Assembly: GCA_963728665.1 (NCBI GenBank)
Contig: CAVSLG010000018.1
Span: 221,096 to 285,095, forward strand
Source: an uncultured Actinomycetes bacterium
GTDB lineage: Bacteria; Actinomycetota; UBA4738; HRBIN12
Length of the DNA: 64,000 nucleotides
Reading direction: 5' to 3'
Below are positions 1 to 64,000 of the stretch, piece after piece. A program made the position numbers and the translations under genes. A model generated the notes under the pieces. It was not told where the DNA came from and did not search any database. It worked only from the letters and a program-made list of their open reading frames with translations. Positions within the stretch are counted from its first letter, which is position 1. The number at the start of each line of letters is the position of its first letter.

Positions 1-273
1 GTGTCGGTCGCCACGAACCACCCGGTCGTTCATGGGCACACGAGCGCGATGGGCATCGAGCTCGGGCCGATCGACGGCAAGAAGCGGGTGATCTTCCGGG
101 TGCCGCCGGCCGAGTGGGTTGGCGGCAAGTACTTCGTCACGATCGGCCTCGAGTCGCTGGAGGGCAGTCCGTACCACATCCAGACGCAGCGGTACCTGCT
201 GCAGGTGCCCGACGACGTCCAAGTGCCCAAGCGCCTGGAGGTCGAACCCGCAGCTACGGTGGAGGACCTGTGA
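1..273 (+). CDS. C-terminal fragment of ABC polysaccharide exporter ATP-binding subunit (Wzt C-terminal domain); runs off the window start
   Basis: Beta-rich peptide with GKYFVTIGL resembling Wzt_C; first gene of a glycan-synthesis run; N-terminus not visible. Confidence 0.5.
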
Positions 274-737
274 ACCCGAACCCCCCCGTCACCGACCCCG
301 AGGCGCACGATGCGCACCTCGCCGAACGCACCGCAGGCCACCCTGCGAGAAGGAAGGACCGCACGATGTTGATCGGCTTGATCCTGCTGTCGGTGGTCCT
401 CGCGGCCGTCGCTCAGCTCACCCTGAAGCACGGCATGAACCAGGTCGTCGCGAACACGGGTGAGCTGCAGCTGAACGCGCACTCGTTGAAAGACGTCGCG
501 ACGACCTGGGCCGTCTGGGGCGGGCTGCTGTTGTTCGGGCTCTCGGCATTCGTCTGGCTCGCGGTGCTCTCCCGGGCGTCGCTCTCGTTCGCGTATCCGT
601 TCGCGTCGCTGACCTATGCTCTGATCCTATTGGCCGACCGGTTCGTGCTGCACGAGCAGATCCCGCCGCTGCGGTGGGCGGGGGTCTTCTTCATCATGCT
701 CGGCATCGTGCTCGTGGCGCAGACCCCGCACCAGTGA
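270..737 (+). CDS. SMR/EamA-type small membrane transporter (ArnE/ArnF-like)
   Basis: GTG270 overlaps the upstream stop (GTGA); four hydrophobic helices; AQLTLKHG and [13 protein letters not shown] motifs; alternative start ATG366. Confidence 0.75.
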
Positions 738-1615
738 CGGTCACCGTCGCCCCCGACGCCGCCGAGCTCGCGGTCGTGATCGTGAACTTCAACGCCGGCG
801 CGTACCTCGAGCGCTGCCTGGCGTCGCTCGAGCGTCACCGCGGCGACATCGCGCTCGACGTGCTCGTGATCGACAACGCCTCGCTCGACGGCTCGCACAC
901 CGAGGCGATCGCCGCCCACCCGTGGGCGCGGCTGATCGCGAACCCTTCGAACCTCTACCTCTCGCCCGCGTGGAACCAGGGCATCGCGGCGACCTCGGCG
1001 CCGTACGTGCTGGTGCTGAACCCCGACGTCGAGTGGTGGAAGGGCACGCTCGCTGACTACGTGCGGGTCGCCCGGGCGCACCCGCGTGCCGGCATCGTCG
1101 GCCCGCTCGTGCGCAACTCCGACGGCACCGTCTACGAGAGCGGACGTCCGTTCCCGAGCGTGGTCGACGCCGTCGGCCACGCGTTCCTCGGCTCGGTGCG
1201 GTCCGGTAACCCGTTCACCCGGCGCTACCACCTGGAGGGATGGGATCGTACGAGCGAGCGCGAGGTCGACTGGGTGAGCGGCTGCTGCATGCTGATCCCT
1301 CGCGCCGCCTTCACCGAGGTAGGCACGTTCGACGAAGGGTTCCCGCTCTTCGGCGAGGAGCTGGACATCGCCACGCGTCTGCGCGACGCGGGATGGTCCG
1401 TGCTCTATACGCCGGAGGTCGAGATCGTGCACGAGATCGGTGTCTCGAGGGGTTCCAGCCGCGAGATGCTTCGCATGCACTCCGACAGCATCTACCGTTA
1501 CTACCGCAAGCACCGCGCCGCCGGGTGGCGGCGCGCGACCCTGCCGGCGGCGTGGGCGGTCCTGCGGCTGCGCGCCGAGCTCGAGGCGCAACGAGGGAGG
1601 ATCACGTCACGATGA
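734..1615 (+). CDS. Glycosyltransferase family 2 (WbbL-like)
   Basis: VIVNFN, VIDNAS.DG, LNPD, DWVSGCCML and EELD motifs; GTGA overlap with the upstream gene. Confidence 0.88.
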   Translation: MTVTVAPDAAELAVVIVNFNAGAYLERCLASLERHRGDIALDVLVIDNASLDGSHTEAIAAHPWARLIANPSNLYLSPAWNQGIAATSAPYVLVLNPDVEWWKGTLADYVRVARAHPRAGIVGPLVRNSDGTVYESGRPFPSVVDAVGHAFLGSVRSGNPFTRRYHLEGWDRTSEREVDWVSGCCMLIPRAAFTEVGTFDEGFPLFGEELDIATRLRDAGWSVLYTPEVEIVHEIGVSRGSSREMLRMHSDSIYRYYRKHRAAGWRRATLPAAWAVLRLRAELEAQRGRITSR

Positions 1616-2631
1616 AGGCCGTCGTCCTGGTCGGGGGAGAGGGCACGCGGATGCGACCGCTCACCGAGACCGTGCCGAAGCCCCTGCTGCCGTTGATGGA
1701 CCGGCGCTCGCTCGACCACGTGCTCGACCACCTGGCGCGTCACGGCGTGCACGAAGTGGTGCTGTCGTCGCCCTACCTCGAGGAGGTGTTCCATCCGTTC
1801 ATCGAGGCGCGTCACGGCGACCCGCGGATCACGTGGATCACCGAGACGCATGCACTCGGCACGGGCGGCGCGATCGTGAACGCGCTCGAGGCCGTCGGCG
1901 ACGAACGGTTCTTCGCCCTGAACGGCGACATCCTCACCGACCTCGACCTGACGGCCATGAAGGCGTTCCATGAGGCGAACGGCGCTGCGGTGACGATCGC
2001 CCTTCACCACGTCGACGATGCCCGCGCCTTCGGCCTGGTGGCGACCGACGACGAGGGCAAGGTGCTGGAGTTCCGCGAGAAGCCCGATGATCCGATCCCC
2101 GGCGACGTGAACGCCGGCACGTACCTCCTCGACCCGGCGGTGCTTCGCGACTGGACGCCCGGCGAGACGGTCTCGATCGAGCGTGACGTCTTCCCGGCGG
2201 TGATCGAGGCCCGCCACCCCGTCTACGGATTCGTGGCCGACGCGTACTGGCTCGATCTCGGCACCCCCGAGAAGTACCTGCAGGCCCACTTCGACATGTT
2301 CGAGGGCAAGGTGCACGACGTGATCTATCCGGCGCCATGGGTCGCCGAGGGCGCCACCGTCGACCTGCGGGCGCACCTCGGACGCTGGGTGGCCGTGGGG
2401 CCGGGCGCGACGATCGGCGCCGACGCGCAGGTCGACGACTCCGTGCTGCACGAGGGTGCTCGGATCGGCGCCGGTGCCCGCGTGACCGGGTCCGTGCTGG
2501 CCGCCAACGCGACGATCGGTGAGGGCGCGACCGTCGCGTCGAGCGTCTTAGGTGAGGGCAGCTCCGTACCCGCCGGTACGCACCTCGTCGATGCGAAGGT
2601 GCCCTCGGGTGCGGAGGCAGCGACATCGTGA
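1612..2631 (+). CDS. NDP-sugar pyrophosphorylase, probably mannose-1-phosphate guanylyltransferase
   Basis: MKAVVLVGGEGTRMRPLT..PKPLLP, LGTGGA, LNGDIL, WLDLGTPE and a C-terminal hexapeptide beta-helix. Confidence 0.9.
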   Translation: MKAVVLVGGEGTRMRPLTETVPKPLLPLMDRRSLDHVLDHLARHGVHEVVLSSPYLEEVFHPFIEARHGDPRITWITETHALGTGGAIVNALEAVGDERFFALNGDILTDLDLTAMKAFHEANGAAVTIALHHVDDARAFGLVATDDEGKVLEFREKPDDPIPGDVNAGTYLLDPAVLRDWTPGETVSIERDVFPAVIEARHPVYGFVADAYWLDLGTPEKYLQAHFDMFEGKVHDVIYPAPWVAEGATVDLRAHLGRWVAVGPGATIGADAQVDDSVLHEGARIGAGARVTGSVLAANATIGEGATVASSVLGEGSSVPAGTHLVDAKVPSGAEAATS

Positions 2632-4487
2632 TCGCGCGCCGCCCTGTCCTTGTCAACCGCGTGGTCGGCCGCGCCGATGCAGGCCATGTGAGAGCGACCG
2701 GGGGGTCGACCCGATCCGCGCGCGTGCTGATGCTCGCGCTCACCGCGATCCTGCTGTTCGCGGGTGCGGCGCCTGCGCTCGCGGCGGGCGAAGGCACGAC
2801 CGTCCCGGGCGCGACCGACGATCCCTTCTCCGGCTCGCCTGCGCCCCCGAGCCCCGGCATCGCGGGGAGCGACGGGTTCCGCTTCTTCGGATCCGGGTTC
2901 GGGCACGGCATCGGCATGTCCCAGTGGGGAGCCAACGGGCTCGCCCAGATGGGCTGGTCGCACAAGCGCATCCTGAAGCACTTCTACCGAGGCTCGCGTG
3001 TCGGCAGGCTCGCCGATCCGGTTCGCGCGATCCGGGTCGGCCTCACATGGGACGACACGTCGATCCGCGTCGCCGCCAGGGGTGGACCGGTGAAGCTCTG
3101 GGTCGGCAGCAAGGGCGCCCGCAAGGTCGGGCGCATCCCGTCGGGGCGAACCTGGACCGTGCGGGCGAAGGCGAGCGGCTTCGCCGTCCGCAACCACGAC
3201 GGGAAGCTCGTCGGCGGCCGGACCTGGGGAGGGGAGTCCTTCGACCTGATCGCGACCTACGCGGGCGGGGCCAAGGCCTCGGTGCCCGAGGCAGGAGCCT
3301 CGTACAACCGCGGTCACCTGGAGTTCGAGCTGTACCGGCGAGGCGGCTCGTGGAATCAGCGTCTGGTGCTTCCGATCGAGCTCGAGCAGTACCTCTACGG
3401 CCTCGGTGAGATGCCGAGCTCGTGGCCGGCCGCAGCCCTGCGTGCGCAGGCCGTCGCCGGCCGAACGTTCGCGACGTCGAAGGTGAAGCGTTCGGCCCCC
3501 AACGCGCAATGCAACTGCGACATCACCGACGGCACGAACGACCAGGTCTACATCGGCGACAACAAGGAGCACGGCACCGACGGCAACCGATGGGTCGCAG
3601 CCGTGAACGACACCCGTGGGCAGGTCGTCACGCACAACGGGACCGTGATCCAAGCCTTCTACGCCGCGTCGGACGGTGGGCATTCCGACGCCGTGGAGGA
3701 TGTCTGGCACGGCGGCAACGACGCCTACGCGGTTCCCTACCTCAAGGCCGAGTGCGACCCTGGCGAGGACATCGCGGCGAATCCGTGGCTCGACTGGCAG
3801 AAGTCATACCCCGCCGGCGAGCTCACCGACCGGCTCGCCCCGTACACCGGTTCGATCGGCACGGTCCGCGGATTCCCGCGCGTTCGCCGGGGCGAAGGCG
3901 GCCGCATCATCACGGCGACGGTCCGAGGCTCGAGCGGGTCCGCATCGATCACCGGCTCGGAGCTGCGGTGGGCGATCGGCGCATGGGACGGGCGCATCTG
4001 GATCAACAAGGACAAGAACGTCACCGGGCCGATCCGCGATCGCTACGACGCGCTGATGTGCCGCCCGGGATTGCCGACCTCCCGGATCGAGAGCGTCGAG
4101 GGCGGCTCGCGCCAGCGGTTCGAGAGTGGCGCGATCTTCCGCAACGGGAGCGAGGTCACGGTCTGGCTCCGGGGTGCGATCTACCGCGAGTACAAGGCGA
4201 TCAAGGGACCGAAGGGCCGCCTCGGCATGCCGACGGGCCAGGTCGTCGGCGTCGGGGCTGGGTCCCGCGTCGTGTTCGAGGGCGGTCGTATCCTCGCCAA
4301 GCAGGGGACCGGGGCACATGCGGTGTGGGGCCGTGTGTTGAAGGAGTACCTCGATCGCAACGGGACCGAGGGTCCGCTCGGCTTCCCTACGAGCCGCGTA
4401 CGGCGTGACGGCAGCGGCGGGTCGCTCGCCGATTTCGAGCACGGCACGATCGTCTGTCCCGCCGGACAGGCCTGCCGTCTCGCCTGA
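2628..4487 (+). CDS. Secreted SpoIID/LytB-domain protein with C-terminal LGFP-like repeats
   Basis: Signal-like LLFAGAAPALA; GSGFGHGIGMSQWGA; YLYGLGEMPSSWP..ALRAQAVAGRT; LGFPTS and LGMPTG repeats. Confidence 0.85.
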   Translation: MIARRPVLVNRVVGRADAGHVRATGGSTRSARVLMLALTAILLFAGAAPALAAGEGTTVPGATDDPFSGSPAPPSPGIAGSDGFRFFGSGFGHGIGMSQWGANGLAQMGWSHKRILKHFYRGSRVGRLADPVRAIRVGLTWDDTSIRVAARGGPVKLWVGSKGARKVGRIPSGRTWTVRAKASGFAVRNHDGKLVGGRTWGGESFDLIATYAGGAKASVPEAGASYNRGHLEFELYRRGGSWNQRLVLPIELEQYLYGLGEMPSSWPAAALRAQAVAGRTFATSKVKRSAPNAQCNCDITDGTNDQVYIGDNKEHGTDGNRWVAAVNDTRGQVVTHNGTVIQAFYAASDGGHSDAVEDVWHGGNDAYAVPYLKAECDPGEDIAANPWLDWQKSYPAGELTDRLAPYTGSIGTVRGFPRVRRGEGGRIITATVRGSSGSASITGSELRWAIGAWDGRIWINKDKNVTGPIRDRYDALMCRPGLPTSRIESVEGGSRQRFESGAIFRNGSEVTVWLRGAIYREYKAIKGPKGRLGMPTGQVVGVGAGSRVVFEGGRILAKQGTGAHAVWGRVLKEYLDRNGTEGPLGFPTSRVRRDGSGGSLADFEHGTIVCPAGQACRLA

Positions 4488-4502
4488 TCGCGACCCGCTC
4501 GG

Positions 4503-5255
4503 TCAGGGGCAGTCGTCGGCGGCGTTGGCCTCGGGAGCGTTCGACGTGCAGGCGAACGCCTCGACGAACCCGTCGGCGACCGTTTCCGCCTGATCGGCCG
4601 TGATGGCGCCCGGACATGTCTGCAGCTGATCCCACGCGGCCAAGGCGATCGAGGCTCCTTCGGGAAGGCCGTCGAAGGGAGCGGCCACGGTCATGTCGCC
4701 GTCGGCCGCGACGCCCTTCAGGGCCTCGACGACGTCGGGCGAGACAGCTCCGTCACCGTCGGCGCGGTAGTACAGCATCACGCCGGCGTGCTCGAGGAAG
4801 TGCACCGCCGCCGGCTCGCTGCCGATCGGCTGGTCGTAGGCCTCCGGTGATGACGGGAGCACCTGTCCGCCGTAGTGCTCACCCGACGTCGCGGGCTTCT
4901 GAGCGTACGTGATCGGCGTTCCCTCGTCGACGTGTTGACCGGCCTGCGCATCGCCCACGGGCTGCTGCACGTCGGTGCAGCCGGCCGCCTCGGCCGCGGC
5001 GACCGCGGCCGCGGGGATGTCGCGTGGGCCCGCCACCCGTGACAGCCAGTAGAACGCTCCGATGCCGACGACCCCTGCCACGCCGAACACGGCGGCTCGG
5101 CGGACGAAGGCGCTGCGCTCCGCTCGCTTCCGTTGCGCGGCGCGAGCCTGCCGGGCCTGTTCCTTCCGCTCGCGCCGAGCGTCGTTGCTGCCGGCTGCGG
5201 GCACGGGCTTCGTCGTCGTCTGCGGCGAGCGTCGCTTCTTGTTCTTGTTCGTCAT
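4503..5255 (-). CDS. DUF3105-family membrane-anchored protein (paralog 2)
   Basis: Basic N-terminus, one TM helix, P.TSG.H, VHFLEHAGVMLYY and IALAAWDQLQTC motifs. Confidence 0.8.
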   Translation of the reverse strand: MTNKNKKRRSPQTTTKPVPAAGSNDARRERKEQARQARAAQRKRAERSAFVRRAAVFGVAGVVGIGAFYWLSRVAGPRDIPAAAVAAAEAAGCTDVQQPVGDAQAGQHVDEGTPITYAQKPATSGEHYGGQVLPSSPEAYDQPIGSEPAAVHFLEHAGVMLYYRADGDGAVSPDVVEALKGVAADGDMTVAAPFDGLPEGASIALAAWDQLQTCPGAITADQAETVADGFVEAFACTSNAPEANAADDCP

Positions 5256-6053
5256 CTACATCGCCGCCCCGCGCTCGGGCGCCTCGCCGGCGTACTCCCG
5301 ATCCTGGGTGGTCGGGTAGGAGTATTGACTCGTGAAGTCGAACGCCACCGCCAGGCTCGGCGTGGCGCATGAGCGCAGCCGTCGCCACCCCACGAGCGCC
5401 ATCTGCACGCCCTCGGGAAGCTGGCCGCCGGTCCCCTCGTAGTCGTACGGCGCCACGATCACGCGGTCCTGGCCGACCGGGTCGCTCTGATCGTAGAAGT
5501 CGAGGATCGGCTGCAACGCGTCGGCCGGCGCGTCGGGGTCGTACCAGACGACGCTGCCCCCGTGCTCGAGGGAGTGAAGCAGCGGCCCCAGGTCGGGTGG
5601 CGATGCGTACACGCCGGCCGGAAGCGTCGAGGCGCCAACGTGCGGCCCGGAGGCCGGCGGCGTGCTCGGGTAGGTGTCGAGCGGCGGCATCTCGGGGAAC
5701 CGCTCGTCACCCTCGATGTGAGCCTGGTCGGCGTAGTCGGGAGAGGACTGGTCGAACCCGTCATAGAAGCCGGTCGTCGCGACCTCGTCGCACCCCGCCG
5801 CTTGGACCTCGCCCCCGGCCTGCCCGAGCAGGTCTGCGGCCGCCGGCAGCGCCGAGTCGGAGCCTCCGGTGGGTTGCAGCACGACGATCGCCACGATGGC
5901 GGCCACCGCCGCGAGGGCCACCAGCGAGACTCCGATCGTCCGGTTGCGCTTCCTCGCGGCCATCTGCCGCTGGATCGCCTCGCGCTCGAGACGGGCCTGC
6001 TCCTTCCGCTCGGCCTTCGTCGGCCTGCGGGCGTCGTTCGGTTGGTTCGACAC
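5256..6053 (-). CDS. DUF3105-family membrane-anchored protein (paralog 1)
   Basis: GTG6053 (VSNQPND); TM helix; PPASGPH, LHSLEHGGSVVWY and MALVGWRRLRSC motifs; stop abuts the next ATG. Confidence 0.8.
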   Translation of the reverse strand: MSNQPNDARRPTKAERKEQARLEREAIQRQMAARKRNRTIGVSLVALAAVAAIVAIVVLQPTGGSDSALPAAADLLGQAGGEVQAAGCDEVATTGFYDGFDQSSPDYADQAHIEGDERFPEMPPLDTYPSTPPASGPHVGASTLPAGVYASPPDLGPLLHSLEHGGSVVWYDPDAPADALQPILDFYDQSDPVGQDRVIVAPYDYEGTGGQLPEGVQMALVGWRRLRSCATPSLAVAFDFTSQYSYPTTQDREYAGEAPERGAAM

Positions 6054-6147
6054 GTCCGGTGGGTCTCCCTTCGAGGCTCCTGGGGTGTGCCTCGCGAGGC
6101 TAGAGGGTACCCAACGACCGTCGTCCTGAGCGGGTGGTTCGACGACC

Positions 6148-7461
6148 TCAGCGCCAGTCGGTGATGCCGCCGAGGTCGAGCGGTGGCCGGGGACGGGTGA
6201 TCGGGCGGGTGGTGGGCATGGGGCCGCACGCGACGGTGCCGAGGGACAGCCACTGGTTACCGACACCGAGGACATGGCGGGCTTCCTCGCGACAGAAGAT
6301 CGATGAGCTGATCCAGCTGCCCGCCAGGCCTTGGGCCGAGAGCGCGAGCAGCAGGTTCTGGATCGCGGCGCCTCCCGAGAGCAGGAACATCTCCCGCTCG
6401 GCTTGTGCCCGCTCGGTGTCGGGGTACGCGTGAGCATCGCTGAGCGAGAGCCACGGCACGATCAGCACCGGCGCCGATCCGAGGACATCGTCACTTCGCG
6501 TGACGCGCCGCTCGATCACCGCCTCGTCCGTGCCGTCTGCACGGAGATCGCCACGCCACGCCGCGGCCATCGCGGCGAGGTAGCCGCGTCGAGCGGCGTC
6601 GGAGGTCAGCACGCTGAACCGCCACGGTCTGGTGTGGTGAGGCGCCGGGGCGGTGCACGCGGCGGCGACCGCCTCCTCCAGCGCGGTCCTGGGTACGTCT
6701 CCGGGACCGAACGAGCGGATCGTGCGGCGGTCGTGGAGGGCCTGCAGCGGCGACGCACGGAACAGGTCCTCCCCGGGCGGACGCACGATGTCGAGGGCCG
6801 CCCCGTCGGCTCCGCCGAGTCGGTCGATGCCTCGCACGATCGCGACGGGGATACGGGAATCCTTCGCGATGACGAGCCCGCTCGCCGCGGCCACCTCGTC
6901 GGCGAGCGCGACCTCGGTGGCCTCGAGCTCGCGGCCTCGGTCGTCCGCGCGCCCGCGCAGGTCCACGATCGCCGGCAATCCGTCGCATCCGATCGCCACG
7001 TTCACCACGCCGGCGCGCCACGCTCGGCCGAAGGTGTCGGTGACGACGACCCCCAGGTCGCGCAGGTCGAGCCGGGCAGATAGGTGGGCACGCAGCCGCC
7101 TCGCGCTGGCGTCGGGGTCCTCCGGCAGCAGGGCGAGCCAACCGGCGTCCACGTTCGACGCGTCGACGCCCGCGTTCGCGCAGACGAAGCCGTGGGCGGT
7201 CTCGGCGATCACGAGGTCGCCGCGGCGCGCCACGACGCGCATCGTCTCGGCGGCCACCGCGTCGGCGCGATCCGCACCGAGCACGATGCGACCCTCGGCC
7301 TTCGAGACGATCTTCGAGGTGACGACGACGACGTCGCCGTCTCGTGCCCCGGCGGCTCTGAGGGAGGGTTCCAACATCGCCGCGACGTCGTCGCCCGGTC
7401 GCACCTCGGGCACGCCTTCGACGGGAAGCACCTGCACCGGCGACCGTGACGGCGATGTCAC
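6148..7461 (-). CDS. fbiB: Coenzyme F420-0:L-glutamate ligase with C-terminal nitroreductase domain (FbiB)
   Basis: VVVTSKIVSKAEGR, CANAGVDASN and VTDTFGRAWR ligase motifs, then RRTIRSF and APAPHHTRPWRF nitroreductase motifs. Confidence 0.93.
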   Translation of the reverse strand: MTSPSRSPVQVLPVEGVPEVRPGDDVAAMLEPSLRAAGARDGDVVVVTSKIVSKAEGRIVLGADRADAVAAETMRVVARRGDLVIAETAHGFVCANAGVDASNVDAGWLALLPEDPDASARRLRAHLSARLDLRDLGVVVTDTFGRAWRAGVVNVAIGCDGLPAIVDLRGRADDRGRELEATEVALADEVAAASGLVIAKDSRIPVAIVRGIDRLGGADGAALDIVRPPGEDLFRASPLQALHDRRTIRSFGPGDVPRTALEEAVAAACTAPAPHHTRPWRFSVLTSDAARRGYLAAMAAAWRGDLRADGTDEAVIERRVTRSDDVLGSAPVLIVPWLSLSDAHAYPDTERAQAEREMFLLSGGAAIQNLLLALSAQGLAGSWISSSIFCREEARHVLGVGNQWLSLGTVACGPMPTTRPITRPRPPLDLGGITDWR

Positions 7462-8405
7462 GACGCGGCGTCCAGCACCACCGACGCCAGGCGCTCAGCC
7501 GCGTCGTCGTCGACCATCACGGTGTCGGTGACGGCGACCCGCACCCCGGAAGACTCGATACGAGCGATCAGCGCGCGATCACGCTCGTCGATCACCCAAG
7601 CGCCCAGCAACCCGTCGTAGGCGGCCGCGGCGCCGGCGGCGGTCACCTCCAGGCCCAGGGCCGGCATCAGCTTGTCGGCCATGCCGGCCAGCGGCGCGCC
7701 GCCGACGATGCCGCTCACACCCACGACGGCTGCGCGGCGCGCCTCGACCGCCTCGCGCACCCCGGGCACGGCCAGGATCGGCCCGAGCGAGACGACGGGG
7801 TTCGAGGGCGGCAGCACCACCACGTCGGCCGACTCGATCGATGAGAGCACTCCCGGTGCCGGTCGCGAGGTCTCGACCCCCTCGAACCGCACGGCCTTGA
7901 CCGGGTCCGCCGCTCGCCGCTGTACCCAGTACTCCTGGAAGTGCAGGTCGAGTCGTTCGCCGGTTCGGGCGTCGACGGCATCGATGCGGGTCTCGACCCG
8001 ATCGTCGGTGACGGGCAGCAGCCGGGCACCGACGCCGAAACGCCCCGCCACTCGCGTGACGACCTCCGACATCGTGGCTCCCTCGCGCAGCATCGAGGTC
8101 CGCAGCACGTGGGTCGCGAGGTCCAGGTCCCCGAGGTTGAACCATGCATCGGGGGCGCCGAACGCTCGCAGCTCCCCGGCCGCCCGGAACGACTCATCGC
8201 GGCGACCCCAGCCTCGCTCGCGGTCGAAAGCGTCGCCGAGCCAGTACGTGACGGAGTCGGGGTCGGGGCTCACGTGCAGTCCGTGCACGACGATGTCGTC
8301 TGCCACGTTTAGGATCACGGTGAGGTCGCCGCCGGGCACGATACGTGCCATGCCGCGCAAGAACTTCCCCGCGCCGATGCCGCCGGCGAGCGCCACGACC
8401 TTCAT
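7458..8405 (-). CDS. cofD: 2-phospho-L-lactate/PEP transferase (CofD/FbiA)
   Basis: MKVVALAGGIGAGKFL, GLHVSPDPD, WFNLGDLDLATH, LHFQEYWV and PSNPVVSLGPIL motifs. Confidence 0.93.
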   Translation of the reverse strand: MKVVALAGGIGAGKFLRGMARIVPGGDLTVILNVADDIVVHGLHVSPDPDSVTYWLGDAFDRERGWGRRDESFRAAGELRAFGAPDAWFNLGDLDLATHVLRTSMLREGATMSEVVTRVAGRFGVGARLLPVTDDRVETRIDAVDARTGERLDLHFQEYWVQRRAADPVKAVRFEGVETSRPAPGVLSSIESADVVVLPPSNPVVSLGPILAVPGVREAVEARRAAVVGVSGIVGGAPLAGMADKLMPALGLEVTAAGAAAAYDGLLGAWVIDERDRALIARIESSGVRVAVTDTVMVDDDAAERLASVVLDAAS

Positions 8406-8433
8406 CGCCGGACAGCGTAGTAGGCTCGCCGAC
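8406..8433. promoter_or_regulatory. 28-bp divergent promoter region for cofD and fbiC with back-to-back -10 hexamers
   Basis: TAGGCT 8421-8426 lies 7 nt before fbiC ATG8434; TACGCT on the minus strand (8414-8419) lies 8 nt before the cofD ATG; no room for an SD. Confidence 0.6.
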
Positions 8434-10929
8434 ATGCCCCAGGCTCCCGCCCGGCCGAGCGGCCCCGAGCTGCGCCGGGCCCTCGTGCGAGCGGAGCGAG
8501 GGGTGGCGCTCAGCCTCGACGAGACCACCGCCTTGCTCGGCGCCGGGGGCGAGGAGCTGGATCGGCTCCTCGCGATCGCCGCTCAGCTGCGCGACCTCGG
8601 CCACGGCGAGATCGTCACGTACTCCCGCAAGGTGTTCGTGCCGCTCACGATGCTGTGCCGTGACCACTGCCACTACTGCGTGTTCGCGAAGCCACCGGGC
8701 AAGCTCGACGCGCCGTTCCTCACGCCGGACGAGGTCCTCTCGATCGCACGCGCTGGCGCCGAGACGGGCTGCAAGGAGGCGCTCTTCACGCTCGGCGACC
8801 GCCCCGAAGAACGCTACGACGTCGCCCGGGAGTGGCTCGACGAGCGCGGCTTTGAATCCACGCTCGACTACGTGCGGGCCATGGCGATCCGCGTGATCGA
8901 GGAAACGGGCCTGCTGCCCCACCTCAATCCGGGCATCATGAGCTACGAGGAGATCGCCCGGCTGAAGCACGTCGGCGCCTCGATGGGCCTCATGCTCGAG
9001 ACATCGAGCGATCGTCTCTCGGCCAGGGGTGGCCCGCATCACGGCTCGCCCGACAAGGTGCCGGCAGTGCGCCTGCGCACGATCGAGGACGCCGGGCGGC
9101 TGGCGGTGCCGTTCACCACCGGCATCCTCGTAGGCATCGGGGAGACGGCGCGCGAGCGCGCCGAGGCGTTGTTCGAGATCCGCGACCTGCACCGGCGCTA
9201 TCGCCACGTGCAGGAGGTGATCGTTCAGAACTTCCGTGCGAAGCCGGGCACCGCGATGCGCTCGGCACCCGAGCCGGGTGACGAGGAGTTCCTCGCGGCC
9301 GTCGCGACCGCCCGCGTCGTGCTCGGGCCACGCATGCACGTGCAGGCCCCGCCGAACCTCTCCGATCCGGCGCAGCGCCTGCGGCTGCTCGACGCGGGCA
9401 TCGACGATTGGGGCGGCGTCTCGCCGGTCACCCCCGACCACGTGAACCCCGAGAAGCCTTGGCCCCCGATCGATGCCCTGCGCGAGACCACGGCCGCGCG
9501 TGGCAAGACGCTCCGCGAGCGCCTCACCGTGTACCCGGAGTTCGCGGCCAAGCCCGACCCGTTCCTGGCAGGAAAGATGCGCTCACCTGTCGCTGCCTTG
9601 CTCGGCGACGACGGACGGGCGGTCGAAGGGCGGCGGCCGGCCCCGATCCCGTGGCAGGACCCCGACGTGCGCTGGAAGCCGCGCACGATCGCCCTCACGT
9701 TCGCGAAAGAGGGCGGTGCCGGCCTGCGCGAGGACGCCGACGCCGTGTACGGCGAGGCCGACCTCCCGGCCGTGACGTCCGAGTGGGCCCGCAGCAGCGT
9801 CGCGCCCGAACGACTCGAGAGCGAGATCCGGTCGGCTCTGACGAAGGCGTCGGCCCATCGAGCGATCTCCGACGAGGAGGCGCTGGCATTGTTCCGCGCC
9901 GACGGCGCTGCGCTCGACGCGTTGTGCCGCGTCGCCGACGACCTTCGCGCCGATGCCGTCGGTGACACCGTCACGTACGTGATCAACCGGAACATCAACT
10001 TCACGAACGTCTGCTACGTGGGGTGCCGGTTCTGCGCGTTCGCCCAGCGCGAGGTCGACGAGGAGTCGTACACGCTCACGCTGGCGGAGGTCGCCGATCG
10101 GGCCGAGGAAGCGTGGGGCCGAGGCGCGACGGAGGTCTGCATGCAGGGGGGCATCCATCCGGACCTCCCCGGCTCCTTCTACTTCGACGTCGTCGATGCC
10201 GTGAAGCGCCGCACCCCGGCGATGCACGTGCACGCGTTCAGCCCGATGGAGATCCTCAACGGGGCGACGAAGCTCGGTGTGTCGTTCGAGGAGTTCCTCG
10301 CCGAGGCGAAGGGACACGGGCTCGGCACGATCCCGGGCACGGCGGCCGAGATCCTCGACGACGACGTGCGATGGGTGCTCACGAAGGGCAAGCTCCCCGC
10401 AGAAGCCTGGGAGCAGATCGTCCGCACCGCACACGGTCTCGGCATCCGCAGCTCGAGCACGATCATGTTCGGACACGTCGATGCGCCCCCGCACTGGGTC
10501 GCGCACATCCGTCGCATCGGCCGCATCCAAGCCGACACCGGAGGGTTCACTGAGTTCGTCCCGCTTCCGTTCGTGCACCAGCATGCGCCGATCTACCTGT
10601 CCGGCAAGGCGCGCCCCGGCGCGACGTTCGAGGAGAACCTCAGGATGCATGCGATCGCCCGCATCCTTCTCGACGGCCTGATCCCGAACATCCAGGTCTC
10701 GTGGGTCAAGCTCGGCGTCGAGGCGTGCCAGGCGATCCTGCGATCGGGCGCCAACGACTTCGGTGGCACGCTGATGGAAGAGACGATCAGCCGCATGGCG
10801 GGCGCAGAGTGGGGAATCGAGATGACCCCCGACCAGTTCGACGACGCGATCCGAGCGATCGGGCGCACGCCGGCGGTCCGCTCGACCACGTACGACGAGG
10901 TCGAGCGGAAGGAACGTCAGGCATCCTGA
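8434..10929 (+). CDS. fbiC: Bifunctional FO synthase (CofG-CofH fusion, FbiC)
   Basis: Two radical-SAM motifs, CRDHCHYC and CYVGCRFC; YSRKVFVPLT, NRNINFTN and GANDFGGTLMEETISRMAG. Confidence 0.95.
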   Translation: MPQAPARPSGPELRRALVRAERGVALSLDETTALLGAGGEELDRLLAIAAQLRDLGHGEIVTYSRKVFVPLTMLCRDHCHYCVFAKPPGKLDAPFLTPDEVLSIARAGAETGCKEALFTLGDRPEERYDVAREWLDERGFESTLDYVRAMAIRVIEETGLLPHLNPGIMSYEEIARLKHVGASMGLMLETSSDRLSARGGPHHGSPDKVPAVRLRTIEDAGRLAVPFTTGILVGIGETARERAEALFEIRDLHRRYRHVQEVIVQNFRAKPGTAMRSAPEPGDEEFLAAVATARVVLGPRMHVQAPPNLSDPAQRLRLLDAGIDDWGGVSPVTPDHVNPEKPWPPIDALRETTAARGKTLRERLTVYPEFAAKPDPFLAGKMRSPVAALLGDDGRAVEGRRPAPIPWQDPDVRWKPRTIALTFAKEGGAGLREDADAVYGEADLPAVTSEWARSSVAPERLESEIRSALTKASAHRAISDEEALALFRADGAALDALCRVADDLRADAVGDTVTYVINRNINFTNVCYVGCRFCAFAQREVDEESYTLTLAEVADRAEEAWGRGATEVCMQGGIHPDLPGSFYFDVVDAVKRRTPAMHVHAFSPMEILNGATKLGVSFEEFLAEAKGHGLGTIPGTAAEILDDDVRWVLTKGKLPAEAWEQIVRTAHGLGIRSSSTIMFGHVDAPPHWVAHIRRIGRIQADTGGFTEFVPLPFVHQHAPIYLSGKARPGATFEENLRMHAIARILLDGLIPNIQVSWVKLGVEACQAILRSGANDFGGTLMEETISRMAGAEWGIEMTPDQFDDAIRAIGRTPAVRSTTYDEVERKERQAS

Positions 10930-11055
10930 CCAGCGGTCGTCAGTGCGCCTGACGATGGTGTCGACCGTCAGATCGACTTGCGACTTGGCCCCAGGTTCGA
11001 CACGATGGGGTCGACAGACGAGGGATTGAGGCAGGGAACTTCCTCGATGCAGGAC

Positions 11056-11100
11056 TTGTCACCGGGGCGGTTCTTCCCTCAGAATCACATGGATGTGATT
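11056..11100 (+). promoter_or_regulatory. Putative sigma-A promoter of whiB overlapped by a perfect palindrome
   Basis: TTGTCA (11056-61)-N18-CAGAAT (11080-85); AATCACAT-GG-ATGTGATT at 11083-11100. Confidence 0.55.
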
Positions 11101-11117
11101 TCGGGGGGAGAACGAGA

Positions 11118-11345
11118 GTGCATCATTACATCCCTTGGCAAGAACGAGCGCGGTGTCGCGAATACGACCCGGAGATCTTCTTCCCCGAGAAGGGAGGCTC
11201 ATCGAGGGAGGCCAAGCGAATCTGCAGCGAGTGTCCCGTGCGCATCGAATGCCTGAACTACGCCCTCCGTCGTGACGAGCGTTACGGCGTGTGGGGAGGC
11301 ATGAGCGAACGGGAACGCCGACGCCTGAAGCGCATGGCGTCCTGA
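11118..11345 (+). CDS. whiB: WhiB-family Fe-S transcription factor (WhiB/WhiB2-like)
   Basis: W..RARC...DPEIFFPEKGGS.REAKRIC..CPVR.EC and GVWGGMSERERRRL; GGGGAG SD upstream. Confidence 0.95.
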   Translation: MHHYIPWQERARCREYDPEIFFPEKGGSSREAKRICSECPVRIECLNYALRRDERYGVWGGMSERERRRLKRMAS

Positions 11346-11407
11346 GAACGGCCACCACGGTTCGACGAACCGGCTCGACGAGACGACGCAGGGAAAGGGG
11401 AGGGGGC

Positions 11408-11752
11408 ATGGCAGCAGCCAAGAAGACGACCGCGAGGAAGAAGACCGCGGCGCGCAAGCCGGCGGCCCGCAAGAAGACCGCCGCTCGCAAGAAGACCGCG
11501 GCTCGCAAGCCAGCCGCACGCAAGAAGACGACGGCTCGCAAGAAGACCGCCGCGCGCAAGCCGGCGACTCGCAAGAAGACCGCCGCTCGCAAGAAGACCG
11601 CGGCGCGCAAGCCAGCCGCACGCAAGAAGACGACGGCTCGCAAGAAGACCGCCGCTCGCAAGAAGACCGCGGCGCGTAAGCCAGCCGCACGCAAGAAGAC
11701 GACGGCTCGCAAGAAGACCGCGGCTCGCAAGCCAGCCGCACGCAAGCGCTGA
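11408..11752 (+). CDS. Histone-H1-like Lys/Arg/Ala/Thr repeat protein, 114 aa
   Basis: Purine-rich SD; six tandem KKT(T/A)AR-KKTAAR-KPA(A/T)R units; 33 Lys + 20 Arg and no acidic residue; synonymous codon variation between units. Confidence 0.8.
   Translation: MAAAKKTTARKKTAARKPAARKKTAARKKTAARKPAARKKTTARKKTAARKPATRKKTAARKKTAARKPAARKKTTARKKTAARKKTAARKPAARKKTTARKKTAARKPAARKR
11420..11749 (+). repeat. Coding tandem repeat, about 51-bp period built from 18- and 15-bp subunits
   Basis: Recurring aagaagaccgc.gc.cgc and aagcc.gc.gc.cgc subunits. Confidence 0.9.
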
Positions 11753-11772
11753 TCGCGGCTGTCCGTGATCTC

Positions 11773-11797
11773 GAAGGGGGGCTTCCTGCCCCCCTTC
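11773..11797 (+). terminator. Intrinsic terminator-like hairpin after the histone-like gene
   Basis: GAAGGGGGGC-TTCCT-GCCCCCCTTC, a perfect 10-bp stem; weak U-tract. Confidence 0.7.
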
Positions 11798-11852
11798 CGC
11801 GTTCTCCGAGTAGCGTCGTGCTAGGCTCGCCGCCGCTCGGAAGAGCCCTCGC

Positions 11853-14800
11853 ATGACCCAGTCCCCAGCCGCCACGCCCGAGCGCACGCCCACCGTCCTC
11901 GTCGTCCTGGTGGCCCGTGACGCAGCCGCATGGCTCCGCGAGACCGTCGCGGCGCTCGCCGCTCAGTCGTACCCGCGCATGGCCGTGCTCGGGGTCGACG
12001 ACGGTTCCGACGACGACTCAGAGCAGATCTTGGAGCAGGCCCTGGGCGAGCGCCGGGTGATCTCGCTGCCTCGCCCGCGCGGCCTCGCGGGTGCGTTCCG
12101 GGAGGCGATGGAGCAGCCCGCCGCCTCCGAGGCCGATCTCGTCCTCCTGCTCCACGACGACGCCGCGCTCGACCCCGACGCGGTGCAGCGTCTCGTCGAG
12201 GCCGCGGTCGGCATCCGCGGCCTCGACGAGGTCGGCATCGTCGGGTGCAAGGTCGTCGACTGGGACGAGCCTCGCCGCCTGCTCGACGTCGGCCGCTCGG
12301 CGGACATCTTCGGCCACGCGTACACACCGCTGCAGTCGGACGAGATCGACCAGGGGCAGTTCGACCGTGTCCTCGAGGTGCTGTGCGTGTCGTCGGCATC
12401 GATGCTCATCTCGCGACCGGCGTGGAAGCGGGCCGGACTGCTGGACGAACGACTCGACGCCGACCACCAGAGTCTCGATCTCTGCTGGCGGGTGCGGCTC
12501 GCGGGGTTCCGGGTGGTGATGATGCCGCTCGCCCGCGTCCGCCACCGCGACGTCATGCGCTCCCGTGAGCACGCACCGCGCTCGGGACGGCACAGCGTGA
12601 GGTACGAGGAGGACCGCGCTGCGATCGCCACGATGGGCAAGAACTACGGGCTGCTCTCGTTGCTCTGGGTCACGCCGTTGGCGTTGCTGCTCGGGCTGGT
12701 CCGTCTGCTGTTCCTGGCGTTGGCCCGACGGTTCGAGGAGGTCTACGACCTGCTCTCCGCATGGGGGTGGAACGTCGCCCATCTCGGGGGAACCCTCACG
12801 AGGCGCCGTCGCATCCAGCGCGAGCGCCGGGTGAAGGATCGGCAGATCAGGCGCTTCATGGAGACCGCGGGGGTCCGGCTGCCCAGATGGTTCCAGACGG
12901 CAGAGCGCATCCTCGAGGAGCAGCGAGAGATCGACGAGCGCGACGAGGAGGAGACCACCACGCGTCGGCTCCGCGACCGCACCGCGTCGCTCGTCGGATC
13001 GCATCCCGTGATCGTGGGCTCGTTCGTCGCGACGGTCATCGGCGCCGTCACGATCCGTGGGCTCTTCGGAGCTGAGGTCCTCGCGGGCGGGGTCCTGCCG
13101 TCCTTCCCGGTGGCCCCGGACGGGTTCTGGGCAGAGCTGATCTCCGCCTATCGAACGACGCAGCTCGGCGGCACGCTCGCCGCCAGCCCAGCCCTCGGCG
13201 CCCTCGGCGGCCTGTCGTGGCTGACGCTCGGCAGCACCGGTCTCGCACAGAAGGTGGTGCTCGCCGGCGCCCCGGTGCTGGCGGCGATCCTGACCTATCG
13301 GGCGGCGATGCGGCTGACCGGGCGACCCGGTCCGTCGGTGCTGGCGTCCGGCGTGTACGTGCTCTGCGGTCTCACCGTGTGGTCCTTCTCGGAGGGCCGT
13401 TTGGACCTCCTCGTCGCGCTCGCGATCCTGCCGGCCGTCTTCGAACGGGTCGAGACCGCGTTCGGGCCCGAGGCGCCGCCAGACGGACGATGGCGGTTCG
13501 TCGCGGGCGTGGGGGTCACCCTGGCCGTGCTGATCGCGTTCCTGCCCGGTGCGCTGCTCGCGGTGGGCGTGCTCGTCGCGGTCCAGATCGTGGCGGGCTC
13601 GGCGCGGGCCCGTGGTCTCAGCTCGATGGCGCTCGCGTGCGCGATCGCCGCGGTGTTGCTCTTCCCGTTCGTGCCGACGCTCGTAGCAGGAGGCGGAGCA
13701 GCGCTCGTCTCGCAGGTGGGCACGTCCGACCTGCCTCAGCTCGCGCGACTCGCGCCGGGTGGAGGGCCCGGAACCTGGGTGGTGGCGCTCTTCCTGCCGG
13801 TGGCCGCCCTCGTGTCGTTCGCCCTGGTGGGCGCCGAGCTCCGCGGACGCGCGATCCGAGCGATGCTGGTGGCCCTGATCGGCCTGGCGTTGTCGTGGCT
13901 CTCGGCGGCCTGGTGGATCCCGGTGCCGCTGTCGAACCCGCTCGCCTACCTCGCTGTCGCCGCGGTCGCCGAGGTGATGCTGGTGGCCTACGGCGTCTCG
14001 TCTGCGGTCACGGGCCTCGGTCGCGAGGCGTTCGGGATGCGGCAGATCCTGACGGCGATGCTCACGATCGTGATCGGCGGGGGCCTCGTGCTCCAGTCCC
14101 TCGCGGTGCTCGTGGGCGGGTGGGCGGTCGGCGGGCCCGAGCAGGTGCCGGCGGCGTGGTCCGTGCTTGCGAGCACCGCGAAAGGGGACTTCCGGGTGTT
14201 GTGGGTCGGCTCGCACACGAACGACCCGTTCCCCGCGCCCGGTGGCGACCCGCAGGGCGTGGCCGAAGCCGGCGACGCCACCCTGCGCTACGGGCTCACG
14301 GGACGCGACGGCACCGTCGCGATCGACATCGGGCGCCCCGCGGTGGGGTCGGGTCCCGATCACCTCGATGAGGCGCTCGACGAGATCCTCTCGGGCGCGA
14401 CCCGCCACGGAGGAGCGTTGCTCGCACCCTTCGGCGTGCGCTTCGTGATCGCAGCCGATGACGACGTGCCTCCACGAGCGCAGGCGCTGCTCGACGCGCA
14501 GGTCGACCTCGACCTCGTGCCGGCCGCAGGTCTCGTCGTCTACCGCAATGCGCGAGCGATGCCGCCGGCGGCGGTGCTCGAGGACGACCCTCTCTCGATC
14601 GAGGCGATGCGTTCGTCCGAGCCATCGGACATCGTGCGCACGCCCCTGCGCCGAGGATCTTCCCTCGTCCAGGTGCAAGGTGGCTGGGAAGGGGGCGAAG
14701 GCTCGGGCCCGGTTCTCGTCTCGACCGAGTTCCAGGGCGCATGGCAGTTGGAGGGATCCGGAGACACCGCGTTCACTGCCTTCGGTTGGGCGACCGGGTT

Positions 14801-14927
14801 CGACGTCCAGCAGGCGCCCGTCGCCGTGCGGTACGGGGCCCAGATGCCCGCCACGATACAGGCGTGGCTGCTCGCGGTCGTCTGGGCCGCCGCGCTGTGG
14901 ATCACCAGGAAGCCGGTTGCCCGATGA
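11853..14927 (+). CDS. Large GT2 glycosyltransferase fused to a polytopic membrane domain
   Basis: N-terminal GT-A fold (VDDGSDD, LLLHDD, DLCWRVRLAG) followed by more than ten TM segments; usual position downstream of whiB. Confidence 0.85.
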   Translation: MTQSPAATPERTPTVLVVLVARDAAAWLRETVAALAAQSYPRMAVLGVDDGSDDDSEQILEQALGERRVISLPRPRGLAGAFREAMEQPAASEADLVLLLHDDAALDPDAVQRLVEAAVGIRGLDEVGIVGCKVVDWDEPRRLLDVGRSADIFGHAYTPLQSDEIDQGQFDRVLEVLCVSSASMLISRPAWKRAGLLDERLDADHQSLDLCWRVRLAGFRVVMMPLARVRHRDVMRSREHAPRSGRHSVRYEEDRAAIATMGKNYGLLSLLWVTPLALLLGLVRLLFLALARRFEEVYDLLSAWGWNVAHLGGTLTRRRRIQRERRVKDRQIRRFMETAGVRLPRWFQTAERILEEQREIDERDEEETTTRRLRDRTASLVGSHPVIVGSFVATVIGAVTIRGLFGAEVLAGGVLPSFPVAPDGFWAELISAYRTTQLGGTLAASPALGALGGLSWLTLGSTGLAQKVVLAGAPVLAAILTYRAAMRLTGRPGPSVLASGVYVLCGLTVWSFSEGRLDLLVALAILPAVFERVETAFGPEAPPDGRWRFVAGVGVTLAVLIAFLPGALLAVGVLVAVQIVAGSARARGLSSMALACAIAAVLLFPFVPTLVAGGGAALVSQVGTSDLPQLARLAPGGGPGTWVVALFLPVAALVSFALVGAELRGRAIRAMLVALIGLALSWLSAAWWIPVPLSNPLAYLAVAAVAEVMLVAYGVSSAVTGLGREAFGMRQILTAMLTIVIGGGLVLQSLAVLVGGWAVGGPEQVPAAWSVLASTAKGDFRVLWVGSHTNDPFPAPGGDPQGVAEAGDATLRYGLTGRDGTVAIDIGRPAVGSGPDHLDEALDEILSGATRHGGALLAPFGVRFVIAADDDVPPRAQALLDAQVDLDLVPAAGLVVYRNARAMPPAAVLEDDPLSIEAMRSSEPSDIVRTPLRRGSSLVQVQGGWEGGEGSGPVLVSTEFQGAWQLEGSGDTAFTAFGWATGFDVQQAPVAVRYGAQMPATIQAWLLAVVWAAALWITRKPVAR

Positions 14928-16345
14928 GGGCTCGCGGACAGGGGGTGTTGACCCTGGCGGTGGTCGGCATCGTGGCGCTCGGCGCCGTCTCGTTCGAGCG
15001 ACTGGGCACGCGCGAGCCTTCGGGGCCGTCGTCCGGCACCGCGACGTCGGCGACCTGGCTCTGCCCGCACGGGGGCGGGAAGGCGTACGAGGGCGCGGTG
15101 TACCTGGCGAATCCCGGTGACGGCGAGGTCTCGGCCCGGGTGACTCAGCTCTCCGCCGACGGCGCCTCGCGGTCGGCCCAGGTCGTCGTACCGCCGGGTT
15201 CGCAGGTCGAGGTCAGGGTGGACGCCTCCGATCGATCCTCGTCGACGTTCGTGGAGACCTTCGGCGGCTGGCTGGCGGCGGGGTGGCTGGTGCAGGGGGC
15301 GGAAGGCGAAGTGGGCATCGGCGCCGAGCCGTGCGCCCCCGAGGCGAGGCGCGGCTGGGTCTCGGCAGCCGCCGCGACGGGCGAGGGAGACGATGCTTTC
15401 CTCGTCGTGATGAACCCGTTCGACGCCGATGCGGTCTTCGACGTCGCCCTGTTCGGTGCCGACCGGGCGCCGGTGCGGGACTCCAAGCTCACCGACGTCA
15501 CGCTGCGTCCCCGGCGGAGCATGGCGGTCCGGCTGAACGACTTCGCTCAGGGCGAGGAGGGGCTCGGCGTGTCGATCGAGGTCTCCTCGGGCAGGCTCGC
15601 CGCGTCGTCGCTCGTGGTCTCCGAGGACCGCGGCATCGGTAGCGTGATCGCCTCCGGGGCAGCGGGGGAGCGGCAGTTCCTGCTCACATCGACCGGTGCC
15701 GGGCGGTCGGTGCTCAGCGTGGCGGTGCCCACCGTGGCGACCGACCCCGACGATGCGACACCGGTGCCATCCGGGCCACTCGGCTCGGTGTTCGCTGCGA
15801 CCCTCCGCTCGGAGGCACCCCCTCAGCCCGCGGGTGGACTCACCGAGCAAGCGCAGGACCCTGAGTCGGCGGCGGCCTATCCCCTCACGACCACCGGTCC
15901 GTCGGCGGTCGATCTCTCCATCCGTGAGGGTGCACCGGTCGTGGCGGCGTTGCGCACCATCGGGGTGGGCAACGATGGGGGTGCGACCGCCGGGTCATCC
16001 GCCCCCGCCACATCGTGGGTCGTCACACCGACGGTGGCGGGCGAGCCCGCGAGACCGGGCTTGCTCGTGCTGAACCCCGGGCAGTCTCAGGCGTCGGTCT
16101 CGATCACGAGCCTCCCGGGCGATGGAGAAGGATCGCCCGAGACCACGACGATCTCGGTCCTCCCGGGTTCGGTCGCGTGGGTGCCGCGCGAGTTCCTCGA
16201 CGGCGTCGGCATCTCCTCGTTGCTCGTCACCAGCGACGACGTGCCGATCGTGGCGCTCGGCGCGTCCACGTCGCTCGGCAACGAGGGACTCTCCGTCTAC
16301 GGTCTGGCGGCAGGCCTGCCGATACCGGAGCCCGGAACCACCTGA
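14924..16345 (+). CDS. DUF5719-like exported protein
   Basis: ATGA overlap; N-terminal TM; WLCP and repeated L.NP beta-sandwich motifs; synteny after the whiB-GT2 pair. Confidence 0.65.
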   Translation: MRARGQGVLTLAVVGIVALGAVSFERLGTREPSGPSSGTATSATWLCPHGGGKAYEGAVYLANPGDGEVSARVTQLSADGASRSAQVVVPPGSQVEVRVDASDRSSSTFVETFGGWLAAGWLVQGAEGEVGIGAEPCAPEARRGWVSAAAATGEGDDAFLVVMNPFDADAVFDVALFGADRAPVRDSKLTDVTLRPRRSMAVRLNDFAQGEEGLGVSIEVSSGRLAASSLVVSEDRGIGSVIASGAAGERQFLLTSTGAGRSVLSVAVPTVATDPDDATPVPSGPLGSVFAATLRSEAPPQPAGGLTEQAQDPESAAAYPLTTTGPSAVDLSIREGAPVVAALRTIGVGNDGGATAGSSAPATSWVVTPTVAGEPARPGLLVLNPGQSQASVSITSLPGDGEGSPETTTISVLPGSVAWVPREFLDGVGISSLLVTSDDVPIVALGASTSLGNEGLSVYGLAAGLPIPEPGTT

Positions 16346-16413
16346 GAGGTCGACTGGAGCGTGATGCGCCTTCGCGTATCATGTGCCGGTCCGTCGACAC
16401 ACGGACATTGCCC

Positions 16414-17532
16414 ATGGCCAAGGGAACCCACGCACCCGCGCGGAAGCATCGCGCGATCGCCATCGTGGCGATCGTCGCGGGAGTGCTCGTGCTCGCTGCC
16501 GGGGGTGCCGCGTACTCGGCCTACCGCTACGAGCAGTCACGTGCCGACCGCATCCTGCCGGGCGTCACGGTCGGTGGTGTCGACGTCGGCGGCATGACCA
16601 AGGCCGAGGCCGTCGTTGCGGTGCGCGTGGCCGCCGTCACGGCGCTGCAACGCCCGATCGAACTCCAGGCGCGTGGGCGGACCTGGAAGGTCACCCTCGA
16701 GGAGCTCGGTCAGCGTTCCAACGCCGTCGGCGCGGTGAACAGGGCGCTCGGGCTGAGCGAGTCGATGGGTACGTTCTCCCGCTTCTGGCACCGGTTCAAC
16801 GACGACCCGGTGGGTCAGGAGGTCGAGCTGACGTTCTCGGGCGACGGGCGGGTCGACGCCGTGCTCGGGCGGATCGCCCGCGACGTGACCGTGAAGCCCG
16901 TGAACGCCGACATCACCTACGACGACGGACGGCTGCGCTTCGTGAAGCCGAAGCCGGGCCGTGCGCTCGACTTCGTCGAGGCGCGTGCATCGGTGCGCTC
17001 AGCGCTCAAGGAAGGCGGCGCCTCCGACATCTCGCTGCCCGTGTTGAAGGTGAGCCCCAAGGTCACCGAGAAGCACATGCCTCGCACGATCGTCGTCCGG
17101 GTCGACGAGAACAAGCTGTATCTCTACGACGGCTTCGAGGTCGTCCGCACGTGGTCGGTCGCGACCGCGATGCCGGGATGGACCACTCCCCAGGGAGACT
17201 GGAACCTCTATCGCAAGGCCGTGAATCCGACGTGGTACAACCCCGCACTCGACAGCTGGGGCGCCGACCTCCCTGCGATCGTGCCGGGCGGGCCGACCGC
17301 ACCCATGGGCACGCGCGCGCTCTACATCACGGCGCCGGGCCTGATCCGCATCCACGGCACCCCCGCCGACAGCTCGATCGGCACCTACGCGTCGCACGGA
17401 TGCATCCGGATGCACAACTGGGAGATCGAGGAGCTCTACCCGATGGTCGACGTCGGCACGCGCGTGATCATCGTCGGCGCGCGCCCGGGCGACGCGGTCG
17501 AGGGCGACACACCAGCGTCGGTCAACGTCTGA
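16414..17532 (+). CDS. L,D-transpeptidase with peptidoglycan-binding (PG_binding_4-like) region
   Basis: TM anchor; ILPGVTVGGVDVGGMT; catalytic IRIHGT...GTYASHGCIRM; TATCAT -10 at 16376. Confidence 0.88.
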   Translation: MAKGTHAPARKHRAIAIVAIVAGVLVLAAGGAAYSAYRYEQSRADRILPGVTVGGVDVGGMTKAEAVVAVRVAAVTALQRPIELQARGRTWKVTLEELGQRSNAVGAVNRALGLSESMGTFSRFWHRFNDDPVGQEVELTFSGDGRVDAVLGRIARDVTVKPVNADITYDDGRLRFVKPKPGRALDFVEARASVRSALKEGGASDISLPVLKVSPKVTEKHMPRTIVVRVDENKLYLYDGFEVVRTWSVATAMPGWTTPQGDWNLYRKAVNPTWYNPALDSWGADLPAIVPGGPTAPMGTRALYITAPGLIRIHGTPADSSIGTYASHGCIRMHNWEIEELYPMVDVGTRVIIVGARPGDAVEGDTPASVNV

Positions 17533-17575
17533 TCCAACGGCGCCCGTTCTTGTCACACTTCTTGCCCCGCTTCCG

Positions 17576-17660
17576 TTGCCGTCACAAGCCGGAGTGGCGT
17601 AGGGTTTCTCACGTACCCCGTAGCGACGCGATGGGAAACCGGAGCGCCACTGCGGGGTAC
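17576..17660 (+). ncRNA. Candidate small structured RNA or pseudoknot, with possible own promoter
   Basis: Three complementary pairs (17593-99/17645-51, 17603-11/17632-40, 17613-23/17650-60); TTGCCG-N18-TAGGGT promoter-like sequence. Confidence 0.35.
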
Positions 17661-17749
17661 ATCTGTGTGCGGTCTCTTCCAGGCCCCCGATACATCGATC
17701 CCCCGAAGATGCTTGGAGATCACACGCATGTCATTTAGGCTTCGGCGCG

Positions 17750-17980
17750 ATGCGAACGTGCGCGAAGATGCGATGTGATGCCGAGCCCGTGGCAACCGTC
17801 TCCCTCCGCTATGCCGAACGCGAGGTCGCGATCGGTGACCTCATCGCGGAGCGCGACCGGAACCTGCTCGACCTGTGCCGCGAGCATGTGGAGCGCCTGA
17901 CGCCGCCGGTCGGCTGGACGGTGAGCGACGCACGCGTCGTGACGATCCCGGAGACGGCACCGGCTGCCCTGGCCGTCTGA
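17750..17980 (+). CDS. DUF3499-family small Zn-binding protein
   Basis: CAKMRC...VATVSL.YA..EV.IG.L......LDLCREHVERLTPPVGW; TAGGCT 8 nt upstream (leaderless). Confidence 0.8.
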   Translation: MRTCAKMRCDAEPVATVSLRYAEREVAIGDLIAERDRNLLDLCREHVERLTPPVGWTVSDARVVTIPETAPAALAV

Positions 17981-18147
17981 CCTCACCCGGAGGTTGTCGC
18001 GTCCGTCGGTCGCTACCAGGCGGCTGTCCCCCCGATGGGGTGCGTGTGCCTGCGGCCCGGGCCACGGGAGCCGCCGCCCAGTGTGCCCAGGGAAATGACC
18101 GCAGGGTGCTATGGTCCCGAGCCCTCCCTAGAGCCGAACCTACGGGT

Positions 18148-18324
18148 ATGGAAACCGGAACCTGCCCCCAATGCCGCACCGGCGACCTCATCGCCATCTC
18201 GATGACGGTCGGCGGCCGAGACCTGTCGTTCAGCACCTGCCACCACTGCGAGGCGAAGTGGTGGTACCGCGACGGCGACGAGGTGCCGCTGGCCTCAGTG
18301 ATCGGGCTCGTCGTCGAGAAGTGA
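18148..18324 (+). CDS. Small zinc-ribbon protein, 58 aa
   Basis: CPQC...CHHC followed by WW; extended -10 TGCTATGGT at 18107-18115. Confidence 0.65.
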   Translation: METGTCPQCRTGDLIAISMTVGGRDLSFSTCHHCEAKWWYRDGDEVPLASVIGLVVEK

Positions 18325-18400
18325 TGCCCGGGGGCATCGTCCCCGTCCACCCTCGACGCCTCAGCCTGACGCCCTGCCTGTGCGCCCGTAACATGCGGGC

Positions 18401-19755
18401 GTGCCGAGCGACCTGGACCGCATCTTCAAGGCGTACGACGTCCGAGGGGTCGTACCCGACGACCTCGATGCCGACCTCGTCCGCGGGATCGGGGCGGCGT
18501 TCGCCGGATGGAGCGGGGCGCCGAGCATCGTCGTCGGCCGCGACTGCCGGCTGAGCTCGCCCGAGCTCGCGGCGGCGATCGCCGACGGGCGCCACCGCTC
18601 GCGGAGTCGATGTGGTCGACCTCGGGCTCGCCTCGACCGATCTGCTGTACTTCGCGTCCGGCTCGCTCGACATGCCCGGCATCATGCTCACGGCGAGCCA
18701 CAACCCGAAGCAGTACAACGGCATGAAGTTCTGCCTGGCGGGCGCGAAGCCCGTCGGTGAGGACACGGGCCTCCGAGAGATCCGATCGATCGTCGAGCAG
18801 GGGTCGCAGCCGCCGGTGGGTGCCCGTGGCTCGGTGCAGCATCGCGACCTGCTCGAGGACTACGTAGAGCACGTTCTGACGTTCGTCGACGTCGGAGCGA
18901 TGCGGCCGTTGACGATCGTCGCCGACACGGCGAACGGCATGGGGGGCCTGGTGGTGCCCGCCGTGATGTCGAGACTGCCCGTCACCCTCCACCACCTGTA
19001 TCCCGAGCTCGACGGCACGTTCCCGAACCACCCGGCCGACCCGATCGACCCCGAGAACCAGAAGGACCTGAAGGCCGCCGTGCTCGAGCACGGCGCCGAC
19101 ATCGGGCTCGCGTTCGACGGCGACGCCGACCGCGTGTTCCTGATCGACGAGCAGGCCCAGGACGTGAGCGGTTCCTTGCTCACGGCCCTCGTCGCGATCG
19201 CGATGCTCGAGCGGGAGCCGGGCGCCAAGATCGTGCACAACCTGATCTGCTCGTGGACCGTGCCCGAGGTGATCCGTGAGCACGGCGGCGAGCCGGTGCG
19301 CACCCGGGTCGGTCATTCGTTCATCAAGCAAGTGATGGCCGAGACCGGGGCGATCTTCGGCGGCGAGCATTCCGGGCACTACTACTTCCGAGAGAACTAC
19401 CGTGCCGACTCGGGGCTGATCGCCGCTGTGGCCGCGCTGGGGGAGCTCTCCAAGGCCGGTCGTCCGCTGTCGGAGCTGCTTGGCGCCGCTGCGTCGCTAC
19501 GCCGCCTCGGGCGAGATCAACTCGGTCGTCGACGATCAGCAGGGTCGCATCGAGGCGATCGCCTCCCACTACGCCGATGGCCGGCAGGACCGGCTCGACG
19601 GCCTGACGGTAGAGTTCGACGACTGGTGGTGCAACGTGCGCCCCTCGAACACCGAGCCGCTGCTCAGGCTGAACGCCGAAGCGCGCACCCCCGAGCTGCT
19701 GGCCGAGAAGACGGCCGAGGTGCTCGCGCTGATCCGGGGCGACGGCGACGCGTGA
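18401..19755 (+). CDS. Phosphomannomutase/phosphoglucomutase, split by two apparent 1-nt insertions
   Basis: IFKAYDVRG, TASHNP, AFDGDADR, GGEHSGHYYF and VRPSNTEPLLRLN across three frames; shifts near 18587-89 and 19479-80. Confidence 0.88.
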
Positions 19756-19783
19756 GACCTGCCCCGAACGAGAAGGAGGCCCC

Positions 19784-19997
19784 GTGACCCTCGATCCTCA
19801 GCTGCTGGAGATCCTCGTGTGCCCCAACGACCGGGGCGACCTCGACTACCGAGAGACCGATCAGGTGCTCGTCTGCACCACGTGCGGATACCGGTACCCG
19901 ATCCGCGACGACATCCCGGTGATGCTGATCGACGAGGCCGAGAAGCCGGGCCAGAAGCCGGACCAGAAGCCGGGCCAGAAGCCGGGCGGCCGAGTGA
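19784..19997 (+). CDS. Trm112-family protein, in frame with the next gene as sequenced
   Basis: LLEILVCPND.G.L...CTTCGYRYPIRDDIPVMLIDEA; an out-of-frame TGA at 19995 overlaps GTG19994. Confidence 0.8.
19941..19988 (+). repeat. 12-bp tandem repeat, four copies of AGAAGCCGG(G/A)C(C/G)
   Basis: Read directly; encodes EKPG-QKPD-QKPG-QKPG. Confidence 0.9.
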
Positions 19998-21065
19998 CGG
20001 ACCTGAACGACGTCGAGGCGCTCCGGGCGCTCGACGTGGGCGACATGCTCGGTGCGGTCGCCTCGATGCCGCGACATGCGCGTGAGGGCTACGCCGCCGG
20101 CATGACGACCGAGGGGCTGGCCTCGGCCGACGGTGTGACGGCCATCACGTTCTGCGGCATGGGGGGCTCGGCCGTCGCCGGCGATGTGCTGCGATCGCTC
20201 TATCGCGACCGGCTCTTCATGCCCGTCGACGTGAACCGGAGCCCCGCGCTCCCCGCGTACGCGGGACCGCACACGATGGTCGTCATCTCGTCGTACTCAG
20301 GCAAGACGGCGGAGACGCTCGCGTGTTTCGAGGAAGCGGTGGCACGTGGATGTCGCGTGCTGCCGATCACATCGGGGGGAACGCTGGCGGCCCGGGCCGA
20401 CGAGCTCGGGCTCGGCGTCGTACGCATCCCGGGTGGCTACCTGCCTCGGGCGGCGCTCGGCTACCTGGCGCTGTCGCTGCTCGGCGCGATCGAGGCCGTC
20501 GGGGTGTTGCCCCGGCTCGCCGACGACGTCGACGAGGCGACCGGCGAGCTCGACAGGCTCGTCGAGGCGCTCGGGCCCGACCTGCCGACGGACCGGAACG
20601 AGGCGAAGGCGCTCGCGGAACGCATCGGGCAACGTCAGCCGGTCGTGTGGGGCGCCGACGGCCTCGGCTCGGTCGCCGCCGCGCGGTGGAAGACTCAGAC
20701 TGAACGAGAACGGGAAGGTGCCCGCCTGGTCTGCCGCACTGCCCGAGCTCGACCACAACGAGGTCGTCGGGTGGTACGCGGACCGGGGCATCCCGTCGTT
20801 CGTCGTGGCGCTCCGCGACGAAGGAGAGCACCCCGACGTGGCGCTGCGCTTCCCGATCTCCCTGGAGATCGCCCGCGACGCCGGCGTGGTCACCGAAGAG
20901 GTGTGGGCGACCGGGCGCTCGGCGCTCGCGCGATTCCTTTCGCTCGTGGTCATGGGGGACTACGTGAGCTGCTACGTGGGCCTCCGACAGGGCATCGACC
21001 CGTCGCCGATCGTGTCGATCGACCGCCTCAAAGCGTTCCTCGATGAGGCGGGACGCGATGAGTGA
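19994..21065 (+). CDS. Bifunctional phosphoglucose/phosphomannose isomerase (SIS type), one apparent frameshift
   Basis: CGMGGSAVAGD, SSYSGKTAET and PRAALGY, then after an extra base near 20699 LNENGK and PELDHNEVVG. Confidence 0.85.
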
Positions 21066-21888
21066 GCTCGGGACACCGGGCCCCGGCGACGCCCTGGCCG
21101 CGCAAGCGGCGGCGGTGGTGAGGGTCGAGACCGACCTCGTGCCGCGCATCGGCCTGGTCCTGGGCTCGGGGCTCGGGCCGGCGCTCGGCGAGGCGCTCGA
21201 GGAGGCGGCGAGCTTCTCGTTCACCGATCTGCCCGGCTTCCCGCCTTCGGGGGTGCCCGGTCACGCCGGCAGGCTCGTGCTGGGGCGTCTCGCAGGGGTC
21301 CCGGTCGCTGCGTTCTTCGGCAGGGTCCACTTCTACGAGGGCCACGGCATGGACGTGCCGGCGTTGCTGCCGCGCCTGTCGAAGGAACTGGGGGCCGGGA
21401 CGATGGTGTTGACGGCGGCCGTTGGAGGACTCGTGCCCGGGGAAGCCGCGGGCACCGTCGTGATCCTGCGCGACCATCTGAACATGATGGGCGCGGCGCC
21501 GCTCCGAGGGTGGCGCTATCCCGACGGCATGCCCACGTTCATCAGCACCACGGGGGTCTACGACGAAGCCCTGCGCGACCTCGCCTTCGAACGCGCACAG
21601 GCGCTCGGCATCACGTCGTCGATCGGCGTCTACGCCGCGATGAGCGGACCGGCCTACGAGACCCCGACCGAGGTGAAGATGCTGCAGGGCGCGGGAGCGA
21701 CGGTCGTCGGCATGTCGATGGTGCCCGAGGCCCTGCCCGCGACCGCGCTCGAGATGCGCGTGCTGGGCATCTGTTCGCTCACGAACGCGTTCGGTGAGCA
21801 CGTCGAGCACGATGAGGTCGTCCGCGTGTCGAACGAGACCGCGGTGGCGGTGGGCAGGTTGCTCGTGGACCTGTTCCCGCGCATGTGA
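21058..21888 (+). CDS. Purine-nucleoside phosphorylase
   Basis: GLVLGSGLG, GHAGRLVLG, GRVHFYEG, GPAYETPTE and VGMSMVPE. Confidence 0.9.
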   Translation: MSELGTPGPGDALAAQAAAVVRVETDLVPRIGLVLGSGLGPALGEALEEAASFSFTDLPGFPPSGVPGHAGRLVLGRLAGVPVAAFFGRVHFYEGHGMDVPALLPRLSKELGAGTMVLTAAVGGLVPGEAAGTVVILRDHLNMMGAAPLRGWRYPDGMPTFISTTGVYDEALRDLAFERAQALGITSSIGVYAAMSGPAYETPTEVKMLQGAGATVVGMSMVPEALPATALEMRVLGICSLTNAFGEHVEHDEVVRVSNETAVAVGRLLVDLFPRM

Positions 21889-21901
21889 GAGGAGAGACCA
21901 G

Positions 21902-23157
<1,256 letters not shown>

Positions 23158-23160
23158 CTC

Positions 23161-23787
23161 GTGGACGGCCGGGTCTCGATCCGCGCGCACTACGAGCGGT
23201 TCCCCGCGACCCTCAAGGGCGCCTTCGTCCTGCGCGGGGAAGATGCGGACCCTCACCAGGTGCGCATCGAGGCGGCCCGGGTCGCTGAGCTTGCCGGGCG
23301 GGAGGGCCAACCGATGGGCGTCGAGCCTGTGACCCTCGACGTCGCGCCGCACCTCGATCTGTTCGTGCCCTTCGAGGTGCCGCTGCTCGATCTCGGCCCC
23401 GGGTGGTTCCGCCTTGAGCTCGACGTGACGGTCGATGGCGACGCAGGAGTGGTGCATCCGGGCGATCGGTTCGTCGTGGCGTGGCCCCGCGGCTCCATGC
23501 GACGGGGATCAGCATCGGTCGGTCGGTCGCTCGAGGCCGGCGCGACGACCGTGACGATCCAGCAGGTGGAATGCGCTCCCGATGGCGTGCGCGTGACCTA
23601 CGAGGCGCGTGCTCGCATCGGGTTCTCGGTGGCGGCCGACGACGTGGTGCTGCCCCAGATCGACGAGGAGTTCGACGATGGGTCCGGGCGAGGAACGGTG
23701 ATGACCTACCCTGCCGCGAAGAGCCAATCACGACTCGCGATCACCGCTCGCGGCGCCGAACGACCGATCGAGATCGACCTGCCCTGA
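23161..23787 (+). CDS. Hypothetical cytoplasmic protein, 208 aa, probably two beta-rich domains
   Basis: Fills the gap between ahcY and comF with typical codon usage; no motif recognised. Confidence 0.6.
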   Translation: MDGRVSIRAHYERFPATLKGAFVLRGEDADPHQVRIEAARVAELAGREGQPMGVEPVTLDVAPHLDLFVPFEVPLLDLGPGWFRLELDVTVDGDAGVVHPGDRFVVAWPRGSMRRGSASVGRSLEAGATTVTIQQVECAPDGVRVTYEARARIGFSVAADDVVLPQIDEEFDDGSGRGTVMTYPAAKSQSRLAITARGAERPIEIDLP

Positions 23788-23824
23788 GGCCCCTCGTGTC
23801 GCACCCGGGCCATATCGTGGGTCC

Positions 23825-24565
23825 GTGCTGGCTCGAGCGCTCGACGTCGTCTTCCCGCCGCGCTGTGCGGGCTGCGGTGCGCCGGCATGGCCGTTCTGCG
23901 AACGGTGCCGGCGTGGGCTCCGTGTGCTGGTGCCTCCGTGGTGCGAGCGTTGCGGCGCTCCGTCGTCGGCCGGCGAGGTGTCGAGATGCGACGAGTGCCC
24001 GCCCGAGCAGATCGCGCAGTCCCGGGCACCGTTCGCGTTCGAGGGTCCTGCCCGCGCCTCGGTGCATCACCTGAAGTACCGAGGGGTGCGCGGCGTCGGC
24101 CGATCGCTCGGCGCAGCGATGGCGACGTGCGTTCCACCGGGGGCCGACGTCGTGACGTGGGTGCCGCTGACGCGGCGGCGGAAGGCCGAGCGGGGATTCG
24201 ATCAGGCGCGAGTGCTGGCGGTCGCGGTCGGCAGGGAGACCGGGCTCCCGGTCCGACGATTGCTGCGCCGCGTCGTCTCGACCGGGCCCCAGGCCAAGCG
24301 AGATGCCGACGCGCGCCGGGCGGCGATGCGCGGGTCGTTCGCTGTCCGAGACCGTGTGGCCGTGTCTGGTCACGTGCTCCTGGTCGACGACGTGCTCACC
24401 ACCGGGGCGACCGCGGCCGCGTGCGCGGAGGTGCTGCTCGCACACGGTGCGTCGCGCGTGTCGCTGCTCGTGGCTGCCCGGGCGCTCCTGCGTACAGGAC
24501 GACCTGCCTATACTCGACCGGGCCCTCGTCCGGGTCTGTGGTTGCCCGGGGACCATCCCCGGTAG
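23825..24565 (+). CDS. comF: ComF-family protein (zinc ribbon + phosphoribosyltransferase)
   Basis: FPPRCAGC, LKYRG, VPL...R..ERGFDQA and LLVDDVLTTGAT; TATCGT 6 nt before the GTG. Confidence 0.9.
   Translation: MLARALDVVFPPRCAGCGAPAWPFCERCRRGLRVLVPPWCERCGAPSSAGEVSRCDECPPEQIAQSRAPFAFEGPARASVHHLKYRGVRGVGRSLGAAMATCVPPGADVVTWVPLTRRRKAERGFDQARVLAVAVGRETGLPVRRLLRRVVSTGPQAKRDADARRAAMRGSFAVRDRVAVSGHVLLVDDVLTTGATAAACAEVLLAHGASRVSLLVAARALLRTGRPAYTRPGPRPGLWLPGDHPR
24509..24514 (+). promoter_or_regulatory. -10 element for the raiA-motif RNA, inside the comF 3' end
   Basis: TATACT 5 nt before the 5' arm of the closing helix. Confidence 0.6.
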
Positions 24566-24756
24566 TCGACGCCAGCCGCGGGCGAAACGACCCACGTAAG
24601 GCGACCCTTGGTCGCTGAGCATGGCGCGGCTTAGATGTAAGCCCTGCCTCGCCTTCGGGCGAGAGAGGGCGGGAGTCACCGGTCTTCGCGACCGGGCGGC
24701 GAGCGCCCCTGCAGGCGGGTGTGGGGGAAAAGACCAGGTCAGCCGGTGGAGGGCCC
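24520..24756 (+). ncRNA. raiA-motif structured RNA
   Basis: Lies between comF and hpf; blocks AGUCGA.GCCAG, AAACGA.CCACGUAAG, UGAGCAUGG.GCGGCUUAGA.GUAAG.CCUGCC and GCAGGCG.GUGUGGGG..AAAGACCAGGUCA match my recollection of the consensus; closing helix GGGCCCUC/GAGGGCCC plus five internal hairpins. Confidence 0.88.
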
Positions 24757-24786
24757 ATCCGACCGAACAAGAGACGACGGAGGCGT

Positions 24787-25173
24787 ATGGATCTGACGTT
24801 CACGGGCCGAGGGCTCCCGGTCACCGACGAGGTGCGGGAGACCGCCGGTCACAAGCTCGCCTACCTGGAGCGCATGGAACCCCGTGCCACGCGCATCGAC
24901 CTCGAGTTCATCGGCGAGCACTATCCCAGCCCCGATGGCGTCAAGCGGGTCGAGGCGGCGCTGCACATCCCGCGCAAGACGTTCCGAGCGCACGCCGAGG
25001 CCGATGACGTGCCGACGGCGATCGATCGGGTGGCCGACAAGCTCGAGCGACAGCTCCGCGACCATCATGGGAAGCGCCGCGCCTGGCTGCACAAGAGCGC
25101 ACTAGAATCCGCTCACCTGAACGCCCCGGCTGCCGATACCGAAGCAGAGGGCGAGACCGAGGGGGAACGGTGA
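24787..25173 (+). CDS. raiA: Ribosome hibernation factor HPF/RaiA, short form (128 aa)
   Basis: MDLTFTGRGL.VTD.VRE....KL and AIDRVADKLERQLR; GGAGG SD; conserved comF-hpf-secA order. Confidence 0.88.
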   Translation: MDLTFTGRGLPVTDEVRETAGHKLAYLERMEPRATRIDLEFIGEHYPSPDGVKRVEAALHIPRKTFRAHAEADDVPTAIDRVADKLERQLRDHHGKRRAWLHKSALESAHLNAPAADTEAEGETEGER

Positions 25174-25856
25174 CGAAGGATGCGAGCGAGGCGCCCGAGC
25201 GACTGCGGGTGATGGTGGTCGACGACCACGCGTTGTTCCGTCGCGGGCTCGAGATGGTCCTTCAGCAGGAGCCCGACATCGAGCTGGTGGGCGAGGCGTC
25301 CGATGGCGCCGAGGCGGTCGAGCGTGCCCAGGAGACGATGCCCGACGTCGTGCTGATGGACGTGCGCATGCCCAAGCGCTCGGGCATCGAGGCAGCGGGG
25401 CAGATCAAGGACCTGCTGCCGCACTGCAAGATCCTGATGCTCACGATCAGCGACGAGGAGGGCGACCTCTACGACGCGATCAAGGCGGGCGCGAGCGGGT
25501 ACCTGCTGAAGGAGATCCCGATCGAGGAGGTCGCCGACGCGATCCGCAGCGTGTGGGCGGGCCAGTCACGCATCTCGCCGTCGATGGCGTCGAAGCTGCT
25601 GACGGAGTTCGCCGCGATGTCGAAGTCGGCCGAGGAGCAGCCGCGCATGCCGGCGCCGAAGCTCACCGATCGCGAGATGGAGGTGCTGCGGCTCGTCGCG
25701 CAGGGTCTGAACAACCGCGACATCGCCAAGCAGCTCTTCATCAGCGAGAACACGGTGAAGAACCACATCCGCAACATCCTCGAGAAGCTGCATCTGCACT
25801 CGCGCATGGAGGCGGTCGTCTACGCCGTGCGCGAGAAGATGATCGAGATCAGCTGA
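25170..25856 (+). CDS. NarL/LuxR-family response regulator, no adjacent kinase
   Basis: VVDDH, LMDVRMP, GASGYLLK and LTDRE.EVLRLVA.GL.N..IA..LFISENTVKNH. Confidence 0.93.
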   Translation: MTKDASEAPERLRVMVVDDHALFRRGLEMVLQQEPDIELVGEASDGAEAVERAQETMPDVVLMDVRMPKRSGIEAAGQIKDLLPHCKILMLTISDEEGDLYDAIKAGASGYLLKEIPIEEVADAIRSVWAGQSRISPSMASKLLTEFAAMSKSAEEQPRMPAPKLTDREMEVLRLVAQGLNNRDIAKQLFISENTVKNHIRNILEKLHLHSRMEAVVYAVREKMIEIS

Positions 25857-25858
25857 GC

Positions 25859-26325
25859 GTGGCCGACCCGACGATCGAGGCCGCCCGCGGACATCCTGGG
25901 CGACTCGCTCGCCGAGCTGCGGAAGGCCGTCGAGGGCTGCTCGGCCGAGGAGCTGAACCGCCGGCCCGCCGACGACGACACGAACCCGCTCGCCGTGCTC
26001 GTGACCCACGCGATGCACAGCACCCGGTCGTGGCTGAGCCTCGCGACGGGCGCACCGCTGCCCGAGCGCGACCGGCCGGCCGAGTTCCTGGTCGTGGTCG
26101 ACGACCCGGAAGCGTTCATCGGGTGGTTCGACGCGATGCGCCGCGGAGTGCCGGGCGCTGCTCGAGGGTGACGTCGCCTTCGACCCGGGCGCGACCGGCA
26201 CGGCGCCGTGGCGCACCGTACGGCTCCGACGAGCCCGTGACCGCGGCCTGGGCGCTGCTGCACGCGCTGGAGCATCTGCGCGAGCACGTGGGCCATGCCC
26301 AGCTCACCCGTCAGCTTCCTCGTAG
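25859..26325 (+). CDS. DinB/DUF664-like protein, frameshifted; end approximate
   Basis: Stitched reading LNRRP....TNPLAVLVTHAM and LLHALEHLREHVGHAQLTRQL. Confidence 0.55.
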
Positions 26326-26350
26326 CCGAGCGCTCCGATACGCTGGCGAC

Positions 26351-28001
26351 ATGAGCGGCATCGGCTCGCACCGTGGCTCGCGCGATCGTCGAATGCCTCG
26401 AGAACGAGGGCGTCGAGATCGTCTTCGGGCTCCCCGGCGAGGAGAACCTGCACACGATCGACGCGCTCGCCGACAGCTCGATCCGCTTCGTCACCACCCG
26501 GGATGAGCGCGGCGCCGCGTTCATGGCCGACACGTACGGCGCGCTCACCGGCAGGCCCGGCGTCTGCCTGGCGACCCTCGGTCCCGGCGCGATCAACCTG
26601 ATGCTCGGGGTCGCGAACGCCCAGCTCGACTCGCATCCGCTGGTCGCGCTCGTCGCGCAGGCGAGCCTCGATCGGATCTACAAGGAGTCGCACCAGTTCG
26701 TCGACCTCGTCTCGCTCTTCCGCCCGATCACGAAGTGGGGCGACATGGTCACGGTGCGCGTCGCCGCGCCGGAGATGGTGCGCAAGGCCTTCAAGCAGGC
26801 CACGACCGAGCCGCCCGGCGCAACGTTCATCGTGCTTCCCGAGGACGTCGCCGAACGGGCGACCGATGCCCGGGTGCTCCCCGTGAACACGCCGGTCGAT
26901 CCCTCGCCCGACGAGAACCAGGTCCGGCGGGCGGCTCAGGTGCTCGCGAGCGCGAAGCACCCGGTCGTGCTCGCAGGCCCGGGGGTGGCGCGCGACGGCG
27001 CGGCCGAGGCGTTGATCCGCTTCAGCGAACGTCTCAACCTTCCCGTTGCGACGACCTTCCTCGGCAAGGGGGTGTTCCCCGATAGCCACCCGAACGCGCT
27101 CGGCACGATCGGATTCATGGTGAAGGACTACGCGAACTTCGGGTTCGACCGAGCCGACGTGGTGGTGGCCGTCGGCTACGACCTCGTCGAGTACTCACCC
27201 GTGCGATGGAACCCGATGGCCGACAAGCAGATCGTGCACGTGCATCGCACGGTGGCCGAGGTCGATGCTCACTACACGCTCGCCGTCGGGTTGCAAGGCA
27301 GCATCGGCGAGACGCTCGACGCGATCGGCGAGTCCAGCATCGTGCAACAGCTCCGAGGAGAGATCTTCCCGGTGCGCGATCTCGTGCGGGAAGAGCTCGA
27401 GCGAGGCGCGGCCGACGACACGTTCCCGATGGCTCCCGCCCGCGTGGTCTCCGACATCAGATCGGTGCTCGAGGACGACGACATCGTGCTGTGCGACACG
27501 GGCGCGGTGAAGATGTGGATGGCGCGCCTGTACCCGACGCACCGACCGGGCACCTGCCTGGTCTCGAACGGCCTCGCGACGATGGCGTTCTCCCTGCCCG
27601 GTGCGATCGCCGCGAAGCTCGTGCATCCCGACCGGAAGGTGCTGGCGGCGATGGGGGACGGGGCCTTCGCGATGAGCATGGCCGAGATCGAGACCGCGGT
27701 GCGCGAGGGCGTGCACATCGTCGTGCTCGTGTGGGTCGACGGCGGGTACGGCCTCATCGGCTGGAAGCAGGACATCCACTTCGGACGGCGGGCGGCCGTC
27801 TCGTTCACGAATCCCGACTTCGTGAAGCTCGCGGAGAGCTTCGGAGCCATGGGCTACGAGATCGGCTCGGCGGACGAGTTGGCGCCGACGCTGCGCAAGG
27901 CGTTCGACGACGACGCCGTCTCGATCGTGGCCTGCCCGGTCGACTACGCCGAGAACGGGCGGTTGATCGAGCGACTCGGCGCGCTGACCGACCCGATCTG
28001 A
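26351..28001 (+). CDS. Acetolactate synthase large subunit / ThDP-dependent enzyme
   Basis: VFGLPGEEN, RDERGAAFMA, TLGPGA.N and GDGAF...N; leaderless ATG26351 joins the main frame by one indel near 26368 (in-frame GTG at 26373). Confidence 0.88.
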
Positions 28002-28084
28002 GCACCCCCAGCGGGAGCGAGAACCCCGGGGCCGATAGAATCGAACCCTGACCGTCCGACCCCCACGGCGCCGAAGGGACCCAC

Positions 28085-30805
<2,721 letters not shown>

Positions 30806-30814
30806 CCGACGTCC

Positions 30815-32200
30815 TCACTCACCGACGGTGAGCCACGCCGTCACGCCGCCGATCGCGAGCAGTCCCGACGTCATCAGCGTCGCGCGGGCGTAACCGTCGG
30901 CGAACGCCTCGGTGCCCACCTCCACGCCGGCGAGCCCGGCCGCGAACGGCAACAGGGCGATCGCGAGCAGCTGTGCCACGCGTGACACGGCGTTGTTGAT
31001 GCCCGATGCCGTGCCCGTGTAGCGGTCCTCGACCGACATCAGCACGGCGCCGACCAATGGGGCCACGGTGATCGCGAGCCCGAGGCCGAAGACGACCATG
31101 CCGGGGAAGACGCCGGTCCAGTACGTCGTGCCGACGTCCACCCGCGACAGCAGCAGGTAACCGACCGCCGCCACGAGGGGGCCGACCGTCATCTGTGGGC
31201 GCGGCCCGATGCGCTGGGCCAGCCGTCCGCTCCGCGTCGAGAGGACTGCGAGCAGCACGGTGATCGGCAGGCTCGCGGCGCCTGCTTCCAGGGCCGAGTA
31301 CCCGAGCACGGTCTGTAGCTGCAGCGAGACGAAGAAGAACCCGGCCCCGAGCGCCGCGTACACCGTGAACGTCGTGAGGTTGGCGCCGGTGAACCTCCGG
31401 GACCGGAAGAGTCTCAGCGGCACCATCGGCGACGAACTCCGCCGTTCGATCGCGACGAACGCCACGAGCAGCGCCGCTCCCGCGACGCCCGCGAACACGA
31501 TCGCCGGTGTCCCGAAGCCACGGACCGGACCCTCGATCAGCGCGTAGACCACGCCGGCGAGGCCGAGGGTGACCGTGATCGCCCCCGGCACGTCGAGCCG
31601 GGGGTTGGCATCGGTGTCCCGGGTCTCGGGGATCGCTCGCGCGAGCCACCACGTCACAGCGGCCAGGGGCACGTTGAGCAGGAACGCCCACCGCCACGAC
31701 CAGGCGTCGACCAGGTAGCCCCCGATGAACGGTCCGATCGCCGTCGAGAGCCCCGAGAGTCCCGACCAGGCCCCGATCGCTGCGCCGCGGTCCTCGTCGC
31801 AGAAGGCTGCGGTGACGATCGCCAGGCTCTGGGGCACGAGCATCGCGCCGCCGACCCCCTGCAGGACCCGGGCGAGGATCAAGACCTCGAGCGTCGGTGC
31901 GGCGGCGCACAGCGCCGAGGCGAGCGTGAAGAGCAGCAGCCCTGCGAGGAACACCTTCCGGCGGCCACGGAGGTCGCCGAGCGCGCCGCCGATCAACAGC
32001 AGCGCTCCGAGCGTCAGCAGGTACCCGGTGACCACCCACTGCAGCCCGGCGAGGTCGGTATCGAGGTCACGACGGATCGCCGGCATCGCGACGTTGACCA
32101 CGGTGCTGTCCAGGAACACCATGCCGGAGCCCACGATCGTCGCGGCCAGCGTGCGGCGGCCCTGGTCGGACCGGAGCCGCAGGTTCGGCGTCGTGCTCAT
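30815..32200 (-). CDS. MFS drug:H+ antiporter (DHA2-like)
   Basis: MVFLDSTVVNVAMP, GALGDLRGRRKVF and WRWAFLLNVP; about 14 TM helices. Confidence 0.9.
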   Translation of the reverse strand: MSTTPNLRLRSDQGRRTLAATIVGSGMVFLDSTVVNVAMPAIRRDLDTDLAGLQWVVTGYLLTLGALLLIGGALGDLRGRRKVFLAGLLLFTLASALCAAAPTLEVLILARVLQGVGGAMLVPQSLAIVTAAFCDEDRGAAIGAWSGLSGLSTAIGPFIGGYLVDAWSWRWAFLLNVPLAAVTWWLARAIPETRDTDANPRLDVPGAITVTLGLAGVVYALIEGPVRGFGTPAIVFAGVAGAALLVAFVAIERRSSSPMVPLRLFRSRRFTGANLTTFTVYAALGAGFFFVSLQLQTVLGYSALEAGAASLPITVLLAVLSTRSGRLAQRIGPRPQMTVGPLVAAVGYLLLSRVDVGTTYWTGVFPGMVVFGLGLAITVAPLVGAVLMSVEDRYTGTASGINNAVSRVAQLLAIALLPFAAGLAGVEVGTEAFADGYARATLMTSGLLAIGGVTAWLTVGE

Positions 32201-32667
32201 CCCGCCGGGCGCGCCACCCGGCGAGCCAGCACCTGGCATGGGTTCTCCGGCCCCCAGATGTCCAGCTCGGCGACCGGGACGAACCCCCGCGCGAGGTAGA
32301 AGGCTCGGGTCGCGGTGTACTCGGGGCCTGGGTCGCCGTCTCGATCCGAGAGGGTCTTGACCAGCAGGGCCTGAGCGTCGTCGGGCAACCCGCCGATCAG
32401 CTCGTCGATGAGACGCGTGCCGACGCCGGTTCCACGACGGTCGGCGCGGGTGGCGATCCACGTGATCTCCCACCAGGTGCTCGCGCGACGCTCATACGTG
32501 AGGAAGCCGCTCACACCGATCTCGTCGCTCGCGACCAGGCCGTCATGGCTGCGGACGGCGGCCGCGCACTCCTCGATGCCCTCGGCAACGCCGAACCAGT
32601 CGGGCAACCCGCGCACGATCGCATCGCAGGCATCGGCGTCACGGACCGGGTCGAGAGGTCGGATCAT
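32197..32667 (-). CDS. GNAT-family N-acetyltransferase
   Basis: LPDWFG; RRGTGVGTRL acetyl-CoA motif; TRAFYLARGF. Confidence 0.85.
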   Translation of the reverse strand: MIRPLDPVRDADACDAIVRGLPDWFGVAEGIEECAAAVRSHDGLVASDEIGVSGFLTYERRASTWWEITWIATRADRRGTGVGTRLIDELIGGLPDDAQALLVKTLSDRDGDPGPEYTATRAFYLARGFVPVAELDIWGPENPCQVLARRVARPAG

Positions 32668-32712
32668 CGGCGGCCACCGTAGCGCAGGACCGCTGCTACG
32701 ATGCGCGGCGCG

Positions 32713-33823
32713 ATGAGCGAGCACACCGAGCGCCTGCAGAAGCTCCGGGAGCGGGTCCTGGCCGCCAAGGAGTTCCTTTGACGTCGACGGCAAGCGTGCC
32801 CAACTCGAGGAGCTCGAACGTCAGGCGAGCGATCCCGCGCTCTGGGACGACCAGCAGCGTGCCCAGCAGATCACGTCGAAGCTCTCCCGCCTGAACGACG
32901 ACGTCGCCCGCTACGACGGGCTGATCGCCCGCGTCGACGACGCCGTGGCGATCGACGAGCTCCTGGCCGACGAAGCCGATCGCGATCTCGCCCGTGAGCT
33001 GGTCTCCTCGGTCGCCGGGCTCGAGGCCGACGTCGACAAGCTCGAGCTCGCCGCCCTGCTCTCCGGGCCCTACGACGCCTCCGACGCGATCGCCACGATC
33101 AACGCGGGCGCCGGAGGCACCGAGAGCCAGGACTGGGCGGAGATGCTGCTGCGCATGTACACGCGCTGGGCCGAGCGGGAGGGGTTCGACGCCGAGGTCG
33201 ACGACATCCAGCACGGCGACGAGGCGGGCATCAAGTCCGCGACGTTCACCGTGCGCGGCACGAACGTGTACGGCCTGTTATCGGCCGAGCGCGGGGTGCA
33301 TCGCCTCGTGCGCATCAGCCCGTTCGACGCGCAGAAGCGGCGCCACACGTCGTTCGCCTCGCTCGACGTGATCCCGATGCTCGAGGCAGCCGACGAGGAG
33401 GAGATCGAGATCCCGCCGGACGAGCTGCGCATCGACGTGTATCGCTCGAGCGGGCCCGGCGGTCAGTCCGTCAACACGACCGACTCGGCGGTGCGCATCA
33501 CCCATATCCCGACCGGCCTCGTGGCCGCGTGCCAGAACGAGCGATCGCAGCTGCAGAACAAGGCCGTGGCGATGCGCATCCTGAAGGCCCGGCTCGCCGA
33601 GCAGGAGCGACAGAAGCGAGAGCAGGAGATGGACTCGATCAGAGGTGAGCGCAAGGCCGTCGACTTCGGGTCGCAGATCCGTTCGTACGTGCTCGCGCCG
33701 TATCAGATGGTCAAGGACCACCGCACCGACGAGGAGATCGGGGATCCACAGCGGGTGCTCGACGGCGACATCGACCGGTTCATCGAGGCCGAGCTGCGTC
33801 ACCGAGCGTCGTCGTCGGAGTGA
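32713..33823 (+). CDS. prfB: Peptide chain release factor 2, with programmed +1 frameshift at CTT TGA C (32776-32782)
   Basis: Frame 0 [22 protein letters not shown] then +1 [13 protein letters not shown]; SPF and GGQ motifs; internal SD AAGGAG 3 nt before CTT. Confidence 0.95.
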
Positions 33824-36286
33824 CGCGACGGGCGCGCAGGCGTTCCACGAAGAACGCGATGAGCGCGCTGAGCGCGAGCGCGGTCCACGCCGCGAGTCCC
33901 GCTCTGACGCCGGCCGATACGGCCGCATCACGGTAGGTGAGCCGCACGTCGTGCTCACCGGCGGACACCGCGACCCCCTGGAGGAAGCCGTCGACGGGGA
34001 CGACGTCTGCCGGCTCGCCGTCGACCGTCGCCTCCCAGCCGTCGTCGAACGTCGTGCGCACGACGACGATCGAGGGAGCGGTCGCCCGAACGTCGATCCG
34101 CACGTCTTCGGGGGCGTCCTCACGGTACGTGGCCTCGCCGGGTCCGGCGTCGGGAGTGGGTTCGATGCCGGGGTAGGACTCCACGACGGCGAGCCGGGCT
34201 GGATCGAAGGTCGGGGGGAGGATCGTGCGCAGGGTGCCGGTCACCGTGGGGACCGTGCGGAAGTTGGGCACGACCGAGACCCTCGGCTGCCACCCCTGGA
34301 CCTCGACGAGGTCGTACCCCTGGGCCCGGTCGACGACGTCTCCCTCGAGAGGCGATCCGACGCCGGTCGGCACCACGAGGTAGCGGACCCCGAGCAGCCG
34401 CACGTCGCGGAGCATCGGGACGTCGATCACCGACGCGTTGTAGAAGACGGGCAGGGGGAGCGCACCCGGATGTAGTCCCAGTAGCGGCGCAGCTGCACCG
34501 GGTTGTACCCGAGGGTGTCGTGGAGGCCGAACAGCGTGCCGCGCTCCATCGCGAGGGCCGGCCAGTCGGGCTCGAGCTGCATGAACAGGTAGCCCTTCTC
34601 GAACGACGAGGCCGGCGGCGCCCACGTGAGGTAGCGGTCGTGGGTCGCCGCCAGGAGGGGCACGAACGCGGTCGGCGCGACGAAGGCGGAGGCGTCGACA
34701 CTCGGCAGGGGGAGCGGCTGGGGGATCAGGTTCGGGTGCGCCCCGGCCTCCAGGTTCAACAGGATCGTGTCGCCGGGGGGCGTGAGCTGGGAGAAGACCG
34801 CGCTCATGACGAGCTCGAGGGCCAGGATCGAGCCCACCGCGACGAATGCCCACGGGCGGCGCCTCGTCGCGAGCTGGAACAGCGCCCACGCTCCGGCCGT
34901 CAGCCCGAGCGCGAGCACGATGAACCGCAGTGGGTTCGCGAACGCGAGCAACGGCACCCCGAGCCAGAGGAATGCCCCCGCCGCGAGCCAGCGGATCGCG
35001 TGGCGTGGTGTGAGCGGCTCGTCGCGCAGGCCCTGGATGCCGACCGCTCCGAGCACCGGCACGGCGATCACGGCGAGGTAGCGCATGCGCCCGGGGTTGT
35101 GCAGGTAGACGTCGCCGAACGGGATGCGGAGGAAGACATCGCGGATGAAGGCCGTGGTGACGACCGCGTCGAGCATCAGGATCCAGGTGATCACGAGCGC
35201 CCCACCGAACGCCCACACCACGGCGCGGCGCCGGCGCGCACGCAGGGCAAGCGGGACGCCGAGCAGGATCGTCGCTCCGGCGTAGGCGCCGGGCGTGGCA
35301 CCGAAGGCGAGCGGCCACGCGGCCCAGACCCCGTTGGCCTGGATCGAGCCGGTGTCGCTCCCACCGAGCGTGCCGATCGCGTCCCCGAGCCGGTCGTAGC
35401 CCGTCGCCAGGCTCGACGCCTCGAGGGCATCCATGCGGGGGAGCAGGATCGCCAGCGAGAGGAGGGGCATCGCGGCGAGGAAGAGCGCTGCTCGGCCACC
35501 GCTCGCGAGCGCGAGCCGAGGGGGGCTCGAGGGGTGCTCGTGTGCGTCTCCCTCCGGCACGCGCGATCCGATGACGTCGAACACGGCGCCGGCGACCAGG
35601 TAGGCGGTGAGCAGCGCCGTGCACACCACGAGGCCATGGCTCAGGTGGGCGGTGGCGACCTGGGACCAACCCAAGGCCCCCAGGGCGATCCACGCGACCC
35701 TCGCCGACCATCGTCGGCTGCGCCGATAGCCGGCGGCACCGACCAACGCCACGCTGGACCACGCCATCGCACCCGCGAACGGCATCGAGATCGCGATCTC
35801 CGAGCTGGACATCAGCATCGCGAGTGAGAGCCCTCCGGCTGTCGCCGCGAGACGAGAGCAGCGTTCGATCCGCAGGAACGCGAAGAGGCCGAGCCCGGCG
35901 ATCAGCGGATTGGCGACGATGAAGGCGCGCATCGCCACGGCGGGGGAGAGCCAGGAGAACAACCCCATCGGCAGCAGGTAGAGCCACCCCCCCTGGGGGT
36001 CCGCGGCGTAGCGGTAGCCCGCCATCTCGAACGGGTTCCACAGCGGCACGTGCCCGGCCGCGATCGATCGACCGAGGAACGAGAACCGCGGGAGCCAGAA
36101 CGTGAGGATGTCGGGGTGCGCATCGCTCAGCCGATCGGCGAACACGAAGCCCCGCAAGGCGAACAGCACTCCGGCGACGATGACCGCCGGACCGACGACC
36201 GCCAGGGCGATCCGGCGGCCCCGCTCGTGGGCGCTCAGCCGATGATCGGCCGTCCTCGCAGGTGCTGCCACCGTGGTCGCGCCCAT
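33780..36286 (-). CDS. YfhO-like polytopic membrane glycosyltransferase (GT-C), one apparent frameshift near 34460
   Basis: [17 protein letters not shown]; many TM helices; C-terminal GWEATVDG......[19 protein letters not shown]; TAAGCT 8 nt before ATG36286. Confidence 0.75.
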
Positions 36287-36378
36287 GGCGCCCAAGCTTA
36301 CGGAGTCCGCTCCCGGCCGCGCCGAGGACGTCTGGTAGGGTGACCGGGTTCGCCCTTCCCCACTCTCCTGAGGTCCAG

Positions 36379-37056
36379 ATGATCAGTCTTCAGCGTGTCA
36401 CGAAGACCTACAAGAACGGCGTCACCGCCCTCACCGACGTCACCGTCGAGGTCGAGAAGGGCGAGTTCGTCTTCATCGTCGGGCAGTCCGGATCGGGTAA
36501 GTCCACGATGATCCGGCTGCTCCTCAAGGAGGAAGAGGCGACCAAGGGCGACATCTACGTCGGCGGCAAGAACCTCGGCAAGATGTCGTCGTGGGACGTG
36601 CCGAAGCTCCGCCGCAACGTCGGAACCGTCTTCCAGGACTACAAGCTGCTCACCGACAAGACGGTCTTCGACAACGTCGCGTTCGGCCTCGAGGTGATCG
36701 GCAAGCAGAAGCACGTGATCGACCAACGCGTGCCCGAGATCTTCGAGTACGTGGGCCTGGGGGACAAGCTCAACAACTACCCCGATGAGCTGTCGGGTGG
36801 AGAGCAGCAACGGGTGTCGATCGCGCGCGCCTGCGTGAACCGTCCGCTGGTGCTGCTCGCCGACGAGCCCACCGGGAACCTCGACCCCGCCACGAGCGTC
36901 GACATCATGCGCCTGCTCGACAAGGTGAACCGCATCGGCACCACGGTGGTCATGGCCACCCACGACCAGGCGATCGTCGACGCGATGCGCAAGCGCGTGA
37001 TCGAGCTCGACAAAGGCCACGTGGTGCGCGACCAGTCGCGGGGCGTCTACAGCTGA
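36379..37056 (+). CDS. ftsE: Cell-division ABC ATPase FtsE
   Basis: [26 protein letters not shown] and [10 protein letters not shown]; precedes ftsX-smpB. Confidence 0.95.
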
Positions 37057-37967
37057 TGCGGCTCGAGTACTACTTCCGCGAGACGGCCGCCGGGCTGCGG
37101 CGCAACGGCATCGTCGCGTTCGCGGCGATGTCGACGGCGTTCATCGCGCTGTTCCTGTTCGGGCTCGCGCTGCTGATCGCCCGTCAGTTCAACCTCGTGA
37201 TCGAGGCGTGGACCGGCAACGTGCAGGTCGCGGTGTACCTCACCGACCCAGTGCGCGACGACACGGTCACGCGCATCCAGACGACCCTGCAGGAGCTCCC
37301 GGCGGTCGGGTCGATCGAGTACTGGGACAAGGAAGAGACCTGCGCTGCGTTCGATCGGCTGTTCGAGAACCAGGAGGTCTTCCAGGAGGGCGTCGATTGC
37401 GAGAAGGCGATCCCGACGTCGCTGCGCATCAACCTCGCCGACCCCTCGCAGTTCGATCAGATCACCGCGGCGCTCGGCTGCGAGGCCGACGGCACCACCC
37501 AGGAGATCCAGTGCACGGAACCGGGGGTGCGCGACGTCTCGGACTACCGCGACCTGCTCGACCGACTGACCGCGATCACGAGGGTGCTCTCGATCGGGGT
37601 GCTCTCGATCGCCGTGATCATGCTCGCGTCGGCGATCGCGCTCGTCGCGAACACGCTGCGCATGGGCATGTTCGCGCGCCGCAAGGAGATCGGCATCATG
37701 CGGCTCGTCGGCGCCACGAACTGGCGCATCCGCGTGCCGTTCCTGATCGAGGGGCTCGTCGAGGCGCTGATCGGCGCGATCGCGGCGCTCGCCGCTCTGT
37801 TCGTGATCAAGGTGTTCTTCATCGACCAGCTCCGAGGCCAGCTGCAGTTCTTCCCGCTGATCCGCAACGCCGACGTGCTGGCGGTCGCGCCCTGGATCCT
37901 GATCGCGGCGGTGGCGGTGGCCGTGATCGCGGGCACGATCGGCATGCGCCGGTTCCTCGACGTCTGA
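37056..37967 (+). CDS. ftsX: Cell-division permease FtsX
   Basis: YYFRET..GLRRN, NTLRMGMFARRKEIGIMRLVGATNW.IR.PF..EG. Confidence 0.95.
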   Translation: MRLEYYFRETAAGLRRNGIVAFAAMSTAFIALFLFGLALLIARQFNLVIEAWTGNVQVAVYLTDPVRDDTVTRIQTTLQELPAVGSIEYWDKEETCAAFDRLFENQEVFQEGVDCEKAIPTSLRINLADPSQFDQITAALGCEADGTTQEIQCTEPGVRDVSDYRDLLDRLTAITRVLSIGVLSIAVIMLASAIALVANTLRMGMFARRKEIGIMRLVGATNWRIRVPFLIEGLVEALIGAIAALAALFVIKVFFIDQLRGQLQFFPLIRNADVLAVAPWILIAAVAVAVIAGTIGMRRFLDV

Positions 37968-37979
37968 GGCGAGCGAGCC

Positions 37980-38456
37980 GTGACCCCTCAGAAGCACGGC
38001 GACCCGGACGAGAAGGTCGTCGCCTCGAACCGCAAGGCTCGCCACGACTACCAGATCCTCGAGACGCTGGAGTGCGGCATCGTGCTGACCGGCGACGAGG
38101 TGAAGTCGCTTCGCGGAGGGCGCGCATCGCTCACCGAGGCGTACGCGCGGGTGCGCGACGGTGAGGTCTGGCTCGAGGGCATGCACGTGCCGCCGTACGA
38201 GCAGGGCGACAAGCGGCGGCACCTGCCGACCCGCCCCCGCAAGCTGCTGCTGCATCGCCGCGAGATCGAGAAGCTCGGCGCCGAGCAGCAGGAGCAGCGC
38301 CTCGCGCTCGTGCCGCTGCGCGTCTACTTCACCCACGGCATGGCGAAGGTCGAGATCGGGGTCGCGCGAGGCAAGCGGGAGCACGAGAAGCGCCAGTCGA
38401 TCGCGAAGCGGGAGCAGGAGCGCGAGATCGCTCAGGAGCTCGGCCGCCGCCGCTGA
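37980..38456 (+). CDS. smpB: SsrA-binding protein
   Basis: NRKARHDY.I.ETLECGIVLTGDEVKSLR, RPRKLLLHRREI and GKREHEKRQSI. Confidence 0.97.
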   Translation: MTPQKHGDPDEKVVASNRKARHDYQILETLECGIVLTGDEVKSLRGGRASLTEAYARVRDGEVWLEGMHVPPYEQGDKRRHLPTRPRKLLLHRREIEKLGAEQQEQRLALVPLRVYFTHGMAKVEIGVARGKREHEKRQSIAKREQEREIAQELGRRR

Positions 38457-38499
38457 GCGTCGCAGCTGCGCGCGACTCGCGTGCGGCTACCATCGGACG

Positions 38500-39938
38500 A
38501 TGACCGAGCCCACCGCGCCCCGCACCGACGAGATCGACCCCGTGATCGCCCTGCTGGCGAAGGAAGCCGCGACCTACCTCGGGGCCCTCGACGAGCTGCG
38601 GGTGCGCGACGCCGCAGTGGAGTCGGTCGCCGCCTCGTTCGACGCGCCGTTGCCCGAACGAGGCGAGGGCGCCGAGCAGGCACTCCGCGAGCTCCTCGGC
38701 GGGTCTCGACGGGGCGGTGCACACGTCGGGGCCGCGCTGGTTCCACTTCATCACGGGGGGCACGACGCCGGCCGCGCTCGGCGCCGACTGGCTCACGACC
38801 GTGCTCGACCAGAACCCGGGCGCGTGGGTCGCCTCGCCGCTCGGTGGTCAGATCGAGCTCGTCGTGTTGCGATGGCTGCGATCCCTCTTCGGCCTGCCGC
38901 AGACATGGGGAGGCGTGCTCACGACCGGAGCCACGATGGCGAACTTCACCGCGCTCGCCTGTGCGCGGCGCTGGTGGGCGCTCGAGCACGGCGTCGACAT
39001 CGACGAGCACGGCGCCGCGGGTCTGCCACCGATGCCGGTGTTCGGCTCCGGGTACGTGCATGCGAGCGACGTGAAGGCGCTCGCGATGCTGGGGCTCGGC
39101 CGGTCGAGCGTCCGCAAGCTCGCGCGCGATCCGGTCGGGCGGCTCGACCTCGACGCCCTCGATCGGGAGCTCGCGGCGCTCGGAGGCGCTCCCGCCGTGG
39201 TGATCGCCAGCGCCGGAGAGGTGAACGCGGGCGACTTCGACCCGATCGACGCGATGGCCGATCTCGCCGAGCGCCACGGCGCGTGGCTGCACGTCGACGG
39301 CGCGTTCGGACTGTTCGCCGCCGTCTCCGAGCGCACCCGGCACCTGGTGGCAGGGCGTGGAGCGGGCCGACTCGGCGATCGCCGACGGCCACAAGTGGCT
39401 GAACGTGCCCTACGAGTCCGGGTTCGCGTTCGTCCGGGATCCGTCGCTCCTGCCCGCGATCTTCGGCAGCGGCGCCGCGTACCTCCCCGGCCTCGACGAC
39501 CCGCGTCCGAACTGGGGGTACCTGGGCCCGGAGATGTCGCGCCGGGCACGAGCCTTCCCCGTGTGGGCGACGCTGCGCGCGTACGGTCGCGAGGGGTACC
39601 GCGCGATCGTGGAGCGCCACCTCGACCTCGCCCAGCGCATGGCGGCCCGCGTCGACGCCGCACCCGACCTCGAGCGGCTCGCCGACGTGCCGTTGAACAT
39701 CGTGTGCTTCCGCTACCGGCCCGAGGGCGTGTCCGAGGATCGTCTCGACGACCTGAACCGGCGCCTCGGCGCGGCGGTGGTCGAGGACGGCCGCGTGGCG
39801 TTCGGCACGACCACCTACGGCGGGGTCGTGGCGCTGCGCCCGGCGATCACGAACTGGCGCATCCGCGAGCAGGACGTCGATCTCGCCGTCGACGTCACTC
39901 GGGAGCTGGGCGCCCGGGTGCTCGCGGACGGCGTCTGA
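38500..39938 (+). CDS. Group II PLP-dependent decarboxylase, two apparent frameshifts (near 38700 and 39355)
   Basis: PRWFHFITGG, GVLTTGATMANF, WLHVDGAFG and DGHKWLNVPY. Confidence 0.8.
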
Positions 39939-39982
39939 CGGCCCTCGGGTCCGGGGGCTTCAGGTCGGTCGCAGGCGGGCCG

Positions 39983-39988
39983 TATACT
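39983..39988 (+). promoter_or_regulatory. -10 element of ssrA
   Basis: TATACT about 20 nt upstream of the mature tmRNA 5' end. Confidence 0.65.
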
Positions 39989-40007
39989 CGGGGTGACAAC
40001 TGCATAT

Positions 40008-40356
40008 GGGGGTGTACTGGCTTCGATCTGGGCGTTCATCGCTCGGGGGAAGCGGGCCGTGATCCCGGATGTCACGTTAAACGCCGGACAACACACAAGC
40101 GCCAACGAAGAGTACGCGCTCGCTGCCTAAGCGGTAGCCGTCCCCCCCGGGACGTCTGCGACCGGGGGAAGGGCGTCGTGAGCAGACTCACTCCGCCGGT
40201 TCGGCCTCGGGGCCGGCGGGGGACATCGCACCGAGGCTGGCCGAAGGGAACTCTGCCGGTGGGAGCCCTGAGGCGAGATCTCACCGCCTGGCTGCGCCCG
40301 GAGAAGACCCGAGTGGTCGCCGAGAGACAGGGGTTCGAATCCCCTCACCTCCACCA
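40008..40356 (+). ncRNA. ssrA: tmRNA; tag peptide ANEEYALAA (40101-40130)
   Basis: Acceptor GGGGGUG/CACCUCC-ACCA with G3.U wobble; T-arm GGGUUCGAAUCCC; tag ORF ending ALAA-stop; smpB nearby. Confidence 0.95.
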
Positions 40357-40393
40357 TCCCATCGAGTCGGTCCGCGCCTTGGCGCGGACCGCC

Positions 40394-43300
40394 TCATCCG
40401 CGACGGGCGACCCCGAGGTGGTCGAAGATGCCTTCGGCCTTCGTCGCGGCCGTGGTCGCTTCCTCGGTCTCGCCCGTCGTCCCGAGCGATCGGGCCAACC
40501 CCGCAAGGGCGTGCGCCTGCTCGAAACGGCCACCCCACGCTTCCCAGCCCGAGGCGAGCTCACGGAAGCTCGCGGCGGCCGACTCGGCGCTCTCCCCGCG
40601 CCTCGGCGAGCAGTGCGTGCGAGGACGCCACGGCGAGGCGCGTGCGTCGCACGTGCACGGGCCGGTCGCCCACGATGCGTCGCCGCCAGGTCGGATCTGC
40701 CCGCCGTCAACAGCGCGCGCACGACCTCAGGCAGGTAGAGCTCGCGGTACTCCGTCGGCCCGGCGCCGGTCGCGGCATCGAACTCCTCGGCGAGGGCGAT
40801 CGACCGCTGCCGGGTCACCCGCCGCGGCGTGCGCCGACGACCGCGACGACGAGCGCGGGCGCCAGCACCTGCAGATCCTCGATCTGGCGGGCGACCGGCA
40901 CGAAGGCTCTCGGCGAGCTCGACCGCCGCCGCCGCACGTCGCCGCGGTGGGCCAGCACCCGCGCTCGGTAGAGGTCGGCCACGGTGGCGATCTGCGTGTC
41001 GCCGTGCGCGGCGCGCCCACTCCGCGAGGTCGCTCGTCTCATCGAGCAGCTCGTCCCAGAGCCCCGCGTCGAACCGCAGCCAGAGCCCCTCGGCGCGCGT
41101 CCACATGCCCTGACCCTCGATGCCTCGGCGCCGGCAGAGGTCGACCGTGGCGCGGTTCATCGGCAGGCCGGTCGCGGGCCCGTCCTCGAGGCCGACCCAC
41201 TCGAGCAGGTAGGAGTACGAGGTGACGATGTCGATCGCCACGCCCGACGCCTCGGCGACTCGAGCGCCTTCCGCAGGTCGTCGACCCCCCCGAGGTCGCC
41301 GGTCTCGCACCGCGCGTTCCCACGCAGGTGCAGCGCCATCAGGGTCACCGTCTCGGTGCGCGGCAGCTCGAGGGCGCGCTCGGCCCACCGCAGCGACTCG
41401 TCGGATCGACCCGGCGAACATCTCGGCCTCGGACCGGCAGGCGTAGAGCTCGGACAGGACCTCCCTGGCCGTCGGGGTCGTCCTCGACGAGCGCGATGGC
41501 CTGCTCGAGGGCCTGCGTGCGCCGCCGCCGGTCTCGCCGCGCAGGCCGAGCTGGAAGTAGATCCGCCGCAGCACGCGAGCGGCGAGACGTCGATCGCCCG
41601 CCTCCATCGCCTCCCGCTCGGCGGTCCGGTACTCCTCGAGCGCGGCATCGCTCGTCATGCCGCCGGAACGCCAGCCGAGGCTCGTGGCGGTGCGACGGAT
41701 CTCGGCGCGCTCGGTGCCCGGGAGGCGCCAGCGCGAGCGCCTGCCGGTAGTACCCGGCGGCTCGGGCGGCGTCGAGCGACTGCTGCCGATCGCCGGCGAG
41801 CGACGAGGTAGCGCAGGGCGGTGGCCTCGAGCTCGGGGACGTCGTCTTCGAGGCCGGCGGCCCGAGCCAGGTCGAGGGCGCGCGTGGCGTGCGACGCGAG
41901 CAGGTCGGACTTCGCCGCCAGGCCGGCGTCGTGCGACGGTGTCGAGCCACGTCGTCACGTCGCCGATGCAGCCGCGACCGTGCCGCCCTCGGCAGGCGGC
42001 CGTACGCCACGTCGCGGATCAACGCATGCGCGAACGAGAACTCGGCCTCTCCCTCGATCGCGCTCGTCGAGGAGCGCCTGATCAGTCCGCGGCGCTGCAG
42101 GGTGTGCACCGATGCGTCGAGGTCGGGGGGGTCGGGCTCGAGCGCGACGAGGGCGCCTCGCCAGAACCGGTCGCCGATCACCGAGGCGGCCTGCAGCAGC
42201 ACACGCTCGGGGGCCTCGAGCGCATCGAGGCGCGCCGCGATCAGCGCCTGCACCGTGTCGGGCACCCCGACGCCGCGCCGGCCCGCCGAGGTCGGACCCG
42301 ATCGTACGACCGTGCTCGCCCTCGGTCCTGCAGCATGAGCACGAACTCCCGGGCGTAGAGCGGGTTCCCGCCGGCGCGGCGCAGGAGCGCGTCGCTCTCG
42401 CCGGTCGACATCACCGATCGCAGCAGCAGCGAGCCGAGCAGCTCGGACATCTCCGGGTCGGTGAGCGGCGAGAGCGAGATCGTCGTCGCGTTCGCGACGC
42501 CCGCGGCCCACCCCGGGCGACGGGCGAACAGCTCCGGCCGGGCCGTGCACAGCAGGAACAGCGGAACGTCGGGCGCGCGTTCCATGAGCCGTTCGAGGAA
42601 CTCGAGCAGGGCGTCGTCGGCCCAGTGCAGGTCCTCGACGACGATCGTGAGCGGTCGGCGCTCCGCCGCCGACTCGAGGTAGCGCGCCCACGCCGTGAAC
42701 GTCTCGTCGACGTCGGCCGGGCGTGTCGTCGTCGACCGGCAGCCCGACGAGCGGACGCAGCCGGGTGGCCAGCCAGTCCCGGTCCTCGGCGTTCAGGTCG
42801 AGCTCGGCCGAGGTCGGCGTCGAGGCGGCTCCGCAGCTCGTCGCCGGCCGCGTTCGGCATGATGCCGGCGATCGATCGCACGACCTCGTCGAGGGCCGCG
42901 TAGGTGATCGACTCACCGAAGGGACGGCACCGTCCGCGATGCCAGCCGACGCCGTCGTGGGTGGCCCGCAGATGATCGTGCAGGTCGAGCACGAGCCGCG
43001 TCTTGCCGATGCCGGGCTCGCCCACGACCGTGACCAGGCGCGGGGTGCGGTCGCCGATCGTGCGCTCGAGCAGGTCGTGCAGCAGCTCCCGCTCGCGGAT
43101 CGCGACCGACGAACGGCGGCGGGTCGTCCTCCTCCCGCTCGGGGGTGTCGGCGCGCACGGTCGTCGCCACGAACGCCACGAGCGGCTCGGCCTTGCCCTT
43201 CACCCGCGTCGCGGGCAGCGGCTCGTACTCCACGACGTGGCGGGTGGCGCGCTCGGTGGGCTCCCCGACGATCACCGAGCCCTCGGGTGCGAACGACTGC

Positions 43301-43866
43301 AGCCGCGAGGCGGTGTTGACGACGTCGCCGGCGACCCGTTCCCCGACCGTTGGACCCTCCCCGAACGTGACCAGCGCCTCGCCCGTGTGCACCGCGATGC
43401 GCACCGGCAGGTTGCCCTCGCGTCACGCGTTCACGGATCGCGAGGGCGGCTCGCACCGCCCGCTCGGGGTCGTCCTCGTGGGCCATCGGGGCGCCGAAGA
43501 CGCCCATCGCGGCGTCGCCGATGAACTTGTCGAGCGTGCCGCCGAACCGCTCGATCTCCTCCTTCGCGACCGCATGGAACGGCACCAGGATGCGGCGCAC
43601 GTCCTCGGGGTCGGCCTGGTCGCTGTGCTCGGTGAATCCGGCGAGGTCGGCGAAGACGATCGTCACGAGCCGCCGCTCCTCGAGGGGAGGGCCGGCCGGG
43701 TGCGGCGGCGCCGAGCGGCGAGCCGCACGACGGGCAGAAGCGAGCCTGCGGCGGCACCTCGGCTCCGCACGACGGGCATCGCAGGCCGAGCGGGGTGCCG
43801 CAGCGAGGCGCAGAAGCGAGCGTCGTCGTCGTTCGACGCCCGGCAGTTCGGACAGGGGATCGCCAC
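40394..43866 (-). pseudogene. Double zinc ribbon + class III adenylate/guanylate cyclase + AAA ATPase + TPR protein; many frameshifts (decay or read errors)
   Basis: CPNC..N...ARFC, ERRLVTIVFADL.GFT, DKFIGDAAMGVFGAP.AHEDDPERAVRAAL, GEPGIGKTRL, EDLHWAD, RAGGNPLY and FSFAHALIRDVAY in shifting frames. Confidence 0.8.
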
Positions 43867-43875
43867 GCGGCGAGT

Positions 43876-44335
43876 CTAGCGGCGAGCTCCTCGACCGCCG
43901 GGACTCAGGCCGGCGAGATGTCGACGTACCCGCCGGCGGTCGCGCGCACCGTGACCGACGAGCCGGTCGACGAGGCCCGGGTCCGGCCGAGACCACGACG
44001 GCACCTCGATGCCGTAGAGCTCGCCGGCCACGATCGACGCCGAGGGCGACGATCGCGTCGGCCTCGCCGAGCACCACCGCGACGGGCGCGGTGCCGGCGC
44101 GGATCGCCTCGGCGAACACGTACGAGCTCGAGCTCGACCCTCGGCCCGACGGCATCACGAGCACCCGCCCGGCGAGCGATCGCGCCCGACCTGCGGATGA
44201 TGGGTGTCGATCAGCTGCCGGTCTCGGGGTCGAGCCCGCCCCAGAAGCTGAGCGGCTCGTCGAGCACGAGCACCTCGCCCGTGGCCACGCCGGGCACGAG
44301 GACCCGCGATGCGGATCCGGGGCAGGCTCAGGCAT
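43876..44335 (-). CDS. Aconitase X swivel (small) subunit, DUF126-like, frameshifted
   Basis: GEVLVLDEPLSFWGG, LIDTHHPQ and GRVLVMPSGRGSSSSSYV. Confidence 0.8.
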
Positions 44336-45607
44336 CGCCCCACGACCGTCCGGTCGCGCACGAGGCGGCCCGCCTCGGCGGAGTCGACGCACTCCTCGAG
44401 CGTGGCGAACGCGACGTCGAAGCCCAGGTTGCCGGGCGCGTACCAGGCCCACTTGCCGGAGTTCGTGACGACCGGGGTGGCGGCGCGCTCGATGATCGGC
44501 GTGATGTAGGTGCAGGTGTCGGTCACGATCGTCACGCCCGCCGCCCGCAGCGCGTCGGCGACGTGCGACGCGTCGTGCGAGCACGTCGCGCCCGGTGTTC
44601 ACGTAGCACGGGCACCGCGAGCCGTCGTCCCTCGACGAGCTCGGCGAGGCGCCGAAGCTCGGCCGCCGAGCAGTGGGGCGTGCCCAGGCTCACGCTCCCG
44701 ACGGCGGCGCCGACCTCCACGGTCGACAGCTCGTCGCGCGCCGCCCGCAGGTCCGCGAGCCCAACGCTCGACGTCGAGCGCGGGCTCCGCCCCGCCGGTC
44801 GCCGCCTCGAGCGTCGGCGCCTCGGGGGTCACGCCGACCGCGTGGAACATCGCGACGGCGCCCGAGGACGCCGCCGCCGCGCCGAGGGCCTTCAGGTGGT
44901 CCTCGGTGGTCGTCGGCGGCAAGCCCGACGATCGCCGGCACGGCGTTGCCCGTTCGGCGACCGACCAGGTGCCCGATCGCGGCGTACGCCGCCTCGTCCT
45001 CGAGGAGCAGCCCGGGGAGCGCGCCGACCCGGAACACGGTCCTCGCGAGCCGTTCCCCGTCGAGGTGCAGGCCGGCCGCCGGAGCGCGGCCCGGTGATCG
45101 CGCAGCAGATGTCGATGAAGTCGCCGTAGCGACCCGTGCGGGCCCCGAGCACCGAGTTCGCGAACACGATCGCGTTCGACTCCGCCCAGGCGACGTGTTC
45201 GCCCGAGGCCGGGGCGCACCGGCAGCTGGTACGGCGCGCAGGTCCAGGTGGGGCGACAGCCCATCGCCACGTACGCGTCCATCAGCGCTCGGGCGTCGGC
45301 CGCCGTGCTCGGGGTCGAGGTGCACGAGCTCGGGGTGCAGCAGGTCGAGCGAGGAGACGTTGAGCGTCGTCGGGATCGCGACCCGGGCGCCGCCGTCGGC
45401 GAGGCGCCTCGCGAAGTCCAGGCCCGCCCGGCCGTGGTACAGGCAGCCGTCGATGTGCGCGGAGGTCACGTCGATGAGCTCGACGGCGTCCATCGCCTCG
45501 GCGGTGCGCGTGAGGATGCGCATCGCGAGCTGCACGGCCGCGCCGCGGTCGCCGTCGAGCGCCGCACGGTCGTCGCCGGAGAGGGAGAGGGAGAGGGAGC
45601 CGGGCAC
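44328..45607 (-). pseudogene. Aconitase X catalytic (large) subunit, DUF521-like; several frameshifts
   Basis: [57 protein letters not shown] and TNSGKWAWYAPG. Confidence 0.8.
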
Positions 45608-45701
45608 GGCCGCATCCTGTCACGGCTCGCCGCGGGTGTGTAACGGTGAGGTTCGCCCGCGACGACGGCACCGTGACGGGAACGAGCGGAGGGGAGATGC
45701 G

Positions 45702-46361
45702 ATGACGAGCCTCAAGGCCGTGATGCTGAACTGCACGCTGAAGTACGCCCCCGAGGTCTCCAACACCGAGGCGCTGATGCTGAAGGTGAAGGAGTGGTGG
45801 GACACGATGGACGTCGAGACCGAGATCGTCCGCGTCACCGACTTCAACGTGCGCTTCGGGGTGAGCTCCGACGAGGGTCACGGCGACGAGTGGCCGCGGA
45901 TCCTCGAGAAGGTGAAGGCGGCCGACATCATCTGCATCGGCACGCCGATCTGGTTCGGCGTTCGCGGCTCGGTCGCCCAGCTGGTGATCGAGCGGCTCGA
46001 CGGCACCTACAACGAGCGGAACGCCGCCGGCCAGTACCCGCTCTACAACAAGGTGGGGTGCGTCGTCGTGACCGGCAACGAGGACGGCGCTCACGCCGCG
46101 GCCGAGACGACGCTGTTCAACCTGTCGCACCTCGGGTGCGCGATCCCGCCGAACGCCGACACCTACTGGGTCGGTGACGCTGGCCCGGGCCCGAGCTACA
46201 TCGAGGCCGGCGGCGAGCATCACGCGTACACGCAGCGAACGACGCGGTGGATGGCACACAACACCGTGCACCTCGCACGCATCCTGAGGGCCACGCCGAT
46301 CCCCGCCGAGGGCAACACGTTCGACGAGGAGACCGACCACGGCCCGATGCACAACGGGTAG
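45702..46361 (+). CDS. Flavodoxin-family / NADPH-dependent FMN reductase-like protein
   Basis: LNCTLK...SNTEAL, ADIICIGTPIWFG and YNKVGCVVVTGNEDG; GGAGGGG SD. Confidence 0.85.
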   Translation: MTSLKAVMLNCTLKYAPEVSNTEALMLKVKEWWDTMDVETEIVRVTDFNVRFGVSSDEGHGDEWPRILEKVKAADIICIGTPIWFGVRGSVAQLVIERLDGTYNERNAAGQYPLYNKVGCVVVTGNEDGAHAAAETTLFNLSHLGCAIPPNADTYWVGDAGPGPSYIEAGGEHHAYTQRTTRWMAHNTVHLARILRATPIPAEGNTFDEETDHGPMHNG

Positions 46362-46387
46362 CGGAGCCGCGCGGGTACGATGGCATC

Positions 46388-47020
46388 GTGCCGCTCCGCA
46401 TCGACGTCGTCAGCATCGTCGCCACCCACGACTACCCGGGGGAAGGGCCGACCGAGGTGCAGAACAACGTCTGGGTCGTGGGGGGCGACAGCGAGGTCGT
46501 GGTGATCGACGCCTCGCACGACGCCGGCCCGATCGTCGAAGCGGTCGCCGACCGGCGCGTCATCTCGATCGCCTGCACGCACGGACACTGGGACCATATC
46601 GACGCCGCCTTCGACCTGAGGGATGCCGTCGACGCCCCGATCCTGCTGCACCCCGCCGATGCGCCCGTCTGGCGGCGCACCCACCCTGATCGGGCGCCGG
46701 ACCGCGACCTCGCGGAGGGTGACCTGCTGGTGGCCGACGGCGTCGAGCTGCGGGTGCTGCACACCCCCGGTCACACGCCGGGGAGCGTCAGCTTCCACCA
46801 CACGGCGGGGCACGATCTGTTCGACGGCGACACGCTCTTCCCTGGCGGTCCGGGATCGACGGGGGACGAGCTCGGTGACTTCGAGGTCATCATCGCGACG
46901 ATCCGCGAGCGCATCCTCATCATGCCGCCCGAGACCGCCGTGTACCCGGGGCACGGCGACTCGACCACGGTGGGCGCGGAAGCCCAGCACCTGCATGAGT
47001 GGATCGAGCGCGGCTGGTAG
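46388..47020 (+). CDS. MBL-fold metallo-hydrolase (glyoxalase II-like)
   Basis: THGHWDH, HTPGHTPGS, GDTLF and PGHG; TACGAT 6 nt before the GTG. Confidence 0.9.
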   Translation: MPLRIDVVSIVATHDYPGEGPTEVQNNVWVVGGDSEVVVIDASHDAGPIVEAVADRRVISIACTHGHWDHIDAAFDLRDAVDAPILLHPADAPVWRRTHPDRAPDRDLAEGDLLVADGVELRVLHTPGHTPGSVSFHHTAGHDLFDGDTLFPGGPGSTGDELGDFEVIIATIRERILIMPPETAVYPGHGDSTTVGAEAQHLHEWIERGW

Positions 47021-47031
47021 TCCGGCGTGGA

Positions 47032-48942
47032 CTAGATCAGGGGGCCGGGCATCCCGTCGGGGTCGCCGTCGGCATAGGCCGTGGCGCCGTAGTCGGCGAG
47101 GTCGCGATCGGCGAGTGACTCCAGGAACGTCGTGCCGAAGACCGCCGCGAACTCCTTCTGGTCGAGCAGGTCCTGCTCGACGGCGCTGCGCGGCACGTAG
47201 GCGCCGATGTTCTGCCGGTAACGGTAGGCGGCGAGCGACGCGGCCACGTCTTCGATCGTCGCCCCGCCGTTGTCGCGCAGCCGATCGACGTTCAGGAAGA
47301 CCTCCGAGGGCACGACGCTCTCGACGATGCCCGTCACCCCGGAGAACCGGGACTCGACGTACCGCTCGAGCTGGATCGGGTCGAGCCGCACGCCGCCCAC
47401 CGAGTCGGGCAGCGGGCACTGCCCGTGGTCTGCGGTGATGATCAGCGCGTATTCGCCCGGGAAGGCGTTGTCGAGACGTTCCTTCATGCGCCCGATCTGC
47501 TGGTCGACGGCCCGGAGCTGCAGTCCCGTCCATCGCGACCCCATGCCGTACACGTGGCCGGTGTAGTCCGGTGACTTGTAGGTCGTGTAGAGGAGATCGG
47601 TCGCCTCATGCATCCCGACGCCCTCACAGATCATGCAGGTCGCGAGCACATCGTCCTGGTAGCGCACGATCGGCGGCCGGCAGCACGGCGACTGACGACC
47701 GACGGGCGCGAACTCGGCGTCCCAACCCGGATCGACGAACTCCGCCAGGTATCGCTCGTAGTTGTCCGGATCCGGCATCTGCGAGGGCAGGCGGTAGAGC
47801 TCGGGGTTGTGCGGCTCCCAGCGCTGGGAGCCATCCTCGTCCCAGTACACGCCGACGGGGAGGTCGCCCGGCGGGCGGCCGCGGCCGCCGTAGCCCAGCA
47901 TGCCGAGATGCCACACCTGGTACCCGATCTGGCCGACCCAGGCATCCCTCTCCTCGTGCCACAGGTCGGCGAGCGTGGGGATGTAGATGTCGCTCGGGTC
48001 GGCGGCGCCGGGTTCGCGGTACGCCTTGCGCACGACGCCCTCCGCGTCCCGCAGGTTGTGTCCGGTGATGCCGTGGGCGTTCGGGAAGGAGCCCGTGCCG
48101 ATCGTCGCATGCGCGCACGCCGTCACGGCCGGGAACGACCCGACGATCGCGTTGCGGAAGTTCGCGCTCTCGCCCATGAGTGCCCGGAGGTTCGGCCAGT
48201 CGTCGGGGAAGGCGTCGAGCACGTTCCAGCCGCCGCCGTCGATCACGAACGTCACGACGACGCGAGGGGGCGTCGTGCTCGTGGTCGACAGGGGCAGCTG
48301 CGTGCCGTCGCGGTCGCCGGGCCAGCCGTCGAAGCCGATCAGTTGCGCGGTCGTCGGCGCGAGGTCCGCAAGGGTGACGCGTTGCTCGGAGTCGCTGGGT
48401 GCCACGTGTCCGGGTGCGTGTACGAGGAGCGGGATGCGCTCGAGGTACATCCAGACGCTGGCGTGGCTCGTCCGCGGATCCTGCGGCACGAGCGAGAGCG
48501 ATTCCTGAGGATAGTTCGAGCTGTTGTACGGGGCGAGCAGCAGCTGAAGGTCGCCCGAGCGCCGCGGGACGAACGTGCGCCGCACGAGCTCCATGTACTC
48601 CGAGCCGAGGTCGGTGGCCATCTCCTCCTGGATCGGGCGCGGATCGGGGCGGCCGAGCTTGCGAGCGGCCCACCCGATCGACGGCCCGGCGACCGCCCAC
48701 ACGAGCCCGCCGAGGCCGGCGGCTACAAGCAGGTTGCGGCGCCCCGGGTCCGCTTCCGTGTGTGTCGCACGACCGGGGCCCCAGACGCTGATCGCGAGCC
48801 CCAGCGCCAGCGTGATGAGGCCGATCGAGACACCGAGCACCCACGATCCGGCGATGCCCACGACGAGTCCGAGGAGCCCGGCGAGGACCGCGAACACGGT
48901 CAGGGCACGGATGTCAGGGCGTCGTTCCATGGACACCTCCAT
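47032..48942 (-). CDS. Membrane-anchored alkaline-phosphatase-superfamily enzyme (PafA/NPP-like), apparently circularly permuted
   Basis: VIDG, VTACAH..I.TG..P..HGI.G, SPDYTGH and TADHG motifs, preceded by RSGD..H....RIPL..DLAPT; alternative start ATG48930. Confidence 0.8.
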   Translation of the reverse strand: MEVSMERRPDIRALTVFAVLAGLLGLVVGIAGSWVLGVSIGLITLALGLAISVWGPGRATHTEADPGRRNLLVAAGLGGLVWAVAGPSIGWAARKLGRPDPRPIQEEMATDLGSEYMELVRRTFVPRRSGDLQLLLAPYNSSNYPQESLSLVPQDPRTSHASVWMYLERIPLLVHAPGHVAPSDSEQRVTLADLAPTTAQLIGFDGWPGDRDGTQLPLSTTSTTPPRVVVTFVIDGGGWNVLDAFPDDWPNLRALMGESANFRNAIVGSFPAVTACAHATIGTGSFPNAHGITGHNLRDAEGVVRKAYREPGAADPSDIYIPTLADLWHEERDAWVGQIGYQVWHLGMLGYGGRGRPPGDLPVGVYWDEDGSQRWEPHNPELYRLPSQMPDPDNYERYLAEFVDPGWDAEFAPVGRQSPCCRPPIVRYQDDVLATCMICEGVGMHEATDLLYTTYKSPDYTGHVYGMGSRWTGLQLRAVDQQIGRMKERLDNAFPGEYALIITADHGQCPLPDSVGGVRLDPIQLERYVESRFSGVTGIVESVVPSEVFLNVDRLRDNGGATIEDVAASLAAYRYRQNIGAYVPRSAVEQDLLDQKEFAAVFGTTFLESLADRDLADYGATAYADGDPDGMPGPLI

Positions 48943-49008
48943 GTTCCCAGAGGCGCCCTCGCTGCAGATGGAGGTGCGTGTGGCGTTCCCGTTGCGACGG
49001 AACGCGCG

Positions 49009-50202
49009 CTAGCTGCGCTTGCGGTCCAGGTCGAGGAAGGGCAGCGGCACGACGGTCGCGGCGACCTTGCCGCGCTCGCCCTCGACGCTCCATTCGACGC
49101 TCAGGCGGGTGCCGGGCTTCGCGTGTCCCCTGTCGACCGAGCCGAAGCCGACCATCTTCTTGATCGTCGTGCCCCACGTGACCGAGGTGGCGCGGCCGAC
49201 CTGCTTCCCTTCCTTGTAGACGGGCACCGGGTCGCGGTGCACGAAGGGGCTGATCGCGGGGGCGAGGCCGTGCTTGGCGTACATCGCCTCGATGCCGAGC
49301 CAGTCGAGCTCGACGCCGACGAGCCGACGAACGGGACCACCGGCCGCGTGTTCGGCGCGCAGCGCCCGGCGCCCTGTGAAGTCCGTCGCCTTGCCGAGGT
49401 CGACGAGGGGCTCGAAGCCGAGCTCGTAGGGCGAGTACTGCTGTTCGGGCGCGATCGCGTGACGGGCGCTCGTGTACTCGGCCTCGATCAGGATCAGGCC
49501 GGCTTCCACCCGGGCGACGTCCATCGCGTTGATGCCCACGGGGAAGATGCCGTAACGCTCTCCGGCCTCGAAGATGCGGTCCCAGACGGGCAGCGCCTGG
49601 TCGGCGGCCATCCAGAGCTCGTAGCCCTGGTCGCCGGTGTAGCCGGTGCGGGTGACGTCGACGGCGACGCCGGCGATCTCGGTCATCCGGCGTCCGAAGT
49701 ACTTCAGATCGGTCCAGTCGGCGCCGGTGGCGTCCTGTAGCACCTCGCGGCTGAGGCGGCCCTGCAGGGCGAGCGCGGCCGTGCGGTCGCTGATGTCGTC
49801 GACGTCGACATCGAGCCCGGTGGCGTTCAGCACGAACCAGCGGTAACTGGGGTCGGCGGCCGTGATGCGGTAGGTGGTGTCGTCGAGGCGGGCGATCGTG
49901 CCGTCGTCGAGGACCTTGCCCTCCTCGTCGCACCAGGGCGAGTAGAAGACGCGGTCGACCCGCAGCTTCGTCATGTCGCGGGTCATCACCCGGTCGAGCA
50001 GTCGCTGGGCGTCGGGGCCCTTGACCTCGTACTTGTAGAGGGGGCTGATGTCGATGACCGCGGCGGCCTCGCGGATCGCGCTGTACTCGATGTCGTGGAA
50101 GTCGGCGTACACGGGCACCGAGAAGTACCCGGACCACTCGCCCCAGGCCATCTTCGAGTTCAGCGCTTCCTGGCGCGGGAAGAACGCGGTGGGCACGCTC
50201 AC
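49009..50202 (-). CDS. GcvT-like aminomethyltransferase / folate-binding protein
   Basis: EY.AIRE.AAVIDISPL.KY.V.GPDA, DEEGKVLDDG, TRTGYTGDQGYELW and G..AMD.ARVEAG. Confidence 0.88.
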   Translation of the reverse strand: MSVPTAFFPRQEALNSKMAWGEWSGYFSVPVYADFHDIEYSAIREAAAVIDISPLYKYEVKGPDAQRLLDRVMTRDMTKLRVDRVFYSPWCDEEGKVLDDGTIARLDDTTYRITAADPSYRWFVLNATGLDVDVDDISDRTAALALQGRLSREVLQDATGADWTDLKYFGRRMTEIAGVAVDVTRTGYTGDQGYELWMAADQALPVWDRIFEAGERYGIFPVGINAMDVARVEAGLILIEAEYTSARHAIAPEQQYSPYELGFEPLVDLGKATDFTGRRALRAEHAAGGPVRRLVGVELDWLGIEAMYAKHGLAPAISPFVHRDPVPVYKEGKQVGRATSVTWGTTIKKMVGFGSVDRGHAKPGTRLSVEWSVEGERGKVAATVVPLPFLDLDRKRS

Positions 50203-50295
50203 GGGTGGACCTCCTCGGTCGGTCGTGGGGCGCGCGAGGGACGCCCGACAGCGCGTAGGGTATCCGACCGCCGCCGGGCCGCGGCACGGACCGGA

Positions 50296-50310
50296 CTGAC
50301 CTGAGGTCAG
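50296..50310. promoter_or_regulatory. Palindromic operator candidate in the divergent intergenic region
   Basis: CTGACC-TGA-GGTCAG, a perfect inverted repeat. Confidence 0.45.
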
Positions 50311-50415
50311 GTGGCCGTTGGTGGGCGTTGTGACCCCCGGCTAGCATGGGCGACCGGCGACCCAGGCCGTGTTCCGGGACGCCCTGTTGACCTCGAGTCA
50401 CCCAGGAGGCACCCC

Positions 50416-52017
50416 ATGGCGAAGCGGTACGACGCGGTCGTGATCGGAGGCGGGCACAACGGTCTCGTGAACGCTGCGTACCTCGCCAAGGCGGGGCTGA
50501 AGGTGCTCGTGCTCGAGCGTCGGCACATCCTGGGCGGGGCGACCCTCACCGAGGAGATCGTGCCCGGGTTCAAGTTCTCGGTCTTCAGCTACGTCGTGTC
50601 GCTGCTGCGGCCCGAGATCATCCGCGACCTGCAGCTTCCGAAGCACGGGCTCGAGATCCTGCCGCTCGACGGCACGATCACCCCCCTCGAGGACGACTAC
50701 CTCTGGCGCGTGAACGACCACGGCAAGAACGTGCGTGAGCTGCGTCGCTGGAGCCTGAACGACGCCGAGGTCTACGAGGAGTACGGCCAGCTGATGGCCG
50801 AGATGGGCCGGTTCATCAAGCCGATCCTGTCGATCGCGCCGCCCGACACGGGGAAGATCACGCCGGGCCACTGGCTGCCGCTCGGCCCCCTCGCGAAGGC
50901 GTTCAAGGACCTTCCGAAGAAGATGCAGTCCACGTTCATCCAGCTGATGACGATGAGCGCCGCCGACTTCCTCGACCAGTGGTTCGAGACCGAGCCGCTG
51001 AAAGCCACGATGAGCGCCTCGGGCATCATCGGCACGTTCCAGGGGCCGCGGTCGCCCGGCACGGCCTATGTGCTGCTGCACCATTACATGGGCGAGATCG
51101 ACGGCGCGTTCCGTGCGTGGGGCGTGCCGAGGGGCGGCACCGGTTCGGTGGCATACGCGATCGCGAACAGCGCGCTCTCGCTCGGCGTCGAGATCCGCAC
51201 CGAGGCGGGCGTCTCGCACATCAAGACCGCGAACGGGCGCACCACCGGGGTCGTGCTCGGGTCGGGCGAGGAGATCGAGGCCGACGTCGTGATGAGCTCG
51301 CTCGACTCCCGCCAGACGTTCATCAACCTGCTCGACGAGCACGACCTCGAGCCGTCGTTCCGCGACGAGGTGATGCGCTACAAGTACCGCGGCTCGAGCG
51401 GGAAGGTGAACCTCGCGCTCAGCGGGCTGCCCGAGCTCGCATGCAAGCCGGGCGTCGGTCCGTGGCTGCGCGGCGCGATCTCGTTCTCGCCGTCGCTCGA
51501 CTACATGGAGCGCGCCTACGACGACGCGAAGTACGGGCGGCCGTCGGAGCGCCCATACATCGATTGCATCATGCCCACGCTCGTCGACCCGACGATGGCG
51601 CCTCCGGGCAAGCACGTGATGAGCTGCTTCGTGCAGTACGCGCCCTACCATCTCGAGAATGGCGAACAGTGGGACGACGAGAAGCGCGAGGCGTTCGGCC
51701 AGAACGTGATCGACACGCTCGAGGAGCGCTTCCCGAACATCCGGTCGCTGATCGAGGGCTCACAGTTCGTGACGCCGAAGGACATCGAGGACATCACGGG
51801 TCTCAGCGAAGGCAACATCTTCGCGGGCGAGCTCTCGCTCGAGCAGCTGTTCTTCAACCGCCCGGTGCCAGGCTGGGCGCGCTACGAGACGCCCGTGAAG
51901 GACCTGTGGATGTGTGGGTCTGCGACGCACCCGGGCGGCGGCATCATGGGTGCGCCCGGCATGATCGCGGCGCGCGAGTACCTGAAGCAGCGCAAGCGGG
52001 GAAGGAGGGCGGCGTAG
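50416..52017 (+). CDS. CrtI/phytoene-dehydrogenase-like (PYROXD2-type) FAD oxidoreductase 1
   Basis: VIGGGHNGLV.AAYLAKAG, GGATLTEE..PGFKFS and CGSATHPGGGIMGAPG; AGGAGG SD. Confidence 0.88.
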   Translation: MAKRYDAVVIGGGHNGLVNAAYLAKAGLKVLVLERRHILGGATLTEEIVPGFKFSVFSYVVSLLRPEIIRDLQLPKHGLEILPLDGTITPLEDDYLWRVNDHGKNVRELRRWSLNDAEVYEEYGQLMAEMGRFIKPILSIAPPDTGKITPGHWLPLGPLAKAFKDLPKKMQSTFIQLMTMSAADFLDQWFETEPLKATMSASGIIGTFQGPRSPGTAYVLLHHYMGEIDGAFRAWGVPRGGTGSVAYAIANSALSLGVEIRTEAGVSHIKTANGRTTGVVLGSGEEIEADVVMSSLDSRQTFINLLDEHDLEPSFRDEVMRYKYRGSSGKVNLALSGLPELACKPGVGPWLRGAISFSPSLDYMERAYDDAKYGRPSERPYIDCIMPTLVDPTMAPPGKHVMSCFVQYAPYHLENGEQWDDEKREAFGQNVIDTLEERFPNIRSLIEGSQFVTPKDIEDITGLSEGNIFAGELSLEQLFFNRPVPGWARYETPVKDLWMCGSATHPGGGIMGAPGMIAAREYLKQRKRGRRAA

Positions 52018-53598
52018 ATGGCTTCCCCCACCGACGTCGTCGTGATCGGCGGAGGCCACAACGGCCTCGTCGCTGCCGCGTACCTCGCGAAGGCGGGCCG
52101 CAAGGTCACGCTGCTCGAGGGGGCGCCCGAGGTCGGTGGCATCCTGCGGACCACCTCTCCCGCCGAGGGTGTCACCGCCCCCGGCATCGCTCACACCGTG
52201 GGACGCCTGCGCGCCTCGGTCGTGAAGGACCTGCAGCTGTCGTCGTTCGGCTTCGAGGCGATCGCGCCCGCCGTGCGCATGTTCGCCCCGCAGCCCGACG
52301 GCTCGGCCGTCACGTTCTGGGGCGATCCCGCTCGCACCGCGAACGAGTTGCGTGATCGCAACGCCCACGACGCCGACGCGTTCGGCGGCTTCGACGCCAA
52401 GATGCGCTCGATCGCGAGCTTCCTCGCCTACATCAACGTCGCGACCCCGCCCGATGCGAGGTCGCCCTCGATCGCCGACGCGATGATGGGCCTGAAGCTC
52501 GGGAAGGCCTTCCGTGACTTGGGAGGCAAGGCCGGGCGCGAGGCGATCCGCGCGCTGCCGATGGCGGTCGCCGACCTCGTGCAGGAGGTCTTCGACGACG
52601 AGGCGGTGCGAGGGCCGTTGACCACCCGTGGCGTGCTCTTCACATCGATGGGTCCCTGGGCGACGGGTACCGCGGCGGTGTTCCTGAACGACTCGGCCGG
52701 AACCGACGGCGGCGCGGCGGGCACCACGGTGTTCGCGCGCGGCGGCACGGGAGCGCTCGCGGAGGCGCTCGAGGGCGCCGCCAAGGCCCGAGGGGTCGAC
52801 GTGCGCACCGGCGCCGAGGTCGTCGCGATCCGATCGACCGACGGGAAGGTGCGCGGCGTCACCCTCGCCGATGGCACCGAACTCGACGCCACGTTGGTCG
52901 TGTCGGCCGCCGACCCGAAGCGCACCCTTCGTCTCTGCGACCCAGTGGAGCTGAACCCGTACGAGGTCTGGCGGGCCGAGAACATCCGCCAGCCGGGCAC
53001 GACCGCCAAGGTCAACCTCGTGCTCTCGGGCCTGCCGGCCTTCAACGGTGCCGACGACGTCGAACGGCTGAAGGGTCGCATCGTCGTCGGAACGTCGATC
53101 GATCACGTCGAGCAGGCGATGGACGCGAACAAGTACGGGCACGTCGCAGAGGACCCGATGCTCGAGGCCACGATCCCCACGCTCGTCGATCCGTCGCTGG
53201 CTCCTGAGGGCAAGCACGTGATGTCGATCCTGTTCCAGGCTGCGCCTCGCAGATTGCGCGACGGTGACTGGGCGGGTGAGCGCGACCGGGTCGCCGACAT
53301 CGCCGTGAAGTCGATGGAACGGTTCGCGCCGGGCCTGGGTGAGCTCGTCGAGGCACGCGAGGTGATCACGCCCGAGGACATGGAGACCGACTACGGCCTC
53401 ACCGGTGGCCACGTGTACCACGCAGAGCCCGGCCTCGATCAGTTCTTCGCGTGGCGCCCCATGAACGGCGAAGCTCGCTACCGACTCCAGATCGATGGTC
53501 TCTACCTGGCCGGCTCGGGCGCGCATCCCGGCGGCGGCATCACGGGCGGTCCAGGCGCGAACGCGGCACGACAGATCCTCGTTGAGACGAAGCAGTAG
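52018..53598 (+). CDS. CrtI/phytoene-dehydrogenase-like FAD oxidoreductase 2
   Basis: IGGGHNGLVAAAYLAKAG and LAGSGAHPGGGITGGPG; ATG directly follows the upstream TAG. Confidence 0.88.
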   Translation: MASPTDVVVIGGGHNGLVAAAYLAKAGRKVTLLEGAPEVGGILRTTSPAEGVTAPGIAHTVGRLRASVVKDLQLSSFGFEAIAPAVRMFAPQPDGSAVTFWGDPARTANELRDRNAHDADAFGGFDAKMRSIASFLAYINVATPPDARSPSIADAMMGLKLGKAFRDLGGKAGREAIRALPMAVADLVQEVFDDEAVRGPLTTRGVLFTSMGPWATGTAAVFLNDSAGTDGGAAGTTVFARGGTGALAEALEGAAKARGVDVRTGAEVVAIRSTDGKVRGVTLADGTELDATLVVSAADPKRTLRLCDPVELNPYEVWRAENIRQPGTTAKVNLVLSGLPAFNGADDVERLKGRIVVGTSIDHVEQAMDANKYGHVAEDPMLEATIPTLVDPSLAPEGKHVMSILFQAAPRRLRDGDWAGERDRVADIAVKSMERFAPGLGELVEAREVITPEDMETDYGLTGGHVYHAEPGLDQFFAWRPMNGEARYRLQIDGLYLAGSGAHPGGGITGGPGANAARQILVETKQ

Positions 53599-53805
53599 CA
53601 GCCCAGGCAGCTGCCTCGATCCACCGGATCACCACACGCCGAGGAACCGTCAGGGATCCGCGCCACTCCCATGGGCCGTGGCTACGTGATCCGGGTGGTG
53701 CGTGCGACCGACCGTCCTTTCACCTACGGATTTTGGCGCTTTCGCTGAACTGCATCGTTCGACTAGCGTGACCCCCCCCACAGACCTCGTTTGGGAGGGC
53801 AAGGC

Positions 53806-54618
53806 GTGTCTCGGACGCTGGATCGGTCGGTATCACCCCGCCATCGCGCGCCCTCCAGACGTCGTCGGTTCTTCGCGCGTGGGAATGGCGCCGTCGTCTT
53901 CGAGAGGGGTCGCCGATACTCCTGGGGTCGGCGAGGCGACACGTTCTACATCTGGGACAGGAGACACCCCAGTGATGCGCTCGGGCATCCCTGGGAGGCC
54001 AACGCACGGCGGGAGTTCCAGTGGCTGGAGCAGGAGGCTGCACACCGTTGGCGCCGCCGGTGGCGACGGCTGTTCATCGCGGTCGGGCTCATCGTCATCG
54101 TTCTGGTGGCCGCCGCGATCGCCCTGAAGGCGAAGGATGGATCGTCGTCCAGCATCTCGCACGCCGAACCGGCCCTGGGTCACGAGGTCGGGCGCTACGT
54201 CAACGCCGGGGGCGGGTACGGGTTCAACGCGCCTTCGGATTGGGGCGTGGTGAGTGCGTCGTCGACCGCCCGGGTGACGAGTCCAGGTGGCACGGTCACG
54301 ATCTCGATCCAGGTCGCGCCTGATGGAGCCGTCGGGGCCGCCTCGGAGGCGTTCGTCAGGGACCTGACCGCTGCATGGACCGGTGCGCAGCCCGAAGCAC
54401 CACAGCCTCGAATGGTGGGTGATCTGCCCGGCCTGTCGGTGGGCGGCACCGCGATCGACGAGACCGGCGTCCCGATCAGGTTCCTCTCGATAGTGGTCGA
54501 CTCGGGCGCGCGCAACCACGCGATCTCGGTCTCAGTGCCACGGGAGTGGGATGCCGCGCTGTTCATGCCCGCGGTCGACGTCGTGGTGTCATCGTTCGAG
54601 TCACTCGACGCGCCCTGA
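53806..54618 (+). CDS. Hypothetical single-TM protein with a PsbP/DcrB-like extracellular domain
   Basis: GGAGGG SD; Arg/Trp-rich N-terminus, TM helix, then GYGFNAPSDW. Confidence 0.55.
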   Translation: MSRTLDRSVSPRHRAPSRRRRFFARGNGAVVFERGRRYSWGRRGDTFYIWDRRHPSDALGHPWEANARREFQWLEQEAAHRWRRRWRRLFIAVGLIVIVLVAAAIALKAKDGSSSSISHAEPALGHEVGRYVNAGGGYGFNAPSDWGVVSASSTARVTSPGGTVTISIQVAPDGAVGAASEAFVRDLTAAWTGAQPEAPQPRMVGDLPGLSVGGTAIDETGVPIRFLSIVVDSGARNHAISVSVPREWDAALFMPAVDVVVSSFESLDAP

Positions 54619-54738
54619 GTCTCACGGTCAGGAAGATCGAAAGGTCGACGGGACGGGACGCCGCCGCCGGGGCGCGCGAGAGCCTCGTCGGCCGGTCGAT
54701 GGACGGTAGCGGATGTCGCCACTAGGGTCGAGCGAACG

Positions 54739-55833
54739 ATGATCTCGCTCGAGCACGTCGAGAAGCGTTACCCCGGAACGTCCTCCCCGGCCGTCGGCGA
54801 CCTTACGCTTGAGATCGACGAGGGCGAGACCGTCGCGCTCGTCGGGCCGTCGGGCTGCGGCAAGACCACGACGCTCAAGATGATCAACCGGCTGATCGAG
54901 CCGACGGGCGGACGCATCGTGCTCGACGGCACGAACGTGCTCGACCAGGACCCGGTGCAGCTGCGCCGGGGCATCGGCTACGTGATCCAGCACACCGGTC
55001 TGTTACCACACCGCACCATCCGCCAGAACATCACGACGGTGCCGCACCTCGTCGGCTGGGACGACGGTCGAATCGCCGGCCGCGTCGACGAGCTGCTCGA
55101 GATCTTCGACCTCGACCGGGAGCTCCTCGACCGATACCCGGGGGAGCTCTCCGGCGGCCAGCGCCAGCGGGTCGGCGTCGCCAGAGCGCTCGCCGCCGAC
55201 CCGCCGGTGATGCTGATGGACGAACCGTTCGCGGCGGTCGATCCGATCGTGCGGGGACGGCTGCAGGATCAGTTCCTCGAGATCCAGGAGCGGCTCCGCA
55301 AGACGATCGTGTTCGTGACCCACGACGTCGACGAGGCGATCAAGCTCAGCGACCGGATGGCGATCCTGAACATCGGCGCGGTCCTCGAGCAGTTCGACCC
55401 GCCCGAGACCGTGCTGCGTGAGCCCGCGAACGACTTCGTGCGCGAGTTCGTCGGGGCTGAGCGTGGCCTGAAGCGGCTCGCCCTGATCAAGGTCGACGAC
55501 ATCGAGGTGGAGCCCGGCCCCGTGGTGGCTCCGAGCGCCGGCGCCGACGAGGCCCGGCGCGCGATCGATGCCGCCGGCTTCGGGTGGGTCAGCGTGGTCG
55601 ACGACGGGGAGTTGCTCGGGTGGGTCGACCACCAGGCGCTGGAAGGGTGTGCCACGGCGGGCGAGGCCATTCCGAGAAGGTTCAGCGCGTACGTGACCGG
55701 ACGCGACTCCCTGCGCCAGGCCCTCGATTCGATCGTCACGTCGCGGACGGCGGTCGCCGTCGTGGTGACCGAAGGCCAGCACTACCGGGGCCTCTTGACG
55801 CTGGAGCGCATCTCGAAGGAGATCCTCGCGTGA
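54739..55833 (+). CDS. Osmoprotectant ABC transporter ATPase (OpuCA/ProV-like) with CBS domains
   Basis: GPSGCGKTT, LRRGIGYVIQ, LSGGQRQRVGVARAL and MDEPF.AVDP. Confidence 0.92.
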   Translation: MISLEHVEKRYPGTSSPAVGDLTLEIDEGETVALVGPSGCGKTTTLKMINRLIEPTGGRIVLDGTNVLDQDPVQLRRGIGYVIQHTGLLPHRTIRQNITTVPHLVGWDDGRIAGRVDELLEIFDLDRELLDRYPGELSGGQRQRVGVARALAADPPVMLMDEPFAAVDPIVRGRLQDQFLEIQERLRKTIVFVTHDVDEAIKLSDRMAILNIGAVLEQFDPPETVLREPANDFVREFVGAERGLKRLALIKVDDIEVEPGPVVAPSAGADEARRAIDAAGFGWVSVVDDGELLGWVDHQALEGCATAGEAIPRRFSAYVTGRDSLRQALDSIVTSRTAVAVVVTEGQHYRGLLTLERISKEILA

Positions 55834-56543
55834 GCGACCTCGTCGTCGGCGCCACGACGTTCCTCGCCCAGCAGGACACCGAGCCGCTGATCCGCTGGAT
55901 CTGGATCTCCGACCACGTCGACGAGATCGCGAGCCGGGGGCTGCAGCACGTCTACCTGACGATCGTGACCGTGGTGATCGGGTTCCTGATCGCGTTCCCG
56001 GCGGCCGTCTACGCCTCGAGACACCGGTGGGCGGTCTCGCCGATCACGTCGATCTCCGGGGTGCTGTACACGATCCCGGCGTTCGCGTTCATCTTCCTGC
56101 TGCTGCCGATCACCGGCCTGTCGCTCACGACCGTGGTGATCCCGCTGATCGCGTACAGCCTGCTGATCCTGTTCCGCAACACGCTCGCGGGTCTCGACTC
56201 GGTGGAGCCCGAGGTGAAAGAAGCCGCCGTCGGCATGGGGCTGTCACGCCGGCAACTGCTGTGGCGCGTGGAGGTGCCGCTCGCGATGCCGGTGATCATC
56301 GCGGGCCTGCGCATCGCGACGGTGAGCTCGATCGCACTGATCACGATCGCGGCGCTGATCGGCAGGGGCGGGTTCGGCCAGTTCATCCTCGACGGCCTCA
56401 ACACGTTCTTCTGGACCCCGTTGATCGTCGGCGTCGTGTTGTCGGTCGCACTGGCGTTCGCCGCCGATCTGCTGCTGCTCGGTCTGCAGCGCCTCGCGAC
56501 ACCCTGGGCGAGGACCTCGGGCGTCAGGGCGGTCGCCACGTGA
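55830..56543 (+). CDS. Osmoprotectant ABC permease 1
   Basis: YTIPAFA; EAA loop (KEAAVGMG); GRGGFGQFI. Confidence 0.9.
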   Translation: MSDLVVGATTFLAQQDTEPLIRWIWISDHVDEIASRGLQHVYLTIVTVVIGFLIAFPAAVYASRHRWAVSPITSISGVLYTIPAFAFIFLLLPITGLSLTTVVIPLIAYSLLILFRNTLAGLDSVEPEVKEAAVGMGLSRRQLLWRVEVPLAMPVIIAGLRIATVSSIALITIAALIGRGGFGQFILDGLNTFFWTPLIVGVVLSVALAFAADLLLLGLQRLATPWARTSGVRAVAT

Positions 56544-57253
56544 ACGGCCTGTTCGAGGGGCTGTTGTGGCTCGTGGATGCCGCGAACTGGTCGGGGGTGG
56601 ACGGCATCCCGGCTCGGGTCTGGGAACACGTGCAACTCTCGCTGATCTCCCTCGTGATCGCAACGCTGATCGCGGTGCCCATCGGCCTATGGATCGGTCA
56701 CACGCGTCGGGGTCAGTTCTGGACCGTGCAGCTCGCGAACCTCGGACGGTCGGTGCCTTCGCTCGCGGTACTGTCGATCGCGTTCCTGCTCGTGCTGAAG
56801 CTCGCGCCCAAGGACCATCAGGAGCTCGCGTTCGGGTTCCTGCCGACGATCGTGGCGCTCACCCTGTTGGGCATCCCGGTGATCCTGATCAACACGTATG
56901 TGGGCATCCAGCAGGTGGACCCCGACACCGTCGAGGCGGCGCGTGGCATGGGCATGAACGGCCGGCAGGTGCTCTGGAAGCTCGAGGTGCCGATGGCGAT
57001 GCCGTTGATCATGACCGGCCTGAGGCTCGCCGCCGTGCAGATCGTCGCCACCGCCGGCCTCGCCGCCCTGATCGCCGGCGGAGGGCTCGGCCGGTACATC
57101 GTCGACGGGTTCGCGTTGCGTGAGAACGACAGGATCGTGGCGGGCGCGATCCTCGTGGCGGTGCTCTCGTTGCTCACCGATCTCGGGTTCTCGCTGCTGG
57201 CCAAGGCCACCTCGCCGAAGCTCAGCTCCGAACCAGGGAAGGTTCCCGCGTAA
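56540..57253 (+). CDS. Osmoprotectant ABC permease 2
   Basis: RSVPSLA; EAARGMGM; GGGLGRYI. Confidence 0.9.
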   Translation: MNGLFEGLLWLVDAANWSGVDGIPARVWEHVQLSLISLVIATLIAVPIGLWIGHTRRGQFWTVQLANLGRSVPSLAVLSIAFLLVLKLAPKDHQELAFGFLPTIVALTLLGIPVILINTYVGIQQVDPDTVEAARGMGMNGRQVLWKLEVPMAMPLIMTGLRLAAVQIVATAGLAALIAGGGLGRYIVDGFALRENDRIVAGAILVAVLSLLTDLGFSLLAKATSPKLSSEPGKVPA

Positions 57254-57375
57254 CGTTCGGTTCCTTGCCGTGACCGCACCGCATCGTTTGACAAGAACGA
57301 ACGCGCCGTTGATACGGTGCTCGATGTCCACCGTCGGGGAGATGGACACCCCATGACCGGATGGAGGGGTAACCC

Positions 57376-58317
57376 ATGCGGAAGCACCGCATGTTCGTCC
57401 TCGGGGCGGGCCTCCTCGCGTTGTCGTTGTTCGCGGCCGCGTGCGGGGACTCGGGTGGGGACGACACGGGCGGCGGCGCCACCGACACGGCGAGCGCCGA
57501 GCCCAAGGGCGAGATCGTCGTCGGGGTGTCCGGCGCGTTCGCCGAGAACCAGGTCGTCGCCGAGATGTACGCACAGGTGCTGGAAGCCGACGGCTACACC
57601 GTGACGCGAGAGCTCGACATCGCCGACAGGGCGGTGGGTAACGAGGCGCTCGCCGCGGGCGAGATCGACCTGAAGCCCGAGTACACGGGGTTCGACCTGC
57701 CGCTGTACGACGAGAAGGCCGCCACGAACGGGGAACCGCAGGCTGTCGCCGACGCGCTCACCGCAGCGCTGGAGCCCGAGGGGCTCGTGACGTACGCGAT
57801 CTCGCCGGCCAACAGCACGAACGTGTTCGTGGTGACGCCCGAGACCGCCGAGGCCAACTCGCTGACCGACATGAGCAGCCTCGCATCGGTTGCCGGTGAT
57901 CTCACCCTCGGTGGTCCCGCGGACTGCCCGAAGGCCGCGTTCTGCGTGCCAGGGCTCGAGGAGACGTACGGGGTGACGTTCGCCGAGTTCAAGCCACTGG
58001 ACTTCGGCGGACCGAAGACGGTCGCGGCGATCGACAGCGGCGCGGTCGACGTGGGCGTGCTGTTCTCGCTCGACCCCACGATCCAGGACAAGGGGTACGT
58101 GGTCCTCACCGACAACGAGAACCTTCAGGCCAACGGGAACTTCATCCCGGTCGTGCGCGAGGAGATCGCGAGTGACGAGCTCGGGGGGCTCCTCGACAGC
58201 GTTACGACGTCGCTGACCGACGAGAACATGCGCGAGATGGTGGGGCAGATCCAGAACGACAAGCGCGACGTATCCGACGTCGCGTCGGAGTACCTGACCA
58301 ACGCGGGCATCCTCTAG
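57376..58317 (+). CDS. Osmoprotectant ABC substrate-binding lipoprotein (OsmF/OpuCC-like)
   Basis: Lipobox FAAAC; F.ENQVVAEMYAQVLE, PEYTG and GLEETYG. Confidence 0.9.
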   Translation: MRKHRMFVLGAGLLALSLFAAACGDSGGDDTGGGATDTASAEPKGEIVVGVSGAFAENQVVAEMYAQVLEADGYTVTRELDIADRAVGNEALAAGEIDLKPEYTGFDLPLYDEKAATNGEPQAVADALTAALEPEGLVTYAISPANSTNVFVVTPETAEANSLTDMSSLASVAGDLTLGGPADCPKAAFCVPGLEETYGVTFAEFKPLDFGGPKTVAAIDSGAVDVGVLFSLDPTIQDKGYVVLTDNENLQANGNFIPVVREEIASDELGGLLDSVTTSLTDENMREMVGQIQNDKRDVSDVASEYLTNAGIL

Positions 58318-58346
58318 CCGCTGGGATCGGGCACGGAGGGCCGAGA

Positions 58347-58368
58347 CGGAAGGGTCCCGTCCCTTCCG
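58347..58368. terminator. Hairpin between convergent genes
   Basis: CGGAAGGG-TCCCGT-CCCTTCCG. Confidence 0.5.
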
Positions 58369-58370
58369 CG

Positions 58371-58865
58371 TCACCAGTCCTGTGTGCCCGGTTCCCCCTT
58401 GAACGGACCGATCACATCGGGTGTGATCCATCCGCCGTAGAACCCGCCAGGCTGCGGCGTCACGACGACGCGGTCGACCGTACAGCGGTCGACCCGTCCG
58501 GCATAGAACGCCACGTGGTCGCGCAGCGCGGAGTAGCGAGGGCTCGGCTGCGGGTAATACCAGCCCGCTGCCCGCGCCACCCGCTCACCCACCACCACGT
58601 CGACGTAGGCGGCCGCGCCCTTCCATTCGCAGAACGATCCGCCCCGGGCCGGCCTGAGCAGCTCGCGCCGGACATCATCGAGCGGGAGGTAGAACGAGGG
58701 AGGATGGCTGGTCTCGAGGATGCGGAGCGCCCGCGTCGTGTCGGCGATCGCCACGCTGCAGAACTCCACGACGACCCTGCGCTCGTCGGGCTCGATGGCA
58801 GGCGGTCTCGGGTAGTCCCACACGGACTCCTCACCGCTGGCCGGCTCGACGGGGATCGGGAGCAT
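58371..58865 (-). CDS. DUF427-family protein
   Basis: ESVWDYPRPP, LETSHPP.FYLP, FCEWKG.A.Y and FYGGWIT. Confidence 0.88.
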   Translation of the reverse strand: MLPIPVEPASGEESVWDYPRPPAIEPDERRVVVEFCSVAIADTTRALRILETSHPPSFYLPLDDVRRELLRPARGGSFCEWKGAAAYVDVVVGERVARAAGWYYPQPSPRYSALRDHVAFYAGRVDRCTVDRVVVTPQPGGFYGGWITPDVIGPFKGEPGTQDW

Positions 58866-58924
58866 GACTCGAGCATGCGGCCGGGCGGCACCGAACGACC
58901 AGCGATGGCGAACGGTGCGGAGGT

Positions 58925-59860
58925 TCAGGCGCAGGGGCCGACCTCGACCTGCAACCCGCGGTGATCGGAGCCGGCCGGCGCGAACGTGCCCGGATCGGCG
59001 GCGCACCACCCCGGGGAGATGAAGACGTGATCGATGCGCAACAGCACCGTCGCCCACCACCCGCCGACGTAGGTCGTCCTTCCTGCCGAGCCGGCCCGCA
59101 TCGCGTCGGTCAGCGCGTCGTCCATCGTCCGATAGCTCACGACGCGATCGCTCATATTGAAGTCGCCGGCCACGACCACGGGGCGGTGCTCGCCGTCGAT
59201 CGCTCCGATCAGCTCGTCGGTGAACCGACGTTGGTCGGCGAAGCTCGTGTCGCGGAGCGGGTTCAGGGAGTGGACCACGTAGAGCACGAACGGCGTGCCG
59301 GGGGCATCGACCCCGACGCGCATCACGCGGGCCGGCGGCAAGCCGAGGTCGTCGAGCTTGCGCAAGGGGAAGCGCGACCACGCGCCGAGCTCGCGATCGA
59401 CGACGGTGGAGACGAGGCCCGCCGAGGCGGCGCTCGTGGTCATCGACCAGTAGAACCCTTCGTCGGGCATCTCGACCGCGACCATCACGTCGGGGTCGCG
59501 TGAGAGCAGCGATGCGGGGACTTCGCCGGGGGTCGGGTTCGCGTCCCACACGTTCGCCATGATCACGCGGACGGAGGGCTCGGGCGCTGCCACCGTCAAC
59601 GGCAGGCGCGGCACCACCACCGCGACCGCACAGACCACGAAGATCGAGGTGCCGGCGATCAGCGGCCAAGCGCGACCGACGATCACCGAGACGACCGTGG
59701 TCGACACGAGCGCGGAGATCCCGATCAGTGGGAGCCCGACGGCGACGACGTCGAGCGGACCCCCGATGTCGCGCACGACGAACCACGTCCAGGGCACCGC
59801 GACGGCGAGCGCGAGGGACAGCAGGCGGCGTGCGCGGGTGCCGCGGGAGGCGGATTCCAC
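58925..59860 (-). CDS. Membrane-anchored endonuclease/exonuclease/phosphatase (EEP) protein
   Basis: Three TM helices; ANVW, VAGDFN, RIDHVF and GSDHRGL; TAGGCT 7 nt before GTG59860. Confidence 0.85.
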   Translation of the reverse strand: MESASRGTRARRLLSLALAVAVPWTWFVVRDIGGPLDVVAVGLPLIGISALVSTTVVSVIVGRAWPLIAGTSIFVVCAVAVVVPRLPLTVAAPEPSVRVIMANVWDANPTPGEVPASLLSRDPDVMVAVEMPDEGFYWSMTTSAASAGLVSTVVDRELGAWSRFPLRKLDDLGLPPARVMRVGVDAPGTPFVLYVVHSLNPLRDTSFADQRRFTDELIGAIDGEHRPVVVAGDFNMSDRVVSYRTMDDALTDAMRAGSAGRTTYVGGWWATVLLRIDHVFISPGWCAADPGTFAPAGSDHRGLQVEVGPCA

Positions 59861-59947
59861 AGCGCGGAGCCTAGCCGTCGGAGGTTCCCGTGGGTGTGAC
59901 GAGTCGATGGCGGTCCGTGCCGAATCGTGTGTGGGAAGCTTCGCGGC

Positions 59948-60988
59948 ATGAGCGAGCCACCCGACTTCCGGCTGGAGCACAGCGAGCTTCGCGGCGACGA
60001 CGAGTTCACTGAGTTCACGAGCACCGACCTGCCGTACTACTCGGATTGGCGGGGCTCGTTCGAGAAGTTGCCGTGGGCCACCGACGACGACTCCCTGCGC
60101 TCGGCGAACGCCGACGTCGCGATCGTGGGCGCGCCGCTCGACGAGGGCACGTCGTCGCGTCCCGGCGCCCGGTTCGGACCGCGCGCGATCCGCATGGCGC
60201 CGACGGCTTGGAGCAGTGACTACGCCTGGTCGATCCAGCTCGACGTCGAGCCGTACGAGCACCTCACGGTGGTCGACGCGGGCGACGCCCCGATCGTGCC
60301 CACCCGGTTCGAACGCGCCCTGCGGGTGATCCACGAGAAGGTCTTCCGCGTCGCGCGCGCCGGTCCGGTGCCGATCGTGCTCGGTGGGGATCACTCGATC
60401 ACCTATCCGAGCGCGGCGGCCGTCGCGCGCGCCGTGTGGCCGCGCAAGGTCGGCGTCGTGCACTTCGACGCGCACGCCGATACCGGGGCCGACCAGTGGG
60501 GCAACCTCTACGGCCACGGCGAGCCGATGCGCCGCCTGATCGAGGAGGGCTGGGTCGCCGGTCCCAACTTCGTGCAGGTGGGCCTGCGCGGCTACTGGCC
60601 GGAGCAGGACACCTGGGCCTGGATGCGCGAACAGGGCCTGCGCTGGCACACGATGGCCGAGATCGAGGAACGGGGCAGTGAGGCCGTCGTCGCAGACGCG
60701 ATCGCCGAGGCCCTCGAGGGACCGGACTGCATCTACCTGAGCGTCGACATCGATGTGGTCGACCCGGGCATGGCGCCCGCCACCGGCACGCCCGAGTCCG
60801 GCGGCATGCTCGCCCGCGAGCTGCTGCGCGCGGTGCGGCAGGTCGTCGGTCAGGTCGACCTGGTCGGCATGGACGTGGTCGAGGTCTCGCCGCCTTACGA
60901 TCACGCCGAGGTCACCGCGATCCTGGCCCATCGCACGGTGATGGAGGCGATCAGCGCACTCGCGAAGAGGCGGGCGAGCACCGAGTAG
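59948..60988 (+). CDS. speB: Agmatinase / ureohydrolase
   Basis: GARFGPRAIR, LGGDHSIT, HFDAHADT and SVDIDVVDP..AP.TGTPE; exact substrate not established. Confidence 0.85.
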   Translation: MSEPPDFRLEHSELRGDDEFTEFTSTDLPYYSDWRGSFEKLPWATDDDSLRSANADVAIVGAPLDEGTSSRPGARFGPRAIRMAPTAWSSDYAWSIQLDVEPYEHLTVVDAGDAPIVPTRFERALRVIHEKVFRVARAGPVPIVLGGDHSITYPSAAAVARAVWPRKVGVVHFDAHADTGADQWGNLYGHGEPMRRLIEEGWVAGPNFVQVGLRGYWPEQDTWAWMREQGLRWHTMAEIEERGSEAVVADAIAEALEGPDCIYLSVDIDVVDPGMAPATGTPESGGMLARELLRAVRQVVGQVDLVGMDVVEVSPPYDHAEVTAILAHRTVMEAISALAKRRASTE

Positions 60989-61022
60989 CCCATATGGGTC
61001 CTCGGTCGGTAGGCTTCGACGC

Positions 61023-61235
61023 ATGTGCCGAAGCATCAAGACCCTGCGAAGCGCCGACGACCCCGCGACCGACGAGGACATCAAGGCCGCCGCCCTGCAG
61101 TACGTGCGGAAGGTGAGCGGCTACCGCCAGCCCTCGCGCAAGAACGAGGAAGCGTTCGAGCGCGCGGTCGAGGCGGTCGCCGAAGCGTCGAAGGTGCTGC
61201 TCGACGACGTGAGCCCTGCTGGGACCACGCGCTGA
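61023..61235 (+). CDS. DUF2277-family small protein
   Basis: MCRSIKTLR......TDEDIKAAALQYVRKVSGY; TAGGCT 7 nt upstream. Confidence 0.85.
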   Translation: MCRSIKTLRSADDPATDEDIKAAALQYVRKVSGYRQPSRKNEEAFERAVEAVAEASKVLLDDVSPAGTTR

Positions 61236-61278
61236 GGCGACTCCTCCTGTCTCGCGCCTCGCCACTACGATGGTCGCC

Positions 61279-62673
61279 ATGCTGCCGCTCGACCCTGCTC
61301 CCGAGGACATGCGCGCCATGGGGGAGACCGCGCTCGAGTACCTGATCGGGTTCATCGAAGGCCTCGACGACGCGCCCGCCGAGGCGACCGAGGGGGCGAT
61401 CGAGCTCGCGCGTGAGCTGCGAGCCGCGCCGCCTGAGCGCGGCGGCGACTTCGCCTCTGTGTTCGACGAGGCGCAGCGAGCGATCGCGCACACGTTCGAG
61501 TACGCCGGCCCCGGCTACCTCGCGTACATCCCCGGGGGCGGTCTCTACACGGCGGCGCTCGCCGACTTCCTCGCCCAGGGCGTGAACCGCTACGTCGGCC
61601 TGTGGCAGCCGAGCCCGGCGGTCGTGCAGATCGAGGAGAACGTCACCCGCTGGCTCTGCGACGTCTTCGACTACCCGTCCGGTTCGCAGGGGCTACTGCT
61701 CTCGGGCGGTTCGATGGCGAACCTCTCGGCGATGGTGACCGCTCGCCACGCGAAGCTCGGGGAGGACTTCCTCGATGGCACGTACTACGTGAGCGAGCAG
61801 GCGCATGCGAGCGTCACGAAGGCCGCGACGATCGCCGGCTTCTCGAAGCGGAACCTGCGCATCGTGCCGACCGACGCCGAGCTGCGCATGGATCCCGAGG
61901 CGCTGCGGGCGCTCGTGCGTGAGGACGGGGCAGCCGGCCTTCGGCCGTTCCTCGTGGCCCCCAGCGCCGGCACGACGAACACGGGCGCGATCGATCCGCT
62001 CGACGCGATCGCCGACATCGCCGCCGACGAAGGATTGTGGATGCACGTCGACGGCGCCTACGGGGGGTTCTTCCAGCTGACCGATCGTGGGCGTGCCGCG
62101 TTCCACGGCATCGAGCGCAGCGACTCGGTGACCCTCGATCCGCACAAGGGCATGTTCCTGCCCTACGGCACGGGCGGGCTGGTCGTGCGCGACGGACAGG
62201 CCTTGCGTGATGCCCACTACGAGGGCGCCGCATATCTGCAGGACCTGCCGCCCACCGGCGAGCTGCCGAACTACAGCGAGTACTCCGCCGAGCTCTCCCG
62301 CGACTGGCGCGGGCTGCGGGTGTGGTTCCCGCTGCGGCTGCACGGGGTGGCGGCGTTCCGCGAGGCGCTCGACGAGAAGCTCGATCTGGCGCAGGTCGTC
62401 GTCGAGGCGCTCGAGGCGGATCCGAACATCGAGGTGTGTTGGCGGCCGCAGCTGAGCACGGTGGCGTTCCGGTTGGCGGGCGATGCCGACGACGACCGGC
62501 AGGCGGAGTTCCTGCGGCGCATCAACGCGTCGAAGCGCGTGTTCCTGTCGTCGACCCGTATCCACGGCCGCTACGTGCTGCGCATCTGCATCGTGTCGCA
62601 CCGCACGCACCGTGACCGCATCGACGAGTGCATCGAGATCGTGGCGAAGGCTGCCGCGGAGCTCGCTGCGTAG
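61279..62673 (+). CDS. Group II PLP-dependent (aromatic amino acid-like) decarboxylase
   Basis: [37 protein letters not shown] and DPHKGMF; TACGAT 7 nt before ATG61279. Confidence 0.88.
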
Positions 62674-62681
62674 GGCGAGCG

Positions 62682-63518
62682 ATGCCCGAGATGCCGGAGG
62701 TGCAGGCGCTCGCCGAGCGTCTCGACGAGGTGCTCGCCGGCGCGACGCTCGACGCCCTCGACATGTTGCAGTTCAGCTCGCTGAAGACGTTCGCGCCGAG
62801 GCCGGCGGAGGCGTTGGGCCGCTCGATCGAACGCGTCACGCGCCGAGGCAAGTACCTCGCGATCGAGCTCGACGGGGATCTCCGGGTGCTGTTCCACCTC
62901 TCGCAGGGCGGGCGGGTCGACGTCGAGGCGCCGCCGAAGTCGACGAAGCCGCGCGGCGCGGTGCTGCGGATCCGGGCGCACGACCGGCCCAGCGTGCTCG
63001 TGAAGGAGTTCGGGAAGGAGCGCAAGGCCGGCTGGTGGGTGCTCGCGCCCGGCGACGACGGGCCGCTCGAGAAGCTCGGCCCGGAGGCAGCCGGCCCCGA
63101 GGCCGACGAGCTGTTCCGAACCAGTGACGACTCGCGACGCGTGCACACGATCCTGCGCGACCAACGCACGGTGACCGGCGTCGGTCGCGGGTACAGCGAC
63201 GACATCCTGCATCGGGCGAAGCTCTCCCCGTACGCCTCGCTCGCCAAGCTCACCGTTGAGGAGCGGGAACGGCTGATCGAAGCCACGCACGCGATCCTGG
63301 CCGAGGCGCTCGAGGTGGAGCGGAAGCGCCAGGGCGGGCTGCCGACGAAGATCGGCGAGCACTTCACCGTGCACAACCGCTCGGGGGAGCCGTGTCCCGT
63401 GTGCGGGGCCGACTTGCGCCGCGTGAGCTACGAGTCCCATGAGGTCACGTACTGCCCCGAGTGCCAGACCGGCGGGAAGGTGCTCGCCGACCGTCGCATG
63501 AGCCGCCTGCTCAGATGA
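62682..63518 (+). CDS. Fpg/Nei-family DNA glycosylase
   Basis: MPEMPEV N-terminus, RRGKYL, H2TH DQR.V.GVG..YSDDIL and zinc finger CPVC...CPECQ. Confidence 0.92.
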
Positions 63519-64000
63519 GGTACGGTCGCGCGATGTCACGGCGCTCGATCGGCACCGCACTCGCAGTAGCAGTGCTGGCCGCGATGCTCATGGCGCCGGC
63601 TGCCCAAGCCGAGTGCGCCCAGGATACCGACGCCCTGACGTTTCACGAGATGATCGACCAGGACAGGACCGGCAAGGACCGATTCCCGATCATGGTCCTT
63701 GGCGTCGGTGATGCGATCGTTGATCGCGCCGGGGGGCCGGGGGGTCGGTCGATCGCTCGTTTGAGGGTGGTGGACCATCCGGTGGGTTTCGCTTCGCCGG
63801 TTGCGCGCGTTCGCTTCTGGCGCGACCCTCCCGGCATGGGTACCTGGCCCAACTTCGAGTTCGGTCCCCACGGGCGCTACGTCGTGATCGCCCGTCGGCT
63901 CGACGACGGCTCGCTGAAGTTCGACGGCGCGTGCGGGCAGTCGCGACGACTCAACCGCGAACGGTTCCGCGAGCTCGTCCGGTACGCGCGCGGCCACTGA
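63515..64000 (+). CDS. Hypothetical secreted protein, possibly TIMP/NTR-like OB fold
   Basis: Signal peptide ending AAQA-EC; a second Cys in DGACGQS; GRYVVIA; alternative start ATG63533. Confidence 0.55.

What the first reader, a model, noticed from the sequence alone, without database searches (positions are those of the whole stretch)
11056..11797. whiB plus pure-repeat histone-H1-like gene as a bounded two-gene unit
Seen: promoter and palindrome, whiB, a 62-bp gap, a 114-aa protein made only of KKT(A/T)AR/KPAAR repeats (53 basic, 0 acidic residues, no HU or other folded domain), then a 10-bp hairpin. Established: similar repeats occur in Chlamydia Hc2, Pseudomonas AlgP and the mycobacterial HupB tail, which bind or condense DNA; WhiB/WhiB2 controls division and development. 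Inference: a candidate undescribed module linking a division regulator to nucleoid compaction; the many Thr residues could be phospho-switches.
Basis: partly seen in the sequence, partly recalled or inferred. Interest (0 to 1): 0.72.

Follow-up and report, generated by a model that had tools for sequence, protein, structure and literature searches.

The report
Histone-H1-like polycation gene behind whiB
Right after the cell-division regulator gene whiB, this uncultured soil actinobacterium has a real, conserved gene for a 114-residue protein made only of lysine/arginine/alanine/threonine repeats. The protein resembles a histone H1 tail; that type is familiar, but its fixed pairing with whiB in several uncultured lineages was not found in the literature searched, and its function is untested.

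Summary
The unit reads promoter-like site, palindrome, whiB (75 aa), a 62-nt unstructured spacer with GGAGG, a 114-aa repeat protein (33 K, 20 R, 0 D/E) and a 10-bp G/C hairpin.

The gene is real. In 63 distinct intact loci of the same uncultured Actinomycetota group, a 45-166-aa basic repeat ORF follows whiB by a median of 23 nt. It keeps a ribosome-binding site, a start codon, a stop and the same hairpin. Substitutions fall at its wobble positions (pN/pS 0.15).

A similar pair occurs in a second, distant uncultured family, there about 210-300 nt apart (stop to start) with its own promoter-like site. It is absent beside WhiB2-type genes of Gordonia, Brevibacterium, Nocardioidaceae and Streptosporangiaceae.

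The WhiB is the developmental WhiB/WhiB2 type. HU in this genus is 90 aa and lacks the lysine tail of HupB/HupS.

The protein scores below the cut-off of Pfam HC2, though two syntenic counterparts from other families pass it. It shows no predicted fold.

Best reading: a WhiB-co-expressed, Hc2-like polycation that coats DNA. This function is inferred only. The phospho-switch idea is untested.

The parts
11056..11085 (+). Sigma-70-type promoter-like site of the unit: -35 TTGTCA (11056-11061), 18-nt spacer, -10 CAGAAT (11080-11085)
   Evidence: the only match in 10850-11950, with 0.0 expected from shuffles. CTTGtCA and CAGAAT are near-invariant in 81 distinct upstream regions of related genomes.
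11083..11100 (.). Perfect palindrome AATCACAT-GG-ATGTGATT overlapping the -10 and the likely transcript start. It is the core of a longer inverted repeat (about 11070-11113). Candidate operator or 5' hairpin.
   Evidence: fold z = -2.7; the arms are conserved while the central 4 nt vary. Several families carry AATTACA/TGTAATT, a symmetric change in both arms.
11118..11345 (+). whiB, 75 aa, WhiB/WhiB2 (developmental) type. GTG start; Cys13, Cys36, Cys39 and Cys45; GVWGG turn; basic C-terminus.
   Evidence: Pfam PF02467, 99.5 bits; best solved relative is S. venezuelae WhiB 8dy9_H (E = 1e-31) against WhiB1 (6e-19); 91-100% identical in 38 of 41 related genomes. ATG at the same codon in other families.
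11346..11407 (+). Intergenic spacer with no terminator. GGAGG at 11399-11403, 4 nt before the ATG.
   Evidence: fold no better than shuffles (z = +1.2); median spacer 23 nt in 63 loci, with a GGAGG/GGGGG-type purine run before the start.
11408..11752 (+). Gene for a 114-aa polycationic repeat protein (KKT[AT]AR/KPAAR units; 51-nt and 102-nt DNA periods). Net charge about +53; no predicted fold.
   Evidence: Synteny. pN/pS = 0.15 in this frame. Pfam HC2 24.4 bits against a cut-off of 40, and NF038053 25.8 against 80. AlphaFold2 gives pTM 0.13 and no secondary structure.
11773..11797 (+). Terminator-type hairpin: 10-bp stem GAAGGGGGGC/GCCCCCCTTC with a 5-nt loop. It is preceded by a smaller hairpin over the stop codon (11751-11770).
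   Evidence: -45.3 kcal/mol for 11745-11830, z = -4.1, 0 of 200 shuffles as good; a G-run/C-run hairpin follows the stop in nearly all of 63 loci (median -37.7 kcal/mol over 70 nt), with differing loops and stem variants.

Best explanation
The region is a two-gene transcription unit. One promoter, overlapped by a palindromic operator-like site, drives whiB. whiB encodes the Fe-S transcription factor of the WhiB/WhiB2 type, which in studied actinomycetes switches on cell-division and sporulation genes. Directly behind it lies a gene for a free-standing, intrinsically disordered polycation. A strong hairpin ends the unit.

The polycation most likely binds the phosphate backbone of nucleic acid non-specifically, as chlamydial Hc2 and the lysine tails of HupB/HupS do. 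It would then coat or compact the chromosome whenever the WhiB programme is on, for example at division or on entry into a resting state. In this genus HU has no lysine tail, so the protein may supply that activity in trans.

Shown:
- the gene is real and under purifying selection;
- the pairing, boundaries and terminator are conserved;
- the WhiB subtype is WhiB/WhiB2;
- the composition is Hc2-like;
- no fold is predicted.

Inferred:
- co-transcription;
- DNA as the ligand;
- compaction;
- any link to division.
For: - Anatomy.
- Conservation: 63 distinct intact loci carry a 45-166-aa ORF with K+R of 0.35-0.54 and essentially no D/E. The median gap after whiB is 23 nt, and the terminator hairpin is conserved.
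- Exceptions: the roughly 10 apparent exceptions are the same gene with frame breaks or N runs, mostly in long-read MAGs. One more is a likely chimeric contig.
- Wider sampling: 195 of 294 genomes of the class-level group match by sequence alone. In all 21 genomes where both whiB and repeat-gene coordinates were listed, the two are adjacent.
- Selection: pN/pS is 0.15 in the K frame against about 2 in shifted frames. Codon use is 33/33 AAG and 18/20 CGC.
- Second lineage: 10-11 loci of family f9 and one of f16 again have a WhiB-type gene followed by a KSTGRK/GRKKAT repeat ORF. That WhiB's best solved relative is S. venezuelae WhiB, E = 5e-28.
- Family scores: two syntenic counterparts from other families of the order pass the Pfam HC2 cut-off (49.5 and 55.1 bits).
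- HU in this genus is 90 aa and tail-less.
- Literature precedent: WhiB2 and the lysine-tailed Hlp/HupS orthologue both rise during M. smegmatis resting-cell formation, when the chromosome compacts (PMC5081680). The HupS extra domain is specific to actinomycetes (PMC4255298).
Against:
- Similarity to Hc2 and the Burkholderia H1-like protein is compositional and below cut-off for this protein.
- Similar repeat proteins can have other ligands. AlgP sits on polyphosphate granules (PMC9239181).
- In family f9 the repeat gene has its own promoter-like site, so an operon is not universal.
- Stand-alone repeat ORFs without whiB nearby exist in families f18 and f66.
- The genome also carries lysine-rich tails on Ku, TopA, FtsK and other proteins. 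DNA-binding polycation stretches are therefore not scarce here.
- The wobble-sharing antisense frame is open in all 61 genes tested. Assigning the coding frame therefore rests on the SD, start, stop, orientation and terminator.
Confidence: 0.55

Rival explanations
1. The polycation is real and WhiB-linked, but its main ligand is another polyanion rather than the chromosome. Candidates are polyphosphate granules (as for AlgP), rRNA or ribosomes, or mRNA (Hc-type proteins also bind RNA). It would then organise storage granules or damp translation during the WhiB programme.
For: AlgP, a similar repeat protein, localises to polyP granules and spaces them (PMC9239181, found). The protein has no fold or sequence-specific motif. 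Many other proteins in this genome already carry DNA-binding lysine tails.
Against: There is no polyP or ribosome gene in the unit. The nearest family models and most characterised relatives (Hc2, HupB/HupS tail, Burkholderia H1-like) are DNA binders. The pairing with a regulator of division genes fits a chromosome role better.
Confidence: 0.25
2. The polycation is a direct accessory of WhiB. It would provide in trans the non-specific DNA-contacting tail that other Wbl proteins carry themselves (for example the WhiB7 AT-hook), and so stabilise WhiB-sigma-RNA polymerase complexes at promoters.
For: The pairing is tight, possibly translationally coupled (gaps of 13-25 nt in many families), and recurs in two distant lineages. 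This WhiB is short (75 aa) with a brief basic C-terminus.
Against: A 45-166-aa repeat array of variable length looks like a bulk coating protein, not a stoichiometric partner. No conserved non-repeat docking segment exists beyond M-A/S-x-A-K/R. In f9 the gene has its own promoter-like site. Stand-alone copies exist without whiB.
Confidence: 0.1
3. The ORF is not a functional protein gene. It would be a GC-rich minisatellite that happens to be open, or the product would come from another frame or strand.
For: In this 70% G+C repeat most frames are open. The antisense a1 frame is open in 61 of 61 genes and sense +1 in 54 of 61. Exact look-ups did not find the protein in the 15-billion collection.
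Against: The SD plus ATG, the K/R-rich N-terminus, the stop right after the last repeat and the terminator are conserved in 63 loci across more than 8 families. Meanwhile the repeat unit itself changes (KKTAAR, RKSTA, KKRTAKK), always giving K/R/A/T/S/P with no D/E. pN/pS is 0.15. The antisense ORF would run through the highly conserved whiB. Gene callers call the + strand ORF in 8 of 10 places.
Confidence: 0.04

Closest known systems
Chlamydial histone H1-like protein Hc2 (HctB; Pfam PF07382, NCBIfam NF038052)
   Same: Both are stand-alone, fold-less, extremely basic proteins built from short K/R/A/T-type repeats, with repeat-number variation between strains (PMC2848022). Both are made in a developmental programme. 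The only Pfam hit of the window's protein is HC2. Two syntenic counterparts from other families pass the HC2 cut-off.
   Different: The window's protein scores 24.4 bits against a cut-off of 40, and the similarity is compositional. The phylum is different. The gene sits behind whiB. No evidence of common descent was found.
C-terminal lysine-rich domain of actinobacterial HU: HupB/Hlp/MDP1 (Mycobacterium) and HupS (Streptomyces)
   Same: Same phylum and the same kind of K/A/T/P repeats. That domain contributes to nucleoid packaging in spores and resting cells, and its expression rises together with WhiB2 in M. smegmatis resting-cell formation (PMC5081680, PMC4255298).
   Different: There it is fused to an HU fold. 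Here the repeat protein is free-standing, and the genus's HU is 90 aa with no tail.
Pseudomonas AlgP and Burkholderia/Bordetella H1-like proteins (NCBIfam NF038053)
   Same: Lys/Ala/Pro repeat polycations with a sub-threshold model match (25.8 bits).
   Different: The score is below the cut-off of 80. AlgP acts at polyphosphate granules (PMC9239181). Those proteins are proteobacterial and have no whiB context.
WhiB (Streptomyces) / WhiB2-WhmD (Mycobacterium)
   Same: The first gene of the unit is this type. It has four Cys, a GVWGG turn and the FFPEKGGS motif, and S. venezuelae WhiB is its best solved relative.
   Different: It is shorter (75 aa, no N-terminal extension). In the WhiB2-type loci of Gordonia, Brevibacterium, Nocardioidaceae, Streptosporangiaceae, Nanopelagicales and Egibacteraceae examined, no basic repeat gene follows.

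Membership tests
WhiB-like (Wbl) proteins, Pfam PF02467 | Profile match over the curated cut-off | tested here: met
   99.5 bits against 23.6, residues 7-70 over model positions 1-65
WhiB-like (Wbl) proteins, Pfam PF02467 | Four cluster-binding Cys (C-Xn-C-X2-C-X5-C) and a G[VI]WGG turn followed by a basic tail | tested here: met
   Cys13, Cys36, Cys39 and Cys45; GVWGG; RRRLKRMAS
WhiB/WhiB2 developmental subclass | Closer to S. venezuelae WhiB than to WhiB1, 3, 4 or 7 | tested here: met
   8dy9_H E = 1e-31 against WhiB1 6e-19, WhiB4 2e-14, WhiB3 7e-11 and WhiB7 1e-9. Full orthology by tree was not done.
WhiB/WhiB2 developmental subclass | Controls division or sporulation genes together with WhiA | not testable with these tools
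   The lineage is uncultured and no expression data were available.
Hc2 histone H1-like nucleoprotein (Pfam PF07382 / NF038052) | Profile match over the curated cut-off | tested here: not met
   24.4 bits against 40, and 20.9 against 135. Of 8 syntenic counterparts from the same order tested, 2 pass PF07382 (49.5 and 55.1 bits); neither of the two tested from families f9 and f16 does.
Hc2 histone H1-like nucleoprotein (Pfam PF07382 / NF038052) | Binds and condenses DNA | not testable with these tools
   Needs EMSA or a condensation assay.
Burkholderia-type H1-like DNA-binding protein (NF038053) | Profile match over the curated cut-off | tested here: not met
   25.8 bits against 80
HU / HupB-HupS (Pfam PF00216 plus lysine tail) | HU fold N-terminal to the repeats | tested here: not met
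   The repeat protein has no PF00216 hit. The HU genes lie elsewhere and are 90 and about 97 aa, without tails.
Eukaryotic-type linker histone H1 | Winged-helix globular domain | tested here: not met
   There is no Pfam hit other than HC2. AlphaFold2 shows no secondary structure, pTM 0.13.

The most novel reading that the evidence does not exclude
A free-standing 'bacterial protamine/H1 tail' has been kept beside the WhiB/WhiB2 developmental regulator in at least two deeply separated uncultured Actinomycetota lineages. It is an operon in one and a neighbouring gene with its own promoter-like site in the other. It would be the chromatin arm of the WhiB programme: made with WhiB, it compacts or occludes the nucleoid during division or dormancy in cells whose HU lacks the HupS-type tail. 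Its regularly spaced Thr/Ser could let Ser/Thr kinases release it again.
Probability: 0.2. Interest if true: 0.7.

Novelty: new variant of a known kind. Interest (0 to 1): 0.5.

Why it matters
WhiB/WhiB2 is essential for division in mycobacteria and for sporulation septation in Streptomyces. How chromosome compaction is coordinated with that programme is only partly understood.

A hard-wired whiB-polycation pair in large groups of abundant, uncultured soil actinobacteria gives a simple, testable candidate for that coordination. It also suggests that the lysine tail of HupS/HupB can exist as a separate gene.

The pair also matters for annotation. These ORFs carry no annotation, break easily in long-read assemblies, and have mirror-frame ORFs that can be called instead.

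Tried and rejected
- **Wrong frame.** My first family and homology searches for the repeat protein used 11409 and therefore the Arg-rich frame. Those results are void and were redone with 11408.
- **Expression.** There is no RNA evidence.
- **Exact look-ups.** Look-ups of the window's protein, its longer GTG-start version, three antisense ORFs and 12 relatives found none in the 15-billion collection. Yet the ORF is called on contigs. I treat these look-ups as uninformative for low-complexity proteins.
- **ORF openness and GC3.** Neither discriminates the frame in this repeat. The antisense a1 frame is always open and shares the wobble position.
- **phmmer against 5.8 billion proteins.** It gave only 13 weak hits, so I used synteny instead.
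- **PDB sequence search with the repeat protein.** The only hit was an insignificant match to the HrdB lysine-rich region (E = 0.99).
- **AlphaFold2.** It gave no fold, so no fold search was run.
- **Literature.** Three full-text searches found no paper linking whiB to an H1-like gene.
- **Taxon name.** Records are labelled only 'Actinomycetota/Actinomycetes bacterium' MAGs.

Full report
**Observation**

The window lies in a 3.35-Mb, 69.7% G+C metagenome-assembled genome of an uncultured actinobacterium. It is contig C18; the assembly has 31 contigs and is 75% complete.

Between the end of an FbiC-type FO synthase gene (stop at 10929) and a 1024-aa family-2 glycosyltransferase gene (11853-14927), the + strand carries the following elements:
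- a promoter-like TTGTCA-18-CAGAAT at 11056-11085;
- a perfect 18-bp palindrome at 11083-11100;
- whiB at 11118-11345;
- 62 nt of unstructured spacer ending in GGAGG;
- an ORF at 11408-11752;
- a 10-bp G/C hairpin at 11773-11797.

The ORF product is MAAAKKTTARKKTAARKPAAR... It has 114 residues (A36 K33 R20 T18 P6 M1), so 53 basic and 0 acidic. The DNA consists of 51- and 102-nt tandem units that are 83-93% alike.

I must flag an error of my own. My first searches used 11409-11752, which is the wrong frame. The 'no hit' results for this protein are void. I repeated them.

**Is the ORF a gene?**

Openness proves nothing here. In 61 related genes the antisense frame that shares the wobble position is open in all 61, and the sense +1 frame in 54. 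The evidence comes from comparison instead.

I collected loci around the orthologous whiB from 41 related genomes and from 80 public contigs. Among them, 63 distinct loci carry an intact ORF of 45-166 aa directly after whiB. The median gap is 23 nt (range 0-189). Each has a purine-rich ribosome-binding site, a start codon (ATG in most, GTG in a few), an M-A/S-x-A-K/R N-terminus and a stop right after the last repeat. A G-run/C-run hairpin follows within about 30 nt.

The repeat unit changes between families: KKTAARKPAAR, RKSTA, KKRTAKKSTA, AKRSTAAKKGAATK. The composition does not change: K 27%, A 27%, R 19%, T 14%, S 5%, P 4%, with D/E about 0.

Among 59 moderately diverged pairs, pN/pS is 0.15 in this frame. 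It is about 2 when the same columns are read one or two bases shifted. All 33 Lys codons are AAG and 18 of 20 Arg codons are CGC.

The loci that seemed to lack the gene do contain it. About ten have frame breaks or N runs, mostly in long-read soil MAGs, and they begin and end in the lysine frame. One further locus (L091) is a likely chimeric contig.

Gene callers call a + strand ORF of 93-149 aa with no Pfam hit in 8 of 10 places. In one place they call a 324-aa antisense ORF instead.

**Boundaries**

The spacer between whiB and the ORF folds no better than shuffled sequence (z = +1.2). The region after the stop folds far better than shuffles (z = -4.1). The hairpin is conserved with different loops and stem variants across families.

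Upstream, CTTGtCA-N18-CAGAAT and the palindrome arms AATCACA/TGTGATT are near-invariant in 81 distinct sequences, while the central four bases vary. Several families have AATTACA/TGTAATT, a change mirrored in both arms. This fits either a dimeric repressor site or a 5' RNA hairpin.

After the hairpin, a TGCTAGGCT element (11819-11827) recurs in relatives and looks like the glycosyltransferase's own extended -10. The two genes therefore form a bounded unit.

**What the genes are**

The first product is a Wbl protein (Pfam 99.5 bits). Its best solved relative is S. venezuelae WhiB (E = 1e-31), ahead of WhiB1, WhiB4, WhiB3 and WhiB7. It is 91-100% identical across the whole order-level group. The genome has three other Wbl genes, and only this one has the basic neighbour.

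The second product has one Pfam hit, HC2. That hit and both NCBIfam hits fall below their cut-offs:

| Model | Score (bits) | Cut-off (bits) |
|---|---|---|
| Pfam HC2 (PF07382) | 24.4 | 40 |
| NCBIfam NF038053 | 25.8 | 80 |
| NCBIfam NF038052 | 20.9 | 135 |

Among ten syntenic counterparts tested, two pass the HC2 cut-off with 49.5 and 55.1 bits. Both are from other families of the same order. AlphaFold2 predicts no secondary structure and gives pTM 0.13. The protein is thus an Hc2-like polycation by composition and repeat style, not a demonstrable homologue.

**Distribution**

By sequence similarity alone, 195 of 294 genomes of the class-level group match the protein. Wherever whiB coordinates were also listed, the two genes are adjacent: 21 of 21 genomes.

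WhiB2-type genes that are 65-76% identical do not have it. These come from Gordonia, Brevibacterium, Nocardioidaceae, Streptosporangiaceae, Nanopelagicales and Egibacteraceae.

A sample of 401 genomes across the phylum gave matches mainly in one other family, f9. That family is also known only from MAGs. I fetched 20 such places:
- Ten or eleven f9 loci and one f16 locus again show a WhiB-type gene followed on the same strand by a stand-alone KSTGRK or GRKKAT repeat ORF. This WhiB is 55-61% identical to ours, and its best solved relative is again S. venezuelae WhiB.
- In these loci the gap is about 210-300 nt from the whiB stop to the likely start. The spacer holds its own promoter-like CTTGCA-N17-CCTAAT and a separate palindrome.
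- Four loci were cut by contig ends.
- Three loci (two of f18, one of f66) have a stand-alone repeat ORF with no whiB nearby.
- One locus was the tail of a larger protein.

The pairing is therefore not an accident of one clade. It is also not universal, and it is not always an operon.

**Mechanism**

Nothing beyond sequence is available, so this section is inference.

A protein of net charge about +53 with no fold will bind polyanions. The best-studied relatives of this kind bind and condense DNA: Hc2, the HupB/HupS tail and the Burkholderia H1-like proteins.

In M. smegmatis, WhiB2 and the lysine-tailed Hlp rise together when resting cells form and chromosomes compact (PMC5081680). The HupS tail is an actinomycete speciality linked to spore DNA packaging (PMC4255298). 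In this genus HU is 90 aa with no tail.

I therefore favour a DNA-coating or compacting protein made together with WhiB (confidence 0.55). The main rival is another ligand, such as polyphosphate (as for AlgP, PMC9239181) or RNA and ribosomes (0.25). A direct WhiB accessory role (0.1) and a non-gene (0.04) are less likely. The Thr phospho-switch idea has no support or contradiction here, beyond the constant presence of Thr/Ser after the KK pair.

**Novelty**

Three full-text searches found no paper linking whiB to an H1-like gene.

Earlier notes of this scan describe the same pairing in other genomes. One of them reports transcription. These are unchecked AI notes. I treat them as agreement, not as evidence.

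The protein type is known. What is new is the free-standing form in Actinomycetota and its fixed place beside whiB. I classify it as a new variant of a known kind, of moderate interest.

Noticed in passing
window 11070-11113 (core 11083-11100); 81 related loci: The palindrome AATCACA-N4-TGTGATT overlaps the whiB -10. Its arms are conserved, its centre varies, and several families carry a mirrored C>T / G>A change (AATTACA/TGTAATT). This suggests a dimeric repressor site or a 5' hairpin. The binding factor is unknown.
   Followed up: partly
window 11819-11827: TGCTAGGCT, an extended -10-like element about 26 nt before the glycosyltransferase ATG (11853). TGCTAGG recurs after the terminator in many relatives, so the downstream gene seems to have its own promoter.
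   Followed up: partly
L128, L129, L132, L134, L135, L137-L140, L144 (family f9), between whiB and the repeat ORF: The 210-300-nt spacer has a conserved ATGCTTGCA-N17-TGCCTAAT promoter-like site followed by a GAATGCGCG...CGCGCATTC palindrome. This is a different control region from the one in the window's clade.
   Followed up: no
own genome G000: C1:623(-), C30:21227(+), C23:117533(-), C6:93156(-), C10:16795(-), C21:209764(-), C18:12078(+): Lysine-rich KKT/KKST repeat tails are attached to Ku (C-terminus), topoisomerase I (C-terminus), FtsK (N-terminus) and several small proteins of unknown function. One of these is a 178-aa protein with a long KKST array.
   Followed up: no
L022/L046, L023, L024, L044, L047, L052, L055, L056, L011: The repeat gene is broken by one to several frame shifts. 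It starts and ends in the lysine frame, mostly in long-read soil MAGs. These are probably assembly indels in the repeat, and they would make annotation miss or mis-call the gene.
   Followed up: partly
L091 (contig labelled Candidatus Saccharibacteria) and L041 (labelled Planctomycetaceae): Contigs carrying this actinobacterial whiB are binned under unrelated phyla. In L091 the sequence after whiB is unrelated and lower in G+C, which suggests a chimeric contig or mis-binning.
   Followed up: no
window 7672-10929 and L118-L127: An FO synthase (FbiC, CofG/CofH fusion) lies immediately upstream of whiB throughout the genus. From memory, not checked here: whiB2 in M. tuberculosis also neighbours F420 genes (fbiA/fbiB).
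   Followed up: no

What the first reader, a model, noticed from the sequence alone, without database searches (positions are those of the whole stretch)
24520..24756. Complete raiA-motif RNA with own promoter and an extra hairpin
Seen: a closing helix plus hairpins at 24546-62, 24601-15, 24628-43, 24648-63 (UUCG loop) and 24679-95, conserved single-stranded blocks, and a TATACT -10 just upstream. Established: raiA-motif RNAs are large, highly conserved ncRNAs of Bacillota and Actinomycetota, often between comF and raiA, with no settled biochemical function. The CCGGGGA-CCA-UCCCCGG insert replaces a short linker I recall in clostridial examples. The ORF track does not show this element.
Basis: partly seen in the sequence, partly recalled or inferred. 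Interest (0 to 1): 0.8.

Follow-up and report, generated by a model that had tools for sequence, protein, structure and literature searches.

The report
Known raiA (ModT) RNA, P2 subtype
This is a genuine, complete copy of the already described raiA/ModT structured non-coding RNA in an uncultured actinobacterium, and the "extra hairpin" is the family's known optional P2 stem, so the element is real but ordinary.

Summary
Window 24525-24751 (+) matches Rfam RF03072 (raiA) over the whole model: 144.3 bits against a gathering score of 101.3, E 1e-35. The 17-nt insert relative to the model is a 6-bp hairpin at 24546-24562. It sits where the published P2 stem sits. P2 is present in 42% of raiA RNAs and was resolved by cryo-EM in a Nocardioides raiA RNA (PMC10861870, PMC12968392), so it is not new.

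All 30 aligned relatives from 8 families of the same order carry P2. At least 119 species-level genomes match a P2-type pattern.

The published fold (P1-P8, PK1, PK2) fits: 96.6% of cells paired, against 34-46% in slid controls, and 27 pairs show compensatory changes.

The TATACT box (24509-14) is a conserved TANNNT element. It lies inside comFC codons.

Three lineage details stand out:
- P1 extends 5 bp beyond the Rfam model, giving an RNA of about 24520-24756.
- The comFC stop codon is the invariant UAG of the RNA's J1 junction.
- A short hpf starts 30-35 nt downstream, with no terminator or promoter-like box in between, so co-transcription is likely.

Biochemical function remains unknown, as for the whole family.

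The parts
24509..24514 (+). -10 promoter box TATACT (TANNNT type) of the raiA RNA, inside comFC codons (…PAYTR…)
   Evidence: T24509, A24510 and T24514 are invariant in 30 relatives from 8 families. A TANNNT box lies 10-12 nt before model position 1 in 106/113 species. The sigma-70 two-hexamer scan found nothing, so no -35 consensus is present.
24520..24756 (+). Predicted full raiA/ModT RNA (about 237 nt), from the inferred start (G24520-G24521, 6-7 nt after the -10 box) to the end of the extended closing helix
   Evidence: Rfam match 24525-24751 plus a 5-bp covarying extension of P1. Both ends are inferred, not mapped.
24520..24524 (+). P1 extension, 5' strand (GGGCC); pairs with 24752-24756 (GGCCC)
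   Evidence: Pair counts: C24524-G24752 is CG 16, UA 11, UG 3; the next pairs show GC/AU/GU and CG/GC changes. A 5-6 bp extension is present in 72/113 species. It lies outside the Rfam model.
24525..24543 (+). P1a (24525-33), GU bulge (24534-35), P1b (24536-38) and P1c (24539-42), 5' strands. Partners are 24743-51, 24740-42 and 24733-36; the GGU bulge is 24737-39.
   Evidence: cmscan alignment. The P1a+extension+P1b helix has 17 pairs, 10 with compensatory changes, 95.5% paired; P1c has 4 pairs, 100% paired.
24546..24562 (+). P2 hairpin (the 'extra hairpin'): 6 bp, CCGGGG/CCCCGG, loop ACCAU. It is flanked by U24543, G24544, C24545 and U24563, A24564, which correspond to the J1 junction nucleotides U19, G20, C21 / U59, A60 of the Nocardioides structure.
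   Evidence: 17-nt insert relative to the Rfam model. Present in all 30 relatives, 100% paired, two distal pairs GC<->AU. Junction description from PMC12968392.
24565..24591 (+). P3a (24565-68/24588-91) and P3b (24571-73/24581-83), with the apical loop 24574-80 that forms PK1
   Evidence: Mapped from the cryo-EM description. All pairs are 100% paired but nearly invariant, so covariation is uninformative here.
24625..24630 (+). PK1 3' strand (CGCGGC); pairs with 24575-24580
   Evidence: 6 pairs, 100% paired. G24580-C24625 is GC 16 / AU 14; a second pair shows CG/UG/UA.
24592..24596 (+). P4 5' strand (CCACG); pairs with 24720-24724 (UGUGG)
   Evidence: 5 invariant pairs, 100% paired. Placement follows PMC12968392.
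24600..24616 (+). P5 hairpin
   Evidence: 6 pairs, 97.8% paired. Recovered by the MFE fold.
24622..24623 (+). PK2 5' strand. U24622-A24729 is a standard pair. G24623 faces A24728, giving G.A where most relatives have G-C.
   Evidence: In one search the second pair is GC in 22 of 30 and non-standard in 8 of 30, including this genome. In the wider set, A at this position occurs in 15 of 113.
24631..24640 (+). Conserved single-stranded linker UUAGAUGUAA, proposed as the KhpA-KhpB binding site in the literature
   Evidence: Invariant except at one position in the alignment. UUAGAUGUAAG occurs in 73/113 species. Role as proposed in PMC12968392.
24643..24715 (+). P6 (24643-47/24711-15) enclosing P7 (24648-63, UUCG loop) and P8 (24667-24708, distal stem 24679-95)
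   Evidence: cmscan alignment. P6 is invariant; P7 has 4 compensatory pairs; P8 is variable with compensatory changes.
23825..24565 (+). comFC-like gene (double zinc ribbon plus phosphoribosyltransferase). Its last 46 nt overlap the RNA, and its stop codon UAG (24563-65) is the invariant J1 UAG.
   Evidence: Pfam and NCBIfam hits. Tail translation …AYTRPGPRPGLWLPGDHPR*. The same stop codon is used in 71/102 species.
24787..25173 (+). hpf/yfiA (short, 128 aa, S30AE domain only), preceded by a GGAGG ribosome-binding site. It starts 35 nt after the Rfam match and 30 nt after the extended P1.
   Evidence: PF02482 at 61.9 bits and TIGR00741 at 54.7 bits (cut-off 40.9). No terminator-like site. No TANNNT between the RNA linker and hpf in 93/95 species.
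25170..25856 (+). NarL/LuxR-type response regulator; its start overlaps the hpf stop (GTGA)
   Evidence: Pfam Response_reg plus GerE. 'RR' is a published common neighbour of raiA (PMC10861870).

Best explanation
The interval encodes a full-length raiA-motif RNA (also called ModT, Rfam RF03072) of the subtype that has both P2 and P8. The host is an uncultured Actinomycetota bacterium.

Shown here:
- The sequence fits the family model and the published cryo-EM architecture: P1a/b/c, P2, P3a/b, P4-P8, PK1 and PK2.
- A conserved TANNNT -10 box lies just upstream.
- The RNA is single-copy and sits in the canonical position between comFC and hpf.

Inferred:
- Transcription starts at about G24520-21, from a promoter written into the last codons of comFC.
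- The RNA folds into the compact pyramidal raiA fold, with a closing helix 5 bp longer than the Rfam model.
- There is no terminator-like site and no -10-like box before hpf, which starts 30-35 nt downstream. The same transcript therefore probably continues into hpf and the response-regulator gene.
- The stable RNA would then be released by trimming or cleavage at the base of P1.

By analogy with Clostridium acetobutylicum and Clostridioides difficile, the RNA most likely acts in trans. It would be an abundant structured RNA, possibly in a complex with the KH-domain proteins KhpA and KhpB through the exposed linker UUAGAUGUAA, that modulates the transition to stationary phase. Its biochemical activity is unknown for the whole family.

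My own odds: family membership 0.98; own promoter 0.85; co-transcription with hpf 0.6; trans-acting ribonucleoprotein mode 0.5.
For: - Family match: 144.3 bits against a gathering score of 101.3, E 1e-35, full model.
- One copy in the genome. One copy in 40/41 relatives and in 57/151 genomes sampled across the phylum.
- Cryo-EM-type structure on 30 relatives: 96.6% of cells paired against 34-46% when partners are slid; 27 pairs with compensatory changes; 0/500 shuffles reach the observed values.
- P2 is present and covarying in all relatives.
- The P2 and J1 nucleotides match the description of Nocardioides Ns-raiA.
- The -10 box is invariant and present in 113/113 species, at fixed spacing in 106.
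- Neighbouring genes are a ComF-family gene, an HPF/YfiA gene and a response regulator, as published for the family.
- No terminator-like site.
- hpf starts a median of 37.5 nt downstream in 106/113 species. Only 2/95 loci have a -10-like box in between, against about 20 expected from shuffles.
- KhpA and KhpB are encoded in this genome.
- Trans action, abundance and KhpA/B binding are published for clostridial and Nocardioides RNAs.
Against: - There are no transcript data for this organism.
- The generic promoter scan found no two-hexamer sigma-70 site. The promoter call rests on a -10 box alone.
- All functional evidence comes from Clostridia. No raiA RNA of Actinomycetota has been studied genetically in the papers I could read.
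- KhpA-KhpB binding is only micromolar, and these proteins bind many RNAs.
- One PK2 pair is G.A here instead of G-C.
- The P8 internal loop (AGUC/GAG) departs from the consensus E-loop letters.
Confidence: 0.75

Rival explanations
1. In this lineage the RNA works mainly in cis, as a structured 5' leader of the hpf-response regulator mRNA. It would sense a signal, or act as a stability or processing module, and so set hpf expression. On this reading it is not an independent trans-acting RNA.
For: - hpf starts 30-35 nt after the RNA here, and a median of 37.5 nt after it in 106/113 related species, always on the same strand.
- There is no terminator-like site and almost never a -10-like box in between (2/95).
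- Rfam types the family as 'Cis-reg; riboswitch'.
- Weinberg 2017 noted that the motif is often in potential 5' UTRs.
Against: - Deletion phenotypes in two Clostridia are rescued in trans.
- In vitro tests found no small-molecule binding.
- No conserved expression platform was found. The only alternative pairing seen (P1 5' strand with hpf codons 24808-15) is not conserved in relatives.
- The ribosome-binding site is not sequestered by any conserved helix.
- In many other lineages the RNA is far from, or opposite to, the downstream gene.
Confidence: 0.15
2. The RNA has no promoter of its own and is the 3' tail of the comFC transcript. The 'TATACT' would then be conserved only because it encodes ComFC residues. 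The stable RNA would be cut out of the comFC-raiA-hpf read-through transcript.
For: - The comFC reading frame runs 46 nt into the RNA, so comFC mRNA must include at least P1 and P2.
- comFC has its own conserved upstream TANNNT box (23813-18).
- No -35 element precedes the RNA.
Against: - The TANNNT box is kept at a fixed distance from P1 even where comFC ends upstream of it or uses another frame (G002, G022, G037, G031; 19/102).
- Its variants (TATACT, TATCCT, TATGCT, TATAAT, TACAAT) keep the T-A...T pattern rather than a peptide.
- The P1 extension begins just where a transcript from this box would start.
Confidence: 0.08
3. The RNA is a ribozyme: a self-processing or trans-cleaving catalytic RNA. 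This has been speculated for the family because of its size and conservation.
For: The fold is highly conserved, pseudoknotted and compact, with many invariant nucleotides. The idea is raised in PMC10861870 and PMC11706538.
Against: No catalytic activity has been reported in any of the papers read. The cryo-EM structures show no known active-site architecture. Nothing in this window bears on the question.
Confidence: 0.07

Closest known systems
raiA motif RNA of Nocardioides sp. Iso805N (Ns-raiA, 253 nt; cryo-EM at 3.0 A, He et al. 2026, PMC12968392)
   Same: Same phylum and same subtype, with all eight stems P1-P8 plus PK1 and PK2. It has the same four-way junction J1, in which P2 stacks on P1c and the U-G-C / U-A junction nucleotides are retained (24543-45 / 24563-64). 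It also shares the GU and GGU bulges in P1 and the UUAGAYGUAA linker.
   Different: P2 here is much shorter (19 nt between the junction nucleotides, against 39 nt), and P7 is a 6-bp UUCG hairpin rather than 14 bp. One PK2 pair is G.A here. P1 can extend 5 bp beyond the construct and model boundary.
raiA motif RNA of Clostridium acetobutylicum (Ca-raiA, 204 nt; Soares et al. 2024, PMC10861870) and ModT of Clostridioides difficile (PMC11706538)
   Same: Same Rfam family, same core (P1, P3-P8, PK1, PK2) and the same comFC-RNA-hpf neighbourhood. Both are single-copy with an own promoter.
   Different: The clostridial RNAs lack P2, having a GAA(A) tetraloop-like linker instead. They stand alone with their own terminator (C. 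acetobutylicum; predicted near the 3' end in C. difficile), and C. difficile makes a second, longer read-through isoform. The RNA here has no terminator and abuts hpf. All functional data (abundance, sporulation, aggregation, c-di-GMP, KhpA/B pull-down) come from these Clostridia, not from Actinomycetota.

Membership tests
raiA motif RNA / ModT (Rfam RF03072) | Covariance-model score at or above the curated gathering score over the full model | tested here: met
   144.3 bits against 101.3, E 9.9e-36, model 1-209 of 209, no truncation.
raiA motif RNA / ModT (Rfam RF03072) | Closing stem P1 in three segments, with the conserved GU bulge (P1a/P1b) and GGU bulge (P1b/P1c) | tested here: met
   The GU bulge is 24534-35 and the GGU bulge is 24737-39. 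P1a+extension+P1b are 95.5% paired with 10 compensatory pairs and P1c is 100% paired in 30 relatives. This genome has two mismatches inside P1a.
raiA motif RNA / ModT (Rfam RF03072) | Core of P3a-P3b and P4, with pseudoknot PK1 between the P3b loop and the P5-P6 linker | tested here: met
   All P3a, P3b, P4 and PK1 pairs can form. PK1 is 100% paired, with a GC<->AU switch in 14 of 30 relatives.
raiA motif RNA / ModT (Rfam RF03072) | Pseudoknot PK2 (two Watson-Crick pairs between the P5-P6 linker and the P4-P1c linker) | tested here: inconclusive
   U24622-A24729 is a standard pair. G24623 faces A24728 (G.A), whereas 22 of 30 relatives have G-C. The published PK2 also contains G.A pairs, so this may be tolerated.
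raiA motif RNA / ModT (Rfam RF03072) | Highly conserved single-stranded linker UUAGA(C/A)GUAA between PK1 and P6 | tested here: met
   UUAGAUGUAA at 24631-40. The only variable position has U here; the relatives show U, A, G or C.
raiA motif RNA / ModT (Rfam RF03072) | P6 multi-stem domain (P7 + P8) with an E-loop in P8 (68% subtype) | tested here: inconclusive
   P6, P7 and P8 are present and covary. The internal loop letters (G-AGUC / GCGAG) differ from the consensus (AGUA / GAA). Whether an E-loop forms cannot be judged from sequence alone.
raiA motif RNA / ModT (Rfam RF03072) | Optional P2 stem at J1 (42% subtype) | tested here: met
   A 6-bp hairpin at 24546-62 at the exact J1 position. 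It is present in all 30 relatives, 100% paired, with 2 covarying pairs. Definition from PMC10861870 and PMC12968392.
raiA motif RNA / ModT (Rfam RF03072) | Single copy per genome, typically downstream of comFC and upstream of raiA/hpf, in Bacillota or Actinomycetota | tested here: met
   One copy. ComF-family gene upstream, HPF/YfiA gene downstream, then a response regulator, with SecA further on. Relatives are titled Actinomycetota MAGs.
raiA motif RNA / ModT (Rfam RF03072) | Abundant, stable transcript that acts in trans (stationary-phase transition phenotypes) | not testable with these tools
The organism is uncultured. The only support is by analogy.

The most novel reading that the evidence does not exclude
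In this uncultured actinobacterial order the raiA RNA may not be a free-standing gene. It may instead be the hub of a compact, overlapping comFC / raiA / hpf unit with three features. First, its promoter and its P1-P2 5' portion are written in comFC codons, and in about 70% of species comFC translation terminates on the invariant J1 UAG. Second, its closing stem is 5 bp longer than the supposedly length-invariant P1a. Third, a single promoter drives the RNA and a short hpf as one transcript. Production of the abundant stationary-phase RNA and of the ribosome-hibernation factor would then be stoichiometrically or processively coupled. That would point to a direct role of raiA RNA in ribosome hibernation.
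Probability: 0.15. Interest if true: 0.5.

Novelty: already known. Interest (0 to 1): 0.18.

Why it matters
The raiA/ModT family is one of the most widespread large bacterial RNAs whose biochemical function is still unknown, so each well-described copy has some value. This one adds no new kind of element. The model in Rfam finds it, and its P2-bearing architecture has already been solved by cryo-EM.

Its modest value lies in showing how the gene is wired in an uncultured high-GC lineage:
- the promoter lies inside comFC codons;
- the comFC stop codon lies inside the RNA;
- there is no terminator;
- hpf lies directly behind the RNA.

This weakens, for Actinomycetota, the published argument that the RNA is usually far from the downstream gene. 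It also suggests that actinobacterial model organisms would be good places to test a link between raiA RNA and ribosome hibernation.

Tried and rejected

2. Generic sigma-70 and intrinsic-terminator scan of 23700-26000. It returned no hits. The promoter call therefore rests on conservation of a TANNNT box alone.

3. I rejected it. The pairs do not covary (for example G.A in G003), and the segment is the PK1 strand plus the exposed linker in the solved structures.

4. A riboswitch-like expression platform. Folding 24520-24815 gave an alternative 8-bp pairing of the P1 5' strand with hpf codons 24808-15. The partner sequence is not kept in relatives (for example CGCGGG or CGAGAC in place of CGAGGG), and the z-score of the longer fold is only -1.5, so I judge this a chance pairing.

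5. First alignment. It mixed strands, because loci from minus-strand matches are not re-oriented. I discarded it and redid the alignment.

6. The Rfam consensus structure itself. Some of its helices (AcG/UgU, uC/Gg) come from an older model and conflict with the cryo-EM P3b and P4. I used the published architecture for the pair counts instead.

7. I considered that the P2 insert could be a lineage novelty. I rejected this on the basis of the literature (42% of members) and its universal presence in relatives.
Full report
**What is there**

A scan of the whole window against Rfam 15 gives one hit in the flagged interval. It is RF03072 (raiA) at 24525-24751 on the + strand: 144.3 bits against a gathering score of 101.3, E 9.9e-36, covering model positions 1-209 of 209 with no truncation. 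The only other hit in the window is an ordinary tmRNA at 40008-40356. The assembly that holds the window is a 3.35-Mb, 31-contig, roughly 75%-complete genome. It has exactly one raiA copy.

**Surroundings**

- Upstream is a 246-aa ORF (23825-24565) with a double zinc ribbon and a phosphoribosyltransferase domain. It matches the ComF/GntX family below NCBIfam's cut-offs.
- Downstream is a 128-aa HPF/YfiA-family protein (24787-25173; PF02482 at 61.9 bits; TIGR00741 at 54.7 bits against a cut-off of 40.9). It has only the S30AE domain.
- A NarL/LuxR-type response regulator follows; its start overlaps the hpf stop (25170-25856).
- Next comes a TPP enzyme, and then SecA (28085-30805).
- comFC upstream, raiA/hpf downstream, and "RR" and secA nearby are the published gene associations of the family (Soares et al. 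2024, PMC10861870).
- Further upstream are adenosylhomocysteinase, a phosphorylase-superfamily protein and a conserved 208-aa protein with no family hit.

**The "extra hairpin"**

Relative to the Rfam model there is a 17-nt insert, which forms the hairpin CCGGGG-ACCAU-CCCCGG (24546-62). The literature settles what it is. The updated consensus has stems P1-P8 and two pseudoknots, and 42% of the 2,377 known sequences carry an additional stem P2 at exactly this site (PMC10861870; PMC12968392).

The cryo-EM structure of the Nocardioides sp. Iso805N RNA shows P2 stacked on P1c at a four-way junction, with U19-A60, G20-A232 and C21-U59 at the junction. In the window, the nucleotides that flank the hairpin are U24543, G24544, C24545 and U24563, A24564, and A24730 lies in the P4-P1c linker. 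These are the same letters in the same order.

However, P2 is a named, solved, common variant and not a novelty.

**Relatives**

- raiA is present once in 40 of 41 relatives, spanning 14 genera and 8 families of the same order. All but two listed matches are 224-244 nt, longer than the 209-position model, as an insert such as P2 would give.
- In an oriented alignment of 30 of them, P2 is present in every sequence. The two distal pairs switch between G-C and A-U.
Almost all are titled as uncultured Actinomycetota or Actinomycetes MAGs from soil, groundwater and similar sources.
- In an even sample of the phylum, 57 of 151 genomes have one copy each, 209-320 nt long. The copy here (227 nt, 144 bits) is mid-range.

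**Fold**

I mapped the published architecture onto the window:

| Element | Coordinates |
|---|---|
| P1a | 24525-33 / 24743-51 |
| P1b | 24536-38 / 24740-42 |
| P1c | 24539-42 / 24733-36 |
| P2 | 24546-62 |
| P3a | 24565-68 / 24588-91 |
| P3b | 24571-73 / 24581-83 |
| PK1 | 24575-80 / 24625-30 |
| P4 | 24592-96 / 24720-24 |
| P5 | 24600-16 |
| PK2 | 24622-23 / 24728-29 |
| P6 | 24643-47 / 24711-15 |
| P7 | 24648-63 |
| P8 | 24667-24708 |

I then counted pairs on the 30-sequence alignment:

- 96.6% of cells form standard pairs, against 34-46% when the 3' partners are slid by 1-3 columns.
- 27 of 74 pairs have changes on both sides.
- No shuffle out of 500 reaches the observed values.
- PK1 shows a clean GC/AU switch (16 against 14).
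- The thermodynamic fold of 24520-24756 recovers P1, P2, P5, P7 and distal P8, and beats all 200 shuffles (z -2.7).

The fifth (24628-43) is not. It combines the PK1 3' strand with the conserved linker UUAGAUGUAA, which is single-stranded and solvent-exposed in all solved structures. Its proposed pairs do not covary.

There are small departures from the consensus in this genome:

- two mismatches inside P1a;
- a G.A in place of a G-C in PK2, shared with 7 other genomes of the genus;
- P8 internal-loop letters that differ from the canonical E-loop.

**Promoter and ends (inferred)**

TATACT at 24509-14 is a TANNNT box whose T, A and final T are invariant in all 30 relatives. In 113 species-level loci, a TANNNT box is always found, and in 106 of them it ends 10-12 nt before model position 1. 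The variants are TATACT, TATCCT, TATGCT, TATAAT and others. From general knowledge of actinobacterial promoters, transcription starts 6-7 nt after such a box, which gives a start at about G24520-21.

This fits a second observation. The closing helix continues 5 bp beyond the Rfam model (GGGCC 24520-24 with GGCCC 24752-56), with covariation. For example, the pair 24524-24752 is C-G in 16, U-A in 11 and U-G in 3 relatives. A 5-6 bp extension is seen in 72 of 113 species.

The generic two-hexamer promoter scan and the intrinsic-terminator scan found nothing.

**Wiring peculiar to this lineage**

1. The comFC frame has no stop until UAG 24563-65, which is the invariant "UAG" of the J1/P3a junction. 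The -10 box, the P1 5' strand and P2 thus also encode the ComFC tail …AYTRPGPRPGLWLPGDHPR*. Among 102 species where the comFC frame could be followed:
   - 71 stop at this UAG;
   - 10 stop at the UAA of GUAAGG;
   - 2 stop at the UGA of GCUGAGC;
   - 19 stop upstream.

   These genomes are related, so the bias is not an independent count. The box keeps its T-A...T pattern and spacing even where comFC ends earlier or uses another frame. This argues that it is conserved as a promoter rather than as codons.

2. hpf starts 35 nt after the Rfam match. In 106 of 113 species a short hpf (median 123 aa) starts a median of 37.5 nt downstream on the same strand. Only 2 of 95 such loci have any TANNNT between the RNA's linker and the hpf ribosome-binding site, against about 20 expected from shuffles. 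hpf therefore probably depends on the raiA promoter, or on comFC read-through. The published argument that the RNA is usually hundreds of nucleotides from the next gene does not apply here.

3. I found no conserved expression platform. The one alternative pairing that a longer fold suggested is not conserved.

**How it most likely works**

For the family as a whole:

- The RNA is among the most abundant cellular RNAs.
- It peaks at the transition to stationary phase.
- Its deletion impairs sporulation and aggregation in C. acetobutylicum, and delays the transition phase and raises c-di-GMP in C. difficile.
- These phenotypes are rescued in trans.
- It pulls down KhpA and KhpB. The C. acetobutylicum heterodimer binds four raiA RNAs, including the Nocardioides one, at about 2 uM. 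The exposed UUAGAYGUAA linker is proposed as the site.

This genome encodes KhpA (after rpsP) and KhpB (between yidC and rsmG), and the linker is intact.

My best reading is a trans-acting structured RNA, possibly a KhpA/B ribonucleoprotein. It would be made from its own promoter on a transcript that runs on into hpf, and be released by trimming to the base of the extended P1. A purely cis-acting leader role is the main rival (0.15).

The biochemical activity is unknown, and nothing in this window resolves it.

**Verdict**

The element is real, complete and correctly identified, and it is an ordinary member of a known family and of a known subtype. Earlier notes of this scan on raiA copies in other genomes reached the same conclusion. 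Two of them describe similar wiring: a promoter inside comFC codons with an extended P1, and read-through into the next gene. I treated them as leads and tested the corresponding features here on this lineage's own sequences.

Noticed in passing
window 24520-24565 (overlap of comFC 23825-24565 with the raiA RNA): The comFC reading frame runs 46 nt into the RNA gene and stops on the invariant UAG of the RNA's J1 junction (24563-65). In 102 related species where the frame could be followed, 71 use this UAG, 12 use two other invariant stop triplets inside the RNA, and 19 stop upstream. The word 'overlap' does not occur in the main family paper (PMC10861870); the others were not checked.
   Followed up: partly
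window 24520-24524 / 24752-24756: The closing stem P1 extends 5 bp beyond the Rfam model, with covariation, and by 5-6 bp in 72/113 species. The literature describes the length of P1a as highly conserved, so this lineage may have a longer closing helix than the constructs used for structure work.
   Followed up: partly
window 24787-25173: The hpf here and in the relatives is short (96-134 aa in nearly all; median 123 aa) and has only the S30AE domain. It lacks the C-terminal dimerisation domain that is, from my own knowledge, typical of the 'long' HPFs of Gram-positive bacteria. This would suggest 70S-type rather than 100S-type hibernation.
   Followed up: no
window 23797-23827: comFC has its own conserved upstream signals. 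A nearly invariant TGTC (23797-800) and a TAnnnT box (TATCGT, 23813-18) end 6 nt before the GTG start (23825), so comFC is probably translated from a leaderless mRNA. TGTC is too close to the -10 box to be a normal -35 element and could be a regulator site.
   Followed up: no
window 23161-23787: A 208-aa ORF between adenosylhomocysteinase and comFC has no Pfam or NCBIfam hit. It is conserved at the DNA and protein level across the order (…HYERFPATLKGAFVLRG…).
   Followed up: no
window 40008-40356: Ordinary tmRNA gene (RF00023, 132.1 bits, full length).
   Followed up: no
G000 contig C23:144633-144851 (locus L150, ORF 1492-2286, minus strand): The KhpA-type KH domain lies in the same open frame as ribosomal protein S16, joined by a long low-complexity linker, in a single 264-aa ORF with no stop between them. 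This is either an rpsP-khpA fusion or an unrecognised internal start.
   Followed up: no
window 24728 (and relatives): The PK2 pseudoknot position that is C in most relatives (pairing with invariant G24623) is A in this genome and in 7 other genomes of the genus. This turns a G-C pair into G.A next to the two G.A pairs already described in PK2.
   Followed up: partly

Follow-up and report, generated by a model that had tools for sequence, protein, structure and literature searches.

A large family of predicted membrane-anchored, PafA-like phosphoesterases from uncultured Actinomycetota with an apparent natural circular permutation of the alkaline phosphatase fold

The alkaline phosphatase (AP) superfamily, and PafA especially, serves as a textbook model of how enzymes evolve, of catalytic promiscuity and of mechanistic enzymology at high throughput. 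PafA, the phosphate-irrepressible alkaline phosphatase of Flavobacteriia (PDB 5TJ3/5TOO; NF042991), is the best match, in both sequence and fold, of the protein described here. The two agree in the Thr nucleophile and in every metal ligand. However, their identity is only ~15–20%, the host of the new protein belongs to uncultured Actinomycetota, and the module found at the C-terminus of PafA comes first in the chain. Moreover, PafA has a signal peptide, whereas the N-terminus of the new protein is an anchor of two transmembrane (TM) helices and a twin arginine. The homology with PhoK/SPAP of Sphingomonas (PDB 3Q3Q, 5XWI/5XWK) comes in three pieces, with the D/T and DxxxH/DH motifs and the RSGDL...H...PxLA module in common, but PhoK has the canonical order and is soluble and secreted, and mutual identity is low. 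NPPs (Xanthomonas NPP, ENPP1-7; PF01663) have the same bimetallo site and Thr nucleophile, and the Phosphodiest profile matches the new protein above its cut-off; unlike in NPPs, only the first 242 of the 342 profile positions are collinear, the remainder lying upstream. The large insertions at residues 301–445 and 511–636 are PafA-like and unlike those of NPPs. We propose, with a probability of about 0.85, that the protein belongs to the PafA/PhoK/NPP branch as an extracytoplasmic two-metal phosphoesterase anchored in the membrane, and that the canonical fold is naturally circularly permuted in its chain.

The gene occupies positions 47032..48942 on the minus strand of the window, i.e. the whole 64,000-nt stretch of DNA analysed, and encodes 636 amino acids followed by a stop codon, with no internal stops. 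In many orthologues, the start codon is the Met aligned with residue 5. The database name of the protein is just "alkaline phosphatase family protein". The original prediction placed the permuted phosphatase at 47032–48620, a span which covers the soluble domain and leaves the N-terminal membrane part outside; the motif positions that it gave are all borne out in the 636-aa ORF. The features, all on the minus strand, are the following:

49009..50202: GcvT-like aminomethyltransferase gene (Pfam GCV_T and GCV_T_C), 66 nt upstream of the phosphatase gene and on the same strand
48778..48906: residues ~13–55, predicted hairpin of two hydrophobic helices, TM1 and TM2 (from the sequence; AF2 helices 9–31 and 34–54; conserved in 28 orthologues)
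48652..48750: residues 65–97, twin-arginine-like D65-P-G-R68-R69 followed by a third hydrophobic helix (invariant columns; AF2 helix 66–97)
48295..48597: residues 116–216, relocated module, the C-terminal strand-loop-strand-helix unit of PafA/PhoK (profile against PDB), made up of the RSGDL strand, the TSH160AS metal-ligand loop, the IPLLVHAPG strand, the LADLAPT197 helix and DGxxL
48463..48465: codon of His160, counterpart of the C-terminal Zn-ligand His of PafA and NPPs, aligned with 'GTTHS' of PafA and 'ATHGS' of PhoK
48262..48294: residues 217–227, variable Ser/Thr/Pro-rich linker, poorly conserved and of varying length in alignments of orthologues and of diverse relatives
48043..48261: residues 228–300, canonical N-terminal core with beta-1 D235 (VIDGGGW), nucleophile T274 (AVTACAH) and HGITGHN296
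47608..48042: residues 301–445, region inserted between the nucleophile and the second set of metal motifs, with GGR354xR356 and the invariant C420-C421
47413..47607: residues 446–510, metal-ligand motifs D459-x3-H463 (SPDYTGH) and D505-H506 (TADHG), from alignments and invariant columns
47035..47412: residues 511–636, C-terminal auxiliary ('cap') region; homology to PafA stops at model position ~440, with ~60 residues beyond
~48564–48334: residues 127–203, motif RRSGDL...TSHAS...IPLLVHAPG...LADLAPTTAQLIG
48240: VVTFVIDG with D235
48123: VTACAH with T274
~47570–47556: SPDYTGH with D459 and H463
~47436–47424: TADHG with D505 and H506

In addition to the catalytic residues, D65, R68, R69, H278, N296, R356, C420 and C421 are invariant in 28 orthologues, and T197 and H160 are invariant in all alignments.

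The motifs run H..D..T..DxxxH..DH, versus D..T..DxxxH..DH..H in canonical enzymes. Alignments to PDB sequences, to Pfam families and of profiles agree that the canonical C-terminal segment precedes the N-terminal motifs, as had been predicted, in an order far beyond chance. When phmmer was run against PDB, query residues 118–206, 220–301 and 441–514 matched PhoK/SPAP residues 454–536, 34–116 and 282–354, respectively. Pairwise alignment paired residues 217–414 with PafA 9–213, and PafA 277–345 also aligned with the core. Profile scanning gave two matches in swapped order: the C-terminal end of the Pfam Sulfatase profile (264–300 of 301) lies at residues 167–203, ahead of PF01663 Phosphodiest, positions 1–242 of which fall on residues 229–529 (106.4 bits, E=3e-30, cut-off 23 bits). 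A profile built from 19 sequences of the N-terminal segment alone aligned, full-length over 100 profile positions, with the C-terminus of PafA (440–528 of 549, E=8e-15), the outcome proposed as a check, and with PhoK 453–546 (E=5e-9). Further matches of the same profile fell in the C-terminal portions of many sulfatases as well as of LtaS, phosphopentomutase and iPGM. With the NCBIfam PafA equivalog NF042991, whose cut-off is 650 bits, the protein reached 87.9 bits spread over three stretches, so that it is PafA-like and distinct from PafA itself; positions 290–440 of 554 of this model correspond to residues 435–577, consistent with the claim that the chain ends in the cap region.

A duplicated C-terminal module is rejected, as the segment HMM gives a single match per protein. 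Since the core stops at PafA model position ~440 and the segment begins at PafA ~440, the two pieces adjoin at a single cut point. At the other ends, the segment reaches PafA 528 of 549 and the core starts from PafA ~9, with a linker of 11–25 residues between them. Single modules, one cut point and old termini joined by a linker are, as judged from the sequence, the arrangement of a natural circular permutation, and the changed order would be a topological variant within the AP superfamily that does not exclude the protein from it. De-permutation in silico, whereby residues 100–216 were moved behind residue 636, left the NCBIfam and Pfam scores unchanged because HMMER sums local stretches irrespective of their order and is thus order-blind.

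The bimetallo ligand set (Asp; Asp-x3-His; Asp-His; C-terminal His) and the Thr nucleophile are present and aligned with the motifs of PafA and PhoK. The seven residues in question (H160, D235, T274, D459, H463, D505 and H506) do not vary among 28 orthologues of 59–92% identity, and conservation at the same positions is complete or at least 90% in 20–26 relatives of 23–37% identity. They are also kept in all six intact paralogues of this genome (~30% identity), in line with the predicted retention of the metal ligands. A pseudoenzyme reading of this gene is rejected, given the invariance of the catalytic residues in orthologues. Homology and conservation suggest that the enzyme is active and that H160 is placed at the metal site in three dimensions. 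N296 and R356 are retained throughout the orthologue group, R354 is variable, and none of the three is conserved in paralogues. In one pairwise alignment, divergent in the 354/356 region, N296 corresponds to Asn100 and R354/R356 to Lys162/Arg164 of PafA, which we take to be its contacts with the phosphoryl oxygens. That N296 and R356 are kept in this group is a low-confidence hint of monoesterase-like chemistry.

The AF2 model (pTM 0.73), of moderate quality, has a predicted AP-like alpha/beta fold. Its pLDDT is 85–93 for residues 170–230, across the segment-core junction, and below 50 for the active-site loops at residues 137–161 (including H160), 460–466 and 510–518. Foldseek against PDB returned PafA 5TOO as the best and SPAP 5XWK as the second match, along with PhnA and NPPs, with a probability of 1.00; the TM-scores for PafA, 0.38 and 0.46, are modest, the alignment being sequential and blind to permutation. 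These data bear on the possibility that the protein forms a domain-swapped oligomer, in which the active site of one subunit is completed by the relocated segment of its neighbour, leaving the monomer incomplete. Many AP-superfamily enzymes are dimers, the linker from the segment to beta-1 is short and variable, and the H160 loop has low confidence in the monomer model. However, residues 170–230 are modelled in the monomer as one continuous unit at the above pLDDT, and the segment ends at the canonical C-terminus while the core begins at the canonical N-terminus, which amounts to a simple intramolecular geometry. We consider a domain swap improbable.

If the permutation is intramolecular, as we favour, the last ~90–100 canonical residues (strand, final Zn-ligand His loop, strand and helix) would have moved to residues 116–216, with a short variable linker tying the relocated module to beta-1 of the core, and the chain would stop where the canonical enzyme enters its final module (PafA ~440). 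As in PafA and NPPs, one Zn2+ would be bound by D459, H463 and the relocated H160, and the other, bound by D235, D505 and H506, would activate T274. Attack of T274 on the phosphoryl group would give a phospho-Thr intermediate, to be hydrolysed by metal-bound water.

The original prediction mentioned neither the anchor of two TM helices and a twin arginine nor the size of the family. The R68-R69 motif precedes a hydrophobic helix, as the S/T-R-R-x-F-L-K-like motif of Tat-exported proteins does, and has the family consensus DPGRRRFL; the match to the NCBIfam TAT region is weak (residues 62–86, E=1.9). Two TM helices followed by RR before a third helix would put the catalytic domain on the outer side of the membrane, perhaps by the Tat route. 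The actinobacterial Rieske protein, e.g. Streptomyces Sco2149, is dual Sec/Tat-inserted and has three TM helices. In it, too, two TM helices are followed by a twin arginine, then by a third helix and an extracytoplasmic domain that contains a cofactor, Tat use being a prediction in the case of the phosphatase; the catalytic domain of the latter is unrelated.

The gcvT-like gene lies directly upstream of the phosphatase gene in 73 of 80 orthologous loci, and in nine out of ten of the 20-kb loci. A scan of 46900–49300 for promoters and terminators found none, including between these two genes, which are probably co-transcribed. Two PYROXD2/CrtI-like flavoproteins are encoded divergently from the gcvT-like – phosphatase (– AcnX) unit, and a flavoprotein gene is divergent from the phosphatase unit in 61/80 loci. 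In 40 of 71 loci, AcnX lies downstream in the same orientation, directly adjoining in 18, and an OpuA-type betaine/choline ABC transporter is encoded at 54739–58317. This synteny hints, with low confidence, at a phosphorylated precursor feeding N-methyl-amine or betaine catabolism as the substrate. The synteny behind the link to N-methyl-amine catabolism was observed in one family of uncultured Actinomycetota and is absent from the single locus analysed from another family in the same order.

An anchored enzyme of this kind may also be a membrane phosphotransferase like LtaS, EptA/MCR-1 or OpgB, which transfers a phospho-alcohol head group from a lipid to an envelope acceptor. The N-terminal membrane anchor, the Thr nucleophile and the extracytoplasmic AP-superfamily domain fit such a role, as do the segment profile match to LtaS (E~2e-3) and the many paralogues, some of them lipoprotein-like. 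By contrast, transferases of the LtaS/EptA type have a 5-TM domain and a reduced site that uses essentially one metal, whereas here the full seven-residue bimetallo set of NPP/PafA type is invariant. Furthermore, the top sequence and fold matches, PafA and PhoK/SPAP, are hydrolases, and the gene neighbours are catabolic rather than envelope-biosynthetic. We regard a transferase as marginally less probable still than the domain swap.

The permuted order is not restricted to this genome. A search yielded 857 homologues at E<=1e-3, and among the 120 listed nearly all are full-length proteins of 630–640 aa. At E<1e-30, there are 151 clusters (50% identity), with single collinear matches that start at query residues ~108–160. 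In every one of the 215 full-length proteins that could be classified, the segment comes first, followed by coreN and then coreC. Two orthologue-specific peptide patterns, derived from the alignment of close orthologues, detected relatives in 224 stretches of a species-representative genome collection, and the taxa named are uncultured Actinomycetes or Actinomycetota. The family was found in 76 of 401 sampled Actinomycetota genomes (~19%), with up to eight copies each. In the genome studied here, six permuted paralogues are intact; a further copy is dead and another is split. Some paralogues are lipoprotein-like, and homologues also occur on low-GC contigs (47% and 36.5% GC). No match was obtained by tblastn with one family member as the query in 72,556 plasmids. 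An assembly or annotation artefact, i.e. a chimeric contig or two fused gene fragments, has a negligible probability: the source genome is fragmented (31 contigs, 75% complete) and the paralogue on one contig (C9) is divided between two frames, but the identical full-length architecture recurs across hundreds of independently assembled genomes, on closed or megabase contigs among others, the gene is free of internal stops, its catalytic residues are invariant, and the hundreds of homologues with the same order, sought as a check on the original prediction, refute misassembly. As far as sequences can tell, the permuted order is real, ancient and common to a large unnamed family. It also appears to be undescribed, since full-text literature searches returned no report of a permuted AP-superfamily, NPP or PafA enzyme; the single paper in which both terms occur describes no more than an insertion in phosphonoacetate hydrolase.

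The permutation would be old, the result of a single or very few events, and would have founded a diversified family whose members occur as many paralogues in a genome, including catalytically dead ones. A more specific scenario, which we consider rather unlikely, is that one ancient event founded a clade extending beyond high-GC Actinomycetota, and that the orthologue group is a dual Sec/Tat-inserted, membrane-anchored phosphoesterase catalysing the first, extracytoplasmic step of a conserved gcvT-like – phosphatase – AcnX pathway. The two PYROXD2-like flavoproteins and the betaine-type ABC importer would also belong to this pathway, and its first step would free an N-methylated or betaine-type compound from a phosphorylated precursor.

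A widespread natural permutation in which one metal ligand has switched to the opposite end of the chain indicates that the AP fold tolerates the new order, and the family provides a natural experiment on folding order and Tat-coupled metal loading. The permutation also explains the partial profile coverage (Pfam, 242 of 342 positions) and the generic naming of these proteins. Expanded to 3–8 copies in the small genomes of uncultured Actinomycetota that are abundant in soil, the permuted family may be an unrecognised contributor to organic-phosphorus turnover, missed by marker-gene surveys of phoA, phoD, phoX and pafA.

The permuted phosphatase lies in DNA of about 70% G+C, and its translation carries each motif of the original prediction at the position given there. 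The interval then proposed, 47032-48620, covers the catalytic motifs and leaves out the first ~107 residues of the open reading frame (ORF), where a twin-arginine-like motif (GRRNLL) lies between a pair of hydrophobic helices and a third helix.

The phosphatase ORF and its motifs (window coordinates; residues of the 636-aa protein)
47032..48942, minus strand: permuted phosphatase ORF, 636 aa, single open frame
48652-48930, minus strand: N-terminal anchor preceding the metallo-enzyme domain (two TM helices, twin-arginine motif, third helix)
Residues 127-203: motifs of the relocated segment, RRSGDL...TSH160AS...IPLLVHAPG...LADLAPT197TAQLIG
D235 motif: VVTFVID235GGGW
T274 motif: AVT274ACAH
DxxxH motif: SPD459YTGH463
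DH motif: TAD505H506G

Four results concur that the chain order is swapped. In the Pfam scan, residues 167-203 match the very last stretch of the Sulfatase profile (264-300 of 301) and lie ahead of the start of Phosphodiest (PF01663), of which positions 1-242 of 342 match residues 229-529 (E=3e-30); this is the swapped order that the original prediction expected of a domain scan. A phmmer search of all PDB chains yields three pieces matching PhoK/SPAP in rotated order, with query residues 118-206, 220-301 and 441-514 corresponding to PhoK 454-536, 34-116 and 282-354, respectively. The relocated N-terminal module (residues 116-216, the segment) was also searched on its own against PDB, using a profile of residues 114-216 excised from 19 diverse family members. 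Across all 100 profile positions it matches PafA 440-528 of 549 (E=8e-15) and PhoK 453-546 (E=5e-9), so that the N-terminal segment does align to the PafA C-terminus. Further matches lie in the C-terminal regions of numerous sulfatases and of LtaS, phosphopentomutase and iPGM. In the profile alignment, the segment's invariant histidine pairs with the final Zn ligand of canonical enzymes, the histidine in 'GTTHS' of PafA. Finally, positions 290-440 of 554 of the NCBIfam PafA model match residues 435-577; together with the range of the segment profile, this places the end of the PafA-homologous C-terminal part at ~440, where the segment begins. The segment ends at PafA 528 of 549, near the canonical C-terminus, and is followed by a variable linker of 11-25 residues, after which the chain resumes at canonical position ~9. 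Each module was detected by HMM once per protein. At the level of sequence, the phosphatase is a clean rotation of the canonical chain, that is, a circular permutation.

Misassembly, the explanation to be preferred if no homologue had the same order, is contradicted by the family itself. Three HMMs (segment; D/T core, coreN; DxxxH/DH core, coreC) were run on the family proteins in hand, and the order segment-coreN-coreC was found in 215/215 full-length proteins, the rest being fragments; canonical order was found in none of the proteins so classified, fragments included. A word-indexed search returned 857 homologues; the 120 matches listed come from many independent assemblies and, with few exceptions, are full-length (630-640 aa in most cases, identity 58-92%); none bears a fuller name than 'alkaline phosphatase family protein'. 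Among 1.84 billion cluster representatives searched exhaustively with HMMER, 2482 match at E<=1e-3; the number falls to 638 at a threshold of 1e-10 and to 151 at 1e-30. Full-length matches are single and collinear and start at query ~108-160, and thus contain the relocated segment.

As predicted, the metal ligands are retained, and so is the nucleophile: H160, D235, T274, D459, H463, D505 and H506 do not vary among 28 orthologues, and at 23-37% identity are still invariant or >=90% conserved. An AF2 model from the 28-sequence alignment (pTM 0.73, mean pLDDT 72) reaches pLDDT 85-93 for residues 170-230, spanning the relocated segment into beta-1, and falls below 50 in active-site loops, among them 137-161 carrying H160. 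Its top Foldseek matches in PDB are PafA 5TOO and SPAP 5XWK. By its conserved residues the enzyme resembles PafA, PhoK and NPP, and we infer that it works as they do, with a Thr nucleophile that forms a covalent phospho-enzyme intermediate at a bimetallo site. It is nevertheless not PafA, given 88 bits versus 650 on the PafA model.

Some features are particular to the window's member. The anchor with two TM helices and an RR motif belongs to its orthologue group, whereas the N-termini of paralogues are of ordinary kinds, resembling signal peptides or lipoproteins. The anchor's layout is shared by actinobacterial Rieske proteins, which rely on both Sec and Tat. Within the D65-P-G-R68-R69 motif (consensus DPGRRRFL), D65, R68 and R69 are invariant in the 28 orthologues, and the group also has invariant cysteines (C420-C421, C509). 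Alone among the paralogues, the window's member keeps N296 and R356, aligned to PafA N100 and R164, a weak hint of monoesterase-type chemistry.

Genes around the phosphatase (window coordinates)
41345-45607, minus strand: Aconitase-X (AcnX) matches, over at least two overlapping frames
44690-45607: ORF matching AcnX positions 2-97
44599-45282: ORF matching AcnX positions 219-265
41345-44602: 1085-aa open frame containing the AcnX swivel domain
45768-47020, plus strand: FMN-reductase-like and MBL-fold hydrolase genes, between phosphatase and AcnX
From 49009, minus strand: GcvT-like aminomethyltransferase, 66 nt upstream of the phosphatase, same strand
49009-53598: the gcvT-like gene (minus) and, divergent from it, two PYROXD2/CrtI-like amine-oxidase flavoproteins (plus)
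54739-58317: OpuA-type ABC importer following the flavoproteins (ATPase with CBS domains, two permeases, OpuAC binding protein)

A scan of the gap between the gcvT-like gene and the phosphatase found no promoter- or terminator-like site. The two genes are paired in 73/80 orthologous loci and in nine of ten 20-kb regions, one from each of ten further genomes within the window's order; the divergent flavoprotein genes are present in 61/80 loci, and the block of all these genes is kept in 9/10 related genomes. Besides the window, the importer is adjacent in just two of ten genomes. In 40/71 loci AcnX follows the phosphatase on the same strand, and in 18 the two genes abut. The FMN-reductase-like and MBL-fold genes occur in only 12-14/80 loci and so seem to have been inserted, in particular lineages, into a gcvT-phosphatase-AcnX unit that already existed. 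The scattered AcnX frames may stem from a frameshift, from an error in assembly or from ORF calling confused by the high GC content. The neighbouring genes suggest a role in breaking down N-methylated or betaine-type compounds. As a working guess, held with low confidence, the phosphoesterase would act outside the cell on a phosphorylated precursor, from which it would free either a compound of this kind or phosphate.

The window's genome (3.35 Mb, 75% complete) holds six intact permuted paralogues with ~30% identity to each other and all seven catalytic residues, beside two canonical PF01663 genes. Two paralogues stand in tandem (C5:39292-42979), and three or more do so in related genomes (e.g. 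G299:C1:492339-496200, G088:C25, G265:C142), where some family matches sit within open frames of 1000-1180 aa. One more copy (C9:17603-19296), divided over two frames with four in-frame TGA codons, is either a pseudogene or the product of a sequencing error. Outside the window, at C5:76685-79796, an intact paralogue (C5:76685-78607, minus) lies beside a divergent, catalytically dead permuted copy (C5:78438-79796, plus), in which all seven catalytic positions are changed or lost (H160 to D, D235 to K, T274 to P, D505/H506 to G/T). When a profile spanning the junction (segment and D/T core) was run against 401 genomes drawn evenly from the phylum, 76 proved to carry the family; full-length matches (E<1e-57, up to eight copies) come mostly from the window's own order and one other family-level group. 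In the species-representative genome collection, 224 stretches encode close orthologues; the 80 listed are all from uncultured Actinomycetes/Actinomycetota MAGs. Divergent members (23-25% identity) at L099:8001-9659 and L100:1775-3343 are on contigs of 47% and 36.5% G+C, so the family extends outside high-GC Actinomycetota and the permutation is older than a deep diversification. Their neighbours are unrelated (PspA and COQ7-like; TldD/PmbA and Ldh_2).

Full-text searches of a literature collection with few subscription journals found no report of natural circular permutation in the AP superfamily. The original reading, a natural circular permutation of a PafA/NPP-like phosphatase, is confirmed as an observation and supported as an interpretation. 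The enzyme passes the Pfam Phosphodiest threshold and belongs to the AP superfamily, yet breaks its canonical chain order. Judged from sequence, it is a topological variant new to this well-known superfamily of enzymes, and the permuted order defines a large unnamed family.

Follow-up and report, generated by a model that had tools for sequence, protein, structure and literature searches.

Three adjacent genes within the 64,000-nucleotide stretch of DNA analyzed here (the window) probably encode a single enzyme system, namely a split, tetrahydrofolate (THF)-coupled oxidative N-demethylase, a reading that we favor with moderate confidence on comparative sequence grounds. The system comprises two paralogous FAD oxidoreductases, flavoA and flavoB, together with a divergently oriented gene for a GcvT-like protein. 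Dimethylglycine and sarcosine dehydrogenases fuse a flavin oxidase to a GcvT domain and thereby pass a one-carbon (C1) unit to THF. To the best of our knowledge, only DAO-family flavoproteins (DMGDH, SARDH, DMGO, Sox, and Mgd) have so far been linked to folate-coupled oxidative N-demethylation; the genes described here suggest that a non-homologous flavoprotein family performs the same task, divided among three separate proteins. The initial annotation of this locus had proposed such a demethylase, and the proposal now draws support from conserved linkage, near-perfect co-occurrence, gene fusions, paralogues in a betaine/sarcosine island, and the metabolite associations of human PYROXD2. Our literature search found no description of a PYROXD2/COG1233 flavoprotein–GcvT-like system.

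In the mechanism that the comparative evidence suggests, flavoA would dehydrogenate the C–N bond of an N-methyl secondary or tertiary amine to yield an iminium ion, and the C1 unit, at the formaldehyde oxidation level, would be passed on rather than released. The GcvT-like protein would condense this unit with THF to give 5,10-methylene-THF, and the demethylated amine would enter catabolism. Within a heteromer, flavoB may serve as a structural subunit, an electron-transfer subunit, or a subunit of altered specificity. Electrons may pass to O2, a quinone, or another carrier; no gene for an electron acceptor (ETF or cytochrome) is linked to the triad. Judging by genomic context, the substrate may be a small amine bearing N-methyl groups or an intermediate derived from betaine.

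Every element of the gene layout described in the initial annotation is present. The GcvT-like gene (49009–50202, minus strand, 397 aa), encoding the proposed THF-binding C1 acceptor, shares a 213-bp divergent intergenic region (50203–50415) with the flavoprotein operon; the median spacer between the GcvT-like gene and flavoA among relatives is 392 bp. The gene flavoA (50416–52017, plus strand) encodes a PYROXD2/COG1233-family FAD oxidoreductase, the proposed catalytic subunit. Its open reading frame begins with a GTG at 50311, but the real start is the ATG at 50416, which lies 6 nt downstream of an AGGAGG and gives a product of 533 aa; the same call is obtained on a 97.7%-identical contig. 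The diverged paralogue flavoB (52018–53598, plus strand, 526 aa), which may act as a partner subunit or catalyze a second step, shares 37% identity with flavoA across 534 residues (E = 1e-91) and opens with an ATG directly after the flavoA TAG; the junction reads ...GCGTAGATGGCT..., with GGAAGGAGG just 5' of the TAG-ATG. Between positions 46500 and 55000, no riboswitch or other RNA (Rfam), no sigma-70 promoter consensus, and no terminator are found.

Linkage of the three genes, on which the initial annotation had staked its proposal, is very strongly conserved across four phyla and the Alphaproteobacteria. We compared 80 loci encoding flavoA relatives (67–98% identity) from Actinomycetota, Chloroflexota, Acidobacteriota, and Verrucomicrobiota. 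The second paralogue lies immediately downstream of flavoA in all of them (80/80), and a GcvT-like gene lies upstream in 71 of the 76 loci with enough flanking sequence, 70 times in divergent and once in co-directional orientation. Neighborhood co-occurrence statistics, the check recommended at the outset, were run on 401 Actinomycetota genomes, 28 of which encode flavoA and 31 the GcvT-like orthologue; every flavoA genome carries that orthologue close by on the same contig (28/28; Fisher p = 4.7e-40). The triad arrangement is thus far beyond chance. On plasmids of Rhizobium sp. SL42, Shinella zoogloeoides ATCC 19623, and Parasedimentitalea marina W43, flavoA', flavoB', and the GcvT-like gene form one operon, all three genes of which overlap in Rhizobium and Shinella. 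Since these strains are culturable, the function of the operon is directly testable.

The genome from which the window derives provides further associations of this kind. Four of its seven PYROXD2-like loci lie at most 10 kb from a gene encoding a GcvT domain (binomial p = 1.4e-3), one of them between MttB/corrinoid/DMGDH-like genes and soxDAGB-like genes, and paralogues sit inside the betaine/sarcosine island of this genome. Classical DAO+FAO_M+GCV_T proteins are encoded elsewhere in the same genome.

Sequence comparisons of the two flavoproteins bear on how they might work together. Among 81 flavoA orthologues, 239 alignment columns are at least 97% conserved. While flavoB retains the FAD motifs, it has replaced the family-invariant residues S58, Y59, H223, W235, and N467; it evolves 2–3 times faster and has lost residues that all other branches of the family keep unchanged. 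In the tree, A and B form separate monophyletic clades whose topologies mirror each other, and identities computed pairwise for A, B, and the GcvT-like protein are correlated with one another (r = 0.87–0.89). Translational coupling to flavoA, co-evolution with it, and divergence at probable active-site positions characterize flavoB, which most likely assembles with flavoA into a heteromer, by analogy with what is thought for CtmA/CtmB. The CtmAB limonene dehydrogenase of Castellaniella defragrans is likewise built from a pair of neighboring COG1233 paralogues, each of which is genetically required, and oxidizes a methyl group without O2 as oxygen donor (PMC4109377). The adjacent, co-transcribed paralogues that mark the CtmAB type are found here as well (the TAG-ATG junction, 80/80 loci, mirrored clades). 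CtmAB is nevertheless likened to the present pair by description and gene arrangement: CtmA and CtmB are 27% identical to each other, compared with 37% for flavoA and flavoB, their substrate is the allylic C-methyl of a terpene, and their partners are a ferredoxin and its reductase rather than a GcvT-like protein.

An alternative that we regard as unlikely, although it is the best of those considered, holds that flavoA and flavoB are independent enzymes that form no heteromer, act in successive demethylations or on two related substrates, and share the GcvT-like acceptor. A succession of this type could run, for example, from a dimethyl through a monomethyl to a primary amine. Such independence would agree with the complete FAD-binding motifs of both paralogues and with the existence of partnerless PYROXD2-like genes, namely one on contig C16 beside a GcvT-like gene, one in the fusion P0139 described below, and one on contig C17 beside sox genes; no reliable A–B fusion was found. 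Moreover, flavoB's own replacements (H at A467, D at A223) are well conserved, which suggests a distinct selected function rather than decay. Set against these points are the A–B adjacency in 80/80 loci, the TAG-ATG junction here, the overlaps in Rhizobium and Shinella, and the mirrored phylogeny, all of which fit obligate partners better, as well as the accelerated evolution of flavoB and its loss of family-invariant residues.

The GcvT-like protein matches both Pfam domains of its family, GCV_T (PF01571, 201 bits, 2.5e-59) and GCV_T_C (PF08669, 51 bits, 1.2e-13), and these two domains, together with a conserved Asp and GYTGE-type motifs, place it in the GcvT-fold folate-binding superfamily. 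It retains DDG and RTGYTG(D/E)xGYE, the catalytic-Asp and folate-site motifs, and its VLDDGT and RTGYTGDQGYE align with the corresponding motifs of two solved T-proteins (1yx2 and 1woo) and of Tdm (9q59). The protein scores below every NCBIfam equivalog cut-off. It differs from GcvT proper in its scores (TIGR00528, 143.9 bits vs 235.85; PRK00389, 193.9 vs 300) and in having no gcvH/gcvP association. The reported lack of other glycine-cleavage genes nearby holds; the only gcvH resides on another contig (C14:63355-63711, the window being on C18). Its best NCBIfam match is the C-terminal half of trimethylamine N-oxide (TMAO) demethylase (Tdm, NF053776), at 251.5 bits against a cut-off of 1100 and spanning only profile positions 388–760, and Tdm 9q59 is among its top solved-structure matches (E = 1.8e-41). 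Tdm resembles the GcvT-like protein in its C-terminal GcvT-fold domain and captures formaldehyde on THF; in contrast, it is a single, flavin-free polypeptide with an N-terminal DUF1989 catalytic domain, a half that the window's protein lacks. The GcvT-like protein also aligns with the folate domains of DMGO/DMGDH (E = 1e-26 to 7e-24).

Fusion proteins link the PYROXD2-like flavoproteins to C1-accepting domains. P0139, from the Logan assembly of run DRR453249, is the only clean GcvT fusion, an in-frame GcvT-linker-flavoprotein polypeptide whose GcvT portion aligns from one end to the other with the GcvT-like protein of the window. An exhaustive HMMER search around P0139 returned split relatives only, its nearest representatives being split proteins, and an AF2 model of the fusion (pTM 0.62) leaves residues 316–421, part of the GcvT domain, unmodeled. 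In at least 12 protist or other proteins, a PYROXD2-like domain is fused instead to a glutathione-dependent formaldehyde-activating (GFA) domain (PF04828). Taken together, the GcvT and GFA fusions, the paralogues in the betaine/sarcosine island, and the metabolite associations of PYROXD2 point to a C1 unit at the formaldehyde level leaving the flavoproteins.

Several other candidate fusions were discarded. The middle section of P0140 is frameshifted, and P0189 is syntenic with the C16 locus of this genome, where the two genes are separate; P0189 may therefore be an indel artefact. GcvT-flavoprotein fusions are rare, and the other fusion matches come from error-prone long-read contigs. Among the apparent A–B fusions (P0124–P0127 and P0131), four have A halves that stop mid-domain in BLAST comparison with A and B; in P0124, the HPGGG motif of A is joined directly to the GxGxxG motif of B. 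Mid-domain breaks are typical of frameshifts in long-read contigs. From their sequences, these A–B fusions look mostly like frameshift artefacts and so supply no solid Rosetta stone for A–B contact.

The same data weigh on a second alternative, in which demethylation falls to the GcvT-like protein itself, acting as a redox-independent, THF-dependent methyltransferase in the manner of DmdA or LigM/DesA, and the flavoproteins oxidize the product of demethylation or contribute elsewhere in the same pathway. Stand-alone GcvT-family proteins such as DmdA and LigM do demethylate without a flavoprotein, the GcvT-like protein has sub-threshold matches to DmdA (NF009133, 150.7 bits vs a cut-off of 410), DesA (89.6 bits), and LigM (71.6 bits), and conserved linkage proves a common pathway, not a common reaction. 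However, the Tdm domain (251 bits) and T-proteins (194 bits) outscore DmdA and LigM, the T-protein catalytic Asp motif is retained, and the GFA fusions and the flavoprotein-GcvT fusion indicate the flavoprotein as the C1 source. GcvT domains fused to flavoproteins elsewhere, as in DMGDH and SoxA, are methylene acceptors. We therefore consider a GcvT-like demethylase improbable.

The flavoproteins themselves belong to the PYROXD2-like subfamily of COG1233. Over its full length, flavoA is 40% identical to PYROXD2 of Tyto alba (548 residues, E = 4e-139) and 41% identical to a C. briggsae protein, closer than it is to carotenoid enzymes, and it shares with PYROXD2 the motifs GGGHNGL, SY..SLLRP, VLLHH, GNIF, and HPGGG. 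In our tree, PYROXD2 forms a sister clade within the flavoA family, as a separate orthologous group. Neither flavoprotein is of the DMGDH/SARDH/DMGO/MABO type: both match PF01266 only at its dinucleotide-binding N-terminus (profile positions ~1–40 to 1–50) without a full-length PF01266 + FAO_M architecture, belong to PF01593/COG1233, and have GcvT on a separate gene. An AF2 model of flavoA (pLDDT 87, pTM 0.89) finds its nearest solved folds among carotenoid desaturases and flavin amine oxidases (15–18% identity). CrtI, CrtD, and CrtO share the flavoA fold (TM 0.76–0.82 to 4rep), with CrtI and CrtD 16–18% identical to flavoA. As this fold is common to C–C desaturases and C–N amine oxidases, the modeled structure does not decide the chemistry.

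Scores against the carotenoid families fall far below their cut-offs, for both crtI_fam (TIGR02734; 118.2 bits for A and 132.9 bits for B vs 238.1) and CrtO (NF045689; 274 bits for A and 234.3 bits for B vs 1000). The initial annotation had noted that no carotenoid genes lie nearby; this extends to the whole 75%-complete genome, in which no phytoene/squalene synthase (PF00494) is found, whereas the same search is positive in 8 of 14 control genomes. With such scores and no phytoene synthase, flavoA and flavoB are not carotenoid enzymes, and carotenoid desaturase activity, named at the outset as a finding that would overturn the demethylase, is ruled out to the extent that sequence evidence allows. 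That the pair desaturate C–C bonds or hydroxylate methyl groups of a lipid or terpenoid (CrtI/CrtO/CtmAB-like), with an unrelated GcvT-like gene beside them, is very improbable, even though their best NCBIfam matches are CrtO and the crtI family, their best structural matches are CrtD and CrtI, and CtmAB, the only characterized paired COG1233 enzyme, takes a hydrocarbon (PMC4109377), given those scores, the absence of carotenoid or isoprenoid genes from all 80 related neighborhoods, and a GcvT-like co-occurrence (p about 5e-40) and fusions that cannot be coincidence.

The proposed split demethylase would resemble DMGDH/DMGO, SARDH, and 4-methylaminobutyrate oxidase in combining FAD-dependent N-methyl oxidation with THF capture by a GcvT fold. 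The DMGDH-type flavoprotein is, in contrast, a PF01266 DAO + FAO_M protein fused to its acceptor, whereas the window's flavoproteins are PF01593/COG1233/PYROXD2-like and the system is divided into three polypeptides with two flavoprotein paralogues. Like the proposed triad, SoxBDAG and N-methylglutamate dehydrogenase keep the catalytic flavoprotein and the GcvT-fold module on separate polypeptides encoded by neighboring genes; however, SoxB is a DAO-family protein, the GcvT fold forms part of the large SoxA subunit, the triad contains no equivalents of SoxD and SoxG, and the scores of the window's proteins do not come near the sox cut-offs (148 vs 1164). On the wider, somewhat doubtful reading of the PYROXD2 family set out below, the A/B/GcvT triad would represent a third, non-homologous solution to THF-coupled N-demethylation beside the DMGDH and Sox types.

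Human mitochondrial PYROXD2, whose reaction is an orphan, belongs to the same family, and its variants are among the strongest metabolite QTLs. PYROXD2 is a single gene in a separate clade, whereas the triad has paired flavoproteins and a GcvT-like protein. We know of no GcvT partner of animal PYROXD2; its protist relatives carry the GFA domain in place of one. Human PYROXD2 variants associate with N-methylpipecolate, N2-acetyl-N6,N6-dimethyllysine, trimethylamine, and dimethylamine (PMC5780481, PMC13352909), and papers from 2022–2026 still call its biochemical function unknown (including PMC13352909). Biallelic loss of PYROXD2 reportedly leads to a severe mitochondrial disorder of infancy. 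We tentatively suggest, while holding it somewhat doubtful, that PYROXD2-family flavoproteins from bacteria to humans may form a hitherto unrecognized class of demethylating dehydrogenases of N-methyl amines, their formaldehyde-level product being caught by a dedicated partner such as the bacterial GcvT-like folate protein or the protist GFA domain. Were this true, human PYROXD2 would supply the demethylase still lacking for N-methylpipecolate, N6-methylated lysines, and related amines. The proposed role gives the uncharacterized PYROXD2-like family a testable function. The module is also widespread in abundant, poorly cultured soil lineages (Thermoleophilia-like Actinomycetota, Limnocylindria, Acidobacteriota, and Verrucomicrobiota) and for that reason bears on the turnover of methylated nitrogen compounds in soil.

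Accessory genes around the triad are clade-specific and differ between phyla, and so they indicate no single substrate. Actinomycetota triads neighbor genes for an AlkP-family protein, a ureohydrolase, a PLP-decarboxylase, and AcnX; Chloroflexota triads neighbor an M20 peptidase, an aminotransferase, a FecCD-type ABC transporter, and housekeeping genes; Alphaproteobacteria triads neighbor GbcA-like Rieske oxygenases, a 680-aa OYE/FadH-type flavoenzyme, a class III omega-aminotransferase, a PotD-like binding protein, and a TetR regulator. In the window, the gene directly downstream of the GcvT-like gene (47032–48942, minus strand) encodes a membrane-anchored AlkP/phosphodiesterase-family protein with hydrophobic segments at its N-terminus (Pfam Phosphodiest, weak NCBIfam PafA), a clade-specific accessory tied to the triad in 13 Actinomycetota loci only. 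Beyond flavoB lies a variable slot holding a 270-aa protein (53806–54618, plus strand) with an Arg-rich N-terminus and one predicted transmembrane segment, for which Pfam and NCBIfam return no family match; in the closest relatives, this slot is spaced differently.

The osmoprotectant transporter that the initial annotation had offered as a clue to candidate substrates is indeed nearby, as a ProV/OpuA-type ABC transporter (54739–58317, plus strand) whose Pfam domains comprise an ATPase, two permeases, and an OpuAC lipoprotein (TIGR01186 proV, 320.7 bits vs a cut-off of 326.6; weak OsmF match). As a substrate clue, however, it is weak because only the three closest relatives (loci L019–L021) have this transporter next to the triad. 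Further downstream, a group II PLP-dependent, diaminobutyrate-decarboxylase-like decarboxylase is encoded at 61270–62673 (plus strand; NCBIfam and Pfam matches), and the same protein cluster adjoins triads in both Actinomycetota and Chloroflexota loci. An agmatinase-family ureohydrolase gene (59927–60988, plus strand) exceeds its family cut-off (TIGR01230, 181.5 bits vs 174.3); such a gene lies ~0.1–4 kb downstream of flavoB in loci L022–L027 and recurs in the Actinomycetota clade. Arginase-family genes also occur near other PYROXD2-like genes.

The three genes lie on contig CAVSLG010000018.1 (C18) of a 3.35 Mb, 75% complete metagenome-assembled genome, in a window with a G+C content of about 70%. 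The GcvT-like gene occupies 49009-50202 on the minus strand and encodes 397 amino acids. On the plus strand, flavoA (533 amino acids) begins with the ATG at 50416 and is followed by its paralogue flavoB (52018-53598, 526 amino acids), whose start abuts the TAG stop of flavoA; the 3' end of flavoA contains GGAAGGAGG. The two flavoproteins share 37% identity over their full length. The initial annotation described this arrangement correctly except for the start of flavoA: the open reading frame opens at GTG 50311, and the real start is ATG 50416, with AGGAGG six bases before it, giving the 533-residue length that is also called on a contig of 97.7% identity.

Several genes flank this triad. A gene of the AlkP/phosphodiesterase family (47032-48942, minus strand) forms a single 636-aa open frame with N-terminal hydrophobic segments resembling a membrane anchor; on the 97.7%-identical ENA contig, whose alignment shows 59 gap openings across 20 kb, the gene is annotated as separate proteins of 433 and 101 aa, a difference that probably reflects indel errors in one of the two assemblies. 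Between flavoB and an ABC transporter, a gene at 53806-54618 on the plus strand encodes a 270-aa protein with a very arginine-rich N-terminus, one hydrophobic segment and no family match, and the length of this slot differs in the closest relatives. The large and swivel subunit genes of an aconitase-X (AcnX; 43915-45607, minus strand) are found close to the triad again in several relatives within Actinomycetota (clusters c19 and c24; loci L019-L021, L024 and L028). The AcnX family is known from hydroxyproline dehydratase and mevalonate-phosphate dehydratase enzymes. A large ATPase-type regulator of 1085 aa with guanylate/adenylate cyclase and AAA_16 domains (41345-44602, minus strand) is likewise kept in the closest relatives (cluster c23).

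The initial annotation read the triad as a candidate split demethylase and made that reading depend on conserved linkage of the three genes, and such linkage is found. A scan of species-representative genomes yields at least 597 flavoA relatives. The best 80 of these loci, with flavoA identities of 67-98%, are spread over Actinomycetota (including Gaiellaceae), Chloroflexota (Limnocylindria), Acidobacteriota and Verrucomicrobiota. A second paralogue directly follows flavoA at every one of the 80, and 71 of the 76 with enough upstream sequence carry a GcvT-like orthologue within 10 kb, divergent from flavoA in 70 cases and co-directional in one, with a median spacer of 392 bp. Reciprocal searches with flavoA and the GcvT-like protein on the same 401 Actinomycetota genomes recover flavoA orthologues in 28 and GcvT-like orthologues in 31, with neither in 370. 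Each of the 28 flavoA genomes carries the GcvT-like gene on the same contig, a few kb away and usually adjacent; the three extra GcvT-like matches lie on short contigs, two of them abutting a contig end. The co-occurrence is highly significant (p = 4.7e-40, Fisher's exact test), with positives drawn almost entirely from the window's own family and order. Its reappearance in other phyla with identities of 67-70% gives the triad a patchy distribution, and the three genes apparently travel together.

The three proteins also co-evolve, their pairwise identities correlating with r = 0.87-0.89 across 59 loci in which all three genes are present. In a maximum-likelihood tree the A clade (100/98) and the B clade (100/99) are each monophyletic and branch internally in the same pattern; the duplication therefore dates far back, with joint inheritance of the two copies since. 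In the alignments, flavoA is under much stronger constraint than flavoB. Columns at least 97% conserved number 239 in flavoA and 75 in flavoB. FlavoB keeps both FAD motifs. In place of S58, Y59, H223, W235 and N467 (A numbering), which do not vary among flavoA, PYROXD2 and the remaining paralogues, it has A, H, D, T and H, and these replacements are themselves conserved across the B clade.

Systems for folate-coupled N-demethylation are already known as a type; for a pair of PYROXD2/COG1233 flavoproteins with a stand-alone GcvT-like partner we found no description in the searchable literature. In the mechanism that we propose, flavoA would act on a secondary or tertiary amine, oxidizing its N-CH3 bond to give an iminium ion, and the C1 unit would pass to the GcvT-like protein to form 5,10-methylene-THF. 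FlavoB would be an obligate partner subunit, for which a structural, electron-transferring or specificity-altering role may apply; no ETF or cytochrome gene is linked to the triad. A precedent for such pairing is CtmAB, the limonene dehydrogenase of Castellaniella defragrans, which likewise consists of two adjacent COG1233 FAD oxidoreductases (27% mutual identity, against 37% here), both genetically required and together oxidizing a methyl group (PMC4109377). The two flavoproteins might instead be independent, sequential demethylases sharing the GcvT-like protein, a reading to which we give roughly one chance in five: the FAD motifs retained by flavoB and the conservation of its replacement residues sit easily with it, and the joint inheritance of the pair and the loss from flavoB of residues invariant elsewhere in the family sit more easily with a partner subunit.

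The GcvT-like protein comprises the Pfam domains GCV_T and GCV_T_C and reaches no NCBIfam equivalog cut-off. Its highest score is to the C-terminal half of the TMAO demethylase Tdm (251, cut-off 1100), followed by two GcvT models (194, cut-off 300; 144, cut-off 236) and DmdA (151, cut-off 410). The DDG motif with the catalytic aspartate and the RTGYTG-x-GYE motif are kept and align with solved T-proteins and with the folate domain of Tdm. That this protein is itself a methyltransferase of the DmdA/LigM type, with the flavoproteins acting elsewhere in the pathway, we consider rather improbable; it does match the DmdA model, at a lower score than the Tdm model and far below the cut-off.

FlavoA is closer to animal PYROXD2 than to flavoB (37%): it shares 40% identity over 548 residues with a Tyto alba protein named PYROXD2 and 41% with a protein of C. 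briggsae. Matches of both flavoproteins to the CrtO and CrtI families fall far under cut-off, and the window's 75%-complete genome contains eight paralogues of its flavoprotein and no phytoene or squalene synthase. These sub-cut-off scores, the missing synthases and the likeness to PYROXD2 argue against a carotenoid role. The initial annotation had seen no carotenoid or other glycine-cleavage genes nearby, which agrees with the genome as a whole, its sole gcvH lying on a contig other than the window's. An AF2 model of flavoA is confident (pLDDT 87, pTM 0.89). Among solved structures its fold comes nearest to CrtD and CrtI and next to NicA2, monoamine oxidases and putrescine oxidase, with identities of 15-18% throughout; the fold search returned no solved structure of a close relative, and the predicted fold does not tell C-C chemistry from C-N chemistry. 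A terpenoid or lipid role for the flavoproteins, with the GcvT-like gene adjacent by chance, would suit the CrtD and CrtI folds and the CtmAB precedent, yet given the linkage across loci it is very improbable.

Domain fusions bear on the proposed transfer of a C1 unit. A search with a concatenated query, restricted to proteins of 800 aa or more, reveals that GcvT-flavoprotein fusions exist and are rare. P0139, a protein of 957 aa from the Logan assembly of run DRR453249, joins the two domains cleanly in frame: residues 1-403 match the window's GcvT-like protein from one end to the other (39% identity), and a linker of about 25 residues leads to a flavoA-like domain (46% identity). P0199 has the same architecture, and both cluster beside the A clade; an exhaustive search for further fused relatives of P0139 recovers split relatives only. 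In P0189, a 917-aa ORF on the contig L104 of a relative, the domains come in reverse order; this fusion may be an indel artefact, because the genes are separate at the syntenic locus on contig C16 of the window's own genome. P0140 was rejected since its middle section is frameshifted, and apparent A-B fusions, which mostly look like frameshift artefacts, were not counted. More robust are fusions to GFA (PF04828), the glutathione-dependent formaldehyde-activating domain, which at least 12 PYROXD2-like proteins of eukaryotic type carry at their N-terminus (P0147, P0160, P0161, P0163, P0164, P0166, P0167, P0172, P0173, P0175, P0177 and P0180), some of them from MMETSP and EukProt transcripts. Three of these proteins were placed in the tree, where they group beside animal PYROXD2 as a single well-supported clade. 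Depending on lineage, two different formaldehyde-level C1 acceptors are thus fused to, or encoded beside, PYROXD2-family flavoproteins, as expected if the flavoprotein generates a formaldehyde-level C1 unit.

Human genetics, which bears on the family and not on the triad operon, points the same way. N-methylpipecolate associates with a PYROXD2 missense variant (p = 9e-26; PMC5780481), urinary trimethylamine and dimethylamine had been linked to PYROXD2 earlier (cited in PMC5780481), and N2-acetyl-N6,N6-dimethyllysine associates with PYROXD2 SNPs (p = 3e-85; PMC13352909). Papers from 2022-2026 still describe the enzyme function of PYROXD2 as little known.

In cultured Alphaproteobacteria, counterparts of flavoA and flavoB form one plasmid operon with the GcvT-like gene in Rhizobium sp. 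SL42, Shinella zoogloeoides ATCC 19623 and Parasedimentitalea marina W43, in the order flavoA'-flavoB'-GcvT-like, and all three genes overlap in the first two. The Shinella copies bear the locus tags K8M09_RS20840, K8M09_RS20835 and K8M09_RS20830. That linkage survives a rearranged gene order is strong evidence of shared function. These clusters also hold GbcA-like Rieske oxygenases and a 680-aa flavoenzyme of the OYE/FadH type, candidates for earlier demethylation steps, together with a TetR regulator, a PotD-like binding protein and a class III omega-aminotransferase, scoring above its cut-off, which would take off the resulting primary amine. General flavoenzyme chemistry would bar quaternary amines, which have no nitrogen lone pair, from direct use by a flavin amine dehydrogenase, and their exclusion fits this combination of candidate earlier-demethylation enzymes, triad, aminotransferase and PotD-like protein. 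Just 3' of the GcvT-like gene, a hypothetical protein of 81-83 aa is encoded in Rhizobium sp. SL42 (L106:13391-13642) and S. zoogloeoides (L107:13389-13634), with a 1-nt overlap between the two genes in Shinella. The protein matches no family, and the window showed no counterpart of it. Sarcosine oxidase has the small subunits SoxD and SoxG, and by analogy this protein could be a fourth, small subunit of the triad enzyme. About 3-8 kb upstream of the operon, Rhizobium sp. SL42 also has genes resembling those for rhizopine catabolism (L106:1236-5748); they encode a MocD-like desaturase-family protein, a MocE-family ferredoxin, an FAD oxidoreductase and an inositol 2-dehydrogenase.

The osmoprotectant transporter from which the initial annotation took its substrate hint, an OpuA-type system, is indeed downstream in the window; it proves a weak clue because, of the loci compared, only the three closest relatives have it beside the triad. 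Recurrent neighbours differ by clade. In Actinomycetota they are a membrane-anchored AlkP/phosphodiesterase-family protein 3' of the GcvT-like gene, an agmatinase-family ureohydrolase and a PLP-decarboxylase 3' of flavoB, and AcnX nearby; in Chloroflexota they are an M20 peptidase 3' of the GcvT-like gene and an aminotransferase, with a PLP-decarboxylase lying between the genes in some cases. These neighbours fit small nitrogen compounds as the candidate substrate class (N-methylated omega-amines, amino acids or guanidino compounds) and single out none.

The window's own genome contains 14 GcvT-domain genes. Of its seven PYROXD2-like loci, four have such a gene less than 10 kb away, where chance would give about 8% per locus (p = 1.4e-3). 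One locus is a complete-looking island for demethylation of glycine betaine to glycine (L099, C17:13659-30380). It encodes, in order, a DMGDH-like DAO+FAO_M+GCV_T protein, a corrinoid protein, a RACo reactivase, an MttB-family methyltransferase, an MTHFR-like protein, the PYROXD2-like protein (C17:24219-25895), a 75-aa ORF, soxA, a 140-aa ORF and a soxB-like DAO gene, the last four read as soxDAGB-like with soxD and soxG in question. A second, co-directional PYROXD2-like/GcvT-like adjacency (L102, C16:23307-26096) neighbours an MFS transporter, a serA-like PGDH and a class V aminotransferase, and its flavoprotein frame is broken by a frameshift at about 25475. At L101 (C17:61609-68858), a PYROXD2-like gene has a 574-aa arginase-family protein encoded 5' of it and is directly followed by an ADP-forming acetyl-CoA-synthetase-like protein (CoA_binding and ATP-grasp_5); the PYROXD2-like and acetyl-CoA-synthetase-like domain types of this locus occur in fused form in P0203 and P0205.
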